The notes under the pieces are model-generated. The model did not search any database. It had not been told where the DNA came from and worked only from the letters and a program-made list of their open reading frames with translations. A stretch of 64,000 nucleotides of DNA from a bacterium (GTDB lineage Bacteria > Vulcanimicrobiota > Vulcanimicrobiia > Vulcanimicrobiales > Vulcanimicrobiaceae): the NCBI GenBank assembly GCA_021790935.1, contig JAJYFL010000004.1:91142-155141 (forward strand), written 5' to 3'. How positions within the stretch are numbered: position 1 is the first letter of the stretch; each line of letters opens with the position of its first letter. The position numbers were made by a program, and so were the translations under genes. This document shows, one piece after another, positions 1-64,000 of the stretch.

Positions 1-308
1 GCGAGCTCGCGGCCGGCGTCGACCTCTTGGCCTTCGGCCGGCGCGGGGCGGCCGAGATGCAATATCCCGACGAGGTCTGCCTTGACCGCAGCAGTCTTAA
101 GCGGCGATCCGCTCTCCGGTTCGGCCATCGCAGCCCCCGTCGTGGCGGCCGGTACTCGGGTCGAGCGGCGCAGTTCCACCGCATCGCTGCCTGGGCCCTC
201 GATGCGCAGCCGGATGAGATCGGTCGCTGAGAAGGCCTCGGCCAAGGCCCGGACGCGCAAGGCGGGGAGACGGGCGCCGGCGCCGGCGGGTGAGAGGTCT
301 TCAGGCAT
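1..308 (-). CDS. Possible partial CDS running off the left edge (hypothetical)
   Basis: Hand translation of the minus strand from ATG ~308 to position 1 is open, with no stop. It is absent from the ORF track because there is no in-window stop. A GC-rich spurious frame cannot be excluded. Confidence 0.2.
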   Translation of the reverse strand, partial: MPEDLSPAGAGARLPALRVRALAEAFSATDLIRLRIEGPGSDAVELRRSTRVPAATTGAAMAEPESGSPLKTAAVKADLVGILHLGRPAPAEGQEVDAGREL

Positions 309-347
309 GAGCGCTACCGATTCGCCCCCCCCCGCCCGAAGAACTCC

Positions 348-514
348 TAGGAGCCTGTCGGGGTTGAGCCGTTTTCGGATTTGGTGCCGAATTTTGTTCG
401 GAGACGAGGCGCGAAGAAGGAGCGAAGCCGTAGCTTCGTGACTGATGAGCAACGATGTATTCGGGCAAAAGGCGGCCCAAAGACGGAAACGTGCTTAACT
501 CCGACAGGCTCCTA
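348..514. repeat. MITE-like ~167-bp element, copy 1
   Basis: Begins TAGGAGCCTGTCGG and ends CCGACAGGCTCCTA. The terminal inverted repeats are ~24 bp. It is ~90% identical to copies at 12732-12897 and 49105-49271. Its terminal CTA (512-514) is the TAG stop of folK on the minus strand. Confidence 0.8.
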
Positions 515-967
515 GAGCGGGGAGACCCCGCGGAGCTCGCGCTCCGGCAGCGCGTCGCGTGCCGCCCCGAAGCGCGGGTCGACCTCGGCTAGCGGTACCA
601 GCGCAAAGGCTCGTCCGTACAGGCGCGGGTGCGGTATCTGAAGATCCCGCTCGTCCACGCGCGCGTCGTCGTAGGTCAGGATATCTAGGTCGATCGCGCG
701 CGGGCCCCAGCGAAAGCTCGGCCGGCGGCCCAGGCGGCGCTCGAGACGCTGCAGCGCGGTCATCAACGCGCGCGGAGCGAGATCGGTCTCGAGAAGCACG
801 ACGGCGTTGATGAAATCCGGCTGGTGCGTGAAGCCCCAGGCGCGCGTCTTGTAAAGCCTCGAGACGCGTACGACGCGGCCCGCCGCCGAGAGCGCCTCAA
901 TGGCCGCGCGAACGCTCGCCTCCGCTTCGCCGAGGTTCGAGCCGATTCCGACGGCCGCACAGCTCAC
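512..967 (-). CDS. folK: 2-amino-4-hydroxy-6-hydroxymethyldihydropteridine pyrophosphokinase (HPPK)
   Basis: The 151-aa ORF has HPPK signatures (GSNLG, RWGPRxIDLDIL). Confidence 0.85.
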   Translation of the reverse strand: MSCAAVGIGSNLGEAEASVRAAIEALSAAGRVVRVSRLYKTRAWGFTHQPDFINAVVLLETDLAPRALMTALQRLERRLGRRPSFRWGPRAIDLDILTYDDARVDERDLQIPHPRLYGRAFALVPLAEVDPRFGAARDALPERELRGVSPL

Positions 968-1357
968 CTACGGGACGAACGGCGCGCCGTAGCGCGGATT
1001 CTTGCGATGCAAGGTCACGCCGGGCGTCGCACCTCCCAGAAGCCCCGGCTTCGCGACCGAGAGCTCGACCGAGCGCACGCGCGCGTCGGCCAACACGGTC
1101 GTAGCGAGCGCGCCGGCCAGCGCCTCCAGCAAGAAAAACGACGTGGACTCGACGATCTCGACCAGCGCCCGGCAAAGCGCATCGTAATCGAGCGTATCGC
1201 CGAGTTCGTCGCTGCGCTCTGCCGCCCGTAAATCGATCTCGAGCGCCATCTCGATATCGAAGGGCTGCTCGCGCTCGCGCTCGCCGGGGTTGGCGCCGTG
1301 CCGGCCGTAGGCGCGTATGCCGCGAAGCGTTATGCGGTCCATCCGTCGGGCCTCCAA
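968..1357 (-). CDS. folB: Dihydroneopterin aldolase
   Basis: The 129-aa ORF (ITLRGIRAYGRHGANPGERE..FDIEMAL) is FolB-like. It lies immediately downstream of folP. Confidence 0.8.
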   Translation of the reverse strand: MEARRMDRITLRGIRAYGRHGANPGEREREQPFDIEMALEIDLRAAERSDELGDTLDYDALCRALVEIVESTSFFLLEALAGALATTVLADARVRSVELSVAKPGLLGGATPGVTLHRKNPRYGAPFVP

Positions 1358-2181
1358 TCGCGTACCAGCGCGTCGCTTACCCGCACGACGTCGCGCGCCT
1401 CCGCCACGTCGTGTACGCGCACCATGTCGATACCGGCGGCGATGCCGAGTGCGAGCGTGGCGGCGGTTCCGTAGATGCGCTCCTGCGGTCCGCGCCCCGT
1501 CAGGCGCCCGATGGTCGACTTGCGCGAGGTTCCCAAAAGCGTCGGAAACCCCAAGGCCGTCAAGCGCGGCAGGCCGCGCAACACCGCGATGTTTTGTTCG
1601 GCGCTCTTGCCGAAGCCGATCCCCGGATCGAGGATGACGCGTTCTGCCGGAATGCCCGCGCGCACCGCGCGATGCGCCGCGCCTTCGAGAAAGGCGAGCA
1701 CTTCGTCGATCGCGTCGCCTTCGTACCGCGCCTCTTCTTTATTATGCGTGATGACGACCGGCGCGCCGCATTCGACGGCGACCGCCAGCAGGGCGCCCGG
1801 CATCCCCCAGACCGAATTCAATACGTCGGCGCCCGCTTCGTGCGCGGCACGAAAGACCGTGGGTTTGTACGTGTCGGCAGAGATGATTGCATTCGGCAGC
1901 CGAGCGCGCACCTCGCGCACGACCGGCACGAGCCGCGCGATCTCGGTCGCGTCGTCGATTACCGTATGCCCCGGCCGCGTCGACTCCGCACCGATGTCGA
2001 GCAGATCGCTCGCGCGCTCGAACTGCGCGATCGCATGAGCGACGGCATCGCCGGTGCGCGGGCGGCCGTCGCCGGAGAACGAATCCGGCGTTACGTTGAC
2101 GATCCCCATCAGGTAGGTCCGCGCTCCCCATCGCAGTTCGCTGCCGCGCAAGCGCAGGGCTCCCCGGCCGGTCGCTTCCAC
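1330..2181 (-). CDS. folP: Dihydropteroate synthase
   Basis: The MGIVNVTPDSFSGDG pterin-binding N-terminal motif and a GxGFGK-like region are present. An alternative start at Met25 (2109) is possible. Confidence 0.85.
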   Translation of the reverse strand: MEATGRGALRLRGSELRWGARTYLMGIVNVTPDSFSGDGRPRTGDAVAHAIAQFERASDLLDIGAESTRPGHTVIDDATEIARLVPVVREVRARLPNAIISADTYKPTVFRAAHEAGADVLNSVWGMPGALLAVAVECGAPVVITHNKEEARYEGDAIDEVLAFLEGAAHRAVRAGIPAERVILDPGIGFGKSAEQNIAVLRGLPRLTALGFPTLLGTSRKSTIGRLTGRGPQERIYGTAATLALGIAAGIDMVRVHDVAEARDVVRVSDALVRDWRPDGWTA

Positions 2182-2182
2182 G

Positions 2183-3508
2183 TCAGCGCGCGGGCTCTCG
2201 AGCGGCCGCGTTCTCGATCCACCATTCCCGCAGCTCGGCGACGACGAACGTCGAGCCCGTTACGACGACGATTTCGTCGGCGGCCGCGTTGCGCCGTGCG
2301 GCCGCGAGCGCCTCGCGTGGATCGGCGATCGCGCTTCCCCAAAGGCCTTGCGCCTCCGCGAGGCTCGCCAAACGCTGCGGCTTGGTTGCGACGCGCCCGG
2401 CCGTAGCGAATGTCGTGAAGACGAACCGGGCGCGCAGGTCCGCGAACGCGCGCACGATAGCGGGCGCGTCTTTGCCTTCGCTCACGGCGATAACGAAGGC
2501 GAACCGGCGATCCGGAAACTTCGAGCGCAGCGACGCCGCCAGGTGTGCCGCCTTGTCCGGGTTGTGCGCGATGTCGAAGACGACGCCGGGGAAGCCGGCA
2601 AAGTACTCCATGCGGCCCGGAATCACGACGTTTGCCAATCCCCGCCGCACAGCGTCCGGCGAAGGCCGCAGCTCCGTGCCTAACTGCTCGAGCGCCAGAA
2701 TCGCGGTCGCCGCGTTGCGTTCCTGGAACTTCCCGAGCACCGGAAGAGCGATCTCGTATCGAGCACGCGCGGTGACAACCGCAAACGTCTGCCCGTATCC
2801 CAGCTCGTCCTTAGATAGGACGCGCGTCGCATCGAGGACGTGAACGAACGGCGCACCGACCGCGGCGCAGTGCGCTTCGATGACGCGCCGGGCTCCGGCA
2901 TCCTCGACCGCGCTGACAAGCGGGACACCGGGTTTAGCGATTCCGGCCTTATCGCCGGCGATCGCGTCCAAGGTGTCTCCTAAAATCTCGGTATGATCGA
3001 GACCCACGTTCGTGATTATGCAAACCTGCGGCCGCAGCACGTTGGTCCCGTCGAGCCGCCCGCCGATGCCGACCTCGATGACGGCCGCGCCAACCCGCTC
3101 GCGCGCGAAATGCGCGAACGCGAGCGCCAGCAGCGTTTCGTAATATGTCGGCCGTCCGTGGGCGGCCGTCGTCCGCTCGATCGCGGGCATCATCTCGGTC
3201 AACAGCTCCGCGAAGCGTTCCTGCGCGATAGAAAGGCCGTCGACGCGCGCGCGCTCGGTCATCGAGCGTAGATGGGGCTTCGTGTGCAGACCCGTTCGCA
3301 CTCCCGAAGCCTGCAAGGCGCCGGCGATCATCGTCGACGTGGAACCCTTTCCGCTGGTACCGCCGACGTGAACGGTCGGGTAACGTTCTTGCGGGTCGCC
3401 GAGCTCGCGCAAAAAGGCACGCATGCGATCGAGCCGATGGGGCTCGCGGCGCGAAGCGGTCTCGTTGATCGTTCCGAGCAGGTAGGCTTGGGCCCGGCCG
3501 AAGTCCAT
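2183..3508 (-). CDS. folC: Dihydrofolate synthase / folylpolyglutamate synthase
   Basis: The GGTSGKGST P-loop and Mur-ligase-like architecture are present. The start is placed at internal Met29 (MDFGRAQ) to avoid a long overlap with mog. Confidence 0.8.
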   Translation of the reverse strand: MDFGRAQAYLLGTINETASRREPHRLDRMRAFLRELGDPQERYPTVHVGGTSGKGSTSTMIAGALQASGVRTGLHTKPHLRSMTERARVDGLSIAQERFAELLTEMMPAIERTTAAHGRPTYYETLLALAFAHFARERVGAAVIEVGIGGRLDGTNVLRPQVCIITNVGLDHTEILGDTLDAIAGDKAGIAKPGVPLVSAVEDAGARRVIEAHCAAVGAPFVHVLDATRVLSKDELGYGQTFAVVTARARYEIALPVLGKFQERNAATAILALEQLGTELRPSPDAVRRGLANVVIPGRMEYFAGFPGVVFDIAHNPDKAAHLAASLRSKFPDRRFAFVIAVSEGKDAPAIVRAFADLRARFVFTTFATAGRVATKPQRLASLAEAQGLWGSAIADPREALAAARRNAAADEIVVVTGSTFVVAELREWWIENAAAREPAR

Positions 3509-3512
3509 GCGC

Positions 3513-3998
3513 TTAGCCGTCGACGACCTCGTCGGCCAGCAGCGCGAGAGCGTGGGGGAGTACCGGCAGAATCTCGTCGAGCGCCTCCGCAACGGCCTTG
3601 GGACTGCCCGGCAAATTCACGATCAAGGTCCGGTTGCGCACGCCTGCGACGGCACGAGAGAGCATCGCGCTCTTGACGGTGCGGACCGACGCCGCTCGGA
3701 TCGCCTCGGCGATGCCCGGAACCAGATAGTCGACGATCCCCTCCGTAGCCTGCGGCGTGCGGTCGCGTGGAGAGAGCCCCGTCCCACCGCTCGTGAGGAC
3801 CAGATCGACGATGCCGCCGTCGCACGCATCGATCAGCTCGGCCTGCAGCGCGCCGGGATCGTCGGGCATGATGCGTTCGCGCACGATTTCATAGGCGGCC
3901 CCCAACCGCTCGCGCATCACCGGCAGAGATCCATCCGCACGTAGCCCCGCGGCCGCCCGGTCAGAGAGCACGACCAACGCCACCCGCCCCCTCCTCAT
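3513..3998 (-). CDS. mog: Molybdenum cofactor biosynthesis protein MogA/MoaB (molybdopterin adenylyltransferase)
   Basis: The 161-aa ORF has a GGTGLSPRD motif typical of the MoaB/MogA family. Confidence 0.8.
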   Translation of the reverse strand: MRRGRVALVVLSDRAAAGLRADGSLPVMRERLGAAYEIVRERIMPDDPGALQAELIDACDGGIVDLVLTSGGTGLSPRDRTPQATEGIVDYLVPGIAEAIRAASVRTVKSAMLSRAVAGVRNRTLIVNLPGSPKAVAEALDEILPVLPHALALLADEVVDG

Positions 3999-4477
3999 CC
4001 CCTGTCATCCTGAGCTTGTCGAAGGGCATCCTGAGCTTGTCGGAGGGCATCCCGCTCTTGCCGAAGGGATTTTCCGCCGGTCTTCTCCAGCAGCCTCACC
4101 GACTCGATATCGATCCATCGGTCGAGCGCCTTGGTCATGTCGTAGATGGTGAGCGCCGCGACCGCCGCGGCAACCATCGCCTCCATCTCGACCCCGGTCG
4201 GGGCCGTCGTGCGTGCCGCGGATTCGACCCGCAACAGGCCATCGTCATCCCAGGCGAACGAAACATCCACGCTGGAGAGCGCAATCGGATGGGCGAGCGG
4301 TATCAGCTCCGCGGTCCGCTTGGCGGCCATGATCCCGGCGATCTGTGCGGCGACGAACGCATCGCCCTTGGGCAGAGTCGCTGCCGCCAGCGCAGCGCGC
4401 GCGGCGGCGCTCATCCGCACGCGCGCTTGGGCGCGAGCGGTTCGCAGCGTTGGCGGCTTACCGGAAACGTCCACCAT
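3995..4477 (-). CDS. moaC: Cyclic pyranopterin monophosphate synthase MoaC
   Basis: MVDVSGKPPTLRTA..ELIPLAHPI is MoaC-like. The start is taken at internal Met113 of the track ORF. The C-terminal tail (DALRQAQDALRQAQDDRG) is encoded by a 21-nt tandem DNA repeat. Confidence 0.8.
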   Translation of the reverse strand: MVDVSGKPPTLRTARAQARVRMSAAARAALAAATLPKGDAFVAAQIAGIMAAKRTAELIPLAHPIALSSVDVSFAWDDDGLLRVESAARTTAPTGVEMEAMVAAAVAALTIYDMTKALDRWIDIESVRLLEKTGGKSLRQERDALRQAQDALRQAQDDRG

Positions 4478-4539
4478 GGAAACGTTGCCGGTACTCGTAA
4501 TATGTGAGGGTTTCTGCACGGCAATTGTAAAACGAATGG

Positions 4540-5730
4540 ATGACGATGACGCTATTCGAGCGTGTAGGCGCCAATTCGAGCCCGGAACCCGGGGCCCTAG
4601 CGGACGTGCTATCGCTCTTTGGGGCAGTTGCCGATGCTGCCGCCGGATCCCCGCCCGAAGCGACTCCGAGCATCGCATCGCTCGCGGTCTGGATGGCTCG
4701 GCTCGCCGAGCTCTCGCAGGAAGAGGCCGACGCGCTGTACTTCGCCGCGTTGCTCCGTAATCTGGGCGCGCTCGGTAATCCGGCTTTTGGAAAGGGCGAG
4801 CCGCTGCCCGCACGCTTAGCCGAGATGCATCGCTGGGATATCCCCGTCAGCGGTGCGCGACTCTGCGAATCGATACGGCCGCTACCGCGGCCGACCGCCG
4901 ACCTCGTGCGCTGGAGCGCAGAGCGCTGGGATGGGACGGGGTACCCCGATCAGCTCCGCTGGCACGGCATCCCAAGAGCCGCGCAGGCGCTCCACCTGGC
5001 CTGCACCTACGTGCGATTCGCCGACCGCGAAGAAGCACTCGCAACGATCGCCGGCGAGAGCGGCCAGGCGTTCGCGCCCGAACAGACGCGCACGTTCGTC
5101 ATGTGGTATCACGCGTGCGGCGGTGAGATCGAACCGGTCGGCATTCCCCTGCACGCGCTCGACGCGAAGCTGGCGACGACCGGCGAGATCGTCGATACCC
5201 TCGCCGACCGCATAGACGCACACAACGGCACCCCGGGCCGCTGGAGGCGCGTCCTCCAGCGCGCCGAGCACGCTGCGGCGGCGCTCCAGCTGTCGCCGAG
5301 CGATCGCACCCAGCTCGCTTGCGCCGTGCGCTTCTTCGCAGCGGGCGAGATCGACGACGCAATCCTCGAAGCGGAGCGCTTCGGGCCGATGGCGCGTCTC
5401 GGGGTGAAGAACCGCGCAAAACACGCGGTCGCTGCCGCCGCACTCCTCGAACGCTCGACCACCCTCGGAGCGGCGGCGCCGCTGCTGCGCGCGCGCGCCG
5501 AGTGGTACGACGGCACGGGGAAACCCGACGGCCTCCGGCACGAAGCGATCCCGCCGGCCGCCATGGTGCTCTCGGCATGCATCGCCTACGATGCGCTCGA
5601 ACAGAGTGCCCGCGAAAAAACCCGCGAAGATCATCGCCGCCCGCTCGACCGCATCGAAACGGCCTCCGGAACGCAGTTCGACCCCCGCGTCGTAAGCGCG
5701 CTCGCGCAGACCGTGCAGGAACGCACGTGA
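4540..5730 (+). CDS. Protein with two degenerate HD-GYP-like domains
   Basis: Two copies of the DGTG(Y/K)PD(Q/G)L signature occur (ERWDGTGYPDQL and EWYDGTGKPDGL). The canonical HD and HHE metal-ligand motifs are replaced (LRNLGA and SAERW). Confidence 0.6.
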   Translation: MTMTLFERVGANSSPEPGALADVLSLFGAVADAAAGSPPEATPSIASLAVWMARLAELSQEEADALYFAALLRNLGALGNPAFGKGEPLPARLAEMHRWDIPVSGARLCESIRPLPRPTADLVRWSAERWDGTGYPDQLRWHGIPRAAQALHLACTYVRFADREEALATIAGESGQAFAPEQTRTFVMWYHACGGEIEPVGIPLHALDAKLATTGEIVDTLADRIDAHNGTPGRWRRVLQRAEHAAAALQLSPSDRTQLACAVRFFAAGEIDDAILEAERFGPMARLGVKNRAKHAVAAAALLERSTTLGAAAPLLRARAEWYDGTGKPDGLRHEAIPPAAMVLSACIAYDALEQSAREKTREDHRRPLDRIETASGTQFDPRVVSALAQTVQERT

Positions 5731-6641
5731 TCGAGCTGCACGCACGCACCCGCCGTATCAGCGGCTCTCGTCTCGAAGAGCTGCTCGGCCGCTACGACGC
5801 CCGCAGCGTCGTAGACCCACTGATGGGTCTGCCCACGCACTTGAATTATCTCAAACGCCACGGCATCGCCGTACACGGCGGCGACGTACTCGAATGGTTC
5901 GTACGCGCCGGGGAGGGGCTCGTCGTCAACGATTTCACCATATTGCGCGACATCGAGGTCGCGGAGATCGTCGAGATGCTGCCCGGCCGCATCTATCCGC
6001 TCGATCGCTTCAAAGCGTGGGAAGGTGTATTCTTCACCGAAGAACAGTGCGCGTATCTGGGCGTGTGGCACGACAACGTGCGCAATCTGCGAAGCGACGG
6101 CCAGACGGGTCTCGCGATTCTTGGGCTCTGGTTCGTCCTCTCCTACTGGCTGCAGAAAGCGCACTACCCCGACGATATGCAAGATCTCCCGCCCAGCGAA
6201 CTCGCGTGGAATTACCTGCGCAAGACCGAGCGGTGGGTCGGGAGCAACATGCTGCGCAACACCGTGCGCCAAAGCGACGTGCTGGCGACGGTCTCCTCGC
6301 AGCGAGCCGACGCGCTCTTCTTAGCTCCGCCGGCGCGCAATGCGTTCCGTAGCTCCGACGCACGCATTTGGATGTGGGAGGCTTGGTGGCAGGGCAACCC
6401 CTACTACAACATCGAGCATTCCTACCGCGATTCGCTCTTCGGCGCGCGCAGCGCCGACGAACACGGCTATGCCCGCGCCTTCGCCACCGTGCTATCGGCC
6501 GCGCGAGAGTATCCGGTCATCATCGTTCAGGCGACGAAGGAGCGGCTTCACGAGTTCGAACCGCATCTGCGCAACGCGCGCCGTAACGTCGATATCGTCA
6601 CGCCATACGGCAACGAAGTCTACCTCGTCGGCACGAAGTAG
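5727..6641 (+). CDS. Hypothetical protein, translationally coupled to the HD-GYP gene
   Basis: The GTG start overlaps the upstream TGA (GTGA). The 304-aa product has no family I can assign confidently. It contains an LAPP segment, and a methyltransferase-like fold cannot be excluded. Confidence 0.45.
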   Translation: MIELHARTRRISGSRLEELLGRYDARSVVDPLMGLPTHLNYLKRHGIAVHGGDVLEWFVRAGEGLVVNDFTILRDIEVAEIVEMLPGRIYPLDRFKAWEGVFFTEEQCAYLGVWHDNVRNLRSDGQTGLAILGLWFVLSYWLQKAHYPDDMQDLPPSELAWNYLRKTERWVGSNMLRNTVRQSDVLATVSSQRADALFLAPPARNAFRSSDARIWMWEAWWQGNPYYNIEHSYRDSLFGARSADEHGYARAFATVLSAAREYPVIIVQATKERLHEFEPHLRNARRNVDIVTPYGNEVYLVGTK

Positions 6642-6648
6642 CCGCGAG

Positions 6649-6834
6649 TCAGCGCGAGGGCGCGGACTGGAAGCGGGCCCAGATCAACGCCAGTACCGCC
6701 AAGACCCAGAGCAGGATTAGGTGCTTGATATGGTGCCCGTGACCTGCCGACGTGAGCACGTTGACGATGCCGAGCCCGTAGAGCAAGCCCAGTACGAACA
6801 GAGCGACGGCCAATACGATTGCGAGAATTTTCAA
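6649..6834 (-). CDS. Small hydrophobic protein (two predicted TM helices), hypothetical
   Basis: A TTG start overlaps the uppP stop (TTGA). The product is KILAIVLAVALFVLGLLYGLGIV...LILLWVLAVLALIW. Confidence 0.35.
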   Translation of the reverse strand: MKILAIVLAVALFVLGLLYGLGIVNVLTSAGHGHHIKHLILLWVLAVLALIWARFQSAPSR

Positions 6835-7691
6835 TGTATGACTCCCATGCGGGCGAGGGTGAAACAGAGAGCGCCGAAGAGCAGGCAGTACCACCCGAAC
6901 GGGCGCAGATCGTTCGATTTGAAGTAGCGGGTCAAAAACGCGACGGAAGCGTACGCCGCAGCGCCCGCCACAGCGCCGCCCGCCACCGCTTCCCCCAGTG
7001 CGACGTGCGCGCCTGGTGCGAAGAGGTCGGGAATCTTCAGAAGCGCCGCCGCAAGAATGACGGGCGTTGCGAGCATAAAGGAGTATCGAGCGGCGTCTTC
7101 GTGGTCGAGATCGAAGAGTAGGCCGGCGACCATCGAGGCTCCCGACCGCGATATCCCCGGCAGGAGCGCAAACGCTTCGCCGACGCCGACCCCGACGCTC
7201 TGAAGCCAGGTGAGTTTTTCCAGCGGTTTGTACGACTTGCCGCGATCCTCGTGCTGGCGCCTGCGCAGATACTCGCCCAGAAACATCACCAGGCCGTTGA
7301 TCATCAAGAACGCCGCGGCCGGCTCGACCGCGCCGAAAAGGCGCTGCACGGGCTTCTGCAGGGCGAGCCCGAGCAGACCGACCGGAATGGTGGCGACGAC
7401 GAGCAGCCAGCCAGTGCGTTCGTCGCGGCCCTCTCCGAGCCGCCCGCGGACGATCCCCGCCACGACCGCCTTGGCGATGCGCACCCAGTCTCGCCAGTAG
7501 AATATTGCCAGCGCGAGAGCCGTTCCGCAATGCAGGGCGACGACGAACGGAAGAAAGGTTCCATTATCGCGCTTGACGTTTTGCCAGTTCAGCAGGGCGG
7601 GGACGAGGATCGTGTGGCCGAGGCTGCTAACGGGGAAGAGCTCGCTCACCCCTTGCAAGAGCGCGAGAATCAGCGCTTGCGTGAAAGTCAC
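6831..7691 (-). CDS. uppP: Undecaprenyl-diphosphatase
   Basis: The 286-aa membrane protein has GISRSG and SSLGHT motifs of the BacA/UppP family. Confidence 0.85.
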   Translation of the reverse strand: MTFTQALILALLQGVSELFPVSSLGHTILVPALLNWQNVKRDNGTFLPFVVALHCGTALALAIFYWRDWVRIAKAVVAGIVRGRLGEGRDERTGWLLVVATIPVGLLGLALQKPVQRLFGAVEPAAAFLMINGLVMFLGEYLRRRQHEDRGKSYKPLEKLTWLQSVGVGVGEAFALLPGISRSGASMVAGLLFDLDHEDAARYSFMLATPVILAAALLKIPDLFAPGAHVALGEAVAGGAVAGAAAYASVAFLTRYFKSNDLRPFGWYCLLFGALCFTLARMGVIH

Positions 7692-7749
7692 GCAGCCGAA
7701 GATACGCTACCGGAAGGATTGCTCCTGGGAGCGGACTAAGGCGTTTGCG

Positions 7750-8157
7750 ATGGCAGAACCGTCAGGCGAGGAGCAGTCGCAGGACGCGTCGGGAGGGGCA
7801 TCTTCCCGCGAGCGCGAGTTCGAGCGCGTCGGCGATACGTTGCTGGTCTCCTACAGCATCGCTGAGGAGTTCGAACCGGAGTTTACGGAGGCCTACGATA
7901 TCGCCGCCGGCGGGATGGCGATGATCACGAACGCCGAACTGCCTAAGGGCGTACCGGTGATCGTGCAGATCGAACTGCGGGGAGATTCGCGCCCGGTCAT
8001 TCGCGTCGCCGGCATCGTACGGTGGTCGCACTTCGATACCATGCTGCGCCGCTACCGCACCGGCGTTTCGTTTATCGACGTGGACGACCAAACGCACGGC
8101 GATCTGTTGCGTTACATCGATACGCTGCACCTGCTGCGTGATATGGGCGTTCTCTAA
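7750..8157 (+). CDS. PilZ domain-containing protein
   Basis: RVAGIVRWSHFDT...GVSFIDVDDQTHGDLLRYI is PilZ-like. The start is placed at Met60 of the track ORF to avoid overlap with uppP. Confidence 0.55.
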   Translation: MAEPSGEEQSQDASGGASSREREFERVGDTLLVSYSIAEEFEPEFTEAYDIAAGGMAMITNAELPKGVPVIVQIELRGDSRPVIRVAGIVRWSHFDTMLRRYRTGVSFIDVDDQTHGDLLRYIDTLHLLRDMGVL

Positions 8158-8166
8158 CCGCGGCCT

Positions 8167-8814
8167 CTACCAGGCGACGAACTTCACCGTGAAGGTGTAG
8201 GTTCCGGGCACTGCCGCGCAATTGACGTAACGCGGTGCGTAGACGGAGTCGCGAGCCATCTGCAGCGCAACCATGTCCAGGTCACCGCTCCCGGAGGTCC
8301 CTACTACGGTCGCTGCGGTGACGCGTGCGTTGCGATCGAGCGTTACGCGGATGCTCGTGATACCGCTGGTGCCGGCCGCACGAGCCTCCGGCGCGATCTC
8401 GGGCGGCGGAGGCAGTTGCAGCACGCCGGGCGGGGCATCGGGGACGCTGCACGGGGGGCGGCTCGGCACTGCGGTCGGCAGCGGGGATGGGCTGCCGGTC
8501 GGGACGGCGGCCCGTTTCGTGCCACCGCCGGCAGGTGCCACCGCGATCTTCGACGGCATACGTATTCGCGCGCGCGATCGAGCAGGTTTGGCGACCCGCG
8601 CCGGCAACGGGTGCGGTAGGTGACGTACCGGCGGGCGCGGAGACGGGGTCGCATGCGTCAGCGTCAGGATCTCGCGCGTGCTTAGGCTTACATACTCCGG
8701 TTTTTCGCGCTGCAGGCCGAACGGCCATCGAATCAGCCCAGCGACGAAGAGATGCAGCAAGAGCGACAGAGAGATCGCGAGCAGGAGGGCCGAACGACCG
8801 CGCTTGGAGACCAC
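8167..8814 (-). CDS. tonB: Energy transducer TonB (paralog 1)
   Basis: The protein has an N-terminal TM anchor, a Pro-rich spacer and a C-terminal TonB_C-like domain (IRVTLDRNARVTAATVV...ARDSVYAP). Confidence 0.65.
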   Translation of the reverse strand: MVSKRGRSALLLAISLSLLLHLFVAGLIRWPFGLQREKPEYVSLSTREILTLTHATPSPRPPVRHLPHPLPARVAKPARSRARIRMPSKIAVAPAGGGTKRAAVPTGSPSPLPTAVPSRPPCSVPDAPPGVLQLPPPPEIAPEARAAGTSGITSIRVTLDRNARVTAATVVGTSGSGDLDMVALQMARDSVYAPRYVNCAAVPGTYTFTVKFVAW

Positions 8815-8896
8815 CGCATAGTGCTTGTGAATGCCGAGGGGCGCTCCCTTCCGGGAACGCCCCTCGTAGTGCGGGCTGCGCGTAACCTACGACAGG

Positions 8897-9637
8897 CTAG
8901 CTGTTCGGGTCGAACGTCGCTCTAAAGAGATAGGTTCCCGTCGTTGGTTTACAGGCGACGATCTTGGGCGCGTAGGTCGATTGCCGCGCGGCCGAGAGCG
9001 CGGAATGATCGATGGCCATATTGTCGGAGCTCTGATCGATCTTCGCGTGGACGAGATTCCCAGACGGCCCGATGGTCACGGCGATGAGCACCGTAACGGT
9101 TCCGAGCCCCAGATTGCGAGCGCTATCCGGGTAGTTCGGGGCAACGGGCTGGACGACGGTTGCGTCCTGGTAGGGCACCTTGCAGGCCGGCGGCGTCGCG
9201 GTCGGCGGCGGCGCGGGGGGAGCCGGCGAGTTGGTCGCCTGTCCATTCGGGACGCCGTTCTCACTACCGTTCTTGGGCGGAACGTACGCCGGCTGGCTCG
9301 GCGAGTTCGCGCTGTTGCTCGTCGTCTTGGGGACGTTGAGCTTCAACTTCGGCGGCGCCTTCTGCTGTTGGTGCGGCGGCGGCGTTGCCTGCGGCGGCGG
9401 CGTCGGGGTCGGCGGTGGTGTCGGGGTCGGCGGCGGCGGCGTCGGCGCCTTCACCTGGATCTTCTTGGTGACCGAAACCTTTTCGACCGTCTGCTTCGAG
9501 TGCTGCTGCGTGAGCACCGGAAAGATCGGCGAGAGCACGAGGTGAATCACGATCGAGATCACGAAGGCCCAGCCCAGGAAGTTACCTACGCGCTCGCCCG
9601 TCGTGATGAAGGGCGAATCGTTTTTCTTATCTGCCAT
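8897..9637 (-). CDS. tonB: Energy transducer TonB (paralog 2, long Pro-rich linker)
   Basis: TM anchor, TPPPPTPTPPPTPTPPP linker and a TonB_C-like C-terminus. It lies adjacent to exbD and exbB. Confidence 0.7.
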   Translation of the reverse strand: MADKKNDSPFITTGERVGNFLGWAFVISIVIHLVLSPIFPVLTQQHSKQTVEKVSVTKKIQVKAPTPPPPTPTPPPTPTPPPQATPPPHQQQKAPPKLKLNVPKTTSNSANSPSQPAYVPPKNGSENGVPNGQATNSPAPPAPPPTATPPACKVPYQDATVVQPVAPNYPDSARNLGLGTVTVLIAVTIGPSGNLVHAKIDQSSDNMAIDHSALSAARQSTYAPKIVACKPTTGTYLFRATFDPNS

Positions 9638-9640
9638 CGC

Positions 9641-10054
9641 TTAGGTCTTGCTTCCCTGTATGTGGTTCGCCAGGCCGAACTCCGTGAGGTTGACCGATTT
9701 GGCGGCGTCCATCACCTGCAACACGATGCCGTAGTAGGCTTTCGGGTCGGCTTTGATGATAACGCTCTTGAAGTTGTTACCAGTTTGATTCTGAAGCGCC
9801 TGAAACGCGGCGTGGGCTTGTTGAATAGTCACGACGGTCGAACCGATTTGTATGTTGTTCTTGGCGTCGATGATCACGACGATCTGCGACGGCACGACTT
9901 TATCCCGGTTCATCGCGCTAGGCAGCGGCGGTTCTTTCGTAACCGCGGCGAGAATGATGAAGATGATCAGCAAGACCAGCAGCACATCCGTGAACGGCGT
10001 GATGTTGATCGTCGACATGACCTCTTCTTCGCCTGGACCTGTTGAAACGGCCAC
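9641..10054 (-). CDS. exbD: Biopolymer transport protein ExbD/TolR
   Basis: INITPFTDVLLVLLIIF N-terminal signature. Confidence 0.85.
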   Translation of the reverse strand: MAVSTGPGEEEVMSTINITPFTDVLLVLLIIFIILAAVTKEPPLPSAMNRDKVVPSQIVVIIDAKNNIQIGSTVVTIQQAHAAFQALQNQTGNNFKSVIIKADPKAYYGIVLQVMDAAKSVNLTEFGLANHIQGSKT

Positions 10055-10075
10055 GAGTAGCTCAAACCTCCACTG

Positions 10076-10486
10076 CTAAGACGTTACGAAACCGACGTTG
10101 TCCAACCCGGCGATCTTGGCCGCATCGAGGATGCGGATAATGATGCCGTACGGAGCCTTGGCATCGGCAATGATGGATACGTGCTTGTTTCCACGTTTCG
10201 CACGCACCTGGGCCATGACCGCGTATACACCCTGTGCGTTGGTCTTATGGCTATCGACGAAGATGACGCCCTTGTCGTTGACCTGAACCTGAATATCGTT
10301 GTGGTTGATATTTTGCTGACTCTGGTTCGGGTTGCTGTTAGGAAGCTCTTTTTCGAACCCCGGAGGCGTGACGATCGCAGCCAAGATCATGAAGATGATG
10401 AGCAGCACCAGCAGCACGTCCGTAAACGGCGTGATGTTGATCTCGGCCATCACGTCTTCGTTTTGTTTTGCCGATAGGAGTCCCAC
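10076..10486 (-). CDS. exbD: Biopolymer transport protein ExbD/TolR (second copy)
   Basis: EINITPFTDVLLVLLIIFMIL signature. Confidence 0.85.
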   Translation of the reverse strand: MGLLSAKQNEDVMAEINITPFTDVLLVLLIIFMILAAIVTPPGFEKELPNSNPNQSQQNINHNDIQVQVNDKGVIFVDSHKTNAQGVYAVMAQVRAKRGNKHVSIIADAKAPYGIIIRILDAAKIAGLDNVGFVTS

Positions 10487-10507
10487 GGAACCCTCTCTAG
10501 CGCCGCG

Positions 10508-11167
10508 CTACTTGCCGGCCGGTGCGGGCTTGCCGGGCGACGGCTGATACAGGTCCGTCGGAATCGGCGCGCCGGTGTTATGGAAGTGCAGCATCTCGGC
10601 GAGCTGGTTCGCGGCCACGATCATCTCCTGGTTGTACGTCTTGATTCGCGTCTTGAAGTAGTTGAAGAAGATGACCGAGGTGATGGCGACGATGAGACCC
10701 GCAAAGGTCGTGATCAACGCCTCCGAAACGCCTGCGGCCACGACGGCCGGCGTCGAGTTCCCCTTGAGGGCGATATCCTGGAACGCGCGTATGATGCCGA
10801 GCACGGTGCCCGAAAGGCCGACGAACGGCGCGATGACCGCGATCGTGCCTATGACGCCGAGATTGCGCTCGAGCGCGTTCAAGTGCTCCATCAGGGCGAT
10901 CGAAAGCGCGTCGGTGATGTCCGCGCGGTTTTTCTCCCCACGCAGCAGCCCGAACTCAAGGATACGCGGCAGCATGCCCTTGTTCTGCGCGCAGACCTTT
11001 CTGGCGCCCTCTATGTCGTCCTGCGATATTTTGGCGCCAATTTGGCGGAGCAGGCCTTTGGTGTCGCCGTGCTGCGCCGAAAAGAAGACCAGGCGTTCGA
11101 TGACGATCGCGACGGCGACGATGGAACAGATGAGCAGCAACCACATGGCGAAGCCGCCCCGATCCAT
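10508..11167 (-). CDS. exbB: MotA/TolQ/ExbB proton channel
   Basis: MotA/TolQ/ExbB family membrane protein. The start is placed at internal Met45 (a later Met at 11146 is also possible). Confidence 0.8.
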   Translation of the reverse strand: MDRGGFAMWLLLICSIVAVAIVIERLVFFSAQHGDTKGLLRQIGAKISQDDIEGARKVCAQNKGMLPRILEFGLLRGEKNRADITDALSIALMEHLNALERNLGVIGTIAVIAPFVGLSGTVLGIIRAFQDIALKGNSTPAVVAAGVSEALITTFAGLIVAITSVIFFNYFKTRIKTYNQEMIVAANQLAEMLHFHNTGAPIPTDLYQPSPGKPAPAGK

Positions 11168-11340
11168 CACGCTAATGAAACCGCTGAAAATCCACACTAT
11201 ATCTCCGACCCCTCCCACGTATGGGAACGTGTGTGCGCTAAGACAGTACAAAGTATTGGGGGCAAGGCCCCCATCCGTGCAGGCCGACCATTGGCCCACA
11301 CTGAGGGAAAATCCTCGTCCGAATCCCGCCGATTCGAAAT

Positions 11341-12672
11341 TTACTTGAACGTGCTCTTAATAAAGTTTTCTATCTGCAAAGAAAGGCTTGTGTTCCCCGC
11401 CGCTTTAGCGAGCGTATCCGCCTTGGCGAGCGCGGCCATCGACTGCTTCTTTAGGTCGGGGTTCGACCTGCCGGCGGTCGCCCACTCGCCGGCGAGCGCG
11501 ACGCCCTCGGCAAAGTTGGCCAACGGATCGTCTGCCTTCGCAGCGAGGGCCTTATCGGCGTACCCCTTCATCTTCGTGTAGTTGGGCGTGGACCTGTTGC
11601 TCTCTTGAAACGCCGCTTGCGTATAGGCTGTGACCACTACCACGGGGTCACCTACCTCAGCCGCCTGTTCGAAGTACGCGATCGCGCCGTCGTGCTTCTT
11701 GGCCTTGCCCGCCGCGATCCCCAGCTCCAAGTAATGGTTGCCCAGAACGCGCGCGGCCGCGGTGCTCGAAGGGTCGAGCCGTTTCATCTCGTCGGTCGTG
11801 CCGGTAGCGTCGGCCATATCGCCGGCCTTGAGGTACGCCGCCAGCAGCGAGGTATCGATGATGACCTTGGTGCGCGTGCTCGTCTTGCTGTTCGCAAACG
11901 CGCTCGAGCGCGCTCGTTTCAGGTCGGCGACGGCGGCGGCCGCATCGCCGGCGTCGTACTCCGAAGTCCCCAGCGCATAATATGAATTGCCGCTCGGGTC
12001 GAGCGCCACGGCCTTCTTGCCCCAGGCAACCGCCTGGGCGGGGTCGTCGTTCTCGGTCTTAACGGCGGCCAGGGCGTACGCGTGGGCCGCCACCTGCCGG
12101 TATTCTTTCAGAAGCGTCGGGGATTTATCGAAGGCCGCCGCGGCGCCCGCATAGTCGTTCAGAAAAAAGTCCGCCGCGCCAAGCTCCTGTTGCGCGACCG
12201 CATCGCTCGGGTTGAGTGCGAGATACGCGGTCACCTTTGCCTGCGCTCCGGTGTAGTTGCCCGCGCGTATCATGCGCCCGATCTGAGCGGTGGGGCCCGA
12301 TTCACCGGCAATGACGCTGCTCGCTACCGCCTTACCGGTAAACTTGAGGGTGAAATCGTAGAACGCCGTCGTCGGTTTATTACCGCGCGTGCCGACGCGG
12401 TAGGCCGAATTCTTCGCGATGTCGATGGCGGCGGCATCGTCGGCGCGGTTGCTGGTGCGGAGGACGCGCATGACCTCGTGCGTGCCGTTGGCGTTGACCC
12501 GCACTTGGACGACGACGGTTCCGGTCCCGGCGATCGCCTTGGTCGTCGTTCCCTGCCGCAGCAACTTCGGCGGCGTATACTGATTGGAATATTGTGCCGA
12601 AGCCCTCGCGCCGAAGAGTGCGGCGACGGCGAGCGTACAGACGGCGGCGGCCAAGCGTTTGGTGCGGGTCAT
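11341..12672 (-). CDS. Secreted TonB_C-like domain plus TPR-repeat protein
   Basis: Signal peptide, an N-terminal TonB_C-like segment (TGTVVVQVRVNANGTHEV...AFYDFTLKF) and a long Ala-rich TPR-like region. Confidence 0.55.
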   Translation of the reverse strand: MTRTKRLAAAVCTLAVAALFGARASAQYSNQYTPPKLLRQGTTTKAIAGTGTVVVQVRVNANGTHEVMRVLRTSNRADDAAAIDIAKNSAYRVGTRGNKPTTAFYDFTLKFTGKAVASSVIAGESGPTAQIGRMIRAGNYTGAQAKVTAYLALNPSDAVAQQELGAADFFLNDYAGAAAAFDKSPTLLKEYRQVAAHAYALAAVKTENDDPAQAVAWGKKAVALDPSGNSYYALGTSEYDAGDAAAAVADLKRARSSAFANSKTSTRTKVIIDTSLLAAYLKAGDMADATGTTDEMKRLDPSSTAAARVLGNHYLELGIAAGKAKKHDGAIAYFEQAAEVGDPVVVVTAYTQAAFQESNRSTPNYTKMKGYADKALAAKADDPLANFAEGVALAGEWATAGRSNPDLKKQSMAALAKADTLAKAAGNTSLSLQIENFIKSTFK

Positions 12673-12731
12673 GCGGGTGTTGACTACCTCGTATTGTGGT
12701 GCGGTGCGATTCGTGGATTACCCAGCGGGAT

Positions 12732-12897
12732 TAGGAGGCTGTCGGAGTTGAGCCGTTTTCGGATTTGGTGCCGAATTTTGTTCGGAGACGAGGCGCGAAG
12801 AAGGAGCGAAGCCGTAGCTTCGTGACTGATGAGCAACGAAGTATTCGGACGAAAGGCGGCCCAAAGACGGAAACGGCTCAACTCCGACAGCCTCCTA
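12732..12897. repeat. MITE-like ~166-bp element, copy 2
   Basis: TAGGAGGCTGTCGGAGTTGAGCCG ... CGGCTCAACTCCGACAGCCTCCTA forms a perfect 24-bp terminal inverted repeat. Its terminal CTA (12895-12897) is the TAG stop of aroF on the minus strand. Confidence 0.85.
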
Positions 12898-13749
12898 GGC
12901 AACGAGACTGGCGGCTGGAAGGTTGCGCCCCACGGCGCGTGCGACGACGGGCAGACGCAGCATCAGCAGCGCAAACTCCTCGAACCCGAGCGATTGCTGC
13001 CCATCGGAGGCGGCGGCGGCCGGGTCGGGGTGGACTTCTACGAGCAGCCCGTCGGCCCCGGCCGCGACGGCCGCGAACGCCATCGGCTCGACCAGCCGGG
13101 CGATGCCCGTTCCGTGGGAGGGATCGACCACAACCGGGAGATGCGTCAGCTGGTGCAGCAGCGGAACGACGGCCAGGTCGAGCAGATTCCGGGTAGCAGC
13201 ATCGAAGGAACGCACCCCTCGCTCGCAGAGCACCACCTGGTCGTTCCCGGCGAGCAAGAGGTATTCGGCGGCCATCAACCACTCGTCGACCGTTGCCGAG
13301 AGCCCGCGTTTGAGAAGCACCGGTTTCCCGGCTTCGCCCACCTCACGCAGCAGGCTGAAGTTTTGCATGCTGCGCGCACCGATCTGCAGCATATCCGCAT
13401 GGGCGGCGACCAGTTCGACGTCGCGCGGGTCCAGGACTTCGGTCACGACGCCGAGCCCGTTGCGATCGGCCGCATCGCGCAGCAGGCGCAGACCCTCGGC
13501 ACCCAATCCCTGGAAGGTGTAGGGCGACGTTCTCGGTTTGAAGGCGCCGCCGCGCAGCACGTTGGCACCGGCAGACGCAACGGCCTTCGCCGTCGCCTCT
13601 ATTTGGTCGCGGCTCTCGACGCTGCACGGACCGGCGCAGATCGCGAGGACGTCGCCGCCGAAAGTCGCCCCGGAGGCCAAGCGCACGAGCGTACCGAGCG
13701 GCCGGGCATCGCGGTGGACGAGGGCATAGGAACCGGAGGGAGAGGTCAC
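12895..13749 (-). CDS. aroF: 3-deoxy-7-phosphoheptulonate (DAHP) synthase, class I-beta short form
   Basis: Strong match to the AroA(G)/KDOPS-like DAHPS core (CAGPCSVES, LRGGAFKPRTSPY, VVDPSH, MVEVHPDP). Confidence 0.85.
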   Translation of the reverse strand: MTSPSGSYALVHRDARPLGTLVRLASGATFGGDVLAICAGPCSVESRDQIEATAKAVASAGANVLRGGAFKPRTSPYTFQGLGAEGLRLLRDAADRNGLGVVTEVLDPRDVELVAAHADMLQIGARSMQNFSLLREVGEAGKPVLLKRGLSATVDEWLMAAEYLLLAGNDQVVLCERGVRSFDAATRNLLDLAVVPLLHQLTHLPVVVDPSHGTGIARLVEPMAFAAVAAGADGLLVEVHPDPAAAASDGQQSLGFEEFALLMLRLPVVARAVGRNLPAASLVA

Positions 13750-14486
13750 GCGAGCGCGCGCAGTGCCGCGAGCTCGCGCTCGCTCGGCGGGCGAGTGGCC
13801 CCTGGCGGCAGATCGCCTAAGCGAATCGGGCCGAAGCGCAGACGCACGAGGGCCTGGACGCTATGGCCGACGGCCTCGAACATGCGCCGCACTTGCCGGT
13901 TCTTGCCTTCGTGCACCGTGATGTCGACAACGGAGGTCTCACGCCGCACCGCGACCACGCGCAGCTGAGCGCCTGCGGCACGGAACTCTTCAAGATGCAC
14001 GCCGCTGCGCAATCGTTCTATCTCAGCGGGCAAAAGGCGTCCTTTGAGGAGCGCTCGATACGTTTTGTCGACCCCGTAGCGAGGGTGGGTCAGGCGGTTC
14101 GCGAGTTCGCCGTCGTTGGTGAGCAGCAGTACGCCCGAGGTATCGAAGTCCAGCCGTCCGACCGGCACGATGCGCGGCAGCCCCTTCGGGATGAGATCGG
14201 CGACGGTGCGCCGCCCTTGAGGATCGCGCATCGTCGTCATCACGCCGGCCGGTTTGTGCAAGACCAGATACGTCGTCTCCAGGTGTAAGACGACCGGCGC
14301 CCCGCTGACGTCGACGCGGTCGCCAACCGCAACGCTGGTGCCCATCTCGCGCACGACGCAGCCGTTCACGCGCACCTTCCCGCGAACGATGAGATCTTCG
14401 GCAGCGCGCCGCGAAGCGATCCCCGCATGCGCGAGATACTTCTGCAGCCGCATCGCGGTCGCGTCCGCCGCGTTCGCCTCTTTCAT
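13746..14486 (-). CDS. Pseudouridine synthase (RsuA/RluB family, S4 domain)
   Basis: The S4 region (LQKYLAHAGIASRR) is followed by a catalytic RLDFDTSGVLLLTNDGE motif. The start is placed at Met122, which overlaps the upstream stop (ATGA). Confidence 0.8.
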   Translation of the reverse strand: MKEANAADATAMRLQKYLAHAGIASRRAAEDLIVRGKVRVNGCVVREMGTSVAVGDRVDVSGAPVVLHLETTYLVLHKPAGVMTTMRDPQGRRTVADLIPKGLPRIVPVGRLDFDTSGVLLLTNDGELANRLTHPRYGVDKTYRALLKGRLLPAEIERLRSGVHLEEFRAAGAQLRVVAVRRETSVVDITVHEGKNRQVRRMFEAVGHSVQALVRLRFGPIRLGDLPPGATRPPSERELAALRALA

Positions 14487-15013
14487 CGGATCTTTGCGAA
14501 AACCATCAGATCGTAAATCTCGCCGTTCTTTACGACGGCCCTGCGCATCACGCCCTCCCGCTCGTAGCCCACCTTTTCGAGCACGCGCTGCGACGCCGTA
14601 TTGGGGTGCATGACGACCGACGAGATGCGCTCGAGCCCATGGGTTGCGAACGCGTAATCCGTCAGCGCGCGCAGGGCGGCAGAGGCGATGCCGCGCCCCC
14701 AATGCGGTTCCGCAATCCAATAGCCGACTTCGGCAGTTGTTCGTTCTTCGCGGTCGTGCAAAATGAAACCGGCACCCCCGATCGGTACGTCGTCGATCGT
14801 AACGGCAAAGTGAGTCTGCGGGTCGGAAGATTCGTTGATCTCGATCCACGCACGCGCGTCGTCGAGCGTATACGGATGCGGGAATCGATCTCGCAAGTAT
14901 CGCGCCACGTTGGGGTTATCCGCCGCCCGCACGAGCGCCGACTCGTCGCCCCTACGCCACGGCCGCAGCCGGCAGATCCCGCAATCCAAGACCATTACGA
15001 AACCTCCATCCAA
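14483..15013 (-). CDS. GNAT family N-acetyltransferase (RimJ/RimL-like)
   Basis: The 176-aa ORF has a GNAT fold signature (AEVGYWIAEPHWGRGIASAAL). Confidence 0.75.
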   Translation of the reverse strand: MDGGFVMVLDCGICRLRPWRRGDESALVRAADNPNVARYLRDRFPHPYTLDDARAWIEINESSDPQTHFAVTIDDVPIGGAGFILHDREERTTAEVGYWIAEPHWGRGIASAALRALTDYAFATHGLERISSVVMHPNTASQRVLEKVGYEREGVMRRAVVKNGEIYDLMVFAKIR

Positions 15014-15083
15014 CTCGTACCGAGCCGCCCGGCCCGCACGACGCGTCGCCGCGAAATGTGCGAACTACTGAAACTTCGCTCAA

Positions 15084-15115
15084 GTCTGAGGGCCACATGG
15101 ATGTGGCCCTCAGAC
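15084..15115 (-). terminator. Perfect 15-bp inverted repeat hairpin downstream of rho
   Basis: GTCTGAGGGCCACAT-GG-ATGTGGCCCTCAGAC lies between the rho stop and the next gene. No strong U-tract follows. Confidence 0.4.
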
Positions 15116-15162
15116 GTCTTCGCGGCGACGCGTCGTGCGGGCCGGGCGGCGACGTATGAGTA

Positions 15163-16455
15163 CTAGTACTTTCCGCTGCCTTCTTCGTACCCGCGCGAGA
15201 GCGAGAGCGCCTCTTTGGTAACCGTCTGGAGGAATTCGTCGTTGGTGCGAGTCTGCGCCATCTTGTCGAGAATGATCTCGGTGATGTCGCCCGTGTTGAG
15301 CACCGATGTCGCACGGCGGAGCATCCAGATCTTGCGCATCTCGTCGGGCGTGAGCAGCAGCTCTTCGTGGCGCGTTCCGGAACGCTTGATGTCGATGGCC
15401 GGAAAGACGCGCGACTCGGCCAATTTGCGCGTGAGGTTGAGCTCCATGTTTCCGGTGCCTTTGAACTCTTCGAAGATCACGTCGTCCATCTTCGACCCGG
15501 TCTCGACCAAGGCCGTAGCGATGATCGTGAGCGAGCCGCCCTCCTCGATCTTTCTCGCTGCGCCGAAGAAGCGTTTCGGCTTGTGCAGCGAGGCGGTGTC
15601 GAGGCCGCCCGAGAGGGTACGGCCCGAGGTCGGTATCACCTGGTTGTAGGCGCGCGCGAGGCGCGTGATCGAGTCGAGCAGGATCACCACGTCCTTACCG
15701 AGCTCCACCAGGCGTTTGGCGCGTTCCATCGCGAGTTCCGCCACGGCCGTGTGATTCTCAGGATGCTCGTCGAACGTCGAGGCGACGACCTCGCCGTCGA
15801 CCGTGCGCTGCATGTCGGTGACTTCTTCCGGGCGCTCGTCGACGAGCAATGCGATGATGTGGGCGTCGGGGTGGTTGATCGATATCGAGTTCGCGATGTT
15901 CTTCAGCAGCGTCGTCTTGCCGGCTTTCGGCGGAGAGACGATGAGCGCGCGCTGGCCCTTGCCGATCGGGCAGAACAGATCGATGACGCGCGTCGAGAGC
16001 TGCGTAGAGCGCACCTCGAGTTTGAAGCGCTCCTGCGGGTAGATCGGCGTGCCCTTTTCGAAGAGCGGTCTTCCCTTGATCGCTTCGGGATTCAAGCCGT
16101 TGACCGAGTCCACGCGAATCAGCCCGAAGTATTTCTCGCTCTCTTTGGGCCGGCGAACCTGGCCGTCGACGAGATCGCCACGCCGGAGTTCGAAGCGGCG
16201 GATCTGCGTCTGGCTCACGTAGATGTCGTCGGGGCCGATCACGTAGCCGTCTCGGCGCAGGAAGCCATAGCCTTCGGGCAGGACGTCGAGCACGCCGTTG
16301 GCGGTTTCGATACCCGAGCGCGCCGCCTGTATCTCGAGAATCTTCGCGATCAGCTCGTCCTTCTTGAGTTTGACGGGCGTCGCCACGTCGAACTCTTTGG
16401 AGATCTCGTTGAGCTCGGTTTTTGTCTTCTCGGCGAGCTGCTGGGTGGTAAGCAT
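15163..16455 (-). CDS. rho: Transcription termination factor Rho
   Basis: Rho N-terminal and RNA-binding domains and a RecA-like ATPase (Walker A PPKAGKTTLL) are present. The start is chosen at Met94 (MLTTQQLAEK). The track ORF extends in frame to 16734 through an Arg-rich segment. Confidence 0.9.
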   Translation of the reverse strand: MLTTQQLAEKTKTELNEISKEFDVATPVKLKKDELIAKILEIQAARSGIETANGVLDVLPEGYGFLRRDGYVIGPDDIYVSQTQIRRFELRRGDLVDGQVRRPKESEKYFGLIRVDSVNGLNPEAIKGRPLFEKGTPIYPQERFKLEVRSTQLSTRVIDLFCPIGKGQRALIVSPPKAGKTTLLKNIANSISINHPDAHIIALLVDERPEEVTDMQRTVDGEVVASTFDEHPENHTAVAELAMERAKRLVELGKDVVILLDSITRLARAYNQVIPTSGRTLSGGLDTASLHKPKRFFGAARKIEEGGSLTIIATALVETGSKMDDVIFEEFKGTGNMELNLTRKLAESRVFPAIDIKRSGTRHEELLLTPDEMRKIWMLRRATSVLNTGDITEIILDKMAQTRTNDEFLQTVTKEALSLSRGYEEGSGKY

Positions 16456-16758
16456 CGGCGGTCCCGATGCTTCCGCCTGTGGGAACTGCTCGTTATGCGG
16501 ATGCTGTCCGAAGGGTTGCCGGTGGCGTCGCGAACGCCGGCGCCGGCCGCCGTTCTGGGGCCGGTTGTTGTCGTTGGGGCGATTGTCGAGTTGCAGCGGA
16601 GTATCTCTCTCGTCAGAGTCGCGCACGTCTGGTAACCAAAACGCACCGGCGGGGATGCCTGTCGTTAAGCAATGACGCGGCGCTGGGGAACGTAAGTGTC
16701 GCGGAAGTCGATCGACTGCCTCGCGACGAGGCAACTATAGCATAGCGCTCACCGACTA

Positions 16759-17367
16759 TCAAGCCGTCGACAGCGCTTTGCGTCCGCTGACGAACGGATT
16801 CCCTACCTCGTAGAATCGCAGAGCCCGGTCCGCAGCCTTACTGATGCCGATCCGCACGCTCCGGCCGACGCTCGCGCGGCCCGCCGGTGCCGCGAGCCAA
16901 AGCCGGTCGCCCAGGAGCAGGTCGGAGCCGTCGAAGCTCGCATCGATCGCCAGCGCCTGGCAGAGTCGCCCGGGCCCGCGGCAGAGATCGCGCTCCGCGT
17001 CGATCCCGCGCCGGCGCCGCATGAGATCGTGCCCCACGATCGGTGCCAGCGCGCGTATCAGAATGGCCGCGCCGACGCACTCGGCTTCGCTCGTAACGTT
17101 CGCGCACGTCGCCACCCCATATATCTTATATATGTAAGCACGGTGGGGCGGGAGGAACATCGACGCGTTGCGCTTGGTCTTGCCGCAATAGGCGTGAGAG
17201 GCCGGATCGCCGATCCCGTACGCCTCGGTCTCGACGATTCGTCCTGCCGCACGGCCGTCCGAAGAGTCACGCACGAGCGCGCAGCCGATCAGCGCCTCCG
17301 CCAGAGCGGCCGTATCGACCGGCAGGCTCCCCGGTCGCAGCCGGCGCAGCGGTACATCGAGGTTCAC
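16759..17367 (-). CDS. mpg: DNA-3-methyladenine glycosylase (MPG/AAG family)
   Basis: GRIVETEAYGIGDPASHAYCGKTKRNASMF...YIYKIYG is the MPG signature. A GTG start overlaps the upstream stop (GTGA). Confidence 0.8.
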   Translation of the reverse strand: MNLDVPLRRLRPGSLPVDTAALAEALIGCALVRDSSDGRAAGRIVETEAYGIGDPASHAYCGKTKRNASMFLPPHRAYIYKIYGVATCANVTSEAECVGAAILIRALAPIVGHDLMRRRRGIDAERDLCRGPGRLCQALAIDASFDGSDLLLGDRLWLAAPAGRASVGRSVRIGISKAADRALRFYEVGNPFVSGRKALSTA

Positions 17368-17810
17368 GCCGCGACGTGCAGCGCCGCTTCCGCCTTTGCC
17401 CGAGCCGTCAGGTCTCTGGCGTCGTTGCCCGCATCGACCTCGATCGCTACCTCGCGCAGCTGGTTGAGCGCGCACCCGAGGCGAACGTAGGCCATCGAGA
17501 GCGCCTGCGGCACGGACCGGCGTTCGCGTAGATCCTCGACGACGCGCCCATCTTCCAGCGAGAGGCGGACTCGGTCGACGCCGCGTTCGTGGAGGCGCGC
17601 GGCGACGGCCGTCAGCGCCGCATACCCTATCTCACGCTCCAGGAGCGCCGGACATCGCTTCACCGGAAACGGGATCCGCAGCAGCCGCCCACGGCTATTG
17701 CCCTCAGGATGCGCGAGGGTCAAACGCACATACGCGACGCCGTGACCTTGCTCGTCTGCCGCGAAGCCGATCGTCGCCGCCAGCGGGGGAGTCGTCGTCT
17801 GTTTTCCCAT
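17364..17810 (-). CDS. Hypothetical protein (148 aa)
   Basis: Met228 of the long track ORF. The upstream part of that ORF overlaps the glycosyltransferase in another frame. Confidence 0.4.
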   Translation of the reverse strand: MGKQTTTPPLAATIGFAADEQGHGVAYVRLTLAHPEGNSRGRLLRIPFPVKRCPALLEREIGYAALTAVAARLHERGVDRVRLSLEDGRVVEDLRERRSVPQALSMAYVRLGCALNQLREVAIEVDAGNDARDLTARAKAEAALHVAA

Positions 17811-17851
17811 GGTAGCCACGTACCCATTGTATAATCGAACGTATGTTCGCG

Positions 17852-18997
17852 TCAACTCCCGGCCAGAACGGTCTTCTCCTCGGCGAGCAGCCTCGAGTAG
17901 AGCGCGACCACCCGAGCCGTCTGCTCGTCGATCGAAAAGCGCGCCGCCTGGCGGCGGGCACGCTCGGCGTAGCCGGTAGAGTCGGCCGGAAGACTCCGCA
18001 TCGCTTCGGCAAACGCGGCAGCTTCGGCAGGCACCACGCGCCCCGCGTCCCCCAAGACCTCTCGGTTCTGCCCGGCATCCGCAGCGATGACGAACGCCCC
18101 CGCAGCCATGGCCTCTGCCAAAACGAGCCCTTGCGTCTCGCTGACGCTGGGGAAAACGAAGACGTCGGCGCTCGCGTAGAGATCGGGCAGGCGATCGCGG
18201 TCGATCGCGCCCAGGAAGTGGGTGCGGTCTTGGATATGAAGGAGCCGGGCGCGTTCCTCGAACGCTTCGCGGTCCGGACCGTCGCCGGCAACGACCAAGT
18301 GCAGAGCTGGGTCGCCGCCGCATGCCAGCGCCTCGAGCAGCAAGGAGACGTTCTTTTCGCGCGCGAGCCGCGAGACGAACAGCGCCATGCGCTGGCCGGC
18401 CCCCACGCCGGCCTCGCGCCGCACCGATTCGCGGCGGGTTCCGGCGCCGAAACGGCGCAAGTCGATGCCGCTGTGCACGACCTCGACGCATGCGGTAACC
18501 CCGACTTCAAGCAGCCGGTCGCGCATGGCCGTCGTAGGAACGATGACGGCATCGGCGTGATTGGCGAAGTTGCGCGTGAGCCGGGTCGCCGCGCGGCGGG
18601 TCGCGTGCGGTTCGAACGGAATGTAGTGGGCGTACGCCTCGAGCCGCGTATGATACGTGTAGACGAGCGGAATCCCGAAGCGGCGCGCATAGTGAACGGC
18701 CATCCAGCCGGTGACGAACGGCGAATGTGCGTGTATCACGTCCAAGCGCTTGATGACGCGGTTGAGGTTGCGGCGGCTGACCAGGGGCAACGTCAGCCGG
18801 TAGGGCGTCGAAGTCGGCAGCGGCAGCGACGGCATGCGGAAGACGGGCCCGTCGGTTTCGCCGTAGCCGGGAGCCCGCGGCGCGAACAAATACACCTCGT
18901 GGCCGCGCCCCCGCAGCCCTTCGGCCAGGCCGTCGACCGAGGCCACGATCCCATTGACGATCGGGCGGTAACATTCCGTGAAAAAGCCGATCCGCAT
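17852..18997 (-). CDS. Glycosyltransferase family 4
   Basis: GT-B fold with a C-terminal EGFGLVLLEAMA-like motif (ETQGLVLAEAMAAGAFVIA). Confidence 0.85.
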   Translation of the reverse strand: MRIGFFTECYRPIVNGIVASVDGLAEGLRGRGHEVYLFAPRAPGYGETDGPVFRMPSLPLPTSTPYRLTLPLVSRRNLNRVIKRLDVIHAHSPFVTGWMAVHYARRFGIPLVYTYHTRLEAYAHYIPFEPHATRRAATRLTRNFANHADAVIVPTTAMRDRLLEVGVTACVEVVHSGIDLRRFGAGTRRESVRREAGVGAGQRMALFVSRLAREKNVSLLLEALACGGDPALHLVVAGDGPDREAFEERARLLHIQDRTHFLGAIDRDRLPDLYASADVFVFPSVSETQGLVLAEAMAAGAFVIAADAGQNREVLGDAGRVVPAEAAAFAEAMRSLPADSTGYAERARRQAARFSIDEQTARVVALYSRLLAEEKTVLAGS

Positions 18998-19109
18998 ATC
19001 TTCTCCTGCGAAGGTTCACCGGGCTTCGGAACGCGCCTGCGCTGGCGCCCTCATATGACTTTTGGCATATTCCCATCTTCCGCGGATCGTGGTATAGTGC
19101 CCGGGTTAG

Positions 19110-19298
19110 TCAATGGCCGGGCGATCGAGGTCGCCTGGCAGTAACCACCTCGACTGCGCGAAGGACTCTCCGGAGCCGGCGCCGTCCAGGGTTCACGGCA
19201 CCAACGCTCGCTGGTTGAAAGTGCTTCCACAGGCTCGAGACGAGCCTGGGCTAAGCCGTTGCCACCTCGTTGTGGTGCCCCTCAGGAAAGGAGTCGCG
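19110..19298 (+). promoter_or_regulatory. Long structured 5' leader; candidate riboswitch or cis-regulatory RNA (possibly c-di-AMP/ydaO class)
   Basis: A ~190-nt noncoding region lies upstream of the G5/3D gene. It contains alternative pairings: UCGAGGU can pair with either ACCACCUCGA or CCACCUCG, and there is a CUCCGGAG palindrome. A GGAAAGGAG SD precedes the TTG start. The class assignment is not verified. Confidence 0.3.
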
Positions 19299-20168
19299 TT
19301 GATCGGACGCGCCCCATCGAAGGCGACCCGCGTGCTCGCCCTCAGCGTTCTCTCCGTCGGGCTGGCAGCCACGAGTTTCGCCGCCCAAGCGTCCGCCCGC
19401 GCGGCCGTTATGGCCGTGAGCGGCCCGGCAGTGCCGGTTACCGTCGTGACCGCTACCAAATCGATACGCGTCACGAGCTCTGCGCCCGACGTCGGAGCCC
19501 TGCTCGAAGAGGAAGGCATCCGGCTCGGCCGGTACGACCAGGTACGGCCGTCGCTCGCCGATCCCGTCGTTGCAAACGGCGTCGTGCGAGTCATCCGCAT
19601 AACGAAATGGGTCGCGATTCGTCGGCGCACCATCGCTCCGCCCGTTATCCGGCGCATCGATTTCGCGCTGCCGCCCGGCAAGACGAAGATCCTCGCACGC
19701 GGAGTCTCGGGCGAGCGCCAAGTCGAGATACGCTATAGCGAACGCGACTTCGAGAAGATTCACGCGCGCGTCGTAACGCAGCGCGTGATTCGGCAGCCGA
19801 AGGCACGGATCGTCGACGAGGGCGTCGGAGAGTATGCGGCGCTCGAATATTTCGCCAAGCGCGGTATGCAGAAGATGTCCTACGTCGCCGGCAGTGCGAT
19901 GAGGATGGTCGCGACGGCGTACACCGCACATTGTTACGGCTGCAGCGGCATCACCGCGAGCGGTTATCCGGCCGGCCACGGGATCGTCGCCGTCGATCCG
20001 CGCGTGATTCCGCTGGGCACGAGGCTCTACATCCCGGGTTACGGCCCCGCCATCGCCGGCGACACCGGCGGAGCGATTCTCGGCAATCGCATCGATCTTG
20101 GATTCAATTCATTGCACGACGCAGTTGAATTCGGCCGCCGCGTCATCACGGTGTACCGCCTCAAATAG
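19299..20168 (+). CDS. G5/3D domain cell-wall-associated protein (YabE/Rpf-like)
   Basis: C-terminal 3D domain (YTAHCYGCSGITASG...VDPRVIPLGTRLYIPGYG). The TTG start is preceded by GGAAAGGAG, and an N-terminal signal/TM segment is present. Confidence 0.75.
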   Translation: MIGRAPSKATRVLALSVLSVGLAATSFAAQASARAAVMAVSGPAVPVTVVTATKSIRVTSSAPDVGALLEEEGIRLGRYDQVRPSLADPVVANGVVRVIRITKWVAIRRRTIAPPVIRRIDFALPPGKTKILARGVSGERQVEIRYSERDFEKIHARVVTQRVIRQPKARIVDEGVGEYAALEYFAKRGMQKMSYVAGSAMRMVATAYTAHCYGCSGITASGYPAGHGIVAVDPRVIPLGTRLYIPGYGPAIAGDTGGAILGNRIDLGFNSLHDAVEFGRRVITVYRLK

Positions 20169-20236
20169 AACACCCGCGCGCGCTGCTCGACCGGTACGGC
20201 TACAAACCCAAGAAACGCCTCGGGCAAAACTTCCTC

Positions 20237-21001
20237 GTGGATGCCGGCTCGGCGGCGCGCATCGCGCGGCTGGCCGTGCCGCACGCGGATGCGGACGTGC
20301 CGGCGGTGCGCGTATTGGAGATAGGTGCGGGAACGGGGCAGCTCACCCGCGCGCTCCTCGCGCTCGGAGCCCCAACGTTCGCCATCGAGATCGACGCCGA
20401 GATGGTGCGCGTGTTGCGCGACGACCCACAGCTGCGCGCAGCGGCGCTCCTGCAGGCGGACGCAATGGCGTTCGACTACGCGGCCTTTGCGGCCAGCGGC
20501 CCGTGGATCGCCGCCGGCAACCTCCCCTACAACGTCGCAACGCCGCTGATCGTGCGGCTGGTCGAGATGCGCGAGGGACCGCAACTATTGGTCGTCACGA
20601 TTCAAAAAGACGTCGCAGACCGCCTGGCCGCGCGGCCCGGTACGAAGGCGTACGGCAGTTTAAGCGTTGCAGTGCAGTATGCGATGGAGGTGGAGCGTGC
20701 ATTCTCGCTCGGCCCTGGCGCATTCTACCCGCGGCCGAAGGTGGATTCTACCGTCGTGCTCCTGCGCCGCCGCGATCGCCCGGCCGCAGCGGTGAGAGAC
20801 GAAGCGTGGTTCCGGCAGGTCGTCCGCGCCGCCTTCGCGTACCGCCGCAAGACGCTGGCCAACAGCCTTTCGCTGGCTCTGACCGTGCCGCGGGCGGCGG
20901 TTGCAGGCGCATTGCAGTCGCTCGACATCGATCCGGAGATTCGTGGAGAACAGCTCGACATCGCAGATCTCGCCCGATTGGCCGACGCGTTGGGAACCTG
21001 A
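20237..21001 (+). CDS. rsmA: 16S rRNA (adenine1518/1519-N6)-dimethyltransferase RsmA/KsgA
   Basis: SAM motif VLEIGAGTGQLT and the NLPYN catalytic motif are present. The conserved N-terminal KRLGQNFL motif is encoded in frame immediately upstream of the annotated GTG, with no canonical start before it (see findings). Confidence 0.85.
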   Translation: MDAGSAARIARLAVPHADADVPAVRVLEIGAGTGQLTRALLALGAPTFAIEIDAEMVRVLRDDPQLRAAALLQADAMAFDYAAFAASGPWIAAGNLPYNVATPLIVRLVEMREGPQLLVVTIQKDVADRLAARPGTKAYGSLSVAVQYAMEVERAFSLGPGAFYPRPKVDSTVVLLRRRDRPAAAVRDEAWFRQVVRAAFAYRRKTLANSLSLALTVPRAAVAGALQSLDIDPEIRGEQLDIADLARLADALGT

Positions 21002-21044
21002 CGCTTTCGCGTTTTGGCCGACGCTGCTCGCGGCGCTCGGCATC

Positions 21045-21719
21045 GTGCTGGTCGTCGTGGCGGTTGCGGCCCTCATCGCCGTCGTCCTGGGCATCTACGC
21101 CGCGTTGCGGCATCTCCCGAAGGCCGCATTGCAGCACCTGCCGGTATCCGCGCAACTCGATCTCATGGGCGTGCTCGATCTTTCCGTCGCGCTCTATCTG
21201 GCGCTCCTCCTCCCGGTGGTTGCAAAAGCGCCGCTGCGAGCTCTCGGCTTCCGCCTGCCGACCCTCCGAGATGCGGGCATCGCGCTCCTCGGAGCGATTG
21301 CGATGCTCGTCGTCGTCAACGGCCTAGCGACGCTCATCGAGTCCGCCCTGCACGTGAAGCACGAGCAAGAGGTCGTGCGCATGTTCGCAGGCATACGAAC
21401 GCCGCTGCAGCGCTGGCTGGTAACGCTCTTCGCCGTCGTCATCGGACCGATCGGCGAGGAGTTCGTTTTCCGTATCTTTGCCTTCAATGCGCTCAGGCGG
21501 CATTGGGGCTTTTGGGGCGGTGCCGTAACGAGCGGCCTTCTGTTCGGGCTCGCGCATGCCGATCCATACGCCTTTCTGCCGCTCGCGATCGGCGGGATGA
21601 TTCTGTGCGGCGTCTACTATCTCTCGCGCAATGCCTGGGCATCGATGCTGACGCACGCGCTCTTCAACAGCGCCACCGTTGCAGCCATCTTTCTAGCCCC
21701 GCATCTCTTGCAAAAGTGA
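21045..21719 (+). CDS. CPBP family intramembrane metalloprotease (CAAX protease/Abi)
   Basis: EEFVFR and FGLAH motifs on a polytopic membrane protein. The start is placed at GTG (Val49 of the track ORF), after rsmA. Confidence 0.7.
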   Translation: MLVVVAVAALIAVVLGIYAALRHLPKAALQHLPVSAQLDLMGVLDLSVALYLALLLPVVAKAPLRALGFRLPTLRDAGIALLGAIAMLVVVNGLATLIESALHVKHEQEVVRMFAGIRTPLQRWLVTLFAVVIGPIGEEFVFRIFAFNALRRHWGFWGGAVTSGLLFGLAHADPYAFLPLAIGGMILCGVYYLSRNAWASMLTHALFNSATVAAIFLAPHLLQK

Positions 21720-21732
21720 ACGGGGCGGCGTA

Positions 21733-22752
21733 GTGCGGTTGGGGGTCGATGCGCTCAATCTCGTCGCCGACCGGCGCGGCATGGGACGCTTCGCCCGCAC
21801 GGTGCTTGACGGCCTTCAATCCGCTCCCGACATCGAGGTCACGCTGCTGGTGCGCGACCCCGCCCACGCCGAACTCTTGCGCGCAGAGTTCCCCTTCGAG
21901 ATACGCACGCTGCTCGAACTACGTGCCGCGCGCCTGCATTGCACGTGGTATCCGTGGAACGGCGTCCGCTTCGACGCGCGCTCCTCAAAGATCGTTACGA
22001 TGCACGACGCCTTCGCCTTCACGCATCCGCATCCAAATCTGGTCGCGCGCTGGCGAGAGCAGCTTCCCATTCGGCGCGCCCTGCGCGCGGCGAACGTACT
22101 GACGACCGTTTCGCGCTGGTCGGCTCGCGAGATCGCGCGCATCGTCTCCGTCGACGAGGCGCTCTTTACCATCGTCAACCCCGTTCCCGACGCATTTTGG
22201 CGGCCGGTACCGTCGGCGCGCGCGGCCAAGCCCTACATCCTGGTCGTCGGCGGCCCCGACCGCCGCAAGAATCTGCCGCTGTTCTTTGGCGCATTCGAGC
22301 GCGCGTTTCCGGACGGCGACGTGACGCTCGTGGTCGCCGGAACGTTGAGCGCCGAAGACGAAACGGCGCTGCGGGCTGCGCGCCTCGTCTACGAACGCGT
22401 GCGCCCGGACGACGAAGGGCTGCGCGAACTGTACGGCGGCTCGCTCGCGGTCGCCGTACCCTCTCTGTACGAAGGCTATGGCTTGATGTGCGTCGAGGCG
22501 ATGGCGTGCGGTGCCGCGGTCGTCGCAGCCGATTCGGCCGCGTTGCCCGAAGCCTGCGACGGCGCGGCGCTCTTGGTCGCTCCCATCGATATGCAGGCCT
22601 GGAGCGCGGCGCTGCGCCGCATCGCCGAAGACGACGCGTTGCGAACGGCGTTGCGGACGCAATCGCTCGCGCGCTCCGAGCGCATCGACAGAGCCGCCCC
22701 AGCGCGCATCATCGCCGCGCTCGCTCGACGATGCTCCGCAGCCGTTCGATGA
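21733..22752 (+). CDS. Glycosyltransferase family 4
   Basis: GT-B C-terminal motif (EGYGLMCVEAMACGAAVV). Confidence 0.8.
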   Translation: MRLGVDALNLVADRRGMGRFARTVLDGLQSAPDIEVTLLVRDPAHAELLRAEFPFEIRTLLELRAARLHCTWYPWNGVRFDARSSKIVTMHDAFAFTHPHPNLVARWREQLPIRRALRAANVLTTVSRWSAREIARIVSVDEALFTIVNPVPDAFWRPVPSARAAKPYILVVGGPDRRKNLPLFFGAFERAFPDGDVTLVVAGTLSAEDETALRAARLVYERVRPDDEGLRELYGGSLAVAVPSLYEGYGLMCVEAMACGAAVVAADSAALPEACDGAALLVAPIDMQAWSAALRRIAEDDALRTALRTQSLARSERIDRAAPARIIAALARRCSAAVR

Positions 22753-23782
22753 AACGCTCGGGAGCGAACGCCTCGGCATGCGCGCGCAGCCGCCTCGCGT
22801 CGTAACGCGAAGCGTCGAAACGGCGCAGCGCCTCCGCTAGCGACTGCGCGTTGGGTTCGTCGAAATACTCGCCGGTGACGCCCTCCACGATGGTCTCGAG
22901 CGCGCCGCCGGCACGATATGCGACCGTAGGCCGCCCGGTCGCGGCCGCCTCGACCGGAACCAGACCGAAATCTTCCTCGCCCGGCAAGATCGCGGCGCGG
23001 GCGTTGCCGATGAGGGCGTCGAGGCGCCGGTCGTCTACGTAACCAAGCATCGTCGTCGTCGTACCGCGCGCCAACTGCCGTAGCCTCCCCTCCGCGGGTC
23101 CGCATCCGGCAACGAAAAGGGGGACGTTCGCAATCTGCGCGGCCCGAATCGCAAGATCGATGCGCTTGTACGGCAAGAGCCTCGAGGCAACGACGAAATA
23201 CCCGCCGGCACCCGGACCGGCCGTGAAGCGGGCTACGTCCACCGGGCAATGCAGTACCTCGGCATCGCGGCCGTAATACCGGCGAATGCGCTCGGCGACG
23301 TTGGCCGAGTTAGCGACCAAGAGCGTCGGGCGCTGCGCCGCGCGCAGGTCCCACGCGACCAGTCCGCGCACGAACGGGCGCGCGAGCGCCCGGGCACCGA
23401 AACCCCCGACGTAACGGTCGTAGGCGAACGTGAAGCGGCTGACGGTATTGATGTAACAGACGTGCACGGCGCCGGGTGGTACGCGGATGCCCTTGGCCCA
23501 GGCCGTCGTCGAACTCACGATCGTATCGTAGGCCGAAAAGTCGAATGACTCGAAGACGCGCGGATAGAGCGGGGCGAGATAACGGAAATAGCGATTCACG
23601 CCGGGTAGCCGCGCCAGCGCCGATGCGCGCACCCTTGCGGGGTCGACCAGATCGCCGGTCGCTTTGGGGTCGAAGAGCGCCGTATAGACCGGGGCCTCCG
23701 GGTAGGCGCGTGCGATGTGCGCGAAGACGCGCTCGGCCCCACCGCGCTGGTTCAGATAGTCGTGAACGAGCGCGACCGCCAT
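22709..23782 (-). CDS. Glycosyltransferase family 4
   Basis: GT-B fold with EDFGLVPVEAAATGRPTV. Confidence 0.8.
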   Translation of the reverse strand: MAVALVHDYLNQRGGAERVFAHIARAYPEAPVYTALFDPKATGDLVDPARVRASALARLPGVNRYFRYLAPLYPRVFESFDFSAYDTIVSSTTAWAKGIRVPPGAVHVCYINTVSRFTFAYDRYVGGFGARALARPFVRGLVAWDLRAAQRPTLLVANSANVAERIRRYYGRDAEVLHCPVDVARFTAGPGAGGYFVVASRLLPYKRIDLAIRAAQIANVPLFVAGCGPAEGRLRQLARGTTTTMLGYVDDRRLDALIGNARAAILPGEEDFGLVPVEAAATGRPTVAYRAGGALETIVEGVTGEYFDEPNAQSLAEALRRFDASRYDARRLRAHAEAFAPERFIERLRSIVERARR

Positions 23783-23797
23783 CGAAACGGGAGGCGG

Positions 23798-25132
23798 TCA
23801 GATGCCGTGCGGTACGGCCGCGCGCGGCAGGATCACTGCCACCGTCGGCGATCCGAGGTAGCGATGTGCGACGCGCTGCAGATCGGCGGGCGTTACCACT
23901 TCGATGGCGGCGACGGCGCGATTGAGGTAATCGGGCGAACCGTGCTGCAACGCAAAGACGCCGGCCAACCACGCGCGATCCTCCAGCGTGACCGCGCCGT
24001 TGATGAAGTCACCCTCGGCCATCGACTTTAGGTCTGCGATGCGCCCATGCAACTTCGTATGCCCGAGCAGATCCACGACGGAGAGCGCGGTCGAGAACGT
24101 ACGCGAAGGGTGCCCGAGCCCGCCGTCGACGTAGACGATAACGTTGGCCGGCCGCGCGTCGAAGTTGTACAACGCTCCCACACCGCGCATCGCAAACGGC
24201 CGCGTCGCTATCGACGGCAGTTCCGCAACGTCGGAGAGCGTATGCCCGATGAAAGCCGTCAGGACGAGCATCGCACCGAAGTCCGGGCTGTCGGCCTGCG
24301 GAGCGCGGTACTGCGCGACCAACCACGGTACGGAGATGTTGCGCTCCGCGCGCAGCTCGCGCGTGTGCCCGGCCAGCGGCAACGTCGAAACCCGAACCGG
24401 TCGCGAGGTTCCGGGCGGTAGCGCGTCGATCACGCGCTCGAGATCGGCGAGCGCGAGCGTGCTCGTATCCCCAACCGCACTTGCGACCGCGCCGTTTCGC
24501 CGGTAATACGCGGCGTAAAACTTTCGCGCGTCGGCGGAGGTCAACCGCGCGACCGTCGCCGGCATACCGAACTCCGGCAGCCCCGCATTGGACCGGCTGT
24601 AAAAGCTGCGATCGAGCATCTCGATGCCGGCGGTCAGCGGAACGCGTTCCAGCGCTGCGAATCTGCGCTCGAGCGAGGCGCGCGCGGAGGCTAGCATAGA
24701 CTCGCCAAACTGCGGCTTCGACAATGCCGAACGAAACATCGGTAAGAGCGTGGTAGCGTAGACTTGCTTACGGCCCTCGAGGTAGAAGTGCACGTCGTGG
24801 CCGCTGACGCCGTACGCGATCGAACCGCCCGCGTCCGCTACGGCAGCGCGTAGCGGTATCGGCGCGGCGCCATCCAGCGCGACGGGAGTGCGCAGGATGG
24901 CCTCGGCCACGAGCGCCGCCACGCCGCTCTCCCGCTGCGTTTGGCGGTCCAGCCCGGCGGAGATGAAGAACTCGGTCCCCACGAGGCCGCTCGTCGGGTC
25001 GTCCTGTTCGATGATGGTCGCCGCGCCGTACGAAAAGACGCTCGGCGCCGGCACTAAAGGAGCTGCGGCCACGCGCCCACCGCACGTGAAAGCGGTCATC
25101 GCCAGCAGCGCCGCCGCAAGAATCTGTTTCAT
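23798..25132 (-). CDS. M16 (pitrilysin) family peptidase-like protein, secreted, no HxxEH motif
   Basis: Signal peptide and M16-like two-domain architecture. The inverted zinc motif is absent. Confidence 0.6.
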   Translation of the reverse strand: MKQILAAALLAMTAFTCGGRVAAAPLVPAPSVFSYGAATIIEQDDPTSGLVGTEFFISAGLDRQTQRESGVAALVAEAILRTPVALDGAAPIPLRAAVADAGGSIAYGVSGHDVHFYLEGRKQVYATTLLPMFRSALSKPQFGESMLASARASLERRFAALERVPLTAGIEMLDRSFYSRSNAGLPEFGMPATVARLTSADARKFYAAYYRRNGAVASAVGDTSTLALADLERVIDALPPGTSRPVRVSTLPLAGHTRELRAERNISVPWLVAQYRAPQADSPDFGAMLVLTAFIGHTLSDVAELPSIATRPFAMRGVGALYNFDARPANVIVYVDGGLGHPSRTFSTALSVVDLLGHTKLHGRIADLKSMAEGDFINGAVTLEDRAWLAGVFALQHGSPDYLNRAVAAIEVVTPADLQRVAHRYLGSPTVAVILPRAAVPHGI

Positions 25133-26453
25133 CGAGCTGCTTCCTGGTTCGCGGGAACGGTCAATTCGACGACCGCTGGGTGTTCTAGGTATTCGCGCAC
25201 GACCTTCGCGACGAACTGCGGGTCCAGCGACTCGACCTCTCGCAGGTAGGTGTGCGATTGGTCTCCCGGCGCGTAGGGGCCGTCGCCCTCAGCCGTATAC
25301 CAGCCAAAGTTATCGGCCTGACTCGTAGGCGTCTGGGCGTTGCGCAAAATGCGGTACTCGAAGGCGTTGCGGGCTGCGGCGAACTTCGCCGCCGGCAACG
25401 GATGCCGCAACGCCGCAACGGCTTCGATTAATTCCGTTTTGACGGCGCCGTAATGCGATCCGGATACGGTCACGAGCAGAACGCCCGGCGCGTGCAGCGT
25501 GATGAACTGCCCGTCTACGAAGATCTCGGAAGGCTGCGCGCCGGCCGTCTTCGCAACGATTCCGTCCTCTTGATTGAACAGATAATCCGCCACGAAATCG
25601 AGCGCCGTCGCCTCACGCGCGTCGCCGATCGGCGGTCCCAGCCAGCCGAAGCCGATGCCCGGAACCGGAGCCGTCTGCAGCAGCGGCTTCACCGCCGTCG
25701 CCGGCTGCGAATCGAACGGCTGGTCCATCGGCGGCCCGCTGCGGCCCGCCGCCACCGCCGTTAGGAGCGACGAGTCGACGTTTCCAGCGAGCGTGAGAAT
25801 CTCATTTTGCGGGCGAAATGCACGTTCGGCAAACGTGCGAACCTGCGCGAGCGAGATGTGCGCGAGAGCGGCTACGTCTCCGGGCGTCGCAGGATAGTGC
25901 GCCGGTCCGCCGGCAAAGAGCTGCGCGAACAACCTATCGCGCAGCGTGAGATCCGCATCGAAACGCCGCTCCCCGATCGAGAAGGCCGCGTCCAGCACGG
26001 CGGCGTTTAGGCCATCTTGGTCGACCGACGGCGCGGTGTACGCGGCCGTCATTGCGGCGACGACGCGCCGCGCGTCGCCGGCCGGTACGCTGGCAGCAAC
26101 CTGCACGATATCCGGAAACACGTTGACCGAAAACACGCCGCCCATGCGTTTCACGAGCTTCGATAGCGTCGTGCCGCCGGGTGCGGAAGAGGCGGCCGCG
26201 GCGTCGGCCGCAAGCCGCGATATACCGGGCGTGCGGCTATCGTAACCGGCGCCCGGAGCCCGAAACCACAGTTCCACCGCCGCATCGCCCACCGTAGGAT
26301 CGGAGCGCAGAACGAATGCGCCGCCGCCGGGCAAGGCACCCGATATCTCTACAGGTACGGGCGCGCTCCCCGCCGTGGCGGCGGCCGGCGCGAGCGCGGA
26401 GGCCGCCAGTACGATGCAAAGGCAGATCGCCGGCGCGACCCGCCACCCGGCCC

Positions 26454-26457
<4 letters not shown>
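25129..26457 (-). CDS. M16 (pitrilysin) family peptidase-like protein, secreted, no HxxEH motif
   Basis: Signal peptide and M16-like architecture. It overlaps the downstream paralog by 4 nt. Confidence 0.6.
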
Positions 26458-28373
<1,916 letters not shown>

Positions 28374-28391
28374 TATGCTTTTACGACAACC

Positions 28392-29000
28392 TTACTCTGA
28401 AAATACCCAGGACCGAAGCTGCGCGAGGTACGGCAGATTGCGGTATTTTTCTTGATAATCCAAGCCGTACCCTACGACGAACTCGTCCGGCGCAACCAGC
28501 CCGACGTATTCGATGGGCACGTCGACGCGCCGCCGGTACGGTTTGTCGAAGAGCACGCACGAGCGCAGATCGGCGGGGCTTCGCCCGCTCAGCAGCGCTT
28601 GGAGATACGAAAGCGTGAGGCCGTTGTCGACGATGTCCTCGACGATCAGGACGTTCTTGCCGCCGACGTTCTCGCTCGTGTCCTTGAGCATGCGAACCTC
28701 GCCGCTCGAGCGCGTCGAGTTGCCGTAGCTCGAAACGACCAAGAAATCCATCTCGAGGTGGCTCGGACCTCCGGGCGAGCGCGCTATCGCTCGCGCAAGG
28801 TCGGCCGCGACGTACAGCGCCCCCTTCAACACCCCGAGCAGCAGCAGAGGTTTCCCGGCATAGTCACGGGCGATCTGCCGCCCCAGCCGCTCGATCGCTT
28901 CGGCGATCTCGGCTCGGTCGAAGAGTATCCGCTCGATCGTTCCCTCGTAGGTCTGCAGCTCCGCTCCCGGCGTCGCGCGCCGCGCTGGTTCGTTCATCAC
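28392..29000 (-). CDS. hpt: Hypoxanthine-guanine phosphoribosyltransferase
   Basis: The PRPP-binding VLIVEDIVDNGLTL motif is present. It sits in the conserved tilS-hpt-ftsH order. Confidence 0.9.
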   Translation of the reverse strand: MMNEPARRATPGAELQTYEGTIERILFDRAEIAEAIERLGRQIARDYAGKPLLLLGVLKGALYVAADLARAIARSPGGPSHLEMDFLVVSSYGNSTRSSGEVRMLKDTSENVGGKNVLIVEDIVDNGLTLSYLQALLSGRSPADLRSCVLFDKPYRRRVDVPIEYVGLVAPDEFVVGYGLDYQEKYRNLPYLAQLRSWVFSE

Positions 29001-29881
29001 GCTCGGTGTACCGTCAACTCGCCCTTCTCAATCACGATATCGATCCCGTCCTTCATATAGAATCGGCCGGAACCGCCCCGCTCCAACACGCGCACGACCG
29101 CCTCTACGTGCTCGAAGTCTACGTCGCGCAATGCTTCCTGCTCGCGCAAGGCCTCCCGGACCTGCCTGCGCAGTACGGCCACCGAGCTGCCGGCCACTTC
29201 GGCCGCCGCCAGTTCCGCCGCCCGCGCTGCAGCGGCATCGAGACCTGGAAAGAGCGGCCGCAGCGTTTCGAGCGCCTGCCGAACGGCGTTTCGGCGGTAG
29301 CCAGGGTCGGCATTGGTCGGGTCCACGGCGTACGGCAAACCGGCACGCTGAACGTATCGCTGCAAGGCCGATCGCTCCGCGCGCAAGAGCGGACGAACCA
29401 GTTCGATCCCTTCGGCCAGCGAGCGCCGGGACGGCATCCCGGCGAAACCCGCGAGGCCGCTGCCCCGGAAGAGCGCCAGCAGCAGCGTCTCGGTTTGATC
29501 TTCGGCCGTTTGTGCGGTAGCTACGGCCCCGGCGCCCACATCGCGCGCCAGAGCCGCCAGCGCCGCGTAGCGCGCCTCACGCAGCGTCGCCTCGTCGGCC
29601 TTACCCGACTTCAGCGCCGCGATCCGAACCGGTACGCGCAACGCGGCTGCGACGCGCAGCACGACCGCCTCGTCTTGCCAAGCCGAACGGCGCGAGCCGT
29701 GATTGACGTGACCTAGAGCCAGCCGCAGCTCGAGCGGCTTCGCGACGGCATGCAGCACGGCCGCCAACGCCACCGAATCCGATCCCCCGCTGCAGGCGAC
29801 CAGCAGGCTCTCGCCGCGGCGGATGGTACCGCCGCGCTCGACGGCTCGTTCGAGCGCCCGCTCCGGGTGCGCGCCTCTCAT
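28997..29881 (-). CDS. tilS: tRNA(Ile)-lysidine synthetase
   Basis: PP-loop SGGSDS. The start is placed at Met14 of the track ORF to avoid overlap with the upstream gene. Confidence 0.85.
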   Translation of the reverse strand: MRGAHPERALERAVERGGTIRRGESLLVACSGGSDSVALAAVLHAVAKPLELRLALGHVNHGSRRSAWQDEAVVLRVAAALRVPVRIAALKSGKADEATLREARYAALAALARDVGAGAVATAQTAEDQTETLLLALFRGSGLAGFAGMPSRRSLAEGIELVRPLLRAERSALQRYVQRAGLPYAVDPTNADPGYRRNAVRQALETLRPLFPGLDAAAARAAELAAAEVAGSSVAVLRRQVREALREQEALRDVDFEHVEAVVRVLERGGSGRFYMKDGIDIVIEKGELTVHRA

Positions 29882-29888
29882 GGGTCGC

Positions 29889-31523
29889 TCACTTGCCCGC
29901 GTGCCGGCCGAGCCAAGCAACGATCGTCTCCAGGACGCGAGGATCGATGCGGCCCGGAACGGTGAGGTATTGATGAAGTGCGGCCATCGGCGTTCGCGGT
30001 TCGCCGGCCGGCACGTGCATGAAGAGATGATTGTCGTCCGAGAAGAGCCGGACCGCGACGTGATGGTTGGCCGATCTCGCCGCCTTCACGAGGCGCGGCA
30101 AGTCTTTGGGGAGCACCTGCACGTCCGCGCTCCCTTCCAAGATCAGCATCGGACAACGAACGCGCGCGATATCGGCAGCGGGATCCACATCCATCGACGA
30201 CCGGTACCACGCCATGCCCGCGCCGGTTCGTTCACCGCTGCGAATAGCGGCCAGCGCTTGCAGTTCCCGCCGCCGCGTCCGTGCCCGTTCCTTCGGAGGC
30301 ACCGACTCGAGCGTCTGTTCCAGCGAGATTCGCCACAGCGGCAGCGCCGGCGGCGCCATCAGGATGATCCCGGCTACGCCGGGTTCCCGGGCTGCGACGG
30401 TCGGCACCAACTCGCCGCCCTCGCTGTGGCCGAGCAGATAGACGCGCTTGGGATCGACCTCGGGCTGCTTGCGTGCGAACGCATACGCGGCTTCGACATC
30501 CTCAAGCAGCTGCCGGCGCGTGGTGGTAGATGCCGATCCGCCGCTCTCTCCGATGCCGCGCTTATCGTATCGCAACACGAGGTAACCCGCATTCGAGAGC
30601 GCGTTGCTCAGCTGCAGGAAGACCGGATTCGGGCCGACCGCTTCGTTGCGGGTCTCCGGACCGCTACCGGCGACCAAGACCACGGCGGCGAAGGGACGCC
30701 TTCCGGCATTCGGGATCGTCACGGTGCCTGCGAGGCGCGTGCCGTCAGACGACCTGAAAGCAACGTCTTCGCTCCTGAAGTGCGGTTGCGGGGTGGGCAA
30801 CATCGTTGCCACGGGGGCGGGCGTGCCGATCTGCGTAACGGTGGGGCTGCTTGACGTCAGCCTAAACTCTGCCGACTGCGCCGGAATCTCGATGGCACGA
30901 ACCAGGTACGTGCCGGGATCGTACCAATAGATCTCTCGCAGGCCGCTCGCGCCGATATCGACGACCAGGTCTGCATCCGTGGCCGGAACGAAGACCGGGC
31001 GCTTTTCGCTGACCTTCGCAACGACGTGGGCCTCGATTGCCTTCCCGCCGCTAAGGACGGCCAGCGTGAAGGCTTCCGCGCCCGTTGCATGGAGGAGCGC
31101 CGGTATCAGGAGATTCGTGCCCACGAGATTGTCGGAGACGATCTCCAGCGGTGCCGAAGGATCGGCTTTGATATCGACGCTCTGGCCGGGAACGCGGACG
31201 TTTACGGCGCCCGGCTCGAACGTGACGGTCGTGTGCTGCGGCCCCTGCGGCAGATTGAAGTCGGCGGAGTAGGCCGTCTCCGCGAGCGTCGCGGCATCGT
31301 ATTGCGTGGCCGCCGTGGCGTTGACGTTTAGCAGCCGCGCGTTCTCTCGTACCGTAATCGTGCCGGGCACCGAGCCGATGACGATGGTACTCTTCCCGAG
31401 CGTGCTGCCTCCCACGACGATCTCGTAGACATACGTACCGTTGGGTGGGCGTACCGGCAAGGATGACGGCGCGGCGGCCGTGCCGGCAAGCAAGACGAGG
31501 GAGAGGAGTGCGAGTCTCCTCAC
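29889..31523 (-). CDS. Secreted alpha/beta hydrolase (S9 peptidase-like) with an N-terminal beta-rich domain
   Basis: A GTG start gives the signal peptide MRRLALLSLVLLAGTAAAPS. The nucleophile elbow is GHSEGG. The track ORF is artificially extended upstream across the SPFH gene. Confidence 0.7.
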   Translation of the reverse strand: MRRLALLSLVLLAGTAAAPSSLPVRPPNGTYVYEIVVGGSTLGKSTIVIGSVPGTITVRENARLLNVNATAATQYDAATLAETAYSADFNLPQGPQHTTVTFEPGAVNVRVPGQSVDIKADPSAPLEIVSDNLVGTNLLIPALLHATGAEAFTLAVLSGGKAIEAHVVAKVSEKRPVFVPATDADLVVDIGASGLREIYWYDPGTYLVRAIEIPAQSAEFRLTSSSPTVTQIGTPAPVATMLPTPQPHFRSEDVAFRSSDGTRLAGTVTIPNAGRRPFAAVVLVAGSGPETRNEAVGPNPVFLQLSNALSNAGYLVLRYDKRGIGESGGSASTTTRRQLLEDVEAAYAFARKQPEVDPKRVYLLGHSEGGELVPTVAAREPGVAGIILMAPPALPLWRISLEQTLESVPPKERARTRRRELQALAAIRSGERTGAGMAWYRSSMDVDPAADIARVRCPMLILEGSADVQVLPKDLPRLVKAARSANHHVAVRLFSDDNHLFMHVPAGEPRTPMAALHQYLTVPGRIDPRVLETIVAWLGRHAGK

Positions 31524-32479
31524 TATTGCGCGCTCCCTTCCGGCAGCTGTTGCTGCAGCTGCGAACCGGCGAGCCCGGTCAGGCCCGTGATCGTGCCCAG
31601 ACCCATCGACTCGACCGCCGTGCTCGGCACCACGATCATCGCGCCCTTCTCCTTGAGCCCTTCGTAGAGCATGTTCATGGCGCGCAGATGGAGCGCGGTC
31701 GGGTTGCCCTCGTAGGCCTTCGCGGCGTCGACGAACGTCTGCGCGATCTCTTTCTCCGCCGAGCCCAAGATCACGCGCGCCTGGCGTTCGCGTTCGGCCT
31801 GGGCCTGGCGCGACATCGCGTCCTGCAGCACGTCGGGAATCTTGATGTCGCGTATCTCCACCGATTGCACGGTGATGCCCCACGGGGTCGTTCGCGCGTC
31901 GATCGCCTTTTGCAGATACTCGTCGACGGTTTGGCGATTCGAGAGCAGATCGGCGAGCGTGGTGGTGCCGATGATATCGCGGAGCGCCGTCTGCGCCGCC
32001 CAGCCGATAGCCGCTCCGTAGTCGGCGACCTCGAGCGCGGCCTTCTGCGCGTCCCAAACGATCCAGAAGAGCACCGCATCGACGTCGACGGGAACGGTGT
32101 CTTTGGTGAGCGATTCTTCCGCGGTGAAGGTCGTGGTCTGCACGCGGTGGTCGATCCAGTTGGCGATAGCGTCGACGGCCGGGATCAGCCAGAACAGCCC
32201 CGGGCCGACGAGCCGCGAGAAGTGCCCCGCACGCAAGACTACCGCTTTCTCCCACGCCTTCGCCATCTGCAGCGACACCAAGACGATCGCCGCGACGACG
32301 ACCGCAACGGCGATCGGCCACGCCTGGTTCGTGGCGGCCGTCGCACTCGAGCCGATCGCGATGACGATCGCGGCGACCGTCCAGGAGATGGCGTTGCCGA
32401 AATGCGCCGCGGGCCGGTTGACCGGCTGCATCTTCGGGGCGCCCGAGGTCGGGGGAACGACCGCTCTAACGAGTTGCAT
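31523..32479 (-). CDS. SPFH/band-7 (stomatin-like) domain protein
   Basis: An N-terminal TM segment is followed by an SPFH core (KDTVPVDVDAVLFWIV...ERERQARV). Confidence 0.8.
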   Translation of the reverse strand: MQLVRAVVPPTSGAPKMQPVNRPAAHFGNAISWTVAAIVIAIGSSATAATNQAWPIAVAVVVAAIVLVSLQMAKAWEKAVVLRAGHFSRLVGPGLFWLIPAVDAIANWIDHRVQTTTFTAEESLTKDTVPVDVDAVLFWIVWDAQKAALEVADYGAAIGWAAQTALRDIIGTTTLADLLSNRQTVDEYLQKAIDARTTPWGITVQSVEIRDIKIPDVLQDAMSRQAQAERERQARVILGSAEKEIAQTFVDAAKAYEGNPTALHLRAMNMLYEGLKEKGAMIVVPSTAVESMGLGTITGLTGLAGSQLQQQLPEGSAQ

Positions 32480-32494
32480 ATCTCTCCTATTCGT

Positions 32495-32878
32495 TTATCG
32501 TTGCTTACGAAGTTGTGCCTCGGCGGCGCGCCCGATCTCGTCGGCTTCGAAGCCGAGCGACCGTGCCTGCGCGACGAAGCGTTCGGCGAGTTCCAAGAGT
32601 TTGATCCGATGCGGACGCCGGTCTCCCCGCGCGTTGCCGGCCACAAACGTGCCGCGCCCCCGCTGCGTCTGCAAGATCCCTTCGCGTTCGAGCTCGGCGT
32701 ATGCGCGGTTGACGGTGTTCGGATTGACGGTCAGAGCTACCGCAACTTCGCGCACGGTGGGCAGCTGGTCGCCGCGACGAAGCGATCCGCGTGCGATCGC
32801 ATGCAGGACCTGGTCGCGTAGTTGCAGGTAGACCGGGACGCCCGAGCGCTCGTCCAACCGGAGTTCTTCTGTCCGCAT
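32495..32878 (-). CDS. GntR family transcriptional regulator (YtrA-like, short)
   Basis: HTH with PTVREVAVALTVNPNTVNRAYAELEREG. Confidence 0.85.
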   Translation of the reverse strand: MRTEELRLDERSGVPVYLQLRDQVLHAIARGSLRRGDQLPTVREVAVALTVNPNTVNRAYAELEREGILQTQRGRGTFVAGNARGDRRPHRIKLLELAERFVAQARSLGFEADEIGRAAEAQLRKQR

Positions 32879-32884
32879 CTCAAT

Positions 32885-32904
32885 TGTATTACTGTATTAA
32901 TACA
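32885..32904. promoter_or_regulatory. AT-rich palindromic operator-like site upstream of the GntR gene
   Basis: TGTATTA-CTG-TATTAATACA contains the perfect palindrome GTATTAATAC ~16 bp upstream of the GntR start codon. Confidence 0.4.
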
Positions 32905-32961
32905 CTAGGACTCTAGCCCAGCCGGGCGGGTCTTGTCAAGTCTCGCGGCGCGGCCGAGGCG

Positions 32962-33453
32962 CTATCGCCGTACGTGGCGGGCCATCTCGCGCTCCACGTC
33001 GCGCTTGGCGACGGCCTCACGCTTGTCCCAGATCTTCTTTCCTCGTGCTAAGCCGATCTCGACCTTCACCTTGCCGCGCGTGAAGTAGAGGCGCAGCGGC
33101 ACGATCGTGAGTCCCTTTTCGGCAGCCCGGCCGCCCAGACGCTCGATCTGCTCCTTGTGCAGCAGCAGTTTGCGCGGGCGGTTTGGCTCGACGTTTGAGA
33201 AACTGCCTTCTTTGTACGCCTGCACGTGCATGCCGAGCAGCCATAGTTCGCCATCACGCATGCGCGCGTAGGCTTCGTTCAAACTGACGCCGCCTTGACG
33301 GATCGACTTGATCTCCGTCCCCGTGAGGGCCAGCCCCGCCTCCATCGATTCGAGGATATGATACTCGTGGCGCGCACGGCGGTTGTCGACGGCCGGCGCG
33401 TCGGTCTTACGCTGCGCGCTCTCTTCGGCGCGCTTGCTCTTCATCTTTGCCAT
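32962..33453 (-). CDS. smpB: SsrA-binding protein
   Basis: Canonical SmpB sequence (NRRARHEYHILE...GTEIKS...LLLHK). Confidence 0.9.
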   Translation of the reverse strand: MAKMKSKRAEESAQRKTDAPAVDNRRARHEYHILESMEAGLALTGTEIKSIRQGGVSLNEAYARMRDGELWLLGMHVQAYKEGSFSNVEPNRPRKLLLHKEQIERLGGRAAEKGLTIVPLRLYFTRGKVKVEIGLARGKKIWDKREAVAKRDVEREMARHVRR

Positions 33454-33470
33454 CGCGAAGGGGCGTCCGG

Positions 33471-33890
33471 CTATTCCCAGCTGCCCTTGGTGACGAAATG
33501 CCCCGAAGCTTCGACCAAGAGGTTCCCGTCGCCGTCACAAACGCGCGCGTCGATGGCGAGGACGTTGCGGCGACGCCATTTGACCTCGCCTTCCAGCACG
33601 AGGGGCGCGCCGAGCGGAACGGGTTTGCGGAAGCGCGCCGAGATGCCGGCGGTCATCCCGCGAAAGCCCGCAGCGGCGGCGGCGTGCGCCATCGCCTCGT
33701 CGAGCAGCGCCATCGCGATTCCGCCGTGAGCGATGCCTTGCCATCCCTGGAACTGCGGCTCGAGTTGCGCGCGGGCGCGGACGCTCTGCTCGCCGCTGCG
33801 CTCGAAGTGTAAGTGCAGCCCGATGGGATTCTCCGGACCGCACGCAAAGCACCGTCCGTCGTCGATCGGCCTTTCGGCGTTGTCGATCAC
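33471..33890 (-). CDS. PaaI/hotdog-fold thioesterase
   Basis: FACGPENPIGLHL and GGIAMALLD motifs. A GTG start overlaps the upstream stop (GTGA). Confidence 0.7.
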   Translation of the reverse strand: MIDNAERPIDDGRCFACGPENPIGLHLHFERSGEQSVRARAQLEPQFQGWQGIAHGGIAMALLDEAMAHAAAAAGFRGMTAGISARFRKPVPLGAPLVLEGEVKWRRRNVLAIDARVCDGDGNLLVEASGHFVTKGSWE

Positions 33891-34612
33891 CGGCCGACCC
33901 CGAGCCGCGCAGCCAGCAGATCCGGTAGCGCCGCCGCGTGGATCTTCTCCTGGACCTCGGCGATAGGGTACTCGTAACGCACCCATTCGACGCGCCTGCG
34001 CTCGGGTTCGTAGAACACCATCGAAGCCTTGGGATTGAGGTCCCGCGGCTGGCCGACGCTGCCGACATCGACGATGTAGCGCTTCCCCTCCTCGAGTTCG
34101 AGCTCGCCGCCTTGCTGCACGTGTTTGTGCGAGATGCCGCCGTCGGCCTCGCAGACGTAATACTCGGCGATGTGCGTGTGGCCGATGAAGATGAGCGACG
34201 CGTCCGTATTCGCAAAAGCCTTCGCGGCCGAACGTTTGTCGAGAACGTACTCGAAATAATCCACCGGCGCGCCGTGCACCAGTAGGAACTCGCCCTGGCG
34301 CACTTCGTAGCTCAAGGCGTTCAGCCAGGCAAGGTTCTCCGGTTCGATCACGGTCTGCGTCCACGCGATCGCCTTGCGCGCGGCTTCGTTGAAGTACTCG
34401 ATGCCGAAGTTGTCGATCGCAGCCACGTCGTGGTTGCCGAGCACCGTCGCGTACGCGCGCTCGCGAATGAGACGCACGCACTCGTTGGGATTGGGACCGT
34501 AGCCGACGATATCGCCCAAGCACAAGACGCGGTCGTCGGGCGTCGCCAGCGCGAGCGCCCGCTCCAGCGATTCGATGTTGCCGTGCACGTCCGAAACGAT
34601 CGCGTACCTCAC
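33887..34612 (-). CDS. Metallophosphoesterase (YfcE/MJ0936-like)
   Basis: DVHGN, GDIVGYGP and GNHD motifs. Confidence 0.8.
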   Translation of the reverse strand: MRYAIVSDVHGNIESLERALALATPDDRVLCLGDIVGYGPNPNECVRLIRERAYATVLGNHDVAAIDNFGIEYFNEAARKAIAWTQTVIEPENLAWLNALSYEVRQGEFLLVHGAPVDYFEYVLDKRSAAKAFANTDASLIFIGHTHIAEYYVCEADGGISHKHVQQGGELELEEGKRYIVDVGSVGQPRDLNPKASMVFYEPERRRVEWVRYEYPIAEVQEKIHAAALPDLLAARLGVGR

Positions 34613-35712
34613 GAAGGCAGCGCCTCGGCCGTAGCGGCAAGGTGACGCGCGAAATCCCGCCGCTGATCGGGCGTCCCGACGCTGACGCGGATGAAGCGAT
34701 CCAACGGCGGTGCGCCCGGCTTGCGGATGAAGACCCCGCGGCGCAGGAGATCGCCTACTACCAGCGTGGCGCGCTCCGCGCTCTCGAAATCGATGCAGAC
34801 GAAATTCGTATGCGATTGCAGGTACGCGCGCCCGAGCGATCGGGCCAGCGCGTAATAATCCGTGCGGCCGGCGGCGACCTCGGCGACGACGCGTTGCTTG
34901 AAGGCGTCGTCGCCGAGGGCGGCGAGCGCTCCGACCTGCGCGTTACGGTTCACGCCGTACTGCAGGCAGATCTTCTGCAGCGTGCGCACGTTCCGCTCTG
35001 CGGCGATCGCGTAACCGATACGCGCCCCGGCCATGCCGTAAACCTTCGAAAACGTGCGCGCGCGCAGCACCTGCGGGCTATCGATATCGGCGAAGGCGCG
35101 CTCGTTTTCGGCAAACTCCGCGTAGGCCTCGTCCAAGAAGAGCAGCGTCCGTTCCGGCAGCGCCTCGCAAAGCCGCTCGATCTCGCCGGCAGGCAGCACG
35201 CTCCCGCTCGGGTTGTCGGGGTTGGCGACGTAGAGAATCGCCGGGCGCACCCGGTGGGCTGCGGCTATCAACGCGTCGACGTCGACGAACCCGTCCGGCG
35301 TATAATCGACGGTCGCGAGCTTCCCGCCGTAGCCCGCGACGTGGTAGCCGAACGTCGGGTAGGTGCCGCGCGTGGCGAGCGCGCTTTCGCCCGGCGCCAA
35401 AAACGCGCGCACGGCGAGCCCCATGAGGTCGTCGATGCCCGCCCCAACGCCGATCTCGCCGATCGCCCGCCCGTGCTTGAGTGCCAGCTCCGCTCGCAGC
35501 GCGTACGACTCCGGGTCGCCGTACCACCAAAGGCGCGGCAACTCTGCAGCCATCGCCTCGATCGCCTTGGGCGAGGGGCCGAAGGCGCTCTCGTTCGCTC
35601 CCAGGCGAAGAAGCGAGGCGAGGCCGGCCTCGCGCATCAGGTGCTCGGGTCCGACGAACGGCGTGGTGAAGGGTAGCGCTTCAACGTGCGGTGCGGCCAG
35701 GAACGCTTTCAC
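34609..35712 (-). CDS. hisC: Histidinol-phosphate aminotransferase
   Basis: Class II aminotransferase with LGANESAFGPSP and the SKVYGMAGARIGY lysine motif. The GTG start is chosen after the moeA stop. Confidence 0.8.
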   Translation of the reverse strand: MKAFLAAPHVEALPFTTPFVGPEHLMREAGLASLLRLGANESAFGPSPKAIEAMAAELPRLWWYGDPESYALRAELALKHGRAIGEIGVGAGIDDLMGLAVRAFLAPGESALATRGTYPTFGYHVAGYGGKLATVDYTPDGFVDVDALIAAAHRVRPAILYVANPDNPSGSVLPAGEIERLCEALPERTLLFLDEAYAEFAENERAFADIDSPQVLRARTFSKVYGMAGARIGYAIAAERNVRTLQKICLQYGVNRNAQVGALAALGDDAFKQRVVAEVAAGRTDYYALARSLGRAYLQSHTNFVCIDFESAERATLVVGDLLRRGVFIRKPGAPPLDRFIRVSVGTPDQRRDFARHLAATAEALPS

Positions 35713-35744
35713 GCCGTTCTCTTGGCCTCGGCACCCGGCGACGC

Positions 35745-37004
35745 CTATCTTCGCGCCGTACGAAAAGCGACGACACTCACGCGCTCGCCCGCGCCCACCT
35801 TTGCAATCTCCTCGCCAAGCAGCAGATACCCGTGCGCGCGCGCCAAGAGGCTGACGTGCGAGGAACGCATCGGCAGCGGATGCACGACGGGGATGCTTCC
35901 GGCCTCCCGTTCGACCGGTACGATCCACGTCCAGCCCGCACGCTTCTCGATATCGGCGCCAAGCGTCGCCTCGAAGACCGGCGCCGGCACGAGCGCACCA
36001 AGGAGCGCCGCGACGATCGGCGCTACCACGGCTTCGAGAATGAGGAGCGCCGAGGCGGGATTGCCGGGCAGACCGATGGCCGGCTTCCCGCCCACGGCGG
36101 CCAGGACCGTCGGTTTTCCCGGTTTCACCCGAATGCCGTGAACGATGACGCCGGGAGCGCCGAGCCGCTCGAGCACCTGCGGCGTCAGGTCTCGCTCGCC
36201 GACCGAAGAGCCTCCGGTCAGGACGAGACCGTCGCAATCGCAGAGCGCCCCGCGCAGCGCACCTTCCATCGCCGCCTCGTCGTCGCGCACGATCGGATAG
36301 AGGCGCGCTAGCGCCCCCAAACCTTCCAGAGCCGCGCCGATGGCCCAGCTATTGGAATCGCGAATCTGGCCGAGATCCGTTGCCTTCGCAGCATCGACCA
36401 ACTCGTCACCGCTGGAGACCACGCCGAAGAGCGGACGCCGAAAGACGGGGACCTCCACGATGCCCAGCGTCGCCAGCACGCCCAATTCGGCCGCACCGAT
36501 GGTACGTCCGCACTCGATCGCCGGCTCACCGGCGCGCATATCCGAGCCGCGCGGCGTCACGCAGTCTCCGGCATCCACCGCGCCTTCGACGACGACGCTC
36601 GCGCCGTCGATGCGCGCATCCTCGATGGGAACGACGGCGTCCGCACCGGCGGGGATCATGCCGCCCGTCGGGATGCGCCACGCGCTGCCCGGCGCGAGCG
36701 CCTCCGATGGGGCGCTTCCCATGCGCACCTCGCCCGCGAGGGCGAGCCGTCCCGGCGTAGCGCGCGAATCGACGGCAAAGCCGTCCATCGTCGAGCGCGC
36801 TCCCGCGGGGTAGTCGGCATCGGCGGCAATCGGCTCGGCGAGCACGCGGTGCAGAGCGCGCGAGAGGGCCACGCGTTCGATCTGCGGCGCCGCCAACCGC
36901 GCGCGCGTTAAAAACGCGATCAGCGCCTGCTCGGGTCCGGGCAGCCGCGCGGCGTCGAATCCCGTTTCTGCCAACCTCGGTAGGAGTGGCTTCGCACCTC
37001 GCAT
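35745..37004 (-). CDS. moeA: Molybdopterin molybdenumtransferase MoeA
   Basis: MoeA N-terminal, MoCF-biosynthesis and C-terminal domains (GGVSMG-like GGSSVGERD, PGNPASA). Confidence 0.85.
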   Translation of the reverse strand: MRGAKPLLPRLAETGFDAARLPGPEQALIAFLTRARLAAPQIERVALSRALHRVLAEPIAADADYPAGARSTMDGFAVDSRATPGRLALAGEVRMGSAPSEALAPGSAWRIPTGGMIPAGADAVVPIEDARIDGASVVVEGAVDAGDCVTPRGSDMRAGEPAIECGRTIGAAELGVLATLGIVEVPVFRRPLFGVVSSGDELVDAAKATDLGQIRDSNSWAIGAALEGLGALARLYPIVRDDEAAMEGALRGALCDCDGLVLTGGSSVGERDLTPQVLERLGAPGVIVHGIRVKPGKPTVLAAVGGKPAIGLPGNPASALLILEAVVAPIVAALLGALVPAPVFEATLGADIEKRAGWTWIVPVEREAGSIPVVHPLPMRSSHVSLLARAHGYLLLGEEIAKVGAGERVSVVAFRTARR

Positions 37005-37023
37005 AATGCCGCGGTTCTCCACT

Positions 37024-38319
37024 ATGTTAGATATCGTGCTCGTTCGTCGCGATCCCGAACGCGTCCGGCGTTCGGCCGAGCGCCGCGGACTCGACGCATC
37101 GTTCGTCGACCGGGTTCTGCACTTGGATGCGGAGTACCGCTCCGCGCTCGCCGATGCGCAGCGGGCCAAAGCCGAGAAAAACGTACTCTCCGCCGAGATC
37201 GGCAAAGCCGCCGACAAGGCCGCCGCGGCGCGTGCGCTGCGCGCGCCGCTCGATGCGCTCGCCGAGCGCATCGCGGCCGGTGAAGCGCGTGCCAAGAGCC
37301 TCTCCCCCGATGCGGCCGAATCGCCGTTGCGCGAGTTGCTCGCGCAATCGCCCAATCTGCTGGACGACTCCGTCCCCGACGGCGCGGGCGAGGCGGACAA
37401 CCCCGTCGTGCGCGCGAGCGGAACTCCGCCGCAGTTCGATTTCGAACCCAAGCCCCATTGGGAGCTCGGCGAATCGCTGGGCATCCTCGATTTCGCGCGC
37501 GCCTCACGCCTTTCGGGGAGCCGGTTCTCCGTGCTGTCGGGCGCGGGAGCCCGGCTGCAGCGCGCCGTCGCGCAGTTTTTTCTCGACCGCGCCGGCCGGA
37601 ACGGCTACCTCGAAATCGCGCCGCCGCTCTTGGTGACGCGCGAGACGATGTGGTCGACCGGGCAACTCACCAAATTTTCCGACGCGATGTTCCAGGACCG
37701 GGACGCGGATCTGTTCATGATTCCGACGGCCGAGGTTCCCCTCACCGCACTGCACGCCGGCGAGATCCTGGATGCCGCCTCGCTGCCGCGCAAGTTCGCC
37801 GCGCACACGCCGTGTTTTCGCAAAGAGGCCGGAGCCGCGGGTAAAGATACGCGCGGCTTGATACGCCAGCATCAGTTCGAAAAGGTCGAACTCGTGTGGC
37901 TCGCTCTTCCCGATCGCTCCTTCGAGGCACTCGAGACGCTCGTGCGCGACGCCGAGGGCCTGCTCGTGGAACTGGAACTCCCCTACCGCGTGGTCGCGCT
38001 CTGCTCGGCCGACACCGGCTTCAACGCCGCCAAGACCTACGACCTGGAGGTATGGCTGCCGAGCGCGCGCACCTATCGAGAGATCAGTTCCTGTTCGAAC
38101 TGCACCGACTTCCAAGCTCGGCGCAGCGCGATTCGCTTCCGCCGCGATCCGGCCGGCAAGCCCGAATTCGTGCACACGCTCAACGGCTCCGGCCTCGCGG
38201 TTGGGCGCACGCTGGTAGCCATACTCGAGAACTACCAGCAGGCCGACGGCACCATCCGCGTCCCAACTGCCCTCCAGCCGTATCTGGCCTGCGAGACGAT
38301 CTCCGCCGCGACCCGTTAA
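37024..38319 (+). CDS. serS: Serine--tRNA ligase
   Basis: N-terminal coiled-coil arm and class II motifs (FRKEAGAAGKDTRGLIRQHQFEKVE, GSGLAVGR). Confidence 0.9.
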   Translation: MLDIVLVRRDPERVRRSAERRGLDASFVDRVLHLDAEYRSALADAQRAKAEKNVLSAEIGKAADKAAAARALRAPLDALAERIAAGEARAKSLSPDAAESPLRELLAQSPNLLDDSVPDGAGEADNPVVRASGTPPQFDFEPKPHWELGESLGILDFARASRLSGSRFSVLSGAGARLQRAVAQFFLDRAGRNGYLEIAPPLLVTRETMWSTGQLTKFSDAMFQDRDADLFMIPTAEVPLTALHAGEILDAASLPRKFAAHTPCFRKEAGAAGKDTRGLIRQHQFEKVELVWLALPDRSFEALETLVRDAEGLLVELELPYRVVALCSADTGFNAAKTYDLEVWLPSARTYREISSCSNCTDFQARRSAIRFRRDPAGKPEFVHTLNGSGLAVGRTLVAILENYQQADGTIRVPTALQPYLACETISAATR

Positions 38320-38667
38320 CTAACGCCCGCGCTCCAGGAACTCGGCGAGCCGTTCCACGTAGTCGGAACGCTCCGTGGCCTGCGGCAGCGCGCCGCGCCG
38401 GCCCGCGATGCGCACGCGCGTGCGCCCCTCGCCCGTCGCTTCAAACGAGCACGTCAGCCGCTCGGAGAAGGTGAGCCCAAAGGTCGCTTCGATCGTCCCG
38501 CGCGCGCGGTCGCTCTCGCGCACGACGCCGCCCAGCACCCGATCGATACCTTCGAGCGTACGGTCGAAGAGCGCTTCAGGAGGCTCGTCGAACTCGAGCG
38601 CGCGGTGCGGGTGCAGCGATACGTGCCGAGACTTCTCGATGCGCAGCCACTTCAGAAGGAAACTCAC
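38320..38667 (-). CDS. Hypothetical protein (115 aa)
   Basis: Intact ORF abutting the Crp-like gene. No family assigned. Confidence 0.4.
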   Translation of the reverse strand: MSFLLKWLRIEKSRHVSLHPHRALEFDEPPEALFDRTLEGIDRVLGGVVRESDRARGTIEATFGLTFSERLTCSFEATGEGRTRVRIAGRRGALPQATERSDYVERLAEFLERGR

Positions 38668-39594
38668 TTACGACGGGTTCAGGACCTCGACCAATTTCTC
38701 GCGATCGAGATACCGAATGCGCCCGCGCTCGCGCTTGAGCGCTTCGCGGCCCTCGAGATCGGCGATGGCGCGCGCCGCCACCTCCTTCACCGTGCCGGCG
38801 GCGGCGGCGATCTGCGACTGCGTCATGCTCGGTAGCGGCGCGAGTACCGCGTGCAGCCCTCGCTCCGAGGCGGCGTACGGCAGCAGCGCGTTGGCGACGC
38901 GCGCGATGATCGGCAGCGAGACCTGCGCGTTGAGCGCGTCGGTCAGCAAGCGAGCGCGCTGCGCGCACACTTCGCCCAGCGCCGCCAGCAGCGTGTGATT
39001 GCGCTGCGAAACCAAACGCAGAACGCGGCTTGGAATGAGCGCGTAGCGCGCGGTCTTAGATATCACGGCGATACGCCCCATCGTGCGCCCGCGGTCGAAG
39101 AACTCCACGATCCCGAACATCTCGAACGGAAGGTACTCATAGAGCAGCCGGTCGCGATTGATGCCGCTGCAGGAGCGTGCGAGCGAACCGCTCCACACCA
39201 CGCCGACGCCGCTCAGCAATTCGTTTTCGCGAACGACGACGTGCCCCTTGCGCTCTTCGTGCTCGTCCATCGCGTCGATGATGTGCTGGAGAACGGCGCG
39301 ATCGACGTGCGCGAAGGGGCGGATGCGCCGTAGCCGCTCGAGCGCCGACGGTTCCGCCGAATCGCCATCGACGCGGGTCATCTCTCCGAGCCACTCGCCG
39401 CTGCCGACGTGGCGATAGCGCCATAATGCCTGCCGGGGCCGGATGCGATCGAGGCTGGCGGCCAGCGTGCGCGGGTGGTACTCGGCGACGACCGTGAGCG
39501 AGCCGCCGACGTCGAGCGCGTCGAGGGCCGTTGTTACGAGGGCCGGGCGATCCCACATGGGGACGCTCCGTAAGTCGATCCGTGATTCGGTCAT
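38668..39594 (-). CDS. Crp/Fnr family transcriptional regulator with an N-terminal extra domain (DUF2249-like)
   Basis: A cNMP-binding-like region and a C-terminal HTH (TQSQIAAAAGTVKEVAARAI) are present. The N-terminal ~100 aa resemble DUF2249, but this is not verified. Start at Met25. Confidence 0.55.
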   Translation of the reverse strand: MTESRIDLRSVPMWDRPALVTTALDALDVGGSLTVVAEYHPRTLAASLDRIRPRQALWRYRHVGSGEWLGEMTRVDGDSAEPSALERLRRIRPFAHVDRAVLQHIIDAMDEHEERKGHVVVRENELLSGVGVVWSGSLARSCSGINRDRLLYEYLPFEMFGIVEFFDRGRTMGRIAVISKTARYALIPSRVLRLVSQRNHTLLAALGEVCAQRARLLTDALNAQVSLPIIARVANALLPYAASERGLHAVLAPLPSMTQSQIAAAAGTVKEVAARAIADLEGREALKRERGRIRYLDREKLVEVLNPS

Positions 39595-39598
39595 ACCC

Positions 39599-42500
39599 CT
39601 ATGGTAACTCGGAACCGCCGCCGGCGGTAGCAGGAGAGGCCCGGAGGATCGCGTCGGCACGCGCAATGCGAGCGCGCATCTCCCGTTCGAGCCGCCCGAG
39701 AACCTGCATCTCCGACGCGGTTGGGGCGGCGTCGGCCGACGCCGCGTCGCCCGCCAAGCTGCTCAAGCGGCCATAGACGTGTATCGGGTAGCGCAGGGCG
39801 TCTTCGGGCTGCGTCACCTCGGGCTCGTAGATGCGGTGTCGCAGCGCGTCGATCTGCCCGGCGAGCGCCGTTTGTGAATGCTTGCGCGCCACGGCGAGCG
39901 CCGCGTTGAGCCGGTCGATTGTCTTGGTAAGGCGCTGCTCGTCGGAGCGGATGCGTAACAGGAACGCAAGCTGCGAGCGCAGTTCCGCCTCCGTCGCATG
40001 CGATCGAGGGTCCTCCAGCACGCGAAGGCTCTGCGTACGCGTCGCCCCCGCGGCATCCAGGCGCACGGTATAGATTCCGGGAAGCGCGAGCGGGCCGCGG
40101 AATCCGCCGCCGTCCCACGGTACGAATCCCTTTACGTGATGGATCGCGCCGTAGCGAAGATTCCACCACACGCGGTTGACGCCGGCGTGCGGTTTCTTCA
40201 CGTCGATCGTGCGAATGACGGTCGTACCGTCGAGGATCTGCAGCGTAACCTTCTGCTTCTTGGCCGGCGCCGATTTTAGATAGAAGTTGACGTCCGCGCC
40301 GTAGGGCGGGTTGGCGCCGTTCCAATAATTCGCGCCCCGCGTATAATCGCCGATACGGTAGCGATAGGCCTCCCGAACCGGGAACAGATACGCGCTCTGC
40401 GAGAGCACCTGCGCGTCGAGGTGCTGTAAGGGGGAGATATCGTCGAGAATCCAGAGCGCGCGGCCGTGCGTACCGACGACCAGATCGTCGAAGTGCCTCT
40501 GCACCGTGAAATCGTAGATGGGGACCGTCGGCAGATTGTTTTGAAGCGGCTGCCAGGCTCCGCCATCGTCGAACGAGACCCAGAGCCCCGTCTCCGTGCC
40601 CACGTAGAGCAAACCGCGGCGGAACGGGTCTTCTTTTATCATGCGCGCGTAGCTGGTCCGCGGCAGGTTCCCGGAGATCGACGTCCAGTCTCTGCCGTAA
40701 TTCGTGGTCTTGTAGAGATGTGGAGACCGGTCTCCGCTCTTGTGGTAGTCGACCACCATGTACGCCGCCGCCGCATCGAACGGCGACGGATCGATGTAAT
40801 CGACGCGCCCCCACGGAGCGAACCCGGCACCCGTCGGCGTGACGTCGCTCCAATGCGCGCCCCCGTCGAGCGTGAGCCAGGCCAAACCATCGTCGGTTCC
40901 GACCCAAATCTCGCCTCGGCGACGGTGCGATTCGGCGATCGAGAAGATCGTGTCGTAATACTCGACGCTGGTATTGTCGTGCGTGACCGGACCGCCGGAG
41001 AAGCCCTGCCGCGCCTTGTCGTTACGCGTGAGATCCGGGCTGATGGCCTTCCAGGTTTGGCCTCCGTCGGCGGTCTCGAAGAGCCGGTTTCCTCCCATGT
41101 AGAGCAGGTCCGGACGAAACGGCGAGAGCGCGAGCGGCGCGGTCCACTGGAAGCGGTACTTGAGCTTGCGCGCGGGCCAGCCCATGTCGTCTTCGGGCCA
41201 GATGTTGATGGCGCGCGCTTGCCGCGTGCGGCGGTCGTAGCGCGTCACGTCTCCGGTGTAACCGTCTCCGTAGATGACGTTCGAATCCGTGCGGTCGATG
41301 ACGATCCAGCCGCTCTCGCCGCCGCCGGCCGAGAACCATGCGTCCGCGCCGATGCCGCCGTTGGAGAGACTGTTGCTCGGTCCGCACGCGCTGCCCGCAT
41401 CTTGGTCTTCGGAGCAGACGGTATACGGCACGCGATCGTCGACGGCGACGTGATAGGACTGGGCGATGGCGATCGGCGCCAAGAGCCACGTCTTGCCGCC
41501 GTCGACCGAAACCTCGGCGCCCTGGTCTCCGCCGGCGACCATGCGCTTAGAATCGTGCGGGTCGATCCACATCGAGTGATAATCGCCGCCTTTGGTATTG
41601 CGAACGCGCGCGACCTTGCTCCCGCCGTCCGTCGTCTGCCACATGCCGACCGACATGAAATACACGTGGTTGCGATCGTTTGGATCGACCGCCATCGACG
41701 TAAAGTAAAACGGCCGCTGATCGATGCCGTGGCTCGCGTTGACGAGCTTCCACGTCGCGCCCCCGTCGTCGCTGCGCCAGAGCGTTCCCGCCTTCGACTC
41801 GATCAACGCGTAGAGGCGTTGCGGGTCGCTCGGCGCGAAGGCTATCGCGATGCGCCCCATCGGCCCGGCCGGCAGGCCGTGGCCGCGCAGGCGCGTCCAG
41901 GTGTCGCCGCCGTCGGTCGATTCGTAGAGGCCGTCGCTGCGGCCGCCGCTGTTCAGATGGTAGGGATTGCGCCAGCCTTCCCATATGCCCGAAAAGACGA
42001 TCTTCGGATTCGCCGGATCGATTGCGACGCTCGACCCACCCGATCGCTCGCCAACGTAGAGCACCTTCTTCCACGTCTTGCCGCCGTCGGTAGTCCGGTA
42101 GATCCCGCGCTCGGTCGTCGGTGCGTACTGATCTCCGAGCGCCGCAACGAATGCCGTGTTCGCATCGGTGGGGCTCACCGCAATGGCCGCGATGCTCCCC
42201 GTAGCGTCGAGCCCGACGTGCTGCCAGCGTGCGCCCGCATCGGTCGATCTCCACACGCCGTCGCCGAACGCGACGTCGTTGCGCAGGTTCGCTTCGCCCG
42301 TCCCCGCATACACGATCTTGCCGTCGGAGGGCGCGGTCGCGAGCGCGCCGATCGAACTGACGGGCTCGTGCGCGAAGATCGCTTTCCACGTCAAGCCACC
42401 GTCGGTGGTCTTGAAGATGCCGCCGAGTCCGCCCGCGTAGTAAGCGAGCGAGTTGCCGGCCACGCCGGTGACGGCGTCGATGCGGCCGCTCGTCGGCCCG

Positions 42501-42619
42501 ATGTTGCGGAAGTGGAGCGCGGAGTAGGAAGCGGCGGGAATAGAAGCCGCGCGCACCGGTGCCGAACCCGCTGCCAGCGCGCCGAAGAGAAAGAACAGGG
42601 CCGTGCAAACGATCTTCAT
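39599..42619 (-). CDS. Secreted BNR/Asp-box repeat protein (sortilin/VPS10- or GH74-like), 1006 aa
   Basis: Signal peptide MKIVCTALFFLFGALAAGSAPVRA. There are more than 10 S-x-D-x-G-x-T-W motifs (TTDGGLTW, STDAGARW, TTDGGKTW, STDGGDTW, SDDGGATW, TTDGGS, SVDGGKTW, TADGGQTW, TLDGGAHW, TTNYGRDW, FDDGGAWQ). The track ORF runs on to 43810 across the MFS gene in another frame. Confidence 0.8.
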   Translation of the reverse strand: MKIVCTALFFLFGALAAGSAPVRAASIPAASYSALHFRNIGPTSGRIDAVTGVAGNSLAYYAGGLGGIFKTTDGGLTWKAIFAHEPVSSIGALATAPSDGKIVYAGTGEANLRNDVAFGDGVWRSTDAGARWQHVGLDATGSIAAIAVSPTDANTAFVAALGDQYAPTTERGIYRTTDGGKTWKKVLYVGERSGGSSVAIDPANPKIVFSGIWEGWRNPYHLNSGGRSDGLYESTDGGDTWTRLRGHGLPAGPMGRIAIAFAPSDPQRLYALIESKAGTLWRSDDGGATWKLVNASHGIDQRPFYFTSMAVDPNDRNHVYFMSVGMWQTTDGGSKVARVRNTKGGDYHSMWIDPHDSKRMVAGGDQGAEVSVDGGKTWLLAPIAIAQSYHVAVDDRVPYTVCSEDQDAGSACGPSNSLSNGGIGADAWFSAGGGESGWIVIDRTDSNVIYGDGYTGDVTRYDRRTRQARAINIWPEDDMGWPARKLKYRFQWTAPLALSPFRPDLLYMGGNRLFETADGGQTWKAISPDLTRNDKARQGFSGGPVTHDNTSVEYYDTIFSIAESHRRRGEIWVGTDDGLAWLTLDGGAHWSDVTPTGAGFAPWGRVDYIDPSPFDAAAAYMVVDYHKSGDRSPHLYKTTNYGRDWTSISGNLPRTSYARMIKEDPFRRGLLYVGTETGLWVSFDDGGAWQPLQNNLPTVPIYDFTVQRHFDDLVVGTHGRALWILDDISPLQHLDAQVLSQSAYLFPVREAYRYRIGDYTRGANYWNGANPPYGADVNFYLKSAPAKKQKVTLQILDGTTVIRTIDVKKPHAGVNRVWWNLRYGAIHHVKGFVPWDGGGFRGPLALPGIYTVRLDAAGATRTQSLRVLEDPRSHATEAELRSQLAFLLRIRSDEQRLTKTIDRLNAALAVARKHSQTALAGQIDALRHRIYEPEVTQPEDALRYPIHVYGRLSSLAGDAASADAAPTASEMQVLGRLEREMRARIARADAILRASPATAGGGSELP

Positions 42620-42723
42620 GCTCGAAGATTGCCTACTAACGGCAGAAGTTACCTTCGTGTCCGAAACCTGGCACACGCAGCCGGTGGCCGTCTCCCAACT
42701 CGGCTTCAGCACCGGTACGCGCA

Positions 42724-43890
42724 TCATGCGCGCCGCGCGACGGTCACGTAAAAGACGAGCGTCCCGAGCCCGGCCAGCAGCGCTGCGCCGAAGAACGTCG
42801 CTTGCGGGGCCAATCGCCACAGCGCGCCGCCGACGAGCGATGCGGGGAAGACGGCGAGCCCGCGCGTGAGATAATACGAGCCGACGTCCACGCTGCGCCG
42901 GTCCGCGCGCGCCAGATCGACGATCATCGCCTTGCGCGCCGGCTCGCCGATCTCGCGTAAACCCATGAGCGCGAAGGCCAGTACCAGCATCGGCAGGCTC
43001 CGGCTCGAGCCCAGCACCATCGGAAACAACGCGAAGAACGCATACGTCAGCGTGACCCACGGCTCGCGCCCGCGGCGATCGGCGATGCGGGCCGCCGGAA
43101 CGTAGACGGCGATGGAGACCAGCATCGCAAGCCCGACGAGCCACCCGAAGGTAACCGTCGAGAAGTGCAGCTCGCTCACGACGTAGAGCACGACGAAGAT
43201 CTCGCCGACACCCTGCCCGAATCGCACGACGATATCCGAAACCAGCAACGCCTTCAGGCGCGGGTGCAGCGATGCGGCATCGCGGACGAGTTCCGCAAGC
43301 GTCGCGCCCCCTGGTGCGACGGCGCGGTGACGCGTCGCTTGCAACGCGATCGCGGCGACGCCGATGGCGGCGGCGACCAGCAGCGCGGTTCGCATTCCTG
43401 CAGTGGTTCCGAGACGCGCGATCATGAGTCCGCCCAGCAGCGGAGCGACGACGATCGGAACGCGCCGCACGATCGATTGGTAGGCGAAACCGAGGCTTCG
43501 CTCGCCGGTCGGCAAGCTGTCGCCGATCGATGCAAACAACGCGGGAAGCGAGAGACCCTGCCACGCCACGACCAGCGGTAAAGCGATCAAGAGCACCCAC
43601 CAGCGCTGCGCGGCCGCAAAGGCGAGATAGCCGCACACGGCGAGCACGTTGAAGAGCAGCAGCGCCCGCCGGTACCCGAGGCGCGCACCGGCCAGGCCGC
43701 CCGGAAACTGGTAGAGCGCTTCGAGTAAATCCTTGAGCGCCCCATAGGCCGCGACGCCGGCGATCGACGCCCCCAGCGCCGTGAGATAGTTGGGGACGAA
43801 GCGCGACCACAGCTCTTCCGCCGATGCGATAAGAAATGTCGCACCGAAGAGCACGATCAGATTCGGCGTGAGCCCCCGCTTCGAGCGCAC
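42724..43890 (-). CDS. MFS transporter
   Basis: 12-TM major facilitator with an MFS signature (GxxADRxGRxP-like ARIADRRGREP). Confidence 0.8.
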   Translation of the reverse strand: MRSKRGLTPNLIVLFGATFLIASAEELWSRFVPNYLTALGASIAGVAAYGALKDLLEALYQFPGGLAGARLGYRRALLLFNVLAVCGYLAFAAAQRWWVLLIALPLVVAWQGLSLPALFASIGDSLPTGERSLGFAYQSIVRRVPIVVAPLLGGLMIARLGTTAGMRTALLVAAAIGVAAIALQATRHRAVAPGGATLAELVRDAASLHPRLKALLVSDIVVRFGQGVGEIFVVLYVVSELHFSTVTFGWLVGLAMLVSIAVYVPAARIADRRGREPWVTLTYAFFALFPMVLGSSRSLPMLVLAFALMGLREIGEPARKAMIVDLARADRRSVDVGSYYLTRGLAVFPASLVGGALWRLAPQATFFGAALLAGLGTLVFYVTVARRA

Positions 43891-44337
43891 TTACCGCGCT
43901 GGTTGCACGCGCATCCGGCAGAACTCATAGAGCGCGTCGTACGCCGGGAACTCCGCTACCATGAGGGCGTGGTCGTCGGCGTAGCGAGAGGGCGAGAGCG
44001 CGTGGAATCCGCTAGCGAACGCGTAGAGACCCGCGGATTCAGCAGCGAGCTCGCGGTCGGACGTATCGGCGCCGCGCACGATCTTCGCAAGCTCCGCCAG
44101 CGCCGGATCGTCCAGCCCGTATTTTTCGATAACCGCGTCGAACGTGCAGTAAGGACCGCGATGCCCTAGTGCGGCGCCCGGAACGTCGAAAGGGATGGCG
44201 CCTTCGCGTTCGGCCGTCTCCATCACGCGGTCGGCTTCGACGAACAGAAATTCGGCCTGCGGATCGACGAACCGCCGTATGAGCCACGGGCAGGCGATGC
44301 GGTCGACTTTGGCGTGCGCTCGAGTAACGTATTTCAT
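43891..44337 (-). CDS. ChrB C-terminal-like (chromate resistance associated) domain protein
   Basis: The KVDRIACPWLIRRFVDP motif is characteristic of the ChrB C-domain family. Confidence 0.55.
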   Translation of the reverse strand: MKYVTRAHAKVDRIACPWLIRRFVDPQAEFLFVEADRVMETAEREGAIPFDVPGAALGHRGPYCTFDAVIEKYGLDDPALAELAKIVRGADTSDRELAAESAGLYAFASGFHALSPSRYADDHALMVAEFPAYDALYEFCRMRVQPAR

Positions 44338-44458
44338 GCTTACATCCTTAACAGGTTGCGGAACGGGTTCCCGTACGAGGCAGGCAGGCGTTTCCCCACG
44401 ATGCGGGCAATCGAGGCACCGCCGCCCATACCCTTCCCTTCTTTACGGAAACGAGGAG

Positions 44459-45730
44459 TTGGACTCGAAGAACGCAGCGACACCCATACGACGCAGACGC
44501 CGCCCGCGACGCATTCTCCTCACCCTGCTCTTCGCATTCCTGGCAGCTGCGGCCGCGGGCGCCGCGCTCTTCCTCTTTGACAGGCGCGCCGTTGGGACGA
44601 TCGCGGCCCGCATGGCGATGGGAAGCAGACCCGTTAACGTCTTGGTCATCGCAAACAACGCGCGCGGCGTTCGGGCAAACGACCCGCTGGGCCTGGGAAC
44701 CGCCGCCGGTCAAGCCGACGTCATCCTCGTCGCGCGCTTCGATCCACTTTCGGACCGCATCTATGCGATCACGGTCCCGCGCGACACCCTGTTCGCACAG
44801 CCCGGATGGAACAATCCGATCCCGAAGATCAAGACGTTGTTCTTCATGGGCGACCAAGAGACGCCGCGGCGTGGCCCCGAGTTACTCGAGAAGGCCGTCT
44901 CCGCGCTGACGGGGCTTCCGCTGGATGGCTACGTCGCCATCAATTTCGCCGGATTCGAGCACGCCGTGAATCTCGTCGGCGGGCTGACGATCGACGTAAA
45001 GAAGCGTATCTACGATCCGCGCCACAGCGGTGCCGTTTTCGCTCCGGGTATTACGCGGATGAACGGCGCGCAAGTACTGGCGTTCGTCAGAGTTCGTCAG
45101 AACGAAGCGGGAAACGACTACCGGATCAACGATTTTCAGCGTATGCAAGCGGAGGTCGAAGTCGCCGGACTTCTGCGCGACAAACTGCTCGATCCACGCA
45201 CGGTCGCGACCCTGCTGCCCACCTTCATCGCGAAGATCAAACCAGACGTCGCGACCGATTTGCCCCAACGGGAATTGCTTCACATAGGGATCGCGATGGC
45301 GGGCGCGCCGGTCTATCAAATTTCGCTCGGTTCGATGCGCGACTCCATGCTGCTGGCTTCGACCGCATTGCCGGGCGTGAACGCGCAGGGCTGGATGGAG
45401 GGCGATTACTACGACGTTCTCGATCCGGTACGCGTCCGGCAAGCACTCGCCGGCTTCGGATCGACCTCAAGCAGCACCGGGCTGCCGGCGGCGCCGCCGC
45501 CCGCCACGCTGCCGCTCGCGCTCTACGGATCCACGCACATGGCGCTACATCTGGAGCACCAGGGCTTCAAACGAACCGCACGGCTGGCGAGATCGCCGGG
45601 CTACGGGCAGATCCGCGTCGTCTATCCCGCGGGCAATCCGGCAGCCGGCTGGGCCGTCGCGCGCGCGATCGGCCGCGGCGACGAGTACGTGCTTCCGGGC
45701 GACGTCACGCGCGTTACGGTATACGAATAG
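44459..45730 (+). CDS. LytR-CpsA-Psr (LCP) family protein with a C-terminal LytR_C domain
   Basis: TTG start, Arg-rich N-terminus, TM anchor and LCP core (VLVARFDP...AITVPRDT...VAINFAGFEHAVNLVGG). Confidence 0.75.
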   Translation: MDSKNAATPIRRRRRPRRILLTLLFAFLAAAAAGAALFLFDRRAVGTIAARMAMGSRPVNVLVIANNARGVRANDPLGLGTAAGQADVILVARFDPLSDRIYAITVPRDTLFAQPGWNNPIPKIKTLFFMGDQETPRRGPELLEKAVSALTGLPLDGYVAINFAGFEHAVNLVGGLTIDVKKRIYDPRHSGAVFAPGITRMNGAQVLAFVRVRQNEAGNDYRINDFQRMQAEVEVAGLLRDKLLDPRTVATLLPTFIAKIKPDVATDLPQRELLHIGIAMAGAPVYQISLGSMRDSMLLASTALPGVNAQGWMEGDYYDVLDPVRVRQALAGFGSTSSSTGLPAAPPPATLPLALYGSTHMALHLEHQGFKRTARLARSPGYGQIRVVYPAGNPAAGWAVARAIGRGDEYVLPGDVTRVTVYE

Positions 45731-45781
45731 TCCGATTCCAGGCTCCGCGAGGGCAGTCTCACCGCATTCCGACACCTCGCG

Positions 45782-45811
45782 TTGACGCAAATGACCTAGC
45801 CATGCTATGGT
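45782..45811 (+). promoter_or_regulatory. Sigma70-like promoter (TTGACG-N18-TATGGT) for the helicase gene; near-leaderless
   Basis: The -10 ends ~12 nt before the ATG at 45823, so the transcript would have a 5' UTR of only a few nt. Confidence 0.4.
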
Positions 45812-45822
45812 GAAGTCCACCC

Positions 45823-47061
45823 ATGCGCGATCTTTCGAATGCGATCGAGCCGCGCGCACTTCGAAAGTTCGTCGTCATTCCCACATTTGAAGAACTCGGC
45901 CTGCAGCCGGCGCTATTGCGTGCCGTGCGCGACCTGCACTTTACCGAACCGACCCCAATCCAGAACCTCGCCATTCCGCCTGCACTGCAGGGCCGCGACG
46001 TTCTCGCAAGCGCCGAGACCGGCAGCGGGAAATCCGCCGCCTTCGGCCTTCCGATCCTCCAGGCGCTCCTCGATAAACCGCGGGGGAAGACGCGCGCGCT
46101 GATTCTCGCACCTACGCGCGAACTCGCCGATCAAATCGCCGTACATCTCGCGCTCCTCGCAAAGCACACGAACGTTCGCGTCGCGCCCGTCTACGGCGGC
46201 GTCGGCTTCGGCGCGCAGATAACGGCTTTCAAGCGCGGTGCCGATATCATCGTCGCAACCCCGGGGCGCCTGCTCGACCATCTCGCGCGAGGCACGGCGA
46301 AGCTCGACGACGTTTCGATACTCGTGCTCGACGAAGCCGACCGCATGCTCGACATGGGTTTCCTCCCGGCCGTGCGCCGCGTCATCAAATACGTCTCGCC
46401 GGCCCGGCAAACGCTCTTCTTCTCCGCGACGCTTCCGCCCGCCATCTCGGCACTCGTGCGCGATATGCTGCGCGATCCCGTGCGCATCGAGCTCGCGCGC
46501 AAACCGGCGCCGGTGGAGACCCTCTCGCAAACGGTCTACGCCGTTCCGCAGGAGCGTAAGACCGATCTTCTTCTCGAGCTGCTCAAGAGTAGCGATATCC
46601 GCTCGGCCATCGCATTTACGAGGACCAGAGCCCGCGCCAACCGCCTGGCCGCAGCCCTCGAGAAACATCACATTCCCTCGGATCTGATCCACGGCGACCG
46701 TTCGCAATCGCAGCGCACGAGCGCGCTCGACAACTTTAAGCGCGGCAAGTATCGCGTACTGGTGGCGACCGACATCGCCGCGCGCGGCATCGATATCGCC
46801 GATCTCGGGCACGTCATCAACTACGACGTTCCGGGCGCGGCCGAAGACTACGTTCACCGCATCGGCCGAACGGCTCGCGCACACGCCGCAGGCGATGCCA
46901 TCACCTTCGTATCCTCAGACGAAGAACCGATGATGAAGTCGATCGAATACGCCCTGGGCAGGCCCCTGACCCGTTCGCGGAACCCGCTCTTTCCCGATGC
47001 CAGCATCGAGCCGCCCAAGGCTCGCGTCGTCTACAGCTCGCGTAACAAACGCCGCCGCTGA
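45823..47061 (+). CDS. rhlE: DEAD-box ATP-dependent RNA helicase (RhlE-like)
   Basis: Q-motif, AETGSGKS, PTRELA, DEAD, SAT and HRIGRTAR motifs. Confidence 0.9.
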   Translation: MRDLSNAIEPRALRKFVVIPTFEELGLQPALLRAVRDLHFTEPTPIQNLAIPPALQGRDVLASAETGSGKSAAFGLPILQALLDKPRGKTRALILAPTRELADQIAVHLALLAKHTNVRVAPVYGGVGFGAQITAFKRGADIIVATPGRLLDHLARGTAKLDDVSILVLDEADRMLDMGFLPAVRRVIKYVSPARQTLFFSATLPPAISALVRDMLRDPVRIELARKPAPVETLSQTVYAVPQERKTDLLLELLKSSDIRSAIAFTRTRARANRLAAALEKHHIPSDLIHGDRSQSQRTSALDNFKRGKYRVLVATDIAARGIDIADLGHVINYDVPGAAEDYVHRIGRTARAHAAGDAITFVSSDEEPMMKSIEYALGRPLTRSRNPLFPDASIEPPKARVVYSSRNKRRR

Positions 47062-47084
47062 CGAGCCGGAAGACGGCATCGTTC

Positions 47085-47175
47085 TGGAGGAGAGAGTGGG
47101 ATTCGAACCCACGGAACGCTCGTCGCGTTCAGCGGTTTTCAAGACCGCCGCCTTAAACCACTCGGCCATCTCTCC
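47085..47175 (-). tRNA. tRNA-Ser (anticodon UGA) with encoded CCA
   Basis: Reverse complement folds as a tRNA. Acceptor stem GGAGAGA/UCUCUCC, anticodon loop CUUGAAA, a long variable arm and a GTGGGTTCGAATCCCAC T-arm. Confidence 0.85.
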
Positions 47176-47565
47176 GCAATCCAAGAGCCCTTAATCTATC
47201 GGACGTTTCTATACATCGCCCCGGCGGGAAATGCCCGGCCGAGGCGACTTGCTAACCATTTGCTAGCCCGCTGGCGCGCCCTCCTGAGGCGCAAACAGTG
47301 TCCGTTCCAGCCCCTGTGCCGCCTGCCGACCAAGGCCCTCGCCTCCGCATCCCTACGTCTGCAACGCAAGCCACGAGCCGCTTTGCCCATCAAGGTCGTG
47401 ACGCCTGACGGATGACGAACGCTCTCAGGAAACGAGCGCTCGGCGTGGTTATCTTCCTCCAGGGCCTAGCGCCCTGCATTCACACTTTCGTAATAGGTTT
47501 CGGCCGGGAGCTTCCGGCGGTAGAATGGGGGAACCACGACATGCTGACTAATTGGGAGACGCTGT

Positions 47566-49104
<1,539 letters not shown>

Positions 49105-49107
<3 letters not shown>

Positions 49108-49271
49108 GAGGCTGTCGGAGTTGAGCCGTTTTCAGATTTGGCGCCGAATTTTCTTCGGAGACGAGGCGCGAAAAACGAGCGAAGCCGTAGCTTCGTGACT
49201 GATGAGCAACGAAGTATTCGGGCAAAAGGCGGCCCAAAGATGGAAACGTGCTTAACTCCGGCAGCCTCCTA
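49105..49271. repeat. MITE-like ~167-bp element, copy 3
   Basis: TAGGAGGCTGTCGG...CCGGCAGCCTCCTA. Its first TAG is the stop codon of the ALDH gene. Confidence 0.85.
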
Positions 49272-49275
49272 GCGC

Positions 49276-49653
49276 GTGCAGACGGCCACGCGCGTTGAGG
49301 CAACGCCCGCGGCGCTCGAACTCATCGAGCGCCTTCGGGCGAAGCACGGGCCGCTCATGTTTCATCAGTCGGGGGGCTGCTGCGACGGCAGCAGCCCGAT
49401 GTGCTATCCGCTCGGTGACTTTATCGTTGGCAACTCCGACGTTAAGCTCGGCGAGATCGGCAACGCGCCCTTCTATATGAGCGAATCCCAGTTCGAGTAC
49501 TGGAAGCACACGAAGCTTATTATCGACGTCGTCCCCGGCCGCGGTGGCATGTTTTCGCTCGATAACGCCGAGGACGTCCGTTTCTTGACGAGGTCGCGCG
49601 TCTTAACCGACGAAGAGGTGGCGCTACTACCGCCGGTCGAGTCCGTCTCCTGA
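49276..49653 (+). CDS. DUF779 domain protein
   Basis: A GTG start is followed by the conserved MFHQSGGCCDGS motif. Confidence 0.7.
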   Translation: MQTATRVEATPAALELIERLRAKHGPLMFHQSGGCCDGSSPMCYPLGDFIVGNSDVKLGEIGNAPFYMSESQFEYWKHTKLIIDVVPGRGGMFSLDNAEDVRFLTRSRVLTDEEVALLPPVESVS

Positions 49654-49731
49654 TCGGACTGGGCCTCGCGATCTTCCCCGGAGCGATTCTCTCCTGGCGG
49701 AGCCGCGGTTTGAGGTATCGAAACCCTGTCT

Positions 49732-51063
49732 ATGATCGTCGAGCAATTTGCGTCCGCAGACCCGCATGCTCGCATCGCGGCGGCCGTGCTTCGCCTGCTC
49801 TTCGGAGACGCGTACGCCAGAAACTTCGCCATCCGCCTGTGGGACGGCAGCCTCATCCCCGCAAGCGAGCAGAAGCGCTTTACGCTACTGGTAAACTCGC
49901 CGGGCGCGCTGCGCACCGCGTTCCGTCCGCCGGTCGATCTCAACGCCGGCCGGGCGTTCGCCGCCGGCGCGATCGATTGCGACGGCCAGGTGGAGTATGC
50001 CGTCGACGAGATGTACGGTGCGATGCACCGTATGCCGCGTTCGGCACTTCCCCGCATGCTGACGCTCTTGCTGCGCCTGCCGAAAGAGCCGCGTCCGGAT
50101 TTGCGCGAGGCGACTCTGCGGGGAAAGTTGCACTCCGTGGAACGCGACCGCGCGGCGATCGGCTTCCACTACGATCAGCCCGTTCCATTTTACGCGTCGT
50201 TTCTCGACCGCGAGCTGGTCTATTCGTGCGCGTATTTCGACGACGGCGTACAGACGCTGGATGACGCGCAGATTGCGAAGCTCGACTATACCTTGCGCAA
50301 ACTGGGCGTCCGGCCGGGGGAACGCGTGCTCGACATCGGCTGCGGCTGGGGAGCGCTCGTCATCCGGGCAGCGCAGCGTTTCGGCGCCCGCGCGCTTGGC
50401 GTCACGCTCAGCCCCCGGCAATACGAAGAAGCCAACCGGCGCATCGCCGCGGCGGGGCTCGGCGATCGCGCGCGCGTAGAGTTGCGCGACTACCGCGAAC
50501 TCAACGGGGCCGAGTTCGACAAGATTGCGAGCGTTGGCATGTTCGAGCACGTCGGGCGCTCGAAGCTGCCGGAGTATTTTCGCGTCGCATACTCGTTGCT
50601 GCGGCCGGGCGGGCTCTTTCTCAATCACGGCATCGCAAATCAAGATCCTACGCTCTCCGACGGCAAGGCAAGCGGTTTCATGAATCGCTTCATCTTCCCC
50701 GACGGTGAACTCGTGCTCGTCTCCGAAGCGCTGCAAATCGCGGAGCGATGCGGATTCGAGGTGCGAGACGTCGAGAACTTGCGCGAGCACTACATGCGGA
50801 CGCTGCGTGCGTGGGTTGCCAATATCGAACGCAACCGCGCGGATGCGATCGCGGCGGCGGGGGAGCAATCCTACCGTACGTGGCGGCTCTATATGGCGGG
50901 AAGCGCCCAGGGCTTCCGTATCGGGAGAATCGGCCTCTTCCAATCGCTGCTCGCAAGAGCGAACGGCGACGGCAGCGTCGGCATCTCGCCGACGCGGCGC
51001 GATCTCTACATAGAGGGGGCGGCCGTAGCCGCCCCTTGCGATCCGCCGTCGAGAGACGGTTAA
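49732..51063 (+). CDS. cfa: Cyclopropane-fatty-acyl-phospholipid synthase family methyltransferase
   Basis: SAM motif VLDIGCGWG and the CFA synthase family core (YSCAYF, ASVGMFEHVG). Confidence 0.85.
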   Translation: MIVEQFASADPHARIAAAVLRLLFGDAYARNFAIRLWDGSLIPASEQKRFTLLVNSPGALRTAFRPPVDLNAGRAFAAGAIDCDGQVEYAVDEMYGAMHRMPRSALPRMLTLLLRLPKEPRPDLREATLRGKLHSVERDRAAIGFHYDQPVPFYASFLDRELVYSCAYFDDGVQTLDDAQIAKLDYTLRKLGVRPGERVLDIGCGWGALVIRAAQRFGARALGVTLSPRQYEEANRRIAAAGLGDRARVELRDYRELNGAEFDKIASVGMFEHVGRSKLPEYFRVAYSLLRPGGLFLNHGIANQDPTLSDGKASGFMNRFIFPDGELVLVSEALQIAERCGFEVRDVENLREHYMRTLRAWVANIERNRADAIAAAGEQSYRTWRLYMAGSAQGFRIGRIGLFQSLLARANGDGSVGISPTRRDLYIEGAAVAAPCDPPSRDG

Positions 51064-51563
51064 CCGAGTTTGCGCAACTCGTCGAAGATCTGTTCTTCGT
51101 CTGGCTGCTCGCCGATATCGTGCACGTCGACGTAACGGACGATTCCGTTCTTGTCGACGATGACGATCGTGCGCTCCGCCATCCCTTCGGCGCGGAGTAC
51201 GCCATATTTTTCGGCGACCGCGCCGTGCGGATAGAAGTCGCTAAGCAGCGGATACGTTATGCCGCCAAGCGTCTTTGCCCACGCGGCGTTCACGTGCGTG
51301 CTGTCGATCGAGATGCCCACAACTTGAGCATCGTAACCTTCGAAACGATCGAGATTCTCTTCGTACGAAGGCATTTGACTGGTTCAAACCGGCGTAAAGG
51401 CAAACGGATAGAACGCCATCACGACGTTCTTCTTTCCCTTGTTATCGGATAGCTTGAACGTGCCGCCGGTGTGCGACTTGAGTTCGAAATCCGGCGCGAC
51501 GTCGCCGGCCTTCAGCGTCTTGGTGCTGGAGGCCATGGATTTGCGTCCCTTGGTAACTGCCAT
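51060..51563 (-). CDS. BCP/PrxQ-type peroxiredoxin with an in-frame UGA at the peroxidatic Cys position (candidate selenoprotein; alternatively a nonsense pseudogene)
   Basis: Hand translation gives [59 protein letters not shown]-[TGA 51384-51386][35 protein letters not shown]... The TGA falls where FTPxC(T)xQ carries the catalytic Cys. A GGGGGTGA SD precedes the ATG at 51563. A hairpin with a GUAC loop lies ~16-30 nt downstream of the UGA. Confidence 0.6.
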
Positions 51564-51629
51564 ACTTGATTCTCACCCCCTCTCTCTGGAACGATGGCGC
51601 ACCCGCTCGGGCGCGCCCTCCCATGATTC

Positions 51630-52295
51630 TCAGATCTCGCGAATGGTTCCCGGTTCGACCGGATGGAGTAGCGAGTCGAGGGCGGCCAACAGCGTGGCCC
51701 GCTGATCTGCGACCTCTCCGGCCGCGCCGATCGGGGTCCCGATGGCATGGCGCACGGGATGGACCGCGCGCGGCGGACGCGCGGCCGCCGATTGGGCGGG
51801 CTCGACGGTGATCAGCATCGTCGGGATACCGGCGGCTTCGATGGCTCGTTGAACGTGCACGACCGTGCGGTGGCAGAGCGGTCAACCGCCGGTCAAGATC
51901 ACCAGGTCGGTCTGGCTGCGTTCGATCTTGCGCGCGATCTCGGGAGCCGTTTCGTCGAGCACTTGCTTGAGCCGAAGCGTGTAGCCCATCATGCCGAAGA
52001 ACTCGTGATTCAAACCTTTAATGGTACCGTCGGCAACGAACTCGCGCAACCGGTCGATGGGAAAGACGCAGTTGATATCGCGGTCGGCTTGCTCGTGGTC
52101 GTAATGCGCGTGCGTAACCATCAGCTCGCCGGTCGGCGTATCCGAGGCGATGACGCGATACGAGCCGTCGCCATCGACATCGTAGGGCTCTTGCGAGCGC
52201 AAATGGACTCCTGCGGTGCTCACGAGCGCCACCGTCGTCTCGGTCAAGTCGCGTGCGAACGGCGTATAGGGGATCGCGCGGCGTGAAAGTTCCAT
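51630..52295 (-). CDS. Selenoprotein B family protein (PrdB/GrdB-like) with an in-frame UGA in a UxxC motif (candidate selenoprotein)
   Basis: Two track ORFs (51882-52406 and 51630-51860) are joined in frame across TGA 51882-51884. The junction reads ...TDLVILTGG-U-PLCHRTVVHVQRAIEAAGIPTMLITVEP... This region, together with VALVSTAGVHL and DINCVFPIDRL...FFGMMG, resembles D-proline reductase PrdB / glycine reductase protein B. A GCAC-GGUC-GUGC hairpin places GU about 22-23 nt after the UGA. Start at Met38 (MELSRRAIPY), which follows GGAGGA. Confidence 0.6.
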
Positions 52296-52338
52296 TCCTC
52301 CGGGTTCGGCTCCGGCGGTGCGCCGGGCCTGCGCAAGA

Positions 52339-52373
52339 AAATAATTGACATTTATCAATATTTTCGCTACCAT
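52339..52373 (+). promoter_or_regulatory. Near-consensus sigma70 promoter (TTGACA-N17-TACCAT) inside an AT-rich imperfect palindrome
   Basis: AAAATAATTGACATTTATCAATATTTT is an AT island in a GC-rich genome. It is palindromic (AAAATA-ATTGA...TCAAT-ATTTT). It lies in the divergent region between the PrdB-like gene and the secreted protein gene. Confidence 0.5.
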
Positions 52374-52420
52374 GGGGCGTAAAATTCGGAATGGCGCCGC
52401 CCGCACGATTGGAGATCCCG

Positions 52421-53467
52421 ATGAGCCTTCGCAACCTCTTTGCGCTCACCGCCGTAGCGCTCTGTCTTGCCGCAACTCCGAAAGCGAAGCCGTTGACCTT
52501 CGCCGAGACGATGCGAACCGCGATTGCCGCGACGCCCTCGGATTTCGCCTCGCTTCGGGGCGCGGCCGAGCCGGCCACGCAATTCGAGCGGGAGTACGCC
52601 ACGCGGCCCGGCCCGCTCTCGTTCGTGACCATCGCCGATGAGTTCGCAACGCTATCGGAGCGCGAGCACTGGCTTCTGAGCTTCGATTGGAAGTTCGACC
52701 CTGGAACGACGACGGCAACGACTGTCGCCCGGACCGTCGCCGAGATGACTCCGCTCGTGAAGGGCTATCGTCTGACGCGATCGACGACGAAAGCGGGCAT
52801 CGTCCGCTTGTTATGGAGCGGACCCGCCGGACGCTCCATCGCGATTCACACCTACACCGTCTCGGCCACCAAGAGCGAGCCCGCTCATAACGGCGTTTCG
52901 GTCGCCGTAATGCAGACGCTGCCCAAGAACCTTCACGTTGCCGCGTACGTTCACGGAATCACCGCGGCTGCGCGCGCGACGGTCGTTCGCGCCGTGGGAC
53001 AGTCGGTCACCCTTGCAACGAGCGATGCGTCGACGAACTTCGCCGCCCTGCGCGGCGATGAACTCCCGCTCGGCGCCATCGATGCAATGATGGCGTCGGC
53101 TTTCGGCGATACGTTTCATCGGTATAAGACCAACGTCGCGTTCGACCGCGCGCTCTATACCTGCCAAATCGAATCCATCCACTTTCCCGCGAAGGAAAAG
53201 AATTTCAGCTCGAAGGACATCTTTGGATGCAAGACGCCGGTCTTCGGCGGCGCAAACGCCGCGTTGACTGCGTCCTTACGAGCGTCGATCCAAAACGCTC
53301 TCGGCTCCGCGTTTTCGTTCACGCCCGCGGATCCAAAGGACGCGTTCTCGGAGGATACGTGGAGCCGGACCGCCGACCAAACGGAAGTTACATTCGGCGC
53401 GAGTGATTCGCACGGTGGCGTCTATTACGAGATCAACGTCTACCACTACTTCCCAAACGGGACCTAA
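52421..53467 (+). CDS. Secreted hypothetical protein (signal peptide)
   Basis: Starts MSLRNLFALTAVALCLAATPKA, preceded by GGAG 6 nt upstream. No family assigned. Confidence 0.5.
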   Translation: MSLRNLFALTAVALCLAATPKAKPLTFAETMRTAIAATPSDFASLRGAAEPATQFEREYATRPGPLSFVTIADEFATLSEREHWLLSFDWKFDPGTTTATTVARTVAEMTPLVKGYRLTRSTTKAGIVRLLWSGPAGRSIAIHTYTVSATKSEPAHNGVSVAVMQTLPKNLHVAAYVHGITAAARATVVRAVGQSVTLATSDASTNFAALRGDELPLGAIDAMMASAFGDTFHRYKTNVAFDRALYTCQIESIHFPAKEKNFSSKDIFGCKTPVFGGANAALTASLRASIQNALGSAFSFTPADPKDAFSEDTWSRTADQTEVTFGASDSHGGVYYEINVYHYFPNGT

Positions 53468-53498
53468 CAGGTTTCTAACGGCCGGCCCCCTTCGGATC

Positions 53499-53521
53499 GT
53501 AGGAGGCTGTCGGCCTCCTAC
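53499..53521. repeat. Solo hairpin derived from the MITE-like element TIRs (GTAGGAGGCTGTCGG-CCTCCTAC)
   Basis: A 14-mer identical to the element 5' TIR is paired directly with its complement, forming a 9-bp stem. It sits between convergent genes. The TAG stop of the minus-strand lipoprotein gene (53518-53520) lies within it. Confidence 0.6.
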
Positions 53522-54030
53522 GGCGCCTGCCCAGCCGGGGTCGGCACGCTCACGCTGTGCGTTACGACGATGTCGGTTTCATCCTTCTTCGACGTGATCA
53601 TGATCGTCGTTCGATCGTTGGCGTCCTTGGAAACGGCGAATTCGGCGATCGAACTATCGCCCGACTCCACCTTCATCTGCTGGCTTCCGGCAGGCATTTG
53701 ACTCTTGTACCACTGGTAGACTTTCTCGAAGGGATCTGTCGTGGTCAGCGTGGCCATCTGGCCGCTGCCTTGCGGGCCGCTCATGGCGTAGCCCCCGTCT
53801 CCCACCACGGCACCCGGATAGACCGGCACGCCCAATTTGGAGACGTCGACGGCGCCCTTGCCCAGCGTCATCGAGCCGCCTTTGGTGGTGATGGTCGCTG
53901 TCTTGTTGTCTTGGCTGGTCGTCACGGTGGCCGCGCCGTTCGCGGTCAAAATCGTCGTCTTGTGGCCATGGCTGCAAGCGGCGAGGCCGGCGACCAGCAG
54001 CACCGGTGCGAACAAGCGAAACTTCCGCAT
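53518..54030 (-). CDS. Lipoprotein, hypothetical
   Basis: Signal peptide with a LAAC lipobox, then a Thr/Gly-rich 170-aa protein. Confidence 0.5.
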   Translation of the reverse strand: MRKFRLFAPVLLVAGLAACSHGHKTTILTANGAATVTTSQDNKTATITTKGGSMTLGKGAVDVSKLGVPVYPGAVVGDGGYAMSGPQGSGQMATLTTTDPFEKVYQWYKSQMPAGSQQMKVESGDSSIAEFAVSKDANDRTTIMITSKKDETDIVVTHSVSVPTPAGQAP

Positions 54031-54053
54031 GCTTCAACCTCCTTCGTGGTGAA

Positions 54054-54581
54054 ATGCCGCGCTACGTGCCGGAAAAATGCCACTCACACGCCTGCAGTCC
54101 CTGCCGCCTCGGGAGATTCTCTATCTCCGTGCCGACGCCACTGGGCCCTACGCTATTGGTAGCCGCAGACGAGCGCGGCATCGTCGCAAGCGCTTTCCAC
54201 CCGGCCAAGCGCCACGGCATCTCGGCAAACGGTACGCTCCCGTTGCTGATCGAGGCGGAGCGGCAGGTACGCGCCTATTTCGCGAGGCGCCTGCGGCGCT
54301 TCGATCTGCCGTTGCACTTGATCGGCACGCCCTTCCAACTCGCGGTGTGGCGTCTGGTCGCGCAGCTTGAATGCGGCGAATGCATCTCCTACGGCGAGAT
54401 CGCGCGCGCAGTTGGTCACCCGCTCTCGCACCGCGGGGCAGCTGCGGCGATGCGCGCGACGCCGCTGGACCTCATCATCCCCGCCCACCGCGTCCTGGGA
54501 AGCGACGGGCGCATCAAGGGCGCCGCACCGGGTTCGATGCGGCGGCGTCTGCTCGCATTCGAAGGCGTCAAGATCCGATGA
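54054..54581 (+). CDS. Methylated-DNA--protein-cysteine methyltransferase homolog with Ala replacing the active-site Cys (ATL-like)
   Basis: MGMT DNA-binding domain (TPFQLAVWRLVAQLECGECISYGEIA...) is present, but the active-site PCHRV is PAHRV (codon GCC). Confidence 0.65.
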   Translation: MPRYVPEKCHSHACSPCRLGRFSISVPTPLGPTLLVAADERGIVASAFHPAKRHGISANGTLPLLIEAERQVRAYFARRLRRFDLPLHLIGTPFQLAVWRLVAQLECGECISYGEIARAVGHPLSHRGAAAAMRATPLDLIIPAHRVLGSDGRIKGAAPGSMRRRLLAFEGVKIR

Positions 54582-55329
54582 GGCGGCGCCACTCCAGCAT
54601 GAGGCCGGCGCCGTTATTGCGGTCTGCCGCTTCACCCGTGCGCGTGAATTGCGCCGAAAAATCGATCGTGCGTATGCCGACGAGTAGTTCGGATTCGCGA
54701 TACCGGATGCCATAAGCGAGCGTCGCATCCACCTCGGAGGCACGTTCGTCTTTGTTCACTGCCGGTGACCCGTTGCTGTACAGGAAGCGATCGGCCCCGA
54801 ACAAGCGCGGCGCGGCGCCGACCAATACTTCAACGAACCGCGCCGCGCGCAGCGGTTGCTCGTACGCGAGTTCGTAGCGCGCCCCAGCGAGCCGCGACGA
54901 TGCAACCTGCGAGATGTTGGGCAGCGGCGTGCGCTGGTTGATGACCGTCGTGCCGGCGCCGATCCAGAGGCGCCGATTGCGGTCCACCGCGAAGCGCGCC
55001 GCACCGTTGAAGATGCCGACCGCCGGCGTCGCCTGCCCGTAATACGCGGAGGCGCGCTGCGGAATCGACACCGGTGGAATCCCCTCCAGCACGATGCCGA
55101 CACGCCCCATGCGCGCGCCGAACTCAAGCAGGGCGGCGCCGCCGACGCCGTACTGGCTGCCCGCAACATCGCGATGCACGCCGGTTACGAACAGCACCTG
55201 TAGGCCGGCATAAGCGTGGACCCGCACACGCGCCGCCGTTTTGGCTTGCACGCTCGTCCCCGTTAGCAATGCAGCCGCGCTAAGCGCAACGGCGAGCGCG
55301 CGCACGCGGCGGTTACTGTTTGGTTGCAT
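54568..55329 (-). CDS. Secreted beta-rich protein, possible outer-membrane beta-barrel
   Basis: A signal peptide (ALAVALSAAALLTGTSVQA) is followed by alternating hydrophobic beta-strand-like segments. Confidence 0.4.
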   Translation of the reverse strand: MQPNSNRRVRALAVALSAAALLTGTSVQAKTAARVRVHAYAGLQVLFVTGVHRDVAGSQYGVGGAALLEFGARMGRVGIVLEGIPPVSIPQRASAYYGQATPAVGIFNGAARFAVDRNRRLWIGAGTTVINQRTPLPNISQVASSRLAGARYELAYEQPLRAARFVEVLVGAAPRLFGADRFLYSNGSPAVNKDERASEVDATLAYGIRYRESELLVGIRTIDFSAQFTRTGEAADRNNGAGLMLEWRRLIGS

Positions 55330-56014
55330 CGACAAGCAGTATCCCGCGCCGGTTAGCGTTCGTGAAGTGGCGCATCGCTGCGACCGTCGCACCGATCGGA
55401 TTCTCCGGACGCATCAGTTCCGAGACGGAGTAGCCGGTACGTTTGCGGACGGCGTCGTCGAGCGGCCCGCGCAGCGGCCCAGGTAGGCTTTCGTAGGTGC
55501 CGAGCAGCGAAACGAGCGGGCCCAGCCGCTTATCGACCTGCACCGGATCCATCACGACCACGAGCAGCCGGGTCGGTTTACCGGCGCCGGCACCCCTGAA
55601 AGCCGTGAAGTCCAGTCCGAAGCGCCGCATCGCTGTCCTCGCGTCCGAAAGATCGGCAACGTCCGCGCGAAGGTAGCCCGCCGGCGGGCGGTCGTCGAGA
55701 CCGTTGAGCCACGCGCGCAGCTGCTCGAAAGATCCCGATGTCGACGCGATGACCTCACGGCTGCGGTAGGTTCCGGCGGGAAGCGCGAGCGGCGGATTCC
55801 CCGGTACGGTACCCTTGACGATCACGTGCGTACCGGCTGGAACGGCCAGCACCGTCGCGCCGGCATAGAGGGGGAAGCCGATCGGATCGGCCAGCGGCGC
55901 AACGGTCGGTGACGCGCGCCCCGCGTTACGCACTCCCGACTGCGACTGCCGAGAAGCGCAGCCTGCCAGTCCGCACGCCGCAAGCAACGCGATCGCAATA
56001 AAGATTCTCCGCAC
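55313..56014 (-). CDS. Lipoprotein, hypothetical
   Basis: A GTG start is preceded by GGGGGAGAAAGGGGG. Lipobox LLAACGLAGC. Confidence 0.45.
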   Translation of the reverse strand: MRRIFIAIALLAACGLAGCASRQSQSGVRNAGRASPTVAPLADPIGFPLYAGATVLAVPAGTHVIVKGTVPGNPPLALPAGTYRSREVIASTSGSFEQLRAWLNGLDDRPPAGYLRADVADLSDARTAMRRFGLDFTAFRGAGAGKPTRLLVVVMDPVQVDKRLGPLVSLLGTYESLPGPLRGPLDDAVRKRTGYSVSELMRPENPIGATVAAMRHFTNANRRGILLVDATKQ

Positions 56015-56111
56015 GTCCCGCCCCCTTTCTCCCCCGTCACCCTGAGCCGAAGGTTTCGAGGAGAAGCCGTGCCGGACCCGTAAGGCTTGCGATACCTTTC
56101 GGCGGTACGAC

Positions 56112-57458
56112 ATGACCGAGATGATCGTCGACCACACAGACGCAGGCGCCGCATTTCGGCGCCTTTCGCTTCCCCTTGCCGTTACGATGCTCGGCGATCA
56201 ACTGCTGGGCATCGTCGATACGATCGCGATCGGGAGCATGGGCACGGTGGCCCTCGCCGGAGTAACGGCTGCGGCCGCCGTCTTCGTCGCGGCAATCTAT
56301 GGCATCAGCGGATTCTCGAGCGGTCTTTCCATCGTGGCGGCTCAGCGAATCGGCGCGCACGACGTGGACGGTTTCGCGCGCAGCGTGCGCGCCGGCGCGA
56401 TCGTTCCGATGCTCTGCGCGATCGCGTGCGCGTTGCTCAGCATCCCGCTCTCGCTACCGATCGTACACGCCATGGTCGGCCCGCTGGCCAGCGTCAAGGC
56501 GAGTGCCGAGTACCTGACGGTCCGCTGCTTCTCCCTCATCCCGATCGTCGTCTCGGGAACGCTGATCGCGGGGCTCGGCGCCGCAGGTAACCGCAAGATG
56601 GGCGTCTACGTGTTGGCGCTCATCAATCTCGTGCACATCCCGCTGCTGCTCGTCCTGGCTCTAGGGTGGGGAACCCATCACCCGCTCGGCATCGTCGGAG
56701 CCGGCATCTCGTCCCTCACGTCCGAAGCGATCGCCGCCGCGTACGCCCTGATCTACGCGGCACGCCGGCCGATCTATCGCATCTTCGAACGTGCGCGCAA
56801 CATCGAATGGAAGCTCGCGTTGGAGATCGCACGCCTAGGACTGCCGGAGGCGATCTTCCTGATAGCCGTAGTTCTGCCCGACACCCTGATGATCGCGATG
56901 CTGGCGCAATTCGGCCCGACGGTCATTTCGGCGTTACGCGCGCTCAACATCGTCTCGGATCTCACCTTCGTCGTGCCGAGCCCCCTGCAGGCCGCCACGC
57001 AGACCGTGATAGGACAACGCTTGGGCGCCCGCGATATCGAAGGTGCGCGCCATTTCTTCTACCGAGCTCGACGGCTTTCGTTCTGGATTGCCGGGTCAAT
57101 GGGACTCGTCATCGCGGTCTTTGCCTGGCCGCTGGCTTACGTATTCACCCTCAACGCAGAGGTCGCAACTCTGGCCGCGCTTCCACTTGCCCTGCATATG
57201 ACCGCGCTGCCGATCAAAGGCTGGGCGATGGTATCGCTCGCTCCGATACGTGCCTCCGGCGACACGCGGTTCTCGATGTTCGTAGGGCTGCTGTGCGGCG
57301 CGCTCGTGCTGCCCATCGCCTGGATATGCATCAATCGCCTGCACGTCGAGCTCTATGCAGTGCCAATCGCGTGGATCGCCGCGTGGCTGGCGCGAGCGGC
57401 CCTGACGCAGTGGAAACTCCACGGCGATTCGTGGACGCGCGGCGCGCTCGCGGTCTAA
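56112..57458 (+). CDS. MATE family efflux transporter
   Basis: 12-TM protein with MATE signatures (TMLGDQLLGIVDTIAIG, bilobed repeat). Confidence 0.8.
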   Translation: MTEMIVDHTDAGAAFRRLSLPLAVTMLGDQLLGIVDTIAIGSMGTVALAGVTAAAAVFVAAIYGISGFSSGLSIVAAQRIGAHDVDGFARSVRAGAIVPMLCAIACALLSIPLSLPIVHAMVGPLASVKASAEYLTVRCFSLIPIVVSGTLIAGLGAAGNRKMGVYVLALINLVHIPLLLVLALGWGTHHPLGIVGAGISSLTSEAIAAAYALIYAARRPIYRIFERARNIEWKLALEIARLGLPEAIFLIAVVLPDTLMIAMLAQFGPTVISALRALNIVSDLTFVVPSPLQAATQTVIGQRLGARDIEGARHFFYRARRLSFWIAGSMGLVIAVFAWPLAYVFTLNAEVATLAALPLALHMTALPIKGWAMVSLAPIRASGDTRFSMFVGLLCGALVLPIAWICINRLHVELYAVPIAWIAAWLARAALTQWKLHGDSWTRGALAV

Positions 57459-57533
57459 ACCGAACCCGCAACCGGTTAAGCGAGGGAGGGTCAGCCCTCC
57501 TGGCCGTATAAGGGCTCGAGCAAGGAGCGTGCT

Positions 57534-58595
57534 ATGATGAAGCTTTCGACACCCTTTTCTATCGCGTGCCTTGCCGCAGCGCTGTTGATGCCCTTCCCAG
57601 CGCGCGCGCAGCTTTCGTTCCCCTCGCTTCCGGGGGCGGGCAATTTGGCCGTGCAGGCCGCGGCCAAGCAGCTCGCTCCGTACGTCGAACAGAATCAGCC
57701 GGTGATCCTCGACTGGAAGGCCATCTACCCGACCGTGCCGGTCCTGCCGGGCGCCGCCTTTCACCCAACCAAGAGTCTCCGCGTGCAATCGGCGCTGGAA
57801 GCCGCCGTCGCCAGGCAGTTGCACAACTCGACGACCGGCACCGTTCTGCTGCCGCCCGGCGATTACGCGATTCCCGTGCGCCTGTTTTGCACCGACATCC
57901 ATCGCCATGCCAACTCGCCGTTCATCTATCTGCTCGGGCCGCTGCGCGGGTCGCGTGCTGGCCTCTTGACGCGGTTGTATGCGAACGCGGCAACGGTGCT
58001 TCCCCCAACATTCGACATGCAGTCGCTCTCATGGGACATGCAGGCCGGCATGAGCTACCCGCAGTTGGGGGTAGCGCAGCAGGCGCTCTACAATCGCTTG
58101 CTCCCCGGTGAATCGGGCCTCATCGCGCAGAACTTCCTGTCTATGGTTCGCGATCGCTGGAACACGATCTCGGGCACCATTCCCGGCGTACCGTCCTTCG
58201 ACGGCGCAATTGGCCAGATGGGAGCGACCGGCGCAACGATTGAGACCCTGCAATCCGCGCAGAACGAGATCATCGCCGATGCCGGAAACTTCGACGCCCT
58301 GCGTAGCGCGCTCGTTCTCGGCCCTCTTGGAACGCCAGATTCGAATATCATGGACACACCGTGGAGCGTACCGTCGGCGCGCGTCTATCTGCGCGTGTTG
58401 ACCGAAGGCGCTTTCATGAGCATCGGGCTGCTGGAGATTCGCGTGGTCGCTCCGGACCGTGCGCGAGTACCGATTACGAGCAACATCTCGTATCCGCCGG
58501 CCTGCCTGCAGTGCCAGCCGCTGACGATGCACCCATTGCGCGGTGACCAGCCGCAGCCGGCGTTGCCCCAGTCTGTGGGCGTCTTCGCACGGTAG
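57534..58595 (+). CDS. Secreted hypothetical protein
   Basis: Signal peptide MMKLSTPFSIACLAAALLMPFPARAQ. No family assigned. Confidence 0.5.
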   Translation: MMKLSTPFSIACLAAALLMPFPARAQLSFPSLPGAGNLAVQAAAKQLAPYVEQNQPVILDWKAIYPTVPVLPGAAFHPTKSLRVQSALEAAVARQLHNSTTGTVLLPPGDYAIPVRLFCTDIHRHANSPFIYLLGPLRGSRAGLLTRLYANAATVLPPTFDMQSLSWDMQAGMSYPQLGVAQQALYNRLLPGESGLIAQNFLSMVRDRWNTISGTIPGVPSFDGAIGQMGATGATIETLQSAQNEIIADAGNFDALRSALVLGPLGTPDSNIMDTPWSVPSARVYLRVLTEGAFMSIGLLEIRVVAPDRARVPITSNISYPPACLQCQPLTMHPLRGDQPQPALPQSVGVFAR

Positions 58596-58599
58596 GCTC

Positions 58600-59367
58600 C
58601 TAGGGCTCTCGCAGCACCTCGCGCAGCTGCTCGTGAATCGCTCCGTTGCTAGCGAGAATCGACCCCGCGTCGACGCGCGCCGCCGAACCGTCGACCTGCG
58701 TGACCGTGCCGCCGGCCTCGCGGATCAACAGCGTGCCGGCGGCCACGTCCCATGGGTGAAGGTCGAACTCCCAGAAACCGTCGTAGCGTCCGAGGGCCAC
58801 GTAGGCCAGATCGAGCGCGGCGGAGCCATCCCGCCGGACGGCCTGCGCGCGAGCCGAAACCGCGCGAAAGTACGGGCCGTTCCGGTCGAAATCCGCCGGC
58901 ATGAAACCCGTGCAGGTTAGCGCGTCGCCAAGGCGAGCGATGGCGGAGACCGCGATGGGCGCTCCCTCGAGGCACGCGCCCGCACCGCGTTCCGCCGCGA
59001 AACATTCGCGCATCAGCGGCGCGTAGACGACGCCCGCGATGAGTTCGCCATCGCGTTCGTAGGCTATCGAGACGCAAAAGAACGGATATCCGTGCGCGTA
59101 GTTCGTCGTTCCGTCGAGCGGATCGACGATCCAGCGCTCGGACGAGGTCCCGCCATACAGCCCGCCCTCCTCGCCCAAGATCGTCGCGTTCGGGAAAGCG
59201 CCGCGCAGGCGCGCGACGATGCAGCGCTCGCTGGCCCGATCCGCATCGGTTACGATATCCGCACGGCGCGTCTTCTCGGTAACGTGCAGCGGCTCGTGGA
59301 GGTAGCGTAGCAAGAGATCTCCCGCTTCGCGCGCGGCCTCCAGGGCGACGGTCAACGGATCTTCCAT
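58600..59367 (-). CDS. suhB: Inositol monophosphatase family protein
   Basis: WIVDPLDGTTNYAHGYP and the downstream DxxxG...WDxAAG motifs. Confidence 0.85.
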   Translation of the reverse strand: MEDPLTVALEAAREAGDLLLRYLHEPLHVTEKTRRADIVTDADRASERCIVARLRGAFPNATILGEEGGLYGGTSSERWIVDPLDGTTNYAHGYPFFCVSIAYERDGELIAGVVYAPLMRECFAAERGAGACLEGAPIAVSAIARLGDALTCTGFMPADFDRNGPYFRAVSARAQAVRRDGSAALDLAYVALGRYDGFWEFDLHPWDVAAGTLLIREAGGTVTQVDGSAARVDAGSILASNGAIHEQLREVLREP

Positions 59368-59371
59368 CGCG

Positions 59372-62300
59372 TCAGTTCGAGATGAAGGTGTACGTGATGA
59401 CGGAGGTCTGCCCGGTCGTCGTGCCTCCCTGAATGTTCACCTGATAGGTATTGACGATGTCGTAAGGTATTCGGCGCGGGCTCAAACCGCCGGCCGGCGT
59501 GCCCACGAGCGTCAGCCCAGGAGACGTCATGGGAATCGTTGCCAGCGTCGTCTGGTCGAACGTCAGTCCCGTTCCCGTCGACGACGTGCCTTGGTCGACC
59601 GCGGTAAGCAGCTCGTTGGCCGGCGTGCCCGTGTTAGCCGGATTATTGTTGGTGGAGACGTACAAGTTCCAGCCGACCGGATTAGCAGCGTCGGTGTAAA
59701 CGCTGACAAGCGCGACGTCGGTCCCCGTATTCGCCTGCGCGTTCGCGATCGACCCGAAGTCTAATTGGTTGGACGCCTGAACGTAGCTGCACGCGAGCGT
59801 GCAGCTCGGGACGGGATTCGACCCGCCCGGCCCCGGCGTCGGCCATACCGAGATTACGAGCTGCGCCGTCAGCACGACCTGCATGTAGGTATCCTTCTGC
59901 CAGTTTGCGCTCGCGTCGACGCTGCCGTTGACCACCGCTGGGAACTCGAAGGTATCGTTGATCTTGTAGGGTGCCTTCATTGGGAAATTGACGTCCAACT
60001 TCCCATTCGGCGTCAGCGTGCAAGTGCCGGAACCATCGTTCCCAATGACGATCTGGCCGTTGCCGCCGCCGCTGGTCGCGCTCGTGTACGCCGTCACCGC
60101 GCAATGCGTCCAGCCGGTCCCCGAGAGGGTCGGCGCCGCCGTGATATCCCAGTTCGTCGTGCCGTCGTAACCGTTGACGCCGCTCAGGTCGGTACCGGGG
60201 ATGGTAATCGTTGCGGAGTTGACGTTGTTGCCGCTCGAACTCGTGTTGTCGATCTGGTAGACGAACGAGTTGCCGTACGTCGTGTTGCTGTCGGCGCCGA
60301 TCTGCGGCTGCGCTCCTTGCGGGATGGCCGGCGGCGAGCCGTACGTCCCGGCGTTGACGAACCCGGCCGTCGCCGCGACTGGTGTCACGTTCAGGTTGAA
60401 CGTATGAGCTTTCGACCAGCCGTTGCCGTTGGCACCGTGCGCGTACATTGCGGCGGCGATCGTGCCGGCCGCCGATCCAACGTTCATGTTTCCGGTGAAC
60501 TGGAAGGTCGCACCCGGAGCGAGCGAACTCTGCTCGACGGCCGAGCCGCACGAAGGTAGCGCGGGGTTGACGGGCGGCGGATTGGCCGCCGGCCCGTCGG
60601 CGGGGTTGAACTGCGCGGCGCATAACCCGAACCAGTAATCGGTCGTCGAACCGCTGCCGGGGGAGTTCCCAACGTACGACCAGCCCGTCGTCAGACCGGT
60701 GAAGTTCGACGGATTCGCAATGCCATTGGGAAGTTGCACGACGATCGCATCCAGGTAATCCGGGAACGGATCGGCGGAGGTCGACGTGTTCTGCACCGAT
60801 ACGGTGACCGGGTTATTGGTGTTGGTGCCGACCGACGTCGGCGTGAAACTTGGCGAGATAAGGTTCGCGTCGAGCGAATACGCGCCGACGGCGGTCGCAT
60901 CCACGATCTCCGGGTTGCTCGATCCGACGAGGACGGTCTGCTGATAGGCCGGGTCCGGCGTCAGCGTATAGGCGACGGGCTTCAGCGCTTGAATCGAAAA
61001 ATCGGTGTACGAGAACGAGGATGGCGGCAGGTTCTGCAGATCGATGTAGATCGTTTGATTCGTTCCCGGGGCAATACCGGTGTTGCTGCCGTTGGTTTGA
61101 ATGCAAAACGTGCTCGTCGTCGAGAAGCCGCTGGGGCAGGTCATCGGCCGCCACGCGGTGGGGCTCGATCCGTCGACCGAGGGTATGGTCTGCAGGCTTC
61201 CGGTCGAGTAGAGGGGCGGGTAGGTGATCGCGAGCTGCGTGATGTTGCCGGTGGTCGCCGTCGAATCGTTGGTCGCGAGCAGCGAATAGACATCCGCATA
61301 GGTATTGGGCGCCGCAAACGGCTCGTCGACCGCGTAAAGCGACTGTCCCATGCGCGGGTAATAGCCGTGATCCTCTTCACCGGCTTGCGTCCCGCCGACG
61401 TACGGGGTTCCGACGTTCGTGATGCCGAGATGGAGAAACGTCGCGGTGCCCGCGTACGTGTTTGTACCGGCATTGGTGAAGTACACCGGATTGCTCGCCG
61501 CCGACGAGTTGAGCGGCGACCACGTCAAGCCGTCGGTTGGAAGGATCGACGTCTCACCGGTGCAGACCGGCTTTCCGCTCGAACAATTGCTGTTGCCGGG
61601 CGCATTATAGAACGTCAGGTTCGGCAGCGTGATGGTGGCGCCCATCGCGAGGTGTTGCCCGGGCGTCGCCGGAAGGATGGTCAGGTTGGTGCCCGCATTG
61701 GACCCGCCGCCGACCTGCGTGACGCTAACGTTCCAGCTCTGCCCCATCGAATCGACCACCGTCTCCGCGGCGCAGTTGCATGCCAGCGTCAACGTGATGC
61801 CCTTACGCCCCGTGGAGAAGTAGACGCCGCTAAGCGTGTCGCCGTTGTTCGTTCCGTAGAACGAATCTCCGTCGTTTGCAAACCGGAGCCCCGCCGTGGC
61901 GTTGGAGCCTCCGGGGAGAACGAGCGCGGTCCCGGTGACGGAGGTACCGCCCGCATTCGTGAAGTCGGTCGTCGCGTTGTAGCCGAGCACTTGGAACGCG
62001 CCGGATCCGCCAATGGCGTTGCTGTAGTAATCGTACGCTTGCACCGTGTAACTGTTGGGCGCGAAATTGATCGGCGACTCGGTGTTCATGAACTGGTCGA
62101 CGATGCTGAGCGTGCCGCCACCCGGGAAACCGCATAGAAAATTTTCGTTCCCGTTGGCGTACTGTTGGATGACGGTTCCATTCGGGTTCGAGATCGTAAA
62201 GCAATAGTAGTCGCTGGAGTTCAAACCGGTCACGGTCATCGTGAATCCGTAGTCGGATTCGTCGGAGGTATTGTCGAAAGCGAAGCGGCTCCCGGGAGTC

Positions 62301-63490
62301 GCGACAGGCTGCGGATTCGGCGATGGGTTCCCGCCAATCGGCGTTATGGTCACGGTTCCGGCAGCGGCGCTGACCAGATCGACTTGGCTCTGCGCGATGC
62401 GCCGCTGCGCGGTCTTATCCCAAAGCACCACCGAGTAGCTGCCGGGCGCATACCCCGAGGTGACCGCCCACGTAACCTGCACCTGCAATTGGCCCGAGCT
62501 CAGCGTCGTCACCGGGACCCCAGCTGCGAGATTCGGGTTACACGGGCCGGCTGCGTAGGGGCCCGGCACGCCCACCATCCACGCGCAGTTCACGTCGATA
62601 GCGGTCGATTCGATATAGACGACGTAGGTATCGCTGGAAGCGAGCCCTCCGACCGCATTGATGTAGACGTCGGTCGTGCCGCCCCCGGTCGGCAAGTTGA
62701 AGTTCGTGCTTGGAAAGATCAGGGTCGGGTCTGCGAAAGTGGCCAGCCCGCTCGCCGAACCGACGGTGACGTAGACGGCGGTAACCCAAGCACCGGCCGT
62801 TTGATCGTAGCTCGCGAGGACGTAGGTGCCTTGGTTGGCAAGCGTTAGTTGGTGGCTCGGGCCGTAGTCGCCGTTCGCGTTGGGCGTATAGGGCGTGCCG
62901 ATCGTCTGTGCGGTAGCGCTGGTCGCATCGATGTAGTAATCCTGAAACGTATCCGTCGGGTTGATGGAGTAGTAGCCGCCATAGCAGTTTGCGCCAGGGT
63001 TGTTCGGATTGCAGTACGCCAACTGAAACTGTATGACGCAGCCGACGTTGAAGATCGTGCCGACCGACGCGCCACAGTTGCTGACCGTCGAGTAGCTGAT
63101 CGAGGTCGCGGTCGCCGAGAGCGTCCGGCGCCCGCCGGCAAGCGGAGCGGCCAGCGTGTTGCGCGCGGTCTGCTTCGGCAGCCGCGGAAAGCGCCCGAGC
63201 GGCACCGGTGGCCCGAGCTGCGACTGCAACGCCAGGTTGCCGCGCAGTTGCGGCTGCGGGCTTGCCCCCGGCGCGGCACTCTGTAACGGCAGCACCAGCG
63301 CAGGCGGCGTCGCAACGGGTGCGCTCGGCGCGATCGTCGGCATCGATATGGGGCGCAGCGTCGCACGAGGAAACGGTTCGCGCGGCGGTGGAAGCGCGGG
63401 CCCGGGGTGCGCCGTCGATATCGCAACCGCAACGCCCGCGAAGACGAACGCGGCGAGCACCGCTCGGACCTTTGCGTCAAACCGCATCAA
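59372..63490 (-). CDS. Giant secreted Gly/Thr/Ser/Asn-rich, Cys-containing surface protein (1372 aa), adhesin/S-layer-like
   Basis: Signal peptide, then a Pro-rich spacer and long low-complexity beta-rich repeats with many Cys pairs and N-x-T/S sites. No catalytic motif recognised. Confidence 0.6.
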   Translation of the reverse strand: MMRFDAKVRAVLAAFVFAGVAVAISTAHPGPALPPPREPFPRATLRPISMPTIAPSAPVATPPALVLPLQSAAPGASPQPQLRGNLALQSQLGPPVPLGRFPRLPKQTARNTLAAPLAGGRRTLSATATSISYSTVSNCGASVGTIFNVGCVIQFQLAYCNPNNPGANCYGGYYSINPTDTFQDYYIDATSATAQTIGTPYTPNANGDYGPSHQLTLANQGTYVLASYDQTAGAWVTAVYVTVGSASGLATFADPTLIFPSTNFNLPTGGGTTDVYINAVGGLASSDTYVVYIESTAIDVNCAWMVGVPGPYAAGPCNPNLAAGVPVTTLSSGQLQVQVTWAVTSGYAPGSYSVVLWDKTAQRRIAQSQVDLVSAAAGTVTITPIGGNPSPNPQPVATPGSRFAFDNTSDESDYGFTMTVTGLNSSDYYCFTISNPNGTVIQQYANGNENFLCGFPGGGTLSIVDQFMNTESPINFAPNSYTVQAYDYYSNAIGGSGAFQVLGYNATTDFTNAGGTSVTGTALVLPGGSNATAGLRFANDGDSFYGTNNGDTLSGVYFSTGRKGITLTLACNCAAETVVDSMGQSWNVSVTQVGGGSNAGTNLTILPATPGQHLAMGATITLPNLTFYNAPGNSNCSSGKPVCTGETSILPTDGLTWSPLNSSAASNPVYFTNAGTNTYAGTATFLHLGITNVGTPYVGGTQAGEEDHGYYPRMGQSLYAVDEPFAAPNTYADVYSLLATNDSTATTGNITQLAITYPPLYSTGSLQTIPSVDGSSPTAWRPMTCPSGFSTTSTFCIQTNGSNTGIAPGTNQTIYIDLQNLPPSSFSYTDFSIQALKPVAYTLTPDPAYQQTVLVGSSNPEIVDATAVGAYSLDANLISPSFTPTSVGTNTNNPVTVSVQNTSTSADPFPDYLDAIVVQLPNGIANPSNFTGLTTGWSYVGNSPGSGSTTDYWFGLCAAQFNPADGPAANPPPVNPALPSCGSAVEQSSLAPGATFQFTGNMNVGSAAGTIAAAMYAHGANGNGWSKAHTFNLNVTPVAATAGFVNAGTYGSPPAIPQGAQPQIGADSNTTYGNSFVYQIDNTSSSGNNVNSATITIPGTDLSGVNGYDGTTNWDITAAPTLSGTGWTHCAVTAYTSATSGGGNGQIVIGNDGSGTCTLTPNGKLDVNFPMKAPYKINDTFEFPAVVNGSVDASANWQKDTYMQVVLTAQLVISVWPTPGPGGSNPVPSCTLACSYVQASNQLDFGSIANAQANTGTDVALVSVYTDAANPVGWNLYVSTNNNPANTGTPANELLTAVDQGTSSTGTGLTFDQTTLATIPMTSPGLTLVGTPAGGLSPRRIPYDIVNTYQVNIQGGTTTGQTSVITYTFISN

Positions 63491-64000
63491 TAATACAGCG
63501 AATAGACCGCATTGGTGCTATACGCTCCGCCCGGAACGTTGCCCGGGACCGTCAGAACCAGATCCACGCAATAGGTGTGCTGGTAGCTCGATTTCTCGAC
63601 CACCGCCCAGTTGTCGTTGTTGTCCGGATACACGTAGAAGGGCGTCGCTTGCGCGTTCGGCGTGCCTCCTTGGAGATAGGTGTTGTTCGCGAGCGAGTTC
63701 CCCGGAAAGACCGGCGAGAAATCGTTGGAGAGGCCGTCGTAGAGCGTCCATGAAGACTTTGCCGTGTCCACCGTCACGGTATAGGCGCAGGTCTGCGTGA
63801 CGCTCGTTCCGGCGGTGGCGGCAATCGTATCTGCTGGGACGTTCGAGTAGAGCATCGTCGCTTTCGGGTTCGGCGAAACCTCTGCTTCAACTTTGACGGA
63901 CTGCTGCGCTTGTGCCACTACGAAGGGTCGCCCCGGCGCGAGCGCGTCGAAAAATCCGCTCGAACCGCGCGCGCGCAACGCTACGCGAGTCTCGATTCTC
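63487..64000 (-). CDS. Secreted hypothetical protein (5' end may lie beyond the window)
   Basis: The ORF continues to the window edge. It is Thr/Asn-rich like its neighbour. Confidence 0.4.
   Translation of the reverse strand, partial: RIETRVALRARGSSGFFDALAPGRPFVVAQAQQSVKVEAEVSPNPKATMLYSNVPADTIAATAGTSVTQTCAYTVTVDTAKSSWTLYDGLSNDFSPVFPGNSLANNTYLQGGTPNAQATPFYVYPDNNDNWAVVEKSSYQHTYCVDLVLTVPGNVPGGAYSTNAVYSLYY

Follow-up and report, generated by a model that had tools for sequence, protein, structure and literature searches.

A probable TA-inserting MITE family of Eremiobacterota/Vulcanimicrobiota that rebuilds stop codons and folds end to end on one strand

We describe a family of short, dispersed repeats that is very probably a TA-inserting MITE of the Eremiobacterota/Vulcanimicrobiota, presumably moved in trans by an IS630/Tc1-mariner-type transposase. 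The element is mobile, targets TA dinucleotides with a preference for CTAG, and rebuilds the stop codons into which it inserts. Along its whole length it forms a covarying rod that is favoured on one strand and includes a conserved core. It has the attributes by which MITEs are recognised, being smaller than ~300 bp, bounded by terminal inverted repeats (TIRs) and dispersed over sites that occur both filled and empty. As had been stated from the sequence alone, no transposase ORF is present; the element holds short ORFs only, and these are not conserved between copies. It also bears the mark of IS630/Tc1-mariner MITEs, with TA on both sides of the inserted element and a single TA in the empty site.

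The window (the whole stretch of 64,000 nt that was analysed) contains three copies of 166-167 nt, at exactly the positions that the sequence-only reading had assigned to them (Table 1). They are mutually 93-95% identical and share the same orientation throughout, and their mean column identity, flanks included, is 87%. The 24-nt terminus and a 26-nt core word occur in the window only within these three copies, with 0 occurrences expected from 100 shuffles. The earlier observation that the terminal TAG or CTA serves as the stop codon of the folK, DAHP synthase and aldehyde dehydrogenase genes also proved correct. The count of three had nevertheless overlooked a fourth item, a 21-bp remnant found by a relaxed terminus search. 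The window, which belongs to contig k141_1145927 of ENA assembly ERZ27233562, is ~94% identical to the MAG YF1.bin76, in which (L024) the ortholog of the remnant site is empty and reads ggatc-TA-cggcg, and the ortholog of the copy 3 site holds a 221-nt long form of the element.

Table 1. Coordinates of the MITE copies, their host genes and associated repeats (window positions unless a locus is named).
Feature	Position	Strand	Description
MITE copy 1	348-514	+	167 nt with both TA; element proper 350-512
Setting of copy 1			folK stop (complement of 512-514) on one side, biotin-carboxyl-carrier protein gene, start near 308, on the other; same minus-strand operon
Conserved central core of copy 1	396-465	+	purine-rich GAAGAAGGAG, apex hairpin CGAAGC-CGUA-GCUUCG and strand GUGACUGAUGAGCAACGA
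Matching cores of copies 2 and 3	12780-12848 and 49153-49221		
MITE copy 2	12732-12897	+	166 nt with both TA; empty alleles in other strains
Setting of copy 2			DAHP synthase stop (complement of 12895-12897) and TPR-like secreted protein gene, start 12672; both genes on the minus strand
MITE copy 3	49105-49271	+	167 nt; TAG 49105-49107 is the aldehyde dehydrogenase stop
Downstream of copy 3			DUF779 gene, GTG start 49276, 4 nt past the element end
folK (HPPK)	512-967	-	stop TAG formed by the duplicated TA and the element's first G
DAHP synthase gene (aroF)	12895-13749	-	stop TAG here, TAA in strains without the element
Aldehyde dehydrogenase gene	47566-49107	+	stop TAG formed by TA and the element's first G
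21-bp remnant TAGGAGGCTGTCGGCCTCCTA = TA-GGAGGCTGTCGGCCTCC-TA	53500-53520	+	left terminus fused to right terminus
Gene ending in the remnant	53518-54030	-	stop codon is the remnant's CTA, 53518-53520
Second repeat, ~125 bp	L008 1927-2052, L006 2330-2450, L048 3082-3190, L041 326-401		

Mobility is evident from orthologous loci with and without the element, which have one TA when empty and two when filled. An identical 284-aa DAHP synthase is found with two allele classes, empty in L082, L084 and L085 and filled in the window (L081). The empty allele reads ...CTCGTTGCA-TA-ATCCCGCTGG... (GTTGCA-TA-ATCCCG), and the filled allele reads ...CTCGTTGCC-TA-(162 bp)-TA-ATCCCGCTGG... (GTTGCC-TA ... TA-ATCCCG). 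The filled site is 164 bp longer, and the stop codon of the gene, natively TAA, is now TAG. At a second polymorphic site L034 (BP5.bin84) is empty and its counterpart L009 (YF1.bin76) is filled, and among strains whose FolK is identical some have the full element and others a 46-nt remnant. The suggestion of a non-autonomous mobile element with a TA(G) target preference is thus upheld by dispersed copies, presence/absence polymorphism and a TA on each side. Two findings had been named as counting against it, namely a genome holding only these copies without polymorphism and a match to a known structured RNA family, and we found neither.

The termini TAGGAG...CTCCTA are invariant, complementarity between the two halves runs the whole length of the element, and full copies are all flanked by TA. 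The target context is cTAg at 45/54 independent sites. Deviant sites, which include aTAa/cTAa and tTAg, differ in the outermost base alone, and the inner G and C never vary. Because only this outer base differs, duplications of 4 or 6 bp are excluded and the G...C belong to the element; both an IS5-type 4-bp YTAR duplication and an IS481-type 6-bp NCTAGN duplication are rejected on this evidence. Insertion at TA with doubling of the TA is the defining behaviour of IS630/Tc1-mariner elements (PMC2170065). The sequence fits equally well with duplication of TA, with insertion between T and A, and with insertion 3' of TA by an element that itself ends in TA. A preference for CTAG was reportedly described for IS630 itself by Tenzen and Ohtsubo in 1991.

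Since each insertion recreates CTAG at both ends, abutting elements are to be expected, and at L023 2750-2752 and L032 519-521 two elements lie head to tail and share one TA. Further TA-flanked remnants consisting of termini only are present at stop codons in L017 4779-4797 (position 4782) and L028 5696-5712 (position 5700). Such tiny remnants may have been left by excision, as footprints, or by palindrome-stimulated deletion.

The element starts with G from whichever end it is read (5'-GGAGG...CCTCC-3'). When it enters the TA of a TAA or TAG stop, a TAG is consequently restored whichever way round it lies, and the encoded protein is unaltered. To all collected sequence we applied rough gene calls from a codon-usage log-odds model, and a site was treated as evaluable if 300 nt or more of flank was available on each side. 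A called gene ends in a terminal TAG at 24/55 independent sites and at 24/42 (57%) of the evaluable ones. The corresponding fractions at stops in these sequences are 30.5% for non-coding CTAG sites (p = 3e-4 against element sites) and 10.5% for non-coding TA sites (p ~ 1e-13). The proposal that each copy sits exactly at a stop codon holds for all copies in the window, but family-wide only for the 24 evaluable sites just counted. Stop-codon sites comprise 16 in sense and 9 in antisense orientation, and in L026 the two terminal TAGs end two convergent genes. Much of the association with stop codons, we infer, stems from target preference and the rest from selection that removes insertions at other places in short spacers.

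Searching with an exact 21-mer of the core retrieved 55 loci in 8 species-representative MAGs (18, 17, 9 and 7 copies in four of them and a single copy in each of the rest). The other half of the core supplied a 22-mer that retrieved 16 metagenome contigs with the element. Flanks differ among all 55 + 16 loci. The carrier MAGs are labelled Candidatus Eremiobacteraeota, Baltobacteraceae, Tumulicola or just 'bacterium', and the NCBI taxonomy places Tumulicola within Vulcanimicrobiota. Two size classes exist, a short form of ~163 bp (166-168 nt with the TAs) and a long form of ~217 bp (~221 nt with the TAs), the latter having a 54-nt two-hairpin insert after GCGCGAAGAAG. This insert was seen only inside elements. 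It comes as type A (YF1.bin76) and type B (BP5.bin84), whose sequences differ considerably, but each type forms a pair of hairpins with loops rich in pyrimidines (AUCCU, UCC).

At orthologous sites the insert type follows the genome (type A in L048, type B in L041), a pattern suggestive of inter-copy gene conversion or of replacement at the target that insertion regenerates. The copy 3 site, occupied by a short form in the window, has a long form of type A in L024, with both termini changed from GGAG to GATG. Orthologous versions of copy 2 are 97% identical between genomes, and their flanks 93-95%. A full element in L027 (5545-5715, minus strand) combines the same conserved core with an entirely different terminus and arms (TAGTGTAGGTCG..., TAGTGTAGGTCGTCAAGCAG); its pair 69-100 is flipped to U-A, and it adopts the same rod fold at -92.7 kcal/mol. 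The L027 type is a sister subfamily with one full instance. The same core with different arms and terminus also occurs at L033 6590-6697 (minus strand).

Some elements are hybrids, with halves that match different window copies and flanks that come from different loci (L083 1550-1760; L073, L075 and L077 1950-2130). In L083 the order is DAHP synthase gene (aroF), left half of copy 2, right half of copy 1, BCCP gene (accB). These junctions may have arisen by recombination among copies at separate loci, or the repeat may have caused the metagenome to be mis-assembled. Many of the copies are at the ends of contigs.

The element folds as a unit. Copy 2 folds end to end at -111.6 kcal/mol (z = -13.5), and among 39 distinct short copies, which formed the test set for structure, a 63-pair rod has 98.2% of its cells paired, as against 35-45% in slid controls. 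In this rod 23 pairs have changed on both sides, the covariation score is 0.255 compared with 0.131 in shuffles, and 0/500 shuffles reach the observed values of pairing or covariation. Both differences that the sequence-only reading had cited for a conserved hairpin are present, in copy 1 a compensatory change of GCC/GGC and in copy 3 a U-G wobble. It was right about terminal inverted repeats but not about their limit of 24 bp, since the whole element is one imperfect hairpin of ~63 pairs. The local hairpin UUCGG-N8-CCGAA that it had drawn has to be given up: 0 of its pairs changed on both sides, its covariation is no better than that of shuffles, and its bases pair with the opposite arm. The apex hairpin CGAAGC-CGUA-GCUUCG is invariant, and is consequently neither supported nor refuted by covariation.

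Pairing is better on one strand than on the other. The plus strand folds better in 39/39 copies (mean -100.5 vs -72.6 kcal/mol), and the alignment folds at -98.6 kcal/mol on the plus strand vs -43.9 on the minus strand. Non-Watson-Crick cells comprise 258 G·U and 15 A·C. The ratio of G·U to A·C is 9:11 among singleton variants, which suggests that mutational input is symmetric, 21:2 among variants found in at least two copies and 6:0 among consensus pairs (Fisher p = 0.002). Orientation relative to host genes is mixed (22:15, not significant), so the favoured strand seems to be intrinsic to the element; on long contigs there is no significant bias of orientation with position. Split by orientation, rare variants show a trend in an underpowered comparison (sense, G·U 12 vs A·C 5; antisense, G·U 3 vs A·C 4).

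Conservation is likewise uneven, with 94-99% pairwise identity in the core (columns 50-118) and 76-84% in the arms, and it holds also in those halves of the core that were not used to fish copies. Within the core, three 5'-GA/5'-GA tandem mismatches (67-68/101-102, 70-71/98-99 and 74-75/94-95) form where the purine-rich strands GAAGAAGGAG and GACUGAUGAG oppose each other, and a GA/GAA bubble is present as well. The three tandem mismatches never vary, and the Watson-Crick pairs between them covary, for example pair 72-97 (A-U 25, G·U 7, G-C 7). On the opposite strand the G·A motifs would read as U·C/C·U mismatches. Cut-and-paste transposition of double-stranded DNA predicts neither strand-specific pairing, in which G·U persists and A·C does not, nor a core more conserved than the arms, and to this extent the explanation is incomplete. 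The one-strand fold and the invariant core would suggest an additional function of the single strand, as RNA or ssDNA.

We envisage a history in which the element would insert into a TA dinucleotide, preferentially within CTAG, and thereafter carry TA on both ends. Movement would be in trans, presumably by a DDE transposase of the IS630/Tc1-mariner type. In a compact genome of 64% G+C, the TA or CTAG of a stop codon would be among the few harmless sites, and target preference together with purifying selection would probably concentrate the surviving copies at gene ends. Copies within operons or 3' UTRs would be expected to be co-transcribed, since 4 nt separate copy 3 from the DUF779 start and copies 1 and 2 are placed between co-directional genes. 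The transcript would fold into the rod of ~63 pairs and bring its two ends together, a fold that compensatory changes maintain. A search for an autonomous partner gave none in the window, no inverted-repeat pair 700-2500 bp apart in ~0.5 Mb of collected loci, no match by TIR or core patterns in viral contigs and none by blastn against plasmids. A Pfam scan of 116 neighbouring proteins returned only housekeeping families among those listed (hit by at least two proteins), and no IS630 transposase is annotated in the examined stretches of pSYSM and pCP301.

Several other readings of mobility and function have to be weighed. Rather than a TA/CTAG preference filtered by selection, the element might target gene ends actively, through a longer sequence or some gene-end feature. 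The enrichment of stop codons above the CTAG baseline is what such targeting predicts, but 43% of evaluable sites lie away from stop codons, the targets include aTAa/cTAa and tTAg, and insertions also adjoin other copies (L023, L032). Selection against insertion into the promoters or RBS of very short spacers suffices, and we regard active targeting as quite improbable. Still less probable, to our minds, is a REPIN-like or IS200/IS605-like element, moved as ssDNA by a HUH tyrosine transposase for which the one-strand hairpin is the substrate and the flanking TA the target or cleavage motif. The symmetric ends and the symmetric target (cTAg on both sides, 45/54) fit a dimeric dsDNA DDE enzyme and not a one-sided HUH enzyme; the one TA of the empty site is two once the site is filled; a GTAG/CGTC tag is missing; neither arm is in itself a REP-like palindrome; and no Y1 transposase appears among the families listed (hit by at least two neighbouring proteins). 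What such ssDNA transposition would explain well is that pairing is selected on one strand only, with the plus strand better in every copy of the test set, that G·U is retained over A·C in shared variants and in the consensus, and that the favoured strand is intrinsic to an element of mixed orientation; REPINs are, moreover, hairpin-forming, RAYT-associated mobile doublets (PMC3116915).

The same strand-specific fold could belong to a primarily functional structured RNA, either an sRNA or a cis-acting mRNA module, which spread by transposition and is now kept by the host. Its possible roles are those of a protein-binding rod, a stabiliser of mRNA 3' ends, an RNase III site or a coupling of neighbouring cistrons. 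We consider this unlikely, for no promoter-like site is found in or at the element, no Rfam family matches it, and the element occurs in both orientations relative to host transcription, so that half of the copies would give the poorly folding strand. Copies have also been lost or truncated between near-identical strains, which means that individual copies are dispensable, and the comparison of rare variants by orientation, which addresses selection in situ, is underpowered. A functional RNA would nonetheless accommodate much of the conservation: the core that exceeds the arms even in parts unused in fishing, the three invariant G·A motifs with covarying pairs between them (72-97, and 69-100 as U-A in L027), the entirely different arms of L027 that fold alike, the 54-nt insert that forms two hairpins in both sequence types, and the orthologous copy 2 that is more alike than its flanks. 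Correia and ERIC elements act on mRNA through RNase III or RNase E (PMC10969869). We also speculate, with considerable doubt, that the unit under selection is the strand-specific folded nucleic acid, a rod of ~165 nt, and not the inverted-repeat ends. The element might then be a mobile structured RNA or an ssDNA substrate, with a core that recruits a protein or that hides the insertion from translation of the operon. If this were true, the protein recruited might be a host factor or a transposase of some type so far unconnected with TA insertion, and the element would be more than a passive IS630 deletion derivative.

In comparison with known systems, the element behaves like RUP and other TA-inserting MITEs and folds like the Correia, ERIC and Chunjie elements. 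With RUP and with IS630/Tc1-mariner MITEs, such as plant Stowaway, it shares its small size, non-coding nature, TIRs, TA at both ends and dispersed intergenic location (PMC2229807, PMC2170065). It has no sequence similarity to RUP, which shares its ends with IS630-Spn1, whereas no cognate IS was identified here; the whole-length covarying hairpin, the conserved core and the TAG-rebuilding ends distinguish it from RUP. The Correia or NEMIS elements of Neisseria are MITEs of 100-155 bp that are co-transcribed, form an RNA hairpin end to end which is cleaved by RNase III, and occur as size variants (PMC2229807, PMC10969869). They are unrelated in sequence and phylum and carry an IHF site and promoter-like ends, and neither stop-codon regeneration nor a strand-specific G·A-rich core is described for them.

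The ERIC and YPAL elements of enterobacteria and yersiniae are reported by De Gregorio et al. 2005 to be imperfect palindromes of ~127-167 bp at gene ends, with longer variants that arose by internal insertions. Our element resembles them in being a whole-length imperfect palindrome at gene ends with insert-bearing long variants. It differs in its unrelated sequence, in its documented target and empty sites, and in being conserved at the centre and not at the ends. The effects of ERIC on mRNA depend on orientation (PMC10969869). Chunjie, from Geobacter uraniireducens, is a MITE found inside an operon that it does not destroy, with an RNA fold of -98 to -130 kcal/mol (PMC3184786); unlike our element, it has 9-bp direct repeats, is A+T-rich and belongs to a different transposition family. 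REPINs resemble the element as mobile hairpin-forming doublets in which pairing is maintained and which likely act as single strands (PMC3116915), but they have two REP palindromes, a GTAG/CGTC tag, no target duplication and a RAYT gene, none of which is seen here. An identity as REP or REPIN is rejected on the flank and terminus cTAGGAG, the doubled TA, arms that are not REP palindromes and the lack of a RAYT among the neighbour families listed. Of the earlier label 'REP/Correia-like', the second half remains a fair analogy; the first does not, given the missing GTAG/CGTC tag and the presence of a target duplication.

Other candidate identities were also set aside. The motif CUGAUGAG ... GAA prompted a comparison with the hammerhead ribozyme, and Hammerhead_II, the sole match below threshold, scored 12.4 and 14.7 bits against a gathering threshold of 37 (E = 8 and 2). 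The element lacks stems I and III, 7/39 copies have CCGAUGAG in place of CUGAUGAG, and the resemblance arises from the tandem G·A pairs. An integron attC is excluded by GTTGAGC and GCTCAAC standing in the opposite order (attC has RYYYAAC 5' and GTTRRRY 3'), by the loss of these core sites in divergent subfamilies (GGGTTATGG) and by copies that lie among housekeeping genes with no cassette array. In Rfam 15 no family reaches its gathering threshold on the element, short or long, and only a tRNA in the window does. A peptide gene inside the element is contradicted by an ORF whose frame and length differ between copies and which is frameshifted in copy 2.

The idea that AGGAGG could act as a Shine-Dalgarno sequence for downstream genes is not supported, on grounds of geometry and of sequestration in the stem. 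The motif stands at the 5' end reading into the element on either strand, ~160 nt from the distal flank, and the fold pairs it with CCUCCU; nearest the flank the sequence reads CCUCCUA. No promoter-like site for an internal sigma-70 promoter was found, and two matches resembling intrinsic terminators are sub-helices of the rod.

Further repeats and genes lie in the neighbourhood of the element. A second repeat of ~125 bp (TAAGCCATGGCCCC...GCGCCATTTTCACCT), unrelated in sequence and accompanied by a 3-bp duplication (CAG or CTA), is located in or directly beside a MITE terminus (Table 1), and probably represents a separate MITE family whose targets are these ends. Two copies on the minus strand (L028 ~2400-2460 and L042 ~4050-4100) are truncated in the left half and joined to sequence with CCTAACAGGTT. 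This motif also occurs at window 53462-53475, next to the remnant, and possibly marks where a further inserted element ends. Within a long coding ORF at L004 1121-1138, 1.1 kb from a full copy, 18 nt match the terminus exactly (GGAGGCTGTCGGAGTTGA), which chance or an old fragment could account for.

Between two minus-strand genes at window 15013-15161 there is a long inverted repeat whose 43-nt arms show 91% complementarity and enclose a hairpin tctgagggccacatggatgtggccctcaga. Its sequence is not related to that of the MITE, and it could belong to a further repeat family or act as a bidirectional terminator. At window 4006-4068 a called ORF begins with three tandem 21-bp units (CATCCTGAGCTTGTCGAAGGG, 81-100% identical). 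On the minus strand at window 47088-47175, ~400 nt upstream of the aldehyde dehydrogenase gene, lies a tRNA gene (62 bits) whose variable arm is long; it is unconnected with the element.

A search of the literature returned nothing on repeats of the Eremiobacterota/Vulcanimicrobiota, and as far as the searched literature shows, this is the first mobile repeat family described from this uncultured phylum of soil and peat. It offers a sequence-level example of a near-neutral transposon in a compact genome, whose ends rebuild the stop codon in either orientation. There are practical consequences too, as the repeat breaks or mis-joins MAG assemblies, changes stop codons from TAA to TAG and creates spurious ORF extensions in annotation. 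Beyond these, the strand-specific pairing and the invariant G·A-rich core provide a lead to an interaction between a protein and RNA, or between a protein and single-stranded DNA.

Follow-up and report, generated by a model that had tools for sequence, protein, structure and literature searches.

The minus-strand locus at 51060..51563 of the window, by which we mean the whole 64-kb stretch of DNA analysed, is very probably a single functional gene for a selenocysteine (Sec)-containing peroxiredoxin of the 1-Cys, AhpE-like type, judging from comparison with its orthologues. The gene has 167 codons including U60, with the ATG at 51563..51561 and a TAA at 51062..51060. Translation of the minus strand from 51563 to 51060 gives MAVTKGRK...LRKLG with one internal stop only, an in-frame UGA at 51384..51386 that is placed by the translation and the orthologue column at the peroxidatic position of a P-x3-T-x2-U motif and that we read as Sec. 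The N-terminus MAVTKGR is kept across the orthologues, and a putative Shine–Dalgarno-like sequence, GGGGGUGA (51573..51580, minus strand), was recognised by sequence inspection 9 nt 5′ of the ATG. The reading frame is listed as two separate ORFs, one of 59 aa (51563..51384) and one of 104 aa beginning MPSYEEN (51374..51060). The original prediction that these are one gene is borne out by their shared frame, by a full-length AhpC-TSA domain (PF00578; E 1.6e-36 with U written as C, residues 20–145 against positions 2–124 of the 124-residue model) and by tblastn alignments that run through the TGA and cover residues 1–167 in 80 species loci. The encoded protein contains no cysteine.

The internal stop aligns with the peroxidatic Cys (Cys45) of Mycobacterium tuberculosis AhpE (FFPLAFTGICQGE) and, in full-length homologues (AFYPFAFSPTCASQMP), likewise with Cys, so that the earlier description of an intact peroxiredoxin with TGA (51386..51384) at the position of the catalytic Cys agrees with both translation and alignment. 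The active-site Pro, Thr and Arg also align with those of AhpE, the window protein reading AER against ANR. The same prediction had assigned the protein to the BCP/PrxQ type, and this assignment did not hold. In a PDB search, the best seven matches were without exception AhpE-type chains from Mycobacterium, including six of M. tuberculosis Rv2238c/MT2298 (104–108 bits; E about 7e-30 for 1XVW and 1XXU), whereas the next matches, BCP-like chains, reached E 7e-21 and at most 78 bits. Scores for BCP (PRK09437, 61.7 bits against a cut-off of 140) and PrxQ (NF053650, 38 bits against 260) lie far under their cut-offs, as does that for the PrxU equivalog (NF040737, 68.9 bits against 270), and none of the NCBIfam models scores the window peroxiredoxin at or above cut-off. 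BCP/PrxQ proteins thus share the superfamily and approximate size with the window protein but match it far more weakly. On these scores the closest subfamily is AhpE, the 1-Cys type without a resolving Cys, and some homologues carry the JGI name ‘mycoredoxin-dependent peroxiredoxin’.

M. tuberculosis AhpE is a 1-Cys peroxiredoxin that is reduced by mycoredoxin. The M. tuberculosis protein (Rv2238c; 1XVW, 1XXU, 4X0X), which gives the best structural match along the entire chain, and the window protein are alike in active-site layout, in the LLSDFxPHG motif and in having no resolving Cys; the window protein differs in carrying Sec for Cys and an N-terminal extension of ∼15 residues. In relatives, glutaredoxin-like proteins are fused to the peroxiredoxin or adjoin it: a Grx domain is fused in 12 Anaerolineae loci, and in Tumebacillus avium a Grx-TrxR-like gene lies upstream of the orthologue. 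The neighbour in the window clade is a PrdB-like selenoprotein and not a mycoredoxin. Sec-containing peroxiredoxins with a T-x-x-U motif are an established family (PMC13188914, PMC2398784, PMC1794560), whose founding member, as recounted in PMC13188914, is PrxU of Eubacterium acidaminophilum (Sohling et al. 2001). The window gene shows the AhpC/TSA domain, UGA at the peroxidatic site together with the Arg, a UGA/Cys column and conserved downstream RNA structure, four of the features by which membership of this family is judged. It has in common with the family (PF00578, T-x-x-U) the AhpC/TSA fold, Sec for the peroxidatic Cys in P-x3-T-x2-U, a SECIS within the coding region and plentiful Cys homologues. 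Compared with PrxU, the window protein belongs to an AhpE-like branch, has zero Cys and is encoded with another downstream RNA architecture.

The orthologue set comprised 80 GTDB species-level loci collected by tblastn, and the codon column was read in 87 sequences. An alignment of orthologues had been suggested earlier as a way of confirming a Cys or Sec column, and it returned such a column: the peroxidatic codon is TGA in 76 of the 80 species loci and TGC or TGT in four, or, counted over the 87 sequences, TGA in 83, TGC in three and TGT in one. The loci come from at least five phyla and include Vulcanimicrobiota/Eremiobacterota, Chloroflexota, Acidobacteriota, Dormibacterota, Krumholzibacteriia and the cultured T. 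avium (AR23208), whose orthologue (L074) would read TPV-U-GAQMPSYEDDLSR around the UGA. Both flanks of the codon are conserved at the protein level, with a mean ungapped identity to the window protein of 58% in the 40 residues before U and 70% in the 60 after it.

Downstream of the UGA, the RNA of the Sec forms contains two consecutive hairpins. Hairpin 1 (51336..51372, minus strand; +15..+51 from the U of UGA) is closed by GCCUUCG...CGAAGGU, contains inner stems, has AAU as its apical loop and is part of the minimum-free-energy fold of the window sequence. When 76 distinct Sec orthologues were folded separately, the region +12..+54 formed a single long hairpin in all 76 (mean z −3.5), its sequence varying by clade. 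In protein-preserving synonymous shuffles, the Sec forms of hairpin 1 reached −18.8 kcal/mol against −10.3 kcal/mol for the shuffles (z −3.08), compared with a z of −0.07 for the 8 Cys forms. Hairpin 2, GAUGCUCA-AGUUG-UGGGCAUC (51312..51332, minus strand; +55..+75, loop at 51324..51320), has seven core pairs that form in nearly all of the 76 Sec sequences, two of which covary (pair 57–73: UA 53, GC 10, CG 9; pair 58–72: GC 54, AU 18, GU 4), and its loop positions G64 (51323) and U65 (51322) are invariant. We take this G-U to resemble the loop that SelB binds in E. coli fdhF. The synonymous-shuffle z for hairpin 2 is −2.43 in the Sec forms and −0.58 in the Cys forms; in both the shuffle and the Mann–Whitney comparisons the sequences are counted as independent, with kinship ignored, and the Cys-form controls number 8, in two of which (L089 and L090) hairpin 2 persists. 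Selection acting on the RNA is clear for both hairpins and is confined to the Sec forms. We propose that hairpin 1 is the spacer helix of a recoding signal in which hairpin 2 is the candidate SelB-binding element.

The 101-nt window sequence alone does not fold significantly better than its dinucleotide shuffles (z −1.19), and no Rfam family matched 50900..52500 at E ≤ 1. RNAalifold, which works from a column-wise consensus, recovers hairpin 2 only, because the register of hairpin 1 moves by 1–3 nt between clades; for this reason hairpin 1 was judged by per-sequence folding and synonymous-codon shuffles. The stem-loop with a GUAC apical loop that was predicted originally, CUUC-GUAC-GAAG, is present in the sequence at 51370..51359, but it lies outside the minimum-free-energy fold and is not conserved in the orthologues. 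As a SECIS it was rejected, since it cannot form in most clades (the corresponding columns of one orthologue, L018, read CCCGGCCUCGAG); the longer, conserved hairpin 1 shares its 5′ bases. A further hairpin around the peroxiredoxin UGA itself (GUYUG/CARAU) is possible, with partial covariation only.

The bacterial SECIS (bSECIS) model specifies a loop of 3–9 nt, a G in the first two loop positions and 16–37 nt between UGA and loop (PMC13188914), and stem-loops were tested for these loop features on a stem of at least 4 bp. Hairpin 2 passes the loop and stem rule, with a stem of 7–8 bp and a loop of AGUUG, GGUCG or GUY, and its 3–5 nt loop fits N-G-[G/U]-N-N; it fails on spacing, as its loop starts at +63, 59 nt after the UGA. 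Hairpin 1 has its loop (+28..+39) inside the spacing range, but the window loop (AAU) has no G and fails the G rule, so that the full set of published bSECIS rules is satisfied by neither hairpin. As in the E. coli fdhF SECIS and the bSECIS consensus, the signal of the window gene lies in the coding region right after the UGA; it differs from them in that ∼59 nt, including a conserved hairpin of ∼40 nt, separate the UGA from the G-U loop of hairpin 2. Subtracting the ∼40-nt hairpin 1 would bring back the canonical distance (64 − 42 = 22).

The same strand carries a second gene with an in-frame UGA, 66 nt upstream of the point where the peroxiredoxin gene begins. This PrdB-like selenoprotein gene (51630..52295, minus strand) has 221 codons and ends in a TGA stop at 51632..51630, and on translation its in-frame UGA at 51882..51884 falls in the motif LTGG-U-PLC-H (U-x-x-C). 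The codon is TGA in 26 of 27 sequences and TGT (Cys) in the other, L064. Here the downstream hairpin is of canonical type by the bSECIS rules of PMC13188914, GCAC-GGUC-GUGC (51857..51868), and the GGUC loop, found also in E. coli fdhF, occupies +21..+24 from the U; the hairpin core ACGGUCGU is identical in 26 of 26 Sec orthologues across phyla and missing in the Cys form. The protein matches Pfam GRDB (1.9e-11) and TIGR04483 PrdB (7.5e-54, 182.7 bits), the latter under the 300-bit equivalog cut-off. The nearest known proteins are the D-proline reductase subunit PrdB and the glycine reductase GrdB of Clostridium sticklandii and relatives; it resembles PrdB in length, in fold signature (TIGR04483 20–218 of 238) and in the U-x-x-C Sec motif, and differs from D-proline reductase PrdB in scoring under the equivalog cut-off and in having the peroxiredoxin as its conserved partner. 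No PrdA/Gly_reductase-type Pfam match was found among the called genes within 10 kb of the PrdB-like gene, and the flanking ORFs encode an unknown 358-aa protein and a CMAS methyltransferase. The PrdB-like gene adjoins the Sec-peroxiredoxin gene, co-oriented, in 24 of the 80 species loci, 12 times upstream and 12 times downstream. To our knowledge, the only established role of the PrdB-type family is that of catalytic subunit in amino-acid reductases. From the gene arrangement, the PrdB-like protein is most plausibly the redox partner of the peroxiredoxin. Selenoprotein neighbourhoods are reportedly the subject of work by Haft and Tolstoy in 2025, where this pair may be described.

Neither selA, selB, selD nor tRNA-Sec was found within the 64-kb window, so Sec decoding in the source genome is what we infer from the features above. 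When the window and 86 loci were searched by tblastn for the E. coli proteins SelA, SelB and SelD, neither SelA nor SelD had a match, and the sole SelB match (L049) proved on translation to be a BipA/TypA-type GTPase. The same Eremiobacterota locus carries a tRNA-Sec with anticodon UCA, an 8-bp acceptor stem and G73, ∼115 nt from the peroxiredoxin orthologue. This tRNA bears on the alternative that survives best, namely that the SelB pathway inserts cysteine at the UGA by way of a selC*-type tRNA(Cys) whose anticodon is UCA. Such tRNAs, together with a second selB copy, have been described in Deltaproteobacteria, Firmicutes, Nitrospirae and Thermodesulfobacteria and proposed for some anaerobes (PMC5389517), and the identity of the inserted amino acid cannot be told from sequence alone. 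However, the only tRNA next to an orthologue has the hallmarks of tRNA-Sec, the described lineages exclude the phyla of these loci (PMC5389517), and a TGC codon would be enough for Cys, which makes the retention of UGA and a SECIS in 76 species hard to explain; we therefore regard cysteine insertion as very unlikely.

That the whole genome reads TGA as Trp or Gly, under genetic code 4 or 25, has next to no probability. One homologue, a Prx-Grx fusion from a JGI metagenome (P0046), is written with W at the peroxidatic position, suggesting that the gene caller used such a code. Against this, TGA terminates 18 of the 36 long coding-like ORFs in the window, the PrdB-like gene among them; a composition scan found only two in-frame TGAs at known redox-active (Sec/Cys) positions in the window; and the homologues show Cys at the peroxidatic position, neither Trp nor Gly. 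The strongest candidate apart from these two (23800..23798, minus strand) was rejected, being an M16 peptidase gene followed by a glycosyltransferase gene in the same frame.

The third alternative is a pseudogene in which TGC or TGT mutated to TGA, or else a sequencing or assembly error, and the split into 59 and 104 aa made by gene callers in every public assembly could be taken in its favour. The TGA is not an artefact of one assembly, since 55 indexed blocks of a public assembly collection, ENA and NCBI assemblies included, contain the identical 104-aa fragment, and TGA stands in 83 of 87 sequences. Its occurrence in 76 of 80 species from several phyla, the protein-level conservation of both halves and a downstream RNA structure selected only where TGA is present likewise speak against mutation or error, and TGA being a normal stop, the neighbouring PrdB-like TGA gene and the tRNA-Sec near an orthologue add to the case, so that a nonsense mutation or base-call error is effectively refuted. 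The prediction of Sec at the peroxidatic position, with a nonsense mutation as its stated alternative, thus stands on the TGA column, the Sec-only RNA structure, the second TGA gene and the tRNA-Sec. Production of the two ORFs as separate polypeptides that reassemble, for which the window offers an ATG (MPSYEEN) three codons past the TGA, can be dismissed, because many orthologues have Ile or Leu in place of this Met (codons ATA, ATC, TTG and CTG, with the Ile codons ATA or ATC in several), there is no Shine–Dalgarno sequence, the split loses the catalytic residue itself and the Cys forms are single chains.

With Sec at position 60 as the preferred reading, a course of decoding and catalysis can be outlined. 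At the UGA (51386..51384), SelB loaded with Sec-tRNA(Sec) would be recruited by the RNA structure in the next 75 nt, and Sec would be inserted in place of termination. The recoding signal would have two parts, hairpin 1 of ∼40 nt starting 12–15 nt past the UGA and hairpin 2 directly after it. The selenolate in the P-x3-T-x2-U...R active site would then reduce peroxides and pass to selenenic acid. As the peroxiredoxin has no cysteine, an external partner would have to recycle the enzyme, in the source genome most plausibly the co-oriented U-x-x-C selenoprotein encoded just upstream. We tentatively suggest, as a possibility that we hold to be rather unlikely in its entirety, a two-selenoprotein peroxide-reducing module in which the PrdB-like protein recycles a 1-Sec AhpE-type peroxiredoxin, combined with an undescribed SECIS class in which the ∼40-nt spacer hairpin restores the register.

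Selenoprotein peroxiredoxins are already known; this one has an unusual two-hairpin recoding signal and an adjoining second selenoprotein gene. Soil phyla (Eremiobacterota, Acidobacteriota, Chloroflexota) commonly carry the Sec-peroxiredoxin clade, and public databases list it as fragments of 59 and ∼104 aa, such as the 107-aa ‘alkyl hydroperoxide reductase’ of cultured T. avium (GenBank ARU62987.1). With fragment-only records and no NCBIfam model at cut-off, these lineages are credited with smaller selenoproteomes and less antioxidant capacity than they have. The two-hairpin arrangement breaks the spacing rule used by bacterial SECIS predictors; should hairpin 2 be the SelB site, an exception for structured spacers would have to be made, and rule-based tools will miss such genes. 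Finally, as the peroxiredoxin/PrdB-like pair is kept in either order across phyla, it suggests a testable function for ‘orphan’ PrdB-like selenoproteins beyond the Stickland-fermenting clostridia.

Translation of 51563..51060 on the minus strand gives a peroxiredoxin gene of 167 codons with a single internal stop, a TGA at 51386..51384, and a C-terminus ...DELRKLG* closed by a TAA at 51062..51060. A mechanical ORF list breaks the locus into a 59-aa and a 104-aa ORF in a common frame. The translation, the stop positions and these same-frame ORFs show that the original prediction of one ORF with an in-frame TGA was correct as written. A Shine–Dalgarno-like element, GGGGGUGA, is read 9 nt 5′ of the ATG on the same strand. 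The convergent CMAS gene (cyclopropane-fatty-acyl-phospholipid synthase; 49732..51063, plus strand) overlaps the peroxiredoxin gene by 4 nt at the stop codons (51060-51063), and no intrinsic-terminator-like site was found in 50800..52700 of the window.

A search of 5.8 billion proteins returned two kinds of close match: full-length proteins of 166-169 aa (56-77% identity) with Cys at the TGA position (AFYPFAFSPTC...), and dozens of 103/104-aa proteins (80-98% identity), all with an MPSYEEN start, which are orthologues that gene callers have truncated at that codon. An exact copy of the window's own 104-aa fragment is indexed in 55 assembly-collection blocks (ENA, Logan, NCBI). Scanning one genome per GTDB species yielded 80 orthologous loci, 76 of which carry TGA at the peroxidatic codon and four TGC or TGT; with the window and six near-identical contigs added, the alignment gives the Cys-or-Sec column for which the original prediction had looked (TGA 83, TGC 3, TGT 1). 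TGA carriers are found in Vulcanimicrobiota/Eremiobacterota, Chloroflexota (Anaerolineae), Acidobacteriota (Terriglobia), Dormibacterota and Krumholzibacteriia, and, in culture, in Tumebacillus avium AR23208 (Bacillota). The fully sequenced genome of this cultured strain (NZ_CP021434.1; L074 8608-9921 and 10157-10480) holds the TGA form, while the GenBank entry is a 107-aa C-terminal fragment alone, annotated 'alkyl hydroperoxide reductase' (ARU62987.1).

The frame stays open past the TGA, and mean identity is 58% in the 40 residues that precede U and 70% in the 60 that follow it. A TGC-to-TGA nonsense mutation, the alternative first considered, is excluded for practical purposes by the retention of TGA across species (76/80) and the conservation of both flanks. 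The same can be said of a split gene, as many orthologues have Ile or Leu in place of the putative start Met of the downstream ORF, and of a base-calling error, given the same TGA in 83 of 87 sequences. A reassigned genetic code is likewise ruled out for practical purposes, since TGA is the normal stop of 18 of the 36 long coding-like ORFs of the window, the neighbouring PrdB-like gene among them. We are therefore left with little doubt that the locus is a genuine selenocysteine peroxiredoxin gene. Elsewhere in the window, an in-frame TGA at 23798-23800 (minus) lies between 496 open codons on one side and 362 on the other; rather than a selenoprotein, this is an M16 peptidase gene with a family-4 glycosyltransferase gene after it in that frame. 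We also observed that the NCBI assembly GCA_027401515.1 (L004 about 12200-20315) diverges from ENA contigs L001-L003, L005 and L006 ~2 kb downstream of the peroxiredoxin. In place of aldehyde dehydrogenase, helicase and LytR, it carries SLT, a TonB-dependent receptor, LigB, a phage integrase, a Tn7 TnsA-like protein and a Mu-type transposase, suggesting that a mobile element has inserted, or the region has been rearranged, in that strain.

When U is read as C, the Pfam AhpC-TSA model is matched over its full length (E 1.6e-36). Among solved structures, the top matches are without exception Mycobacterium AhpE-type chains, chiefly from M. tuberculosis Rv2238c (107 bits, E about 7e-30; including 1XVW, 1XXU and 4X0X), followed by BCP-like and Prx1-type chains at ≤78 bits. 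The TGA column aligns with the peroxidatic Cys of AhpE (FFPLAFTGIC), and the active-site Pro, Thr and Arg and the LLSDFxPHG motif are kept. No NCBIfam model reached its cut-off: PrxU scored 68.9 bits (cut-off 270), BCP 61.7 (140) and PrxQ 38 (260). The label 'BCP/PrxQ-type' given initially is thus better replaced by 'AhpE-like', and the protein belongs to an AhpE-like branch missed by current curated models. The translated peroxiredoxin contains no cysteine; if the TGA is Sec, it would therefore be a '1-Sec' enzyme dependent on an external reductant.

Directly upstream, 66 nt from the peroxiredoxin start, lies a PrdB-like gene (52295..51630, minus) with its own in-frame TGA at 51884..51882 (minus), within ...DLVILTGG*PLCHRTVV... 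(GG-U-PLC). Its product is of the PrdB/GrdB family, with a Pfam GRDB match and a TIGR04483 PrdB match below the equivalog cut-off (E 7.5e-54, aligned 20-218 of 238), and the TGA coincides with U-x-x-C, the known selenocysteine position of that family (PMC13188914). After a short spacer comes a 12-base GCAC-GGUC-GUGC hairpin (51868..51857, minus), whose GGUC tetraloop at +21..+24 from the UGA gives it the same geometry and loop as the classical E. coli fdhF SECIS. The hairpin core, ACGGUCGU, is identical in 26/26 Sec-type orthologues and missing from one Cys-type orthologue (L064, TGT). Two adjacent genes, both with TGA at a known Sec position, are strong independent evidence that the lineage decodes Sec.

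No homologues of SelA, SelB or SelD were detected within the 64-kb window, and its sole tRNA gene is a tRNA-Ser (anticodon UGA; 47085-47175, minus). A tRNA-Sec with anticodon UCA, an 8-bp acceptor stem and discriminator G73 lies ~115 nt downstream of the Sec-peroxiredoxin orthologue of Candidatus Aquilonibacter (Eremiobacterota; L049 9527-9620, minus). An apparent SelB match near that orthologue proved to be a BipA/TypA GTPase.

The CUUC-GUAC-GAAG hairpin first noticed after the peroxiredoxin UGA (51370..51359) is present, but a SECIS role for it is not supported, as it lies outside the minimum-free-energy fold and cannot form in most clades. That fold instead contains, on the minus strand, hairpin 1 (GCCUUCG...CGAAGGU, 51372..51336, +15..+51 counted from the U of UGA) and hairpin 2 (GAUGCUCA-AGUUG-UGGGCAUC, 51332..51312, +55..+75). 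In a gap-free alignment of 91 nt from the UGA in 76 distinct Sec-type sequences, the seven core pairs of hairpin 2 are present in essentially all, with compensatory variation at pairs 57-73 (UA 53, GC 10, CG 9) and 58-72 (GC 54, AU 18, GU 4), and G64 and U65 of the loop are invariant. Its covariation score was matched by 0/500 shuffles, and slid registers fall to about 40% paired. The register of hairpin 1 moves by a few nt from clade to clade, so column-wise methods miss it. Folded singly, all 76 sequences put +12..+54 in one long hairpin (apex +28..+39; mean z = -3.5), with stems of CCUUCG/CGAAGG, CCCGUC/GACGGG, CCGG/CCGG, GCUUUCGA/UCGAGAGC or GUACGAACGCGA/UCGCUUUCGUGC by clade. A small hairpin around the UGA is also possible (51384-51389 with 51373-51377, minus; GUUUG...CAAAU in the window, GUCUG...CAGAU in other clades), where the third positions of the Val and Gln codons covary only partially.

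Because the hairpins lie in coding sequence, we used a stricter synonymous null, in which codons are permuted among same-amino-acid positions within each gene, keeping protein and codon usage. With kinship among sequences ignored, Sec forms (n = 77) gave -18.8 versus -10.3 kcal/mol shuffled for hairpin 1 (z -3.08; 96% below -1.64) and -11.9 versus -5.7 for hairpin 2 (z -2.43; 91% below -1.64), compared with -12.4 versus -12.2 (z -0.07) and -6.0 versus -4.5 (z -0.58) in Cys forms (n = 8). The closest Cys forms, L089 (3001-3504) and L090 (2113-2616), with TGT and TGC, have a perfect hairpin 2 (AUGCCCAAGUUGUGGGCAU), but hairpin 1 is weaker in both. The pattern resembles a SECIS remnant and fits a recent Sec-to-Cys replacement. 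The context of these two loci differs (Thy1 - Prx, then an M48 peptidase in L089).

The bSECIS model requires a stem of ≥4 bp capped by an apical loop of 3-9 nt, a G within the first two loop positions and a UGA-to-loop distance of 16-37 nt, and some bacterial SECIS candidates depart from it (PMC13188914). Hairpin 2 satisfies the stem and loop rules (AGUUG, GGUCG, GUU or GUC), but its loop begins 59 nt past the UGA. The position of hairpin 1 fits the model, but a conserved loop G is missing (AAU in the window). We lean towards hairpin 2 as the SelB-binding element and hairpin 1 as a compact spacer, over the alternative in which hairpin 1 would serve as the SECIS with hairpin 2 in an accessory role. 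The G-U lies at +22/+23 in the PrdB-like gene and at +64/+65 in the peroxiredoxin, and this 42-nt difference equals the length of hairpin 1. The spacer helix would start about where the mRNA exits a ribosome with UGA in the A site and, when folded, would leave about 12 unpaired nt between UGA and the SelB site, as in fdhF. No published description of this two-hairpin arrangement was found in the accessible literature.

In 24/80 species loci the PrdB-like gene directly neighbours the Sec-peroxiredoxin in the same orientation, upstream in 12 (the window's clade, other Vulcanimicrobiota, Dormibacterota) and downstream in 12 (Terriglobia and other Acidobacteriota, one Chloroflexota, Krumholzibacteriia), and in none of the eight Cys-form loci. 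That the two genes stay paired across phyla, whichever comes first, suggests that they are functionally linked. Some loci lacking the pair have a dithiol partner instead. Twelve Anaerolineae loci (L061, L062, L065, L067, L072, L076, L078-L081, L083, L085) encode a fusion of the peroxiredoxin with a glutaredoxin domain (motif C-P-x-C) at its C-terminus, about 300 nt beyond the peroxiredoxin domain, and in T. avium the upstream gene encodes a glutaredoxin fused to a thioredoxin-reductase-like flavoprotein. A database peroxiredoxin-glutaredoxin fusion from a JGI metagenome (P0046) has Trp written at the Sec position, probably from a gene caller reading TGA as Trp. No PrdA-type gene was found near the PrdB-like gene, so its product is unlikely to be a proline reductase. 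From gene context, we propose it as the peroxiredoxin reductant, whose U-x-x-C centre would reduce the selenenic acid of the cysteine-free enzyme. The pair is absent from the selenoprotein operons listed in a 2026 review (grdA-grdB, prdB-prdC, frhA-frhD-hdrA, Prx with SelW-like, Prx-like with AhpD-like, SAO and Tso).

Sec-peroxiredoxins of the T-x-x-U type have been known since PrxU (2001) and rank with the most abundant selenoprotein families of marine metagenomes, and PrdB-type selenoproteins outside clostridia were previously catalogued; the core finding thus adds to a known family type. The elements that might be new to specialists are the two-hairpin signal and the PrdB-like partnership; as patterns they are well supported, and as mechanisms they are proposals. 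AhpE-like Sec-peroxiredoxins of this branch are stored as fragments in public databases, as with the T. avium protein.
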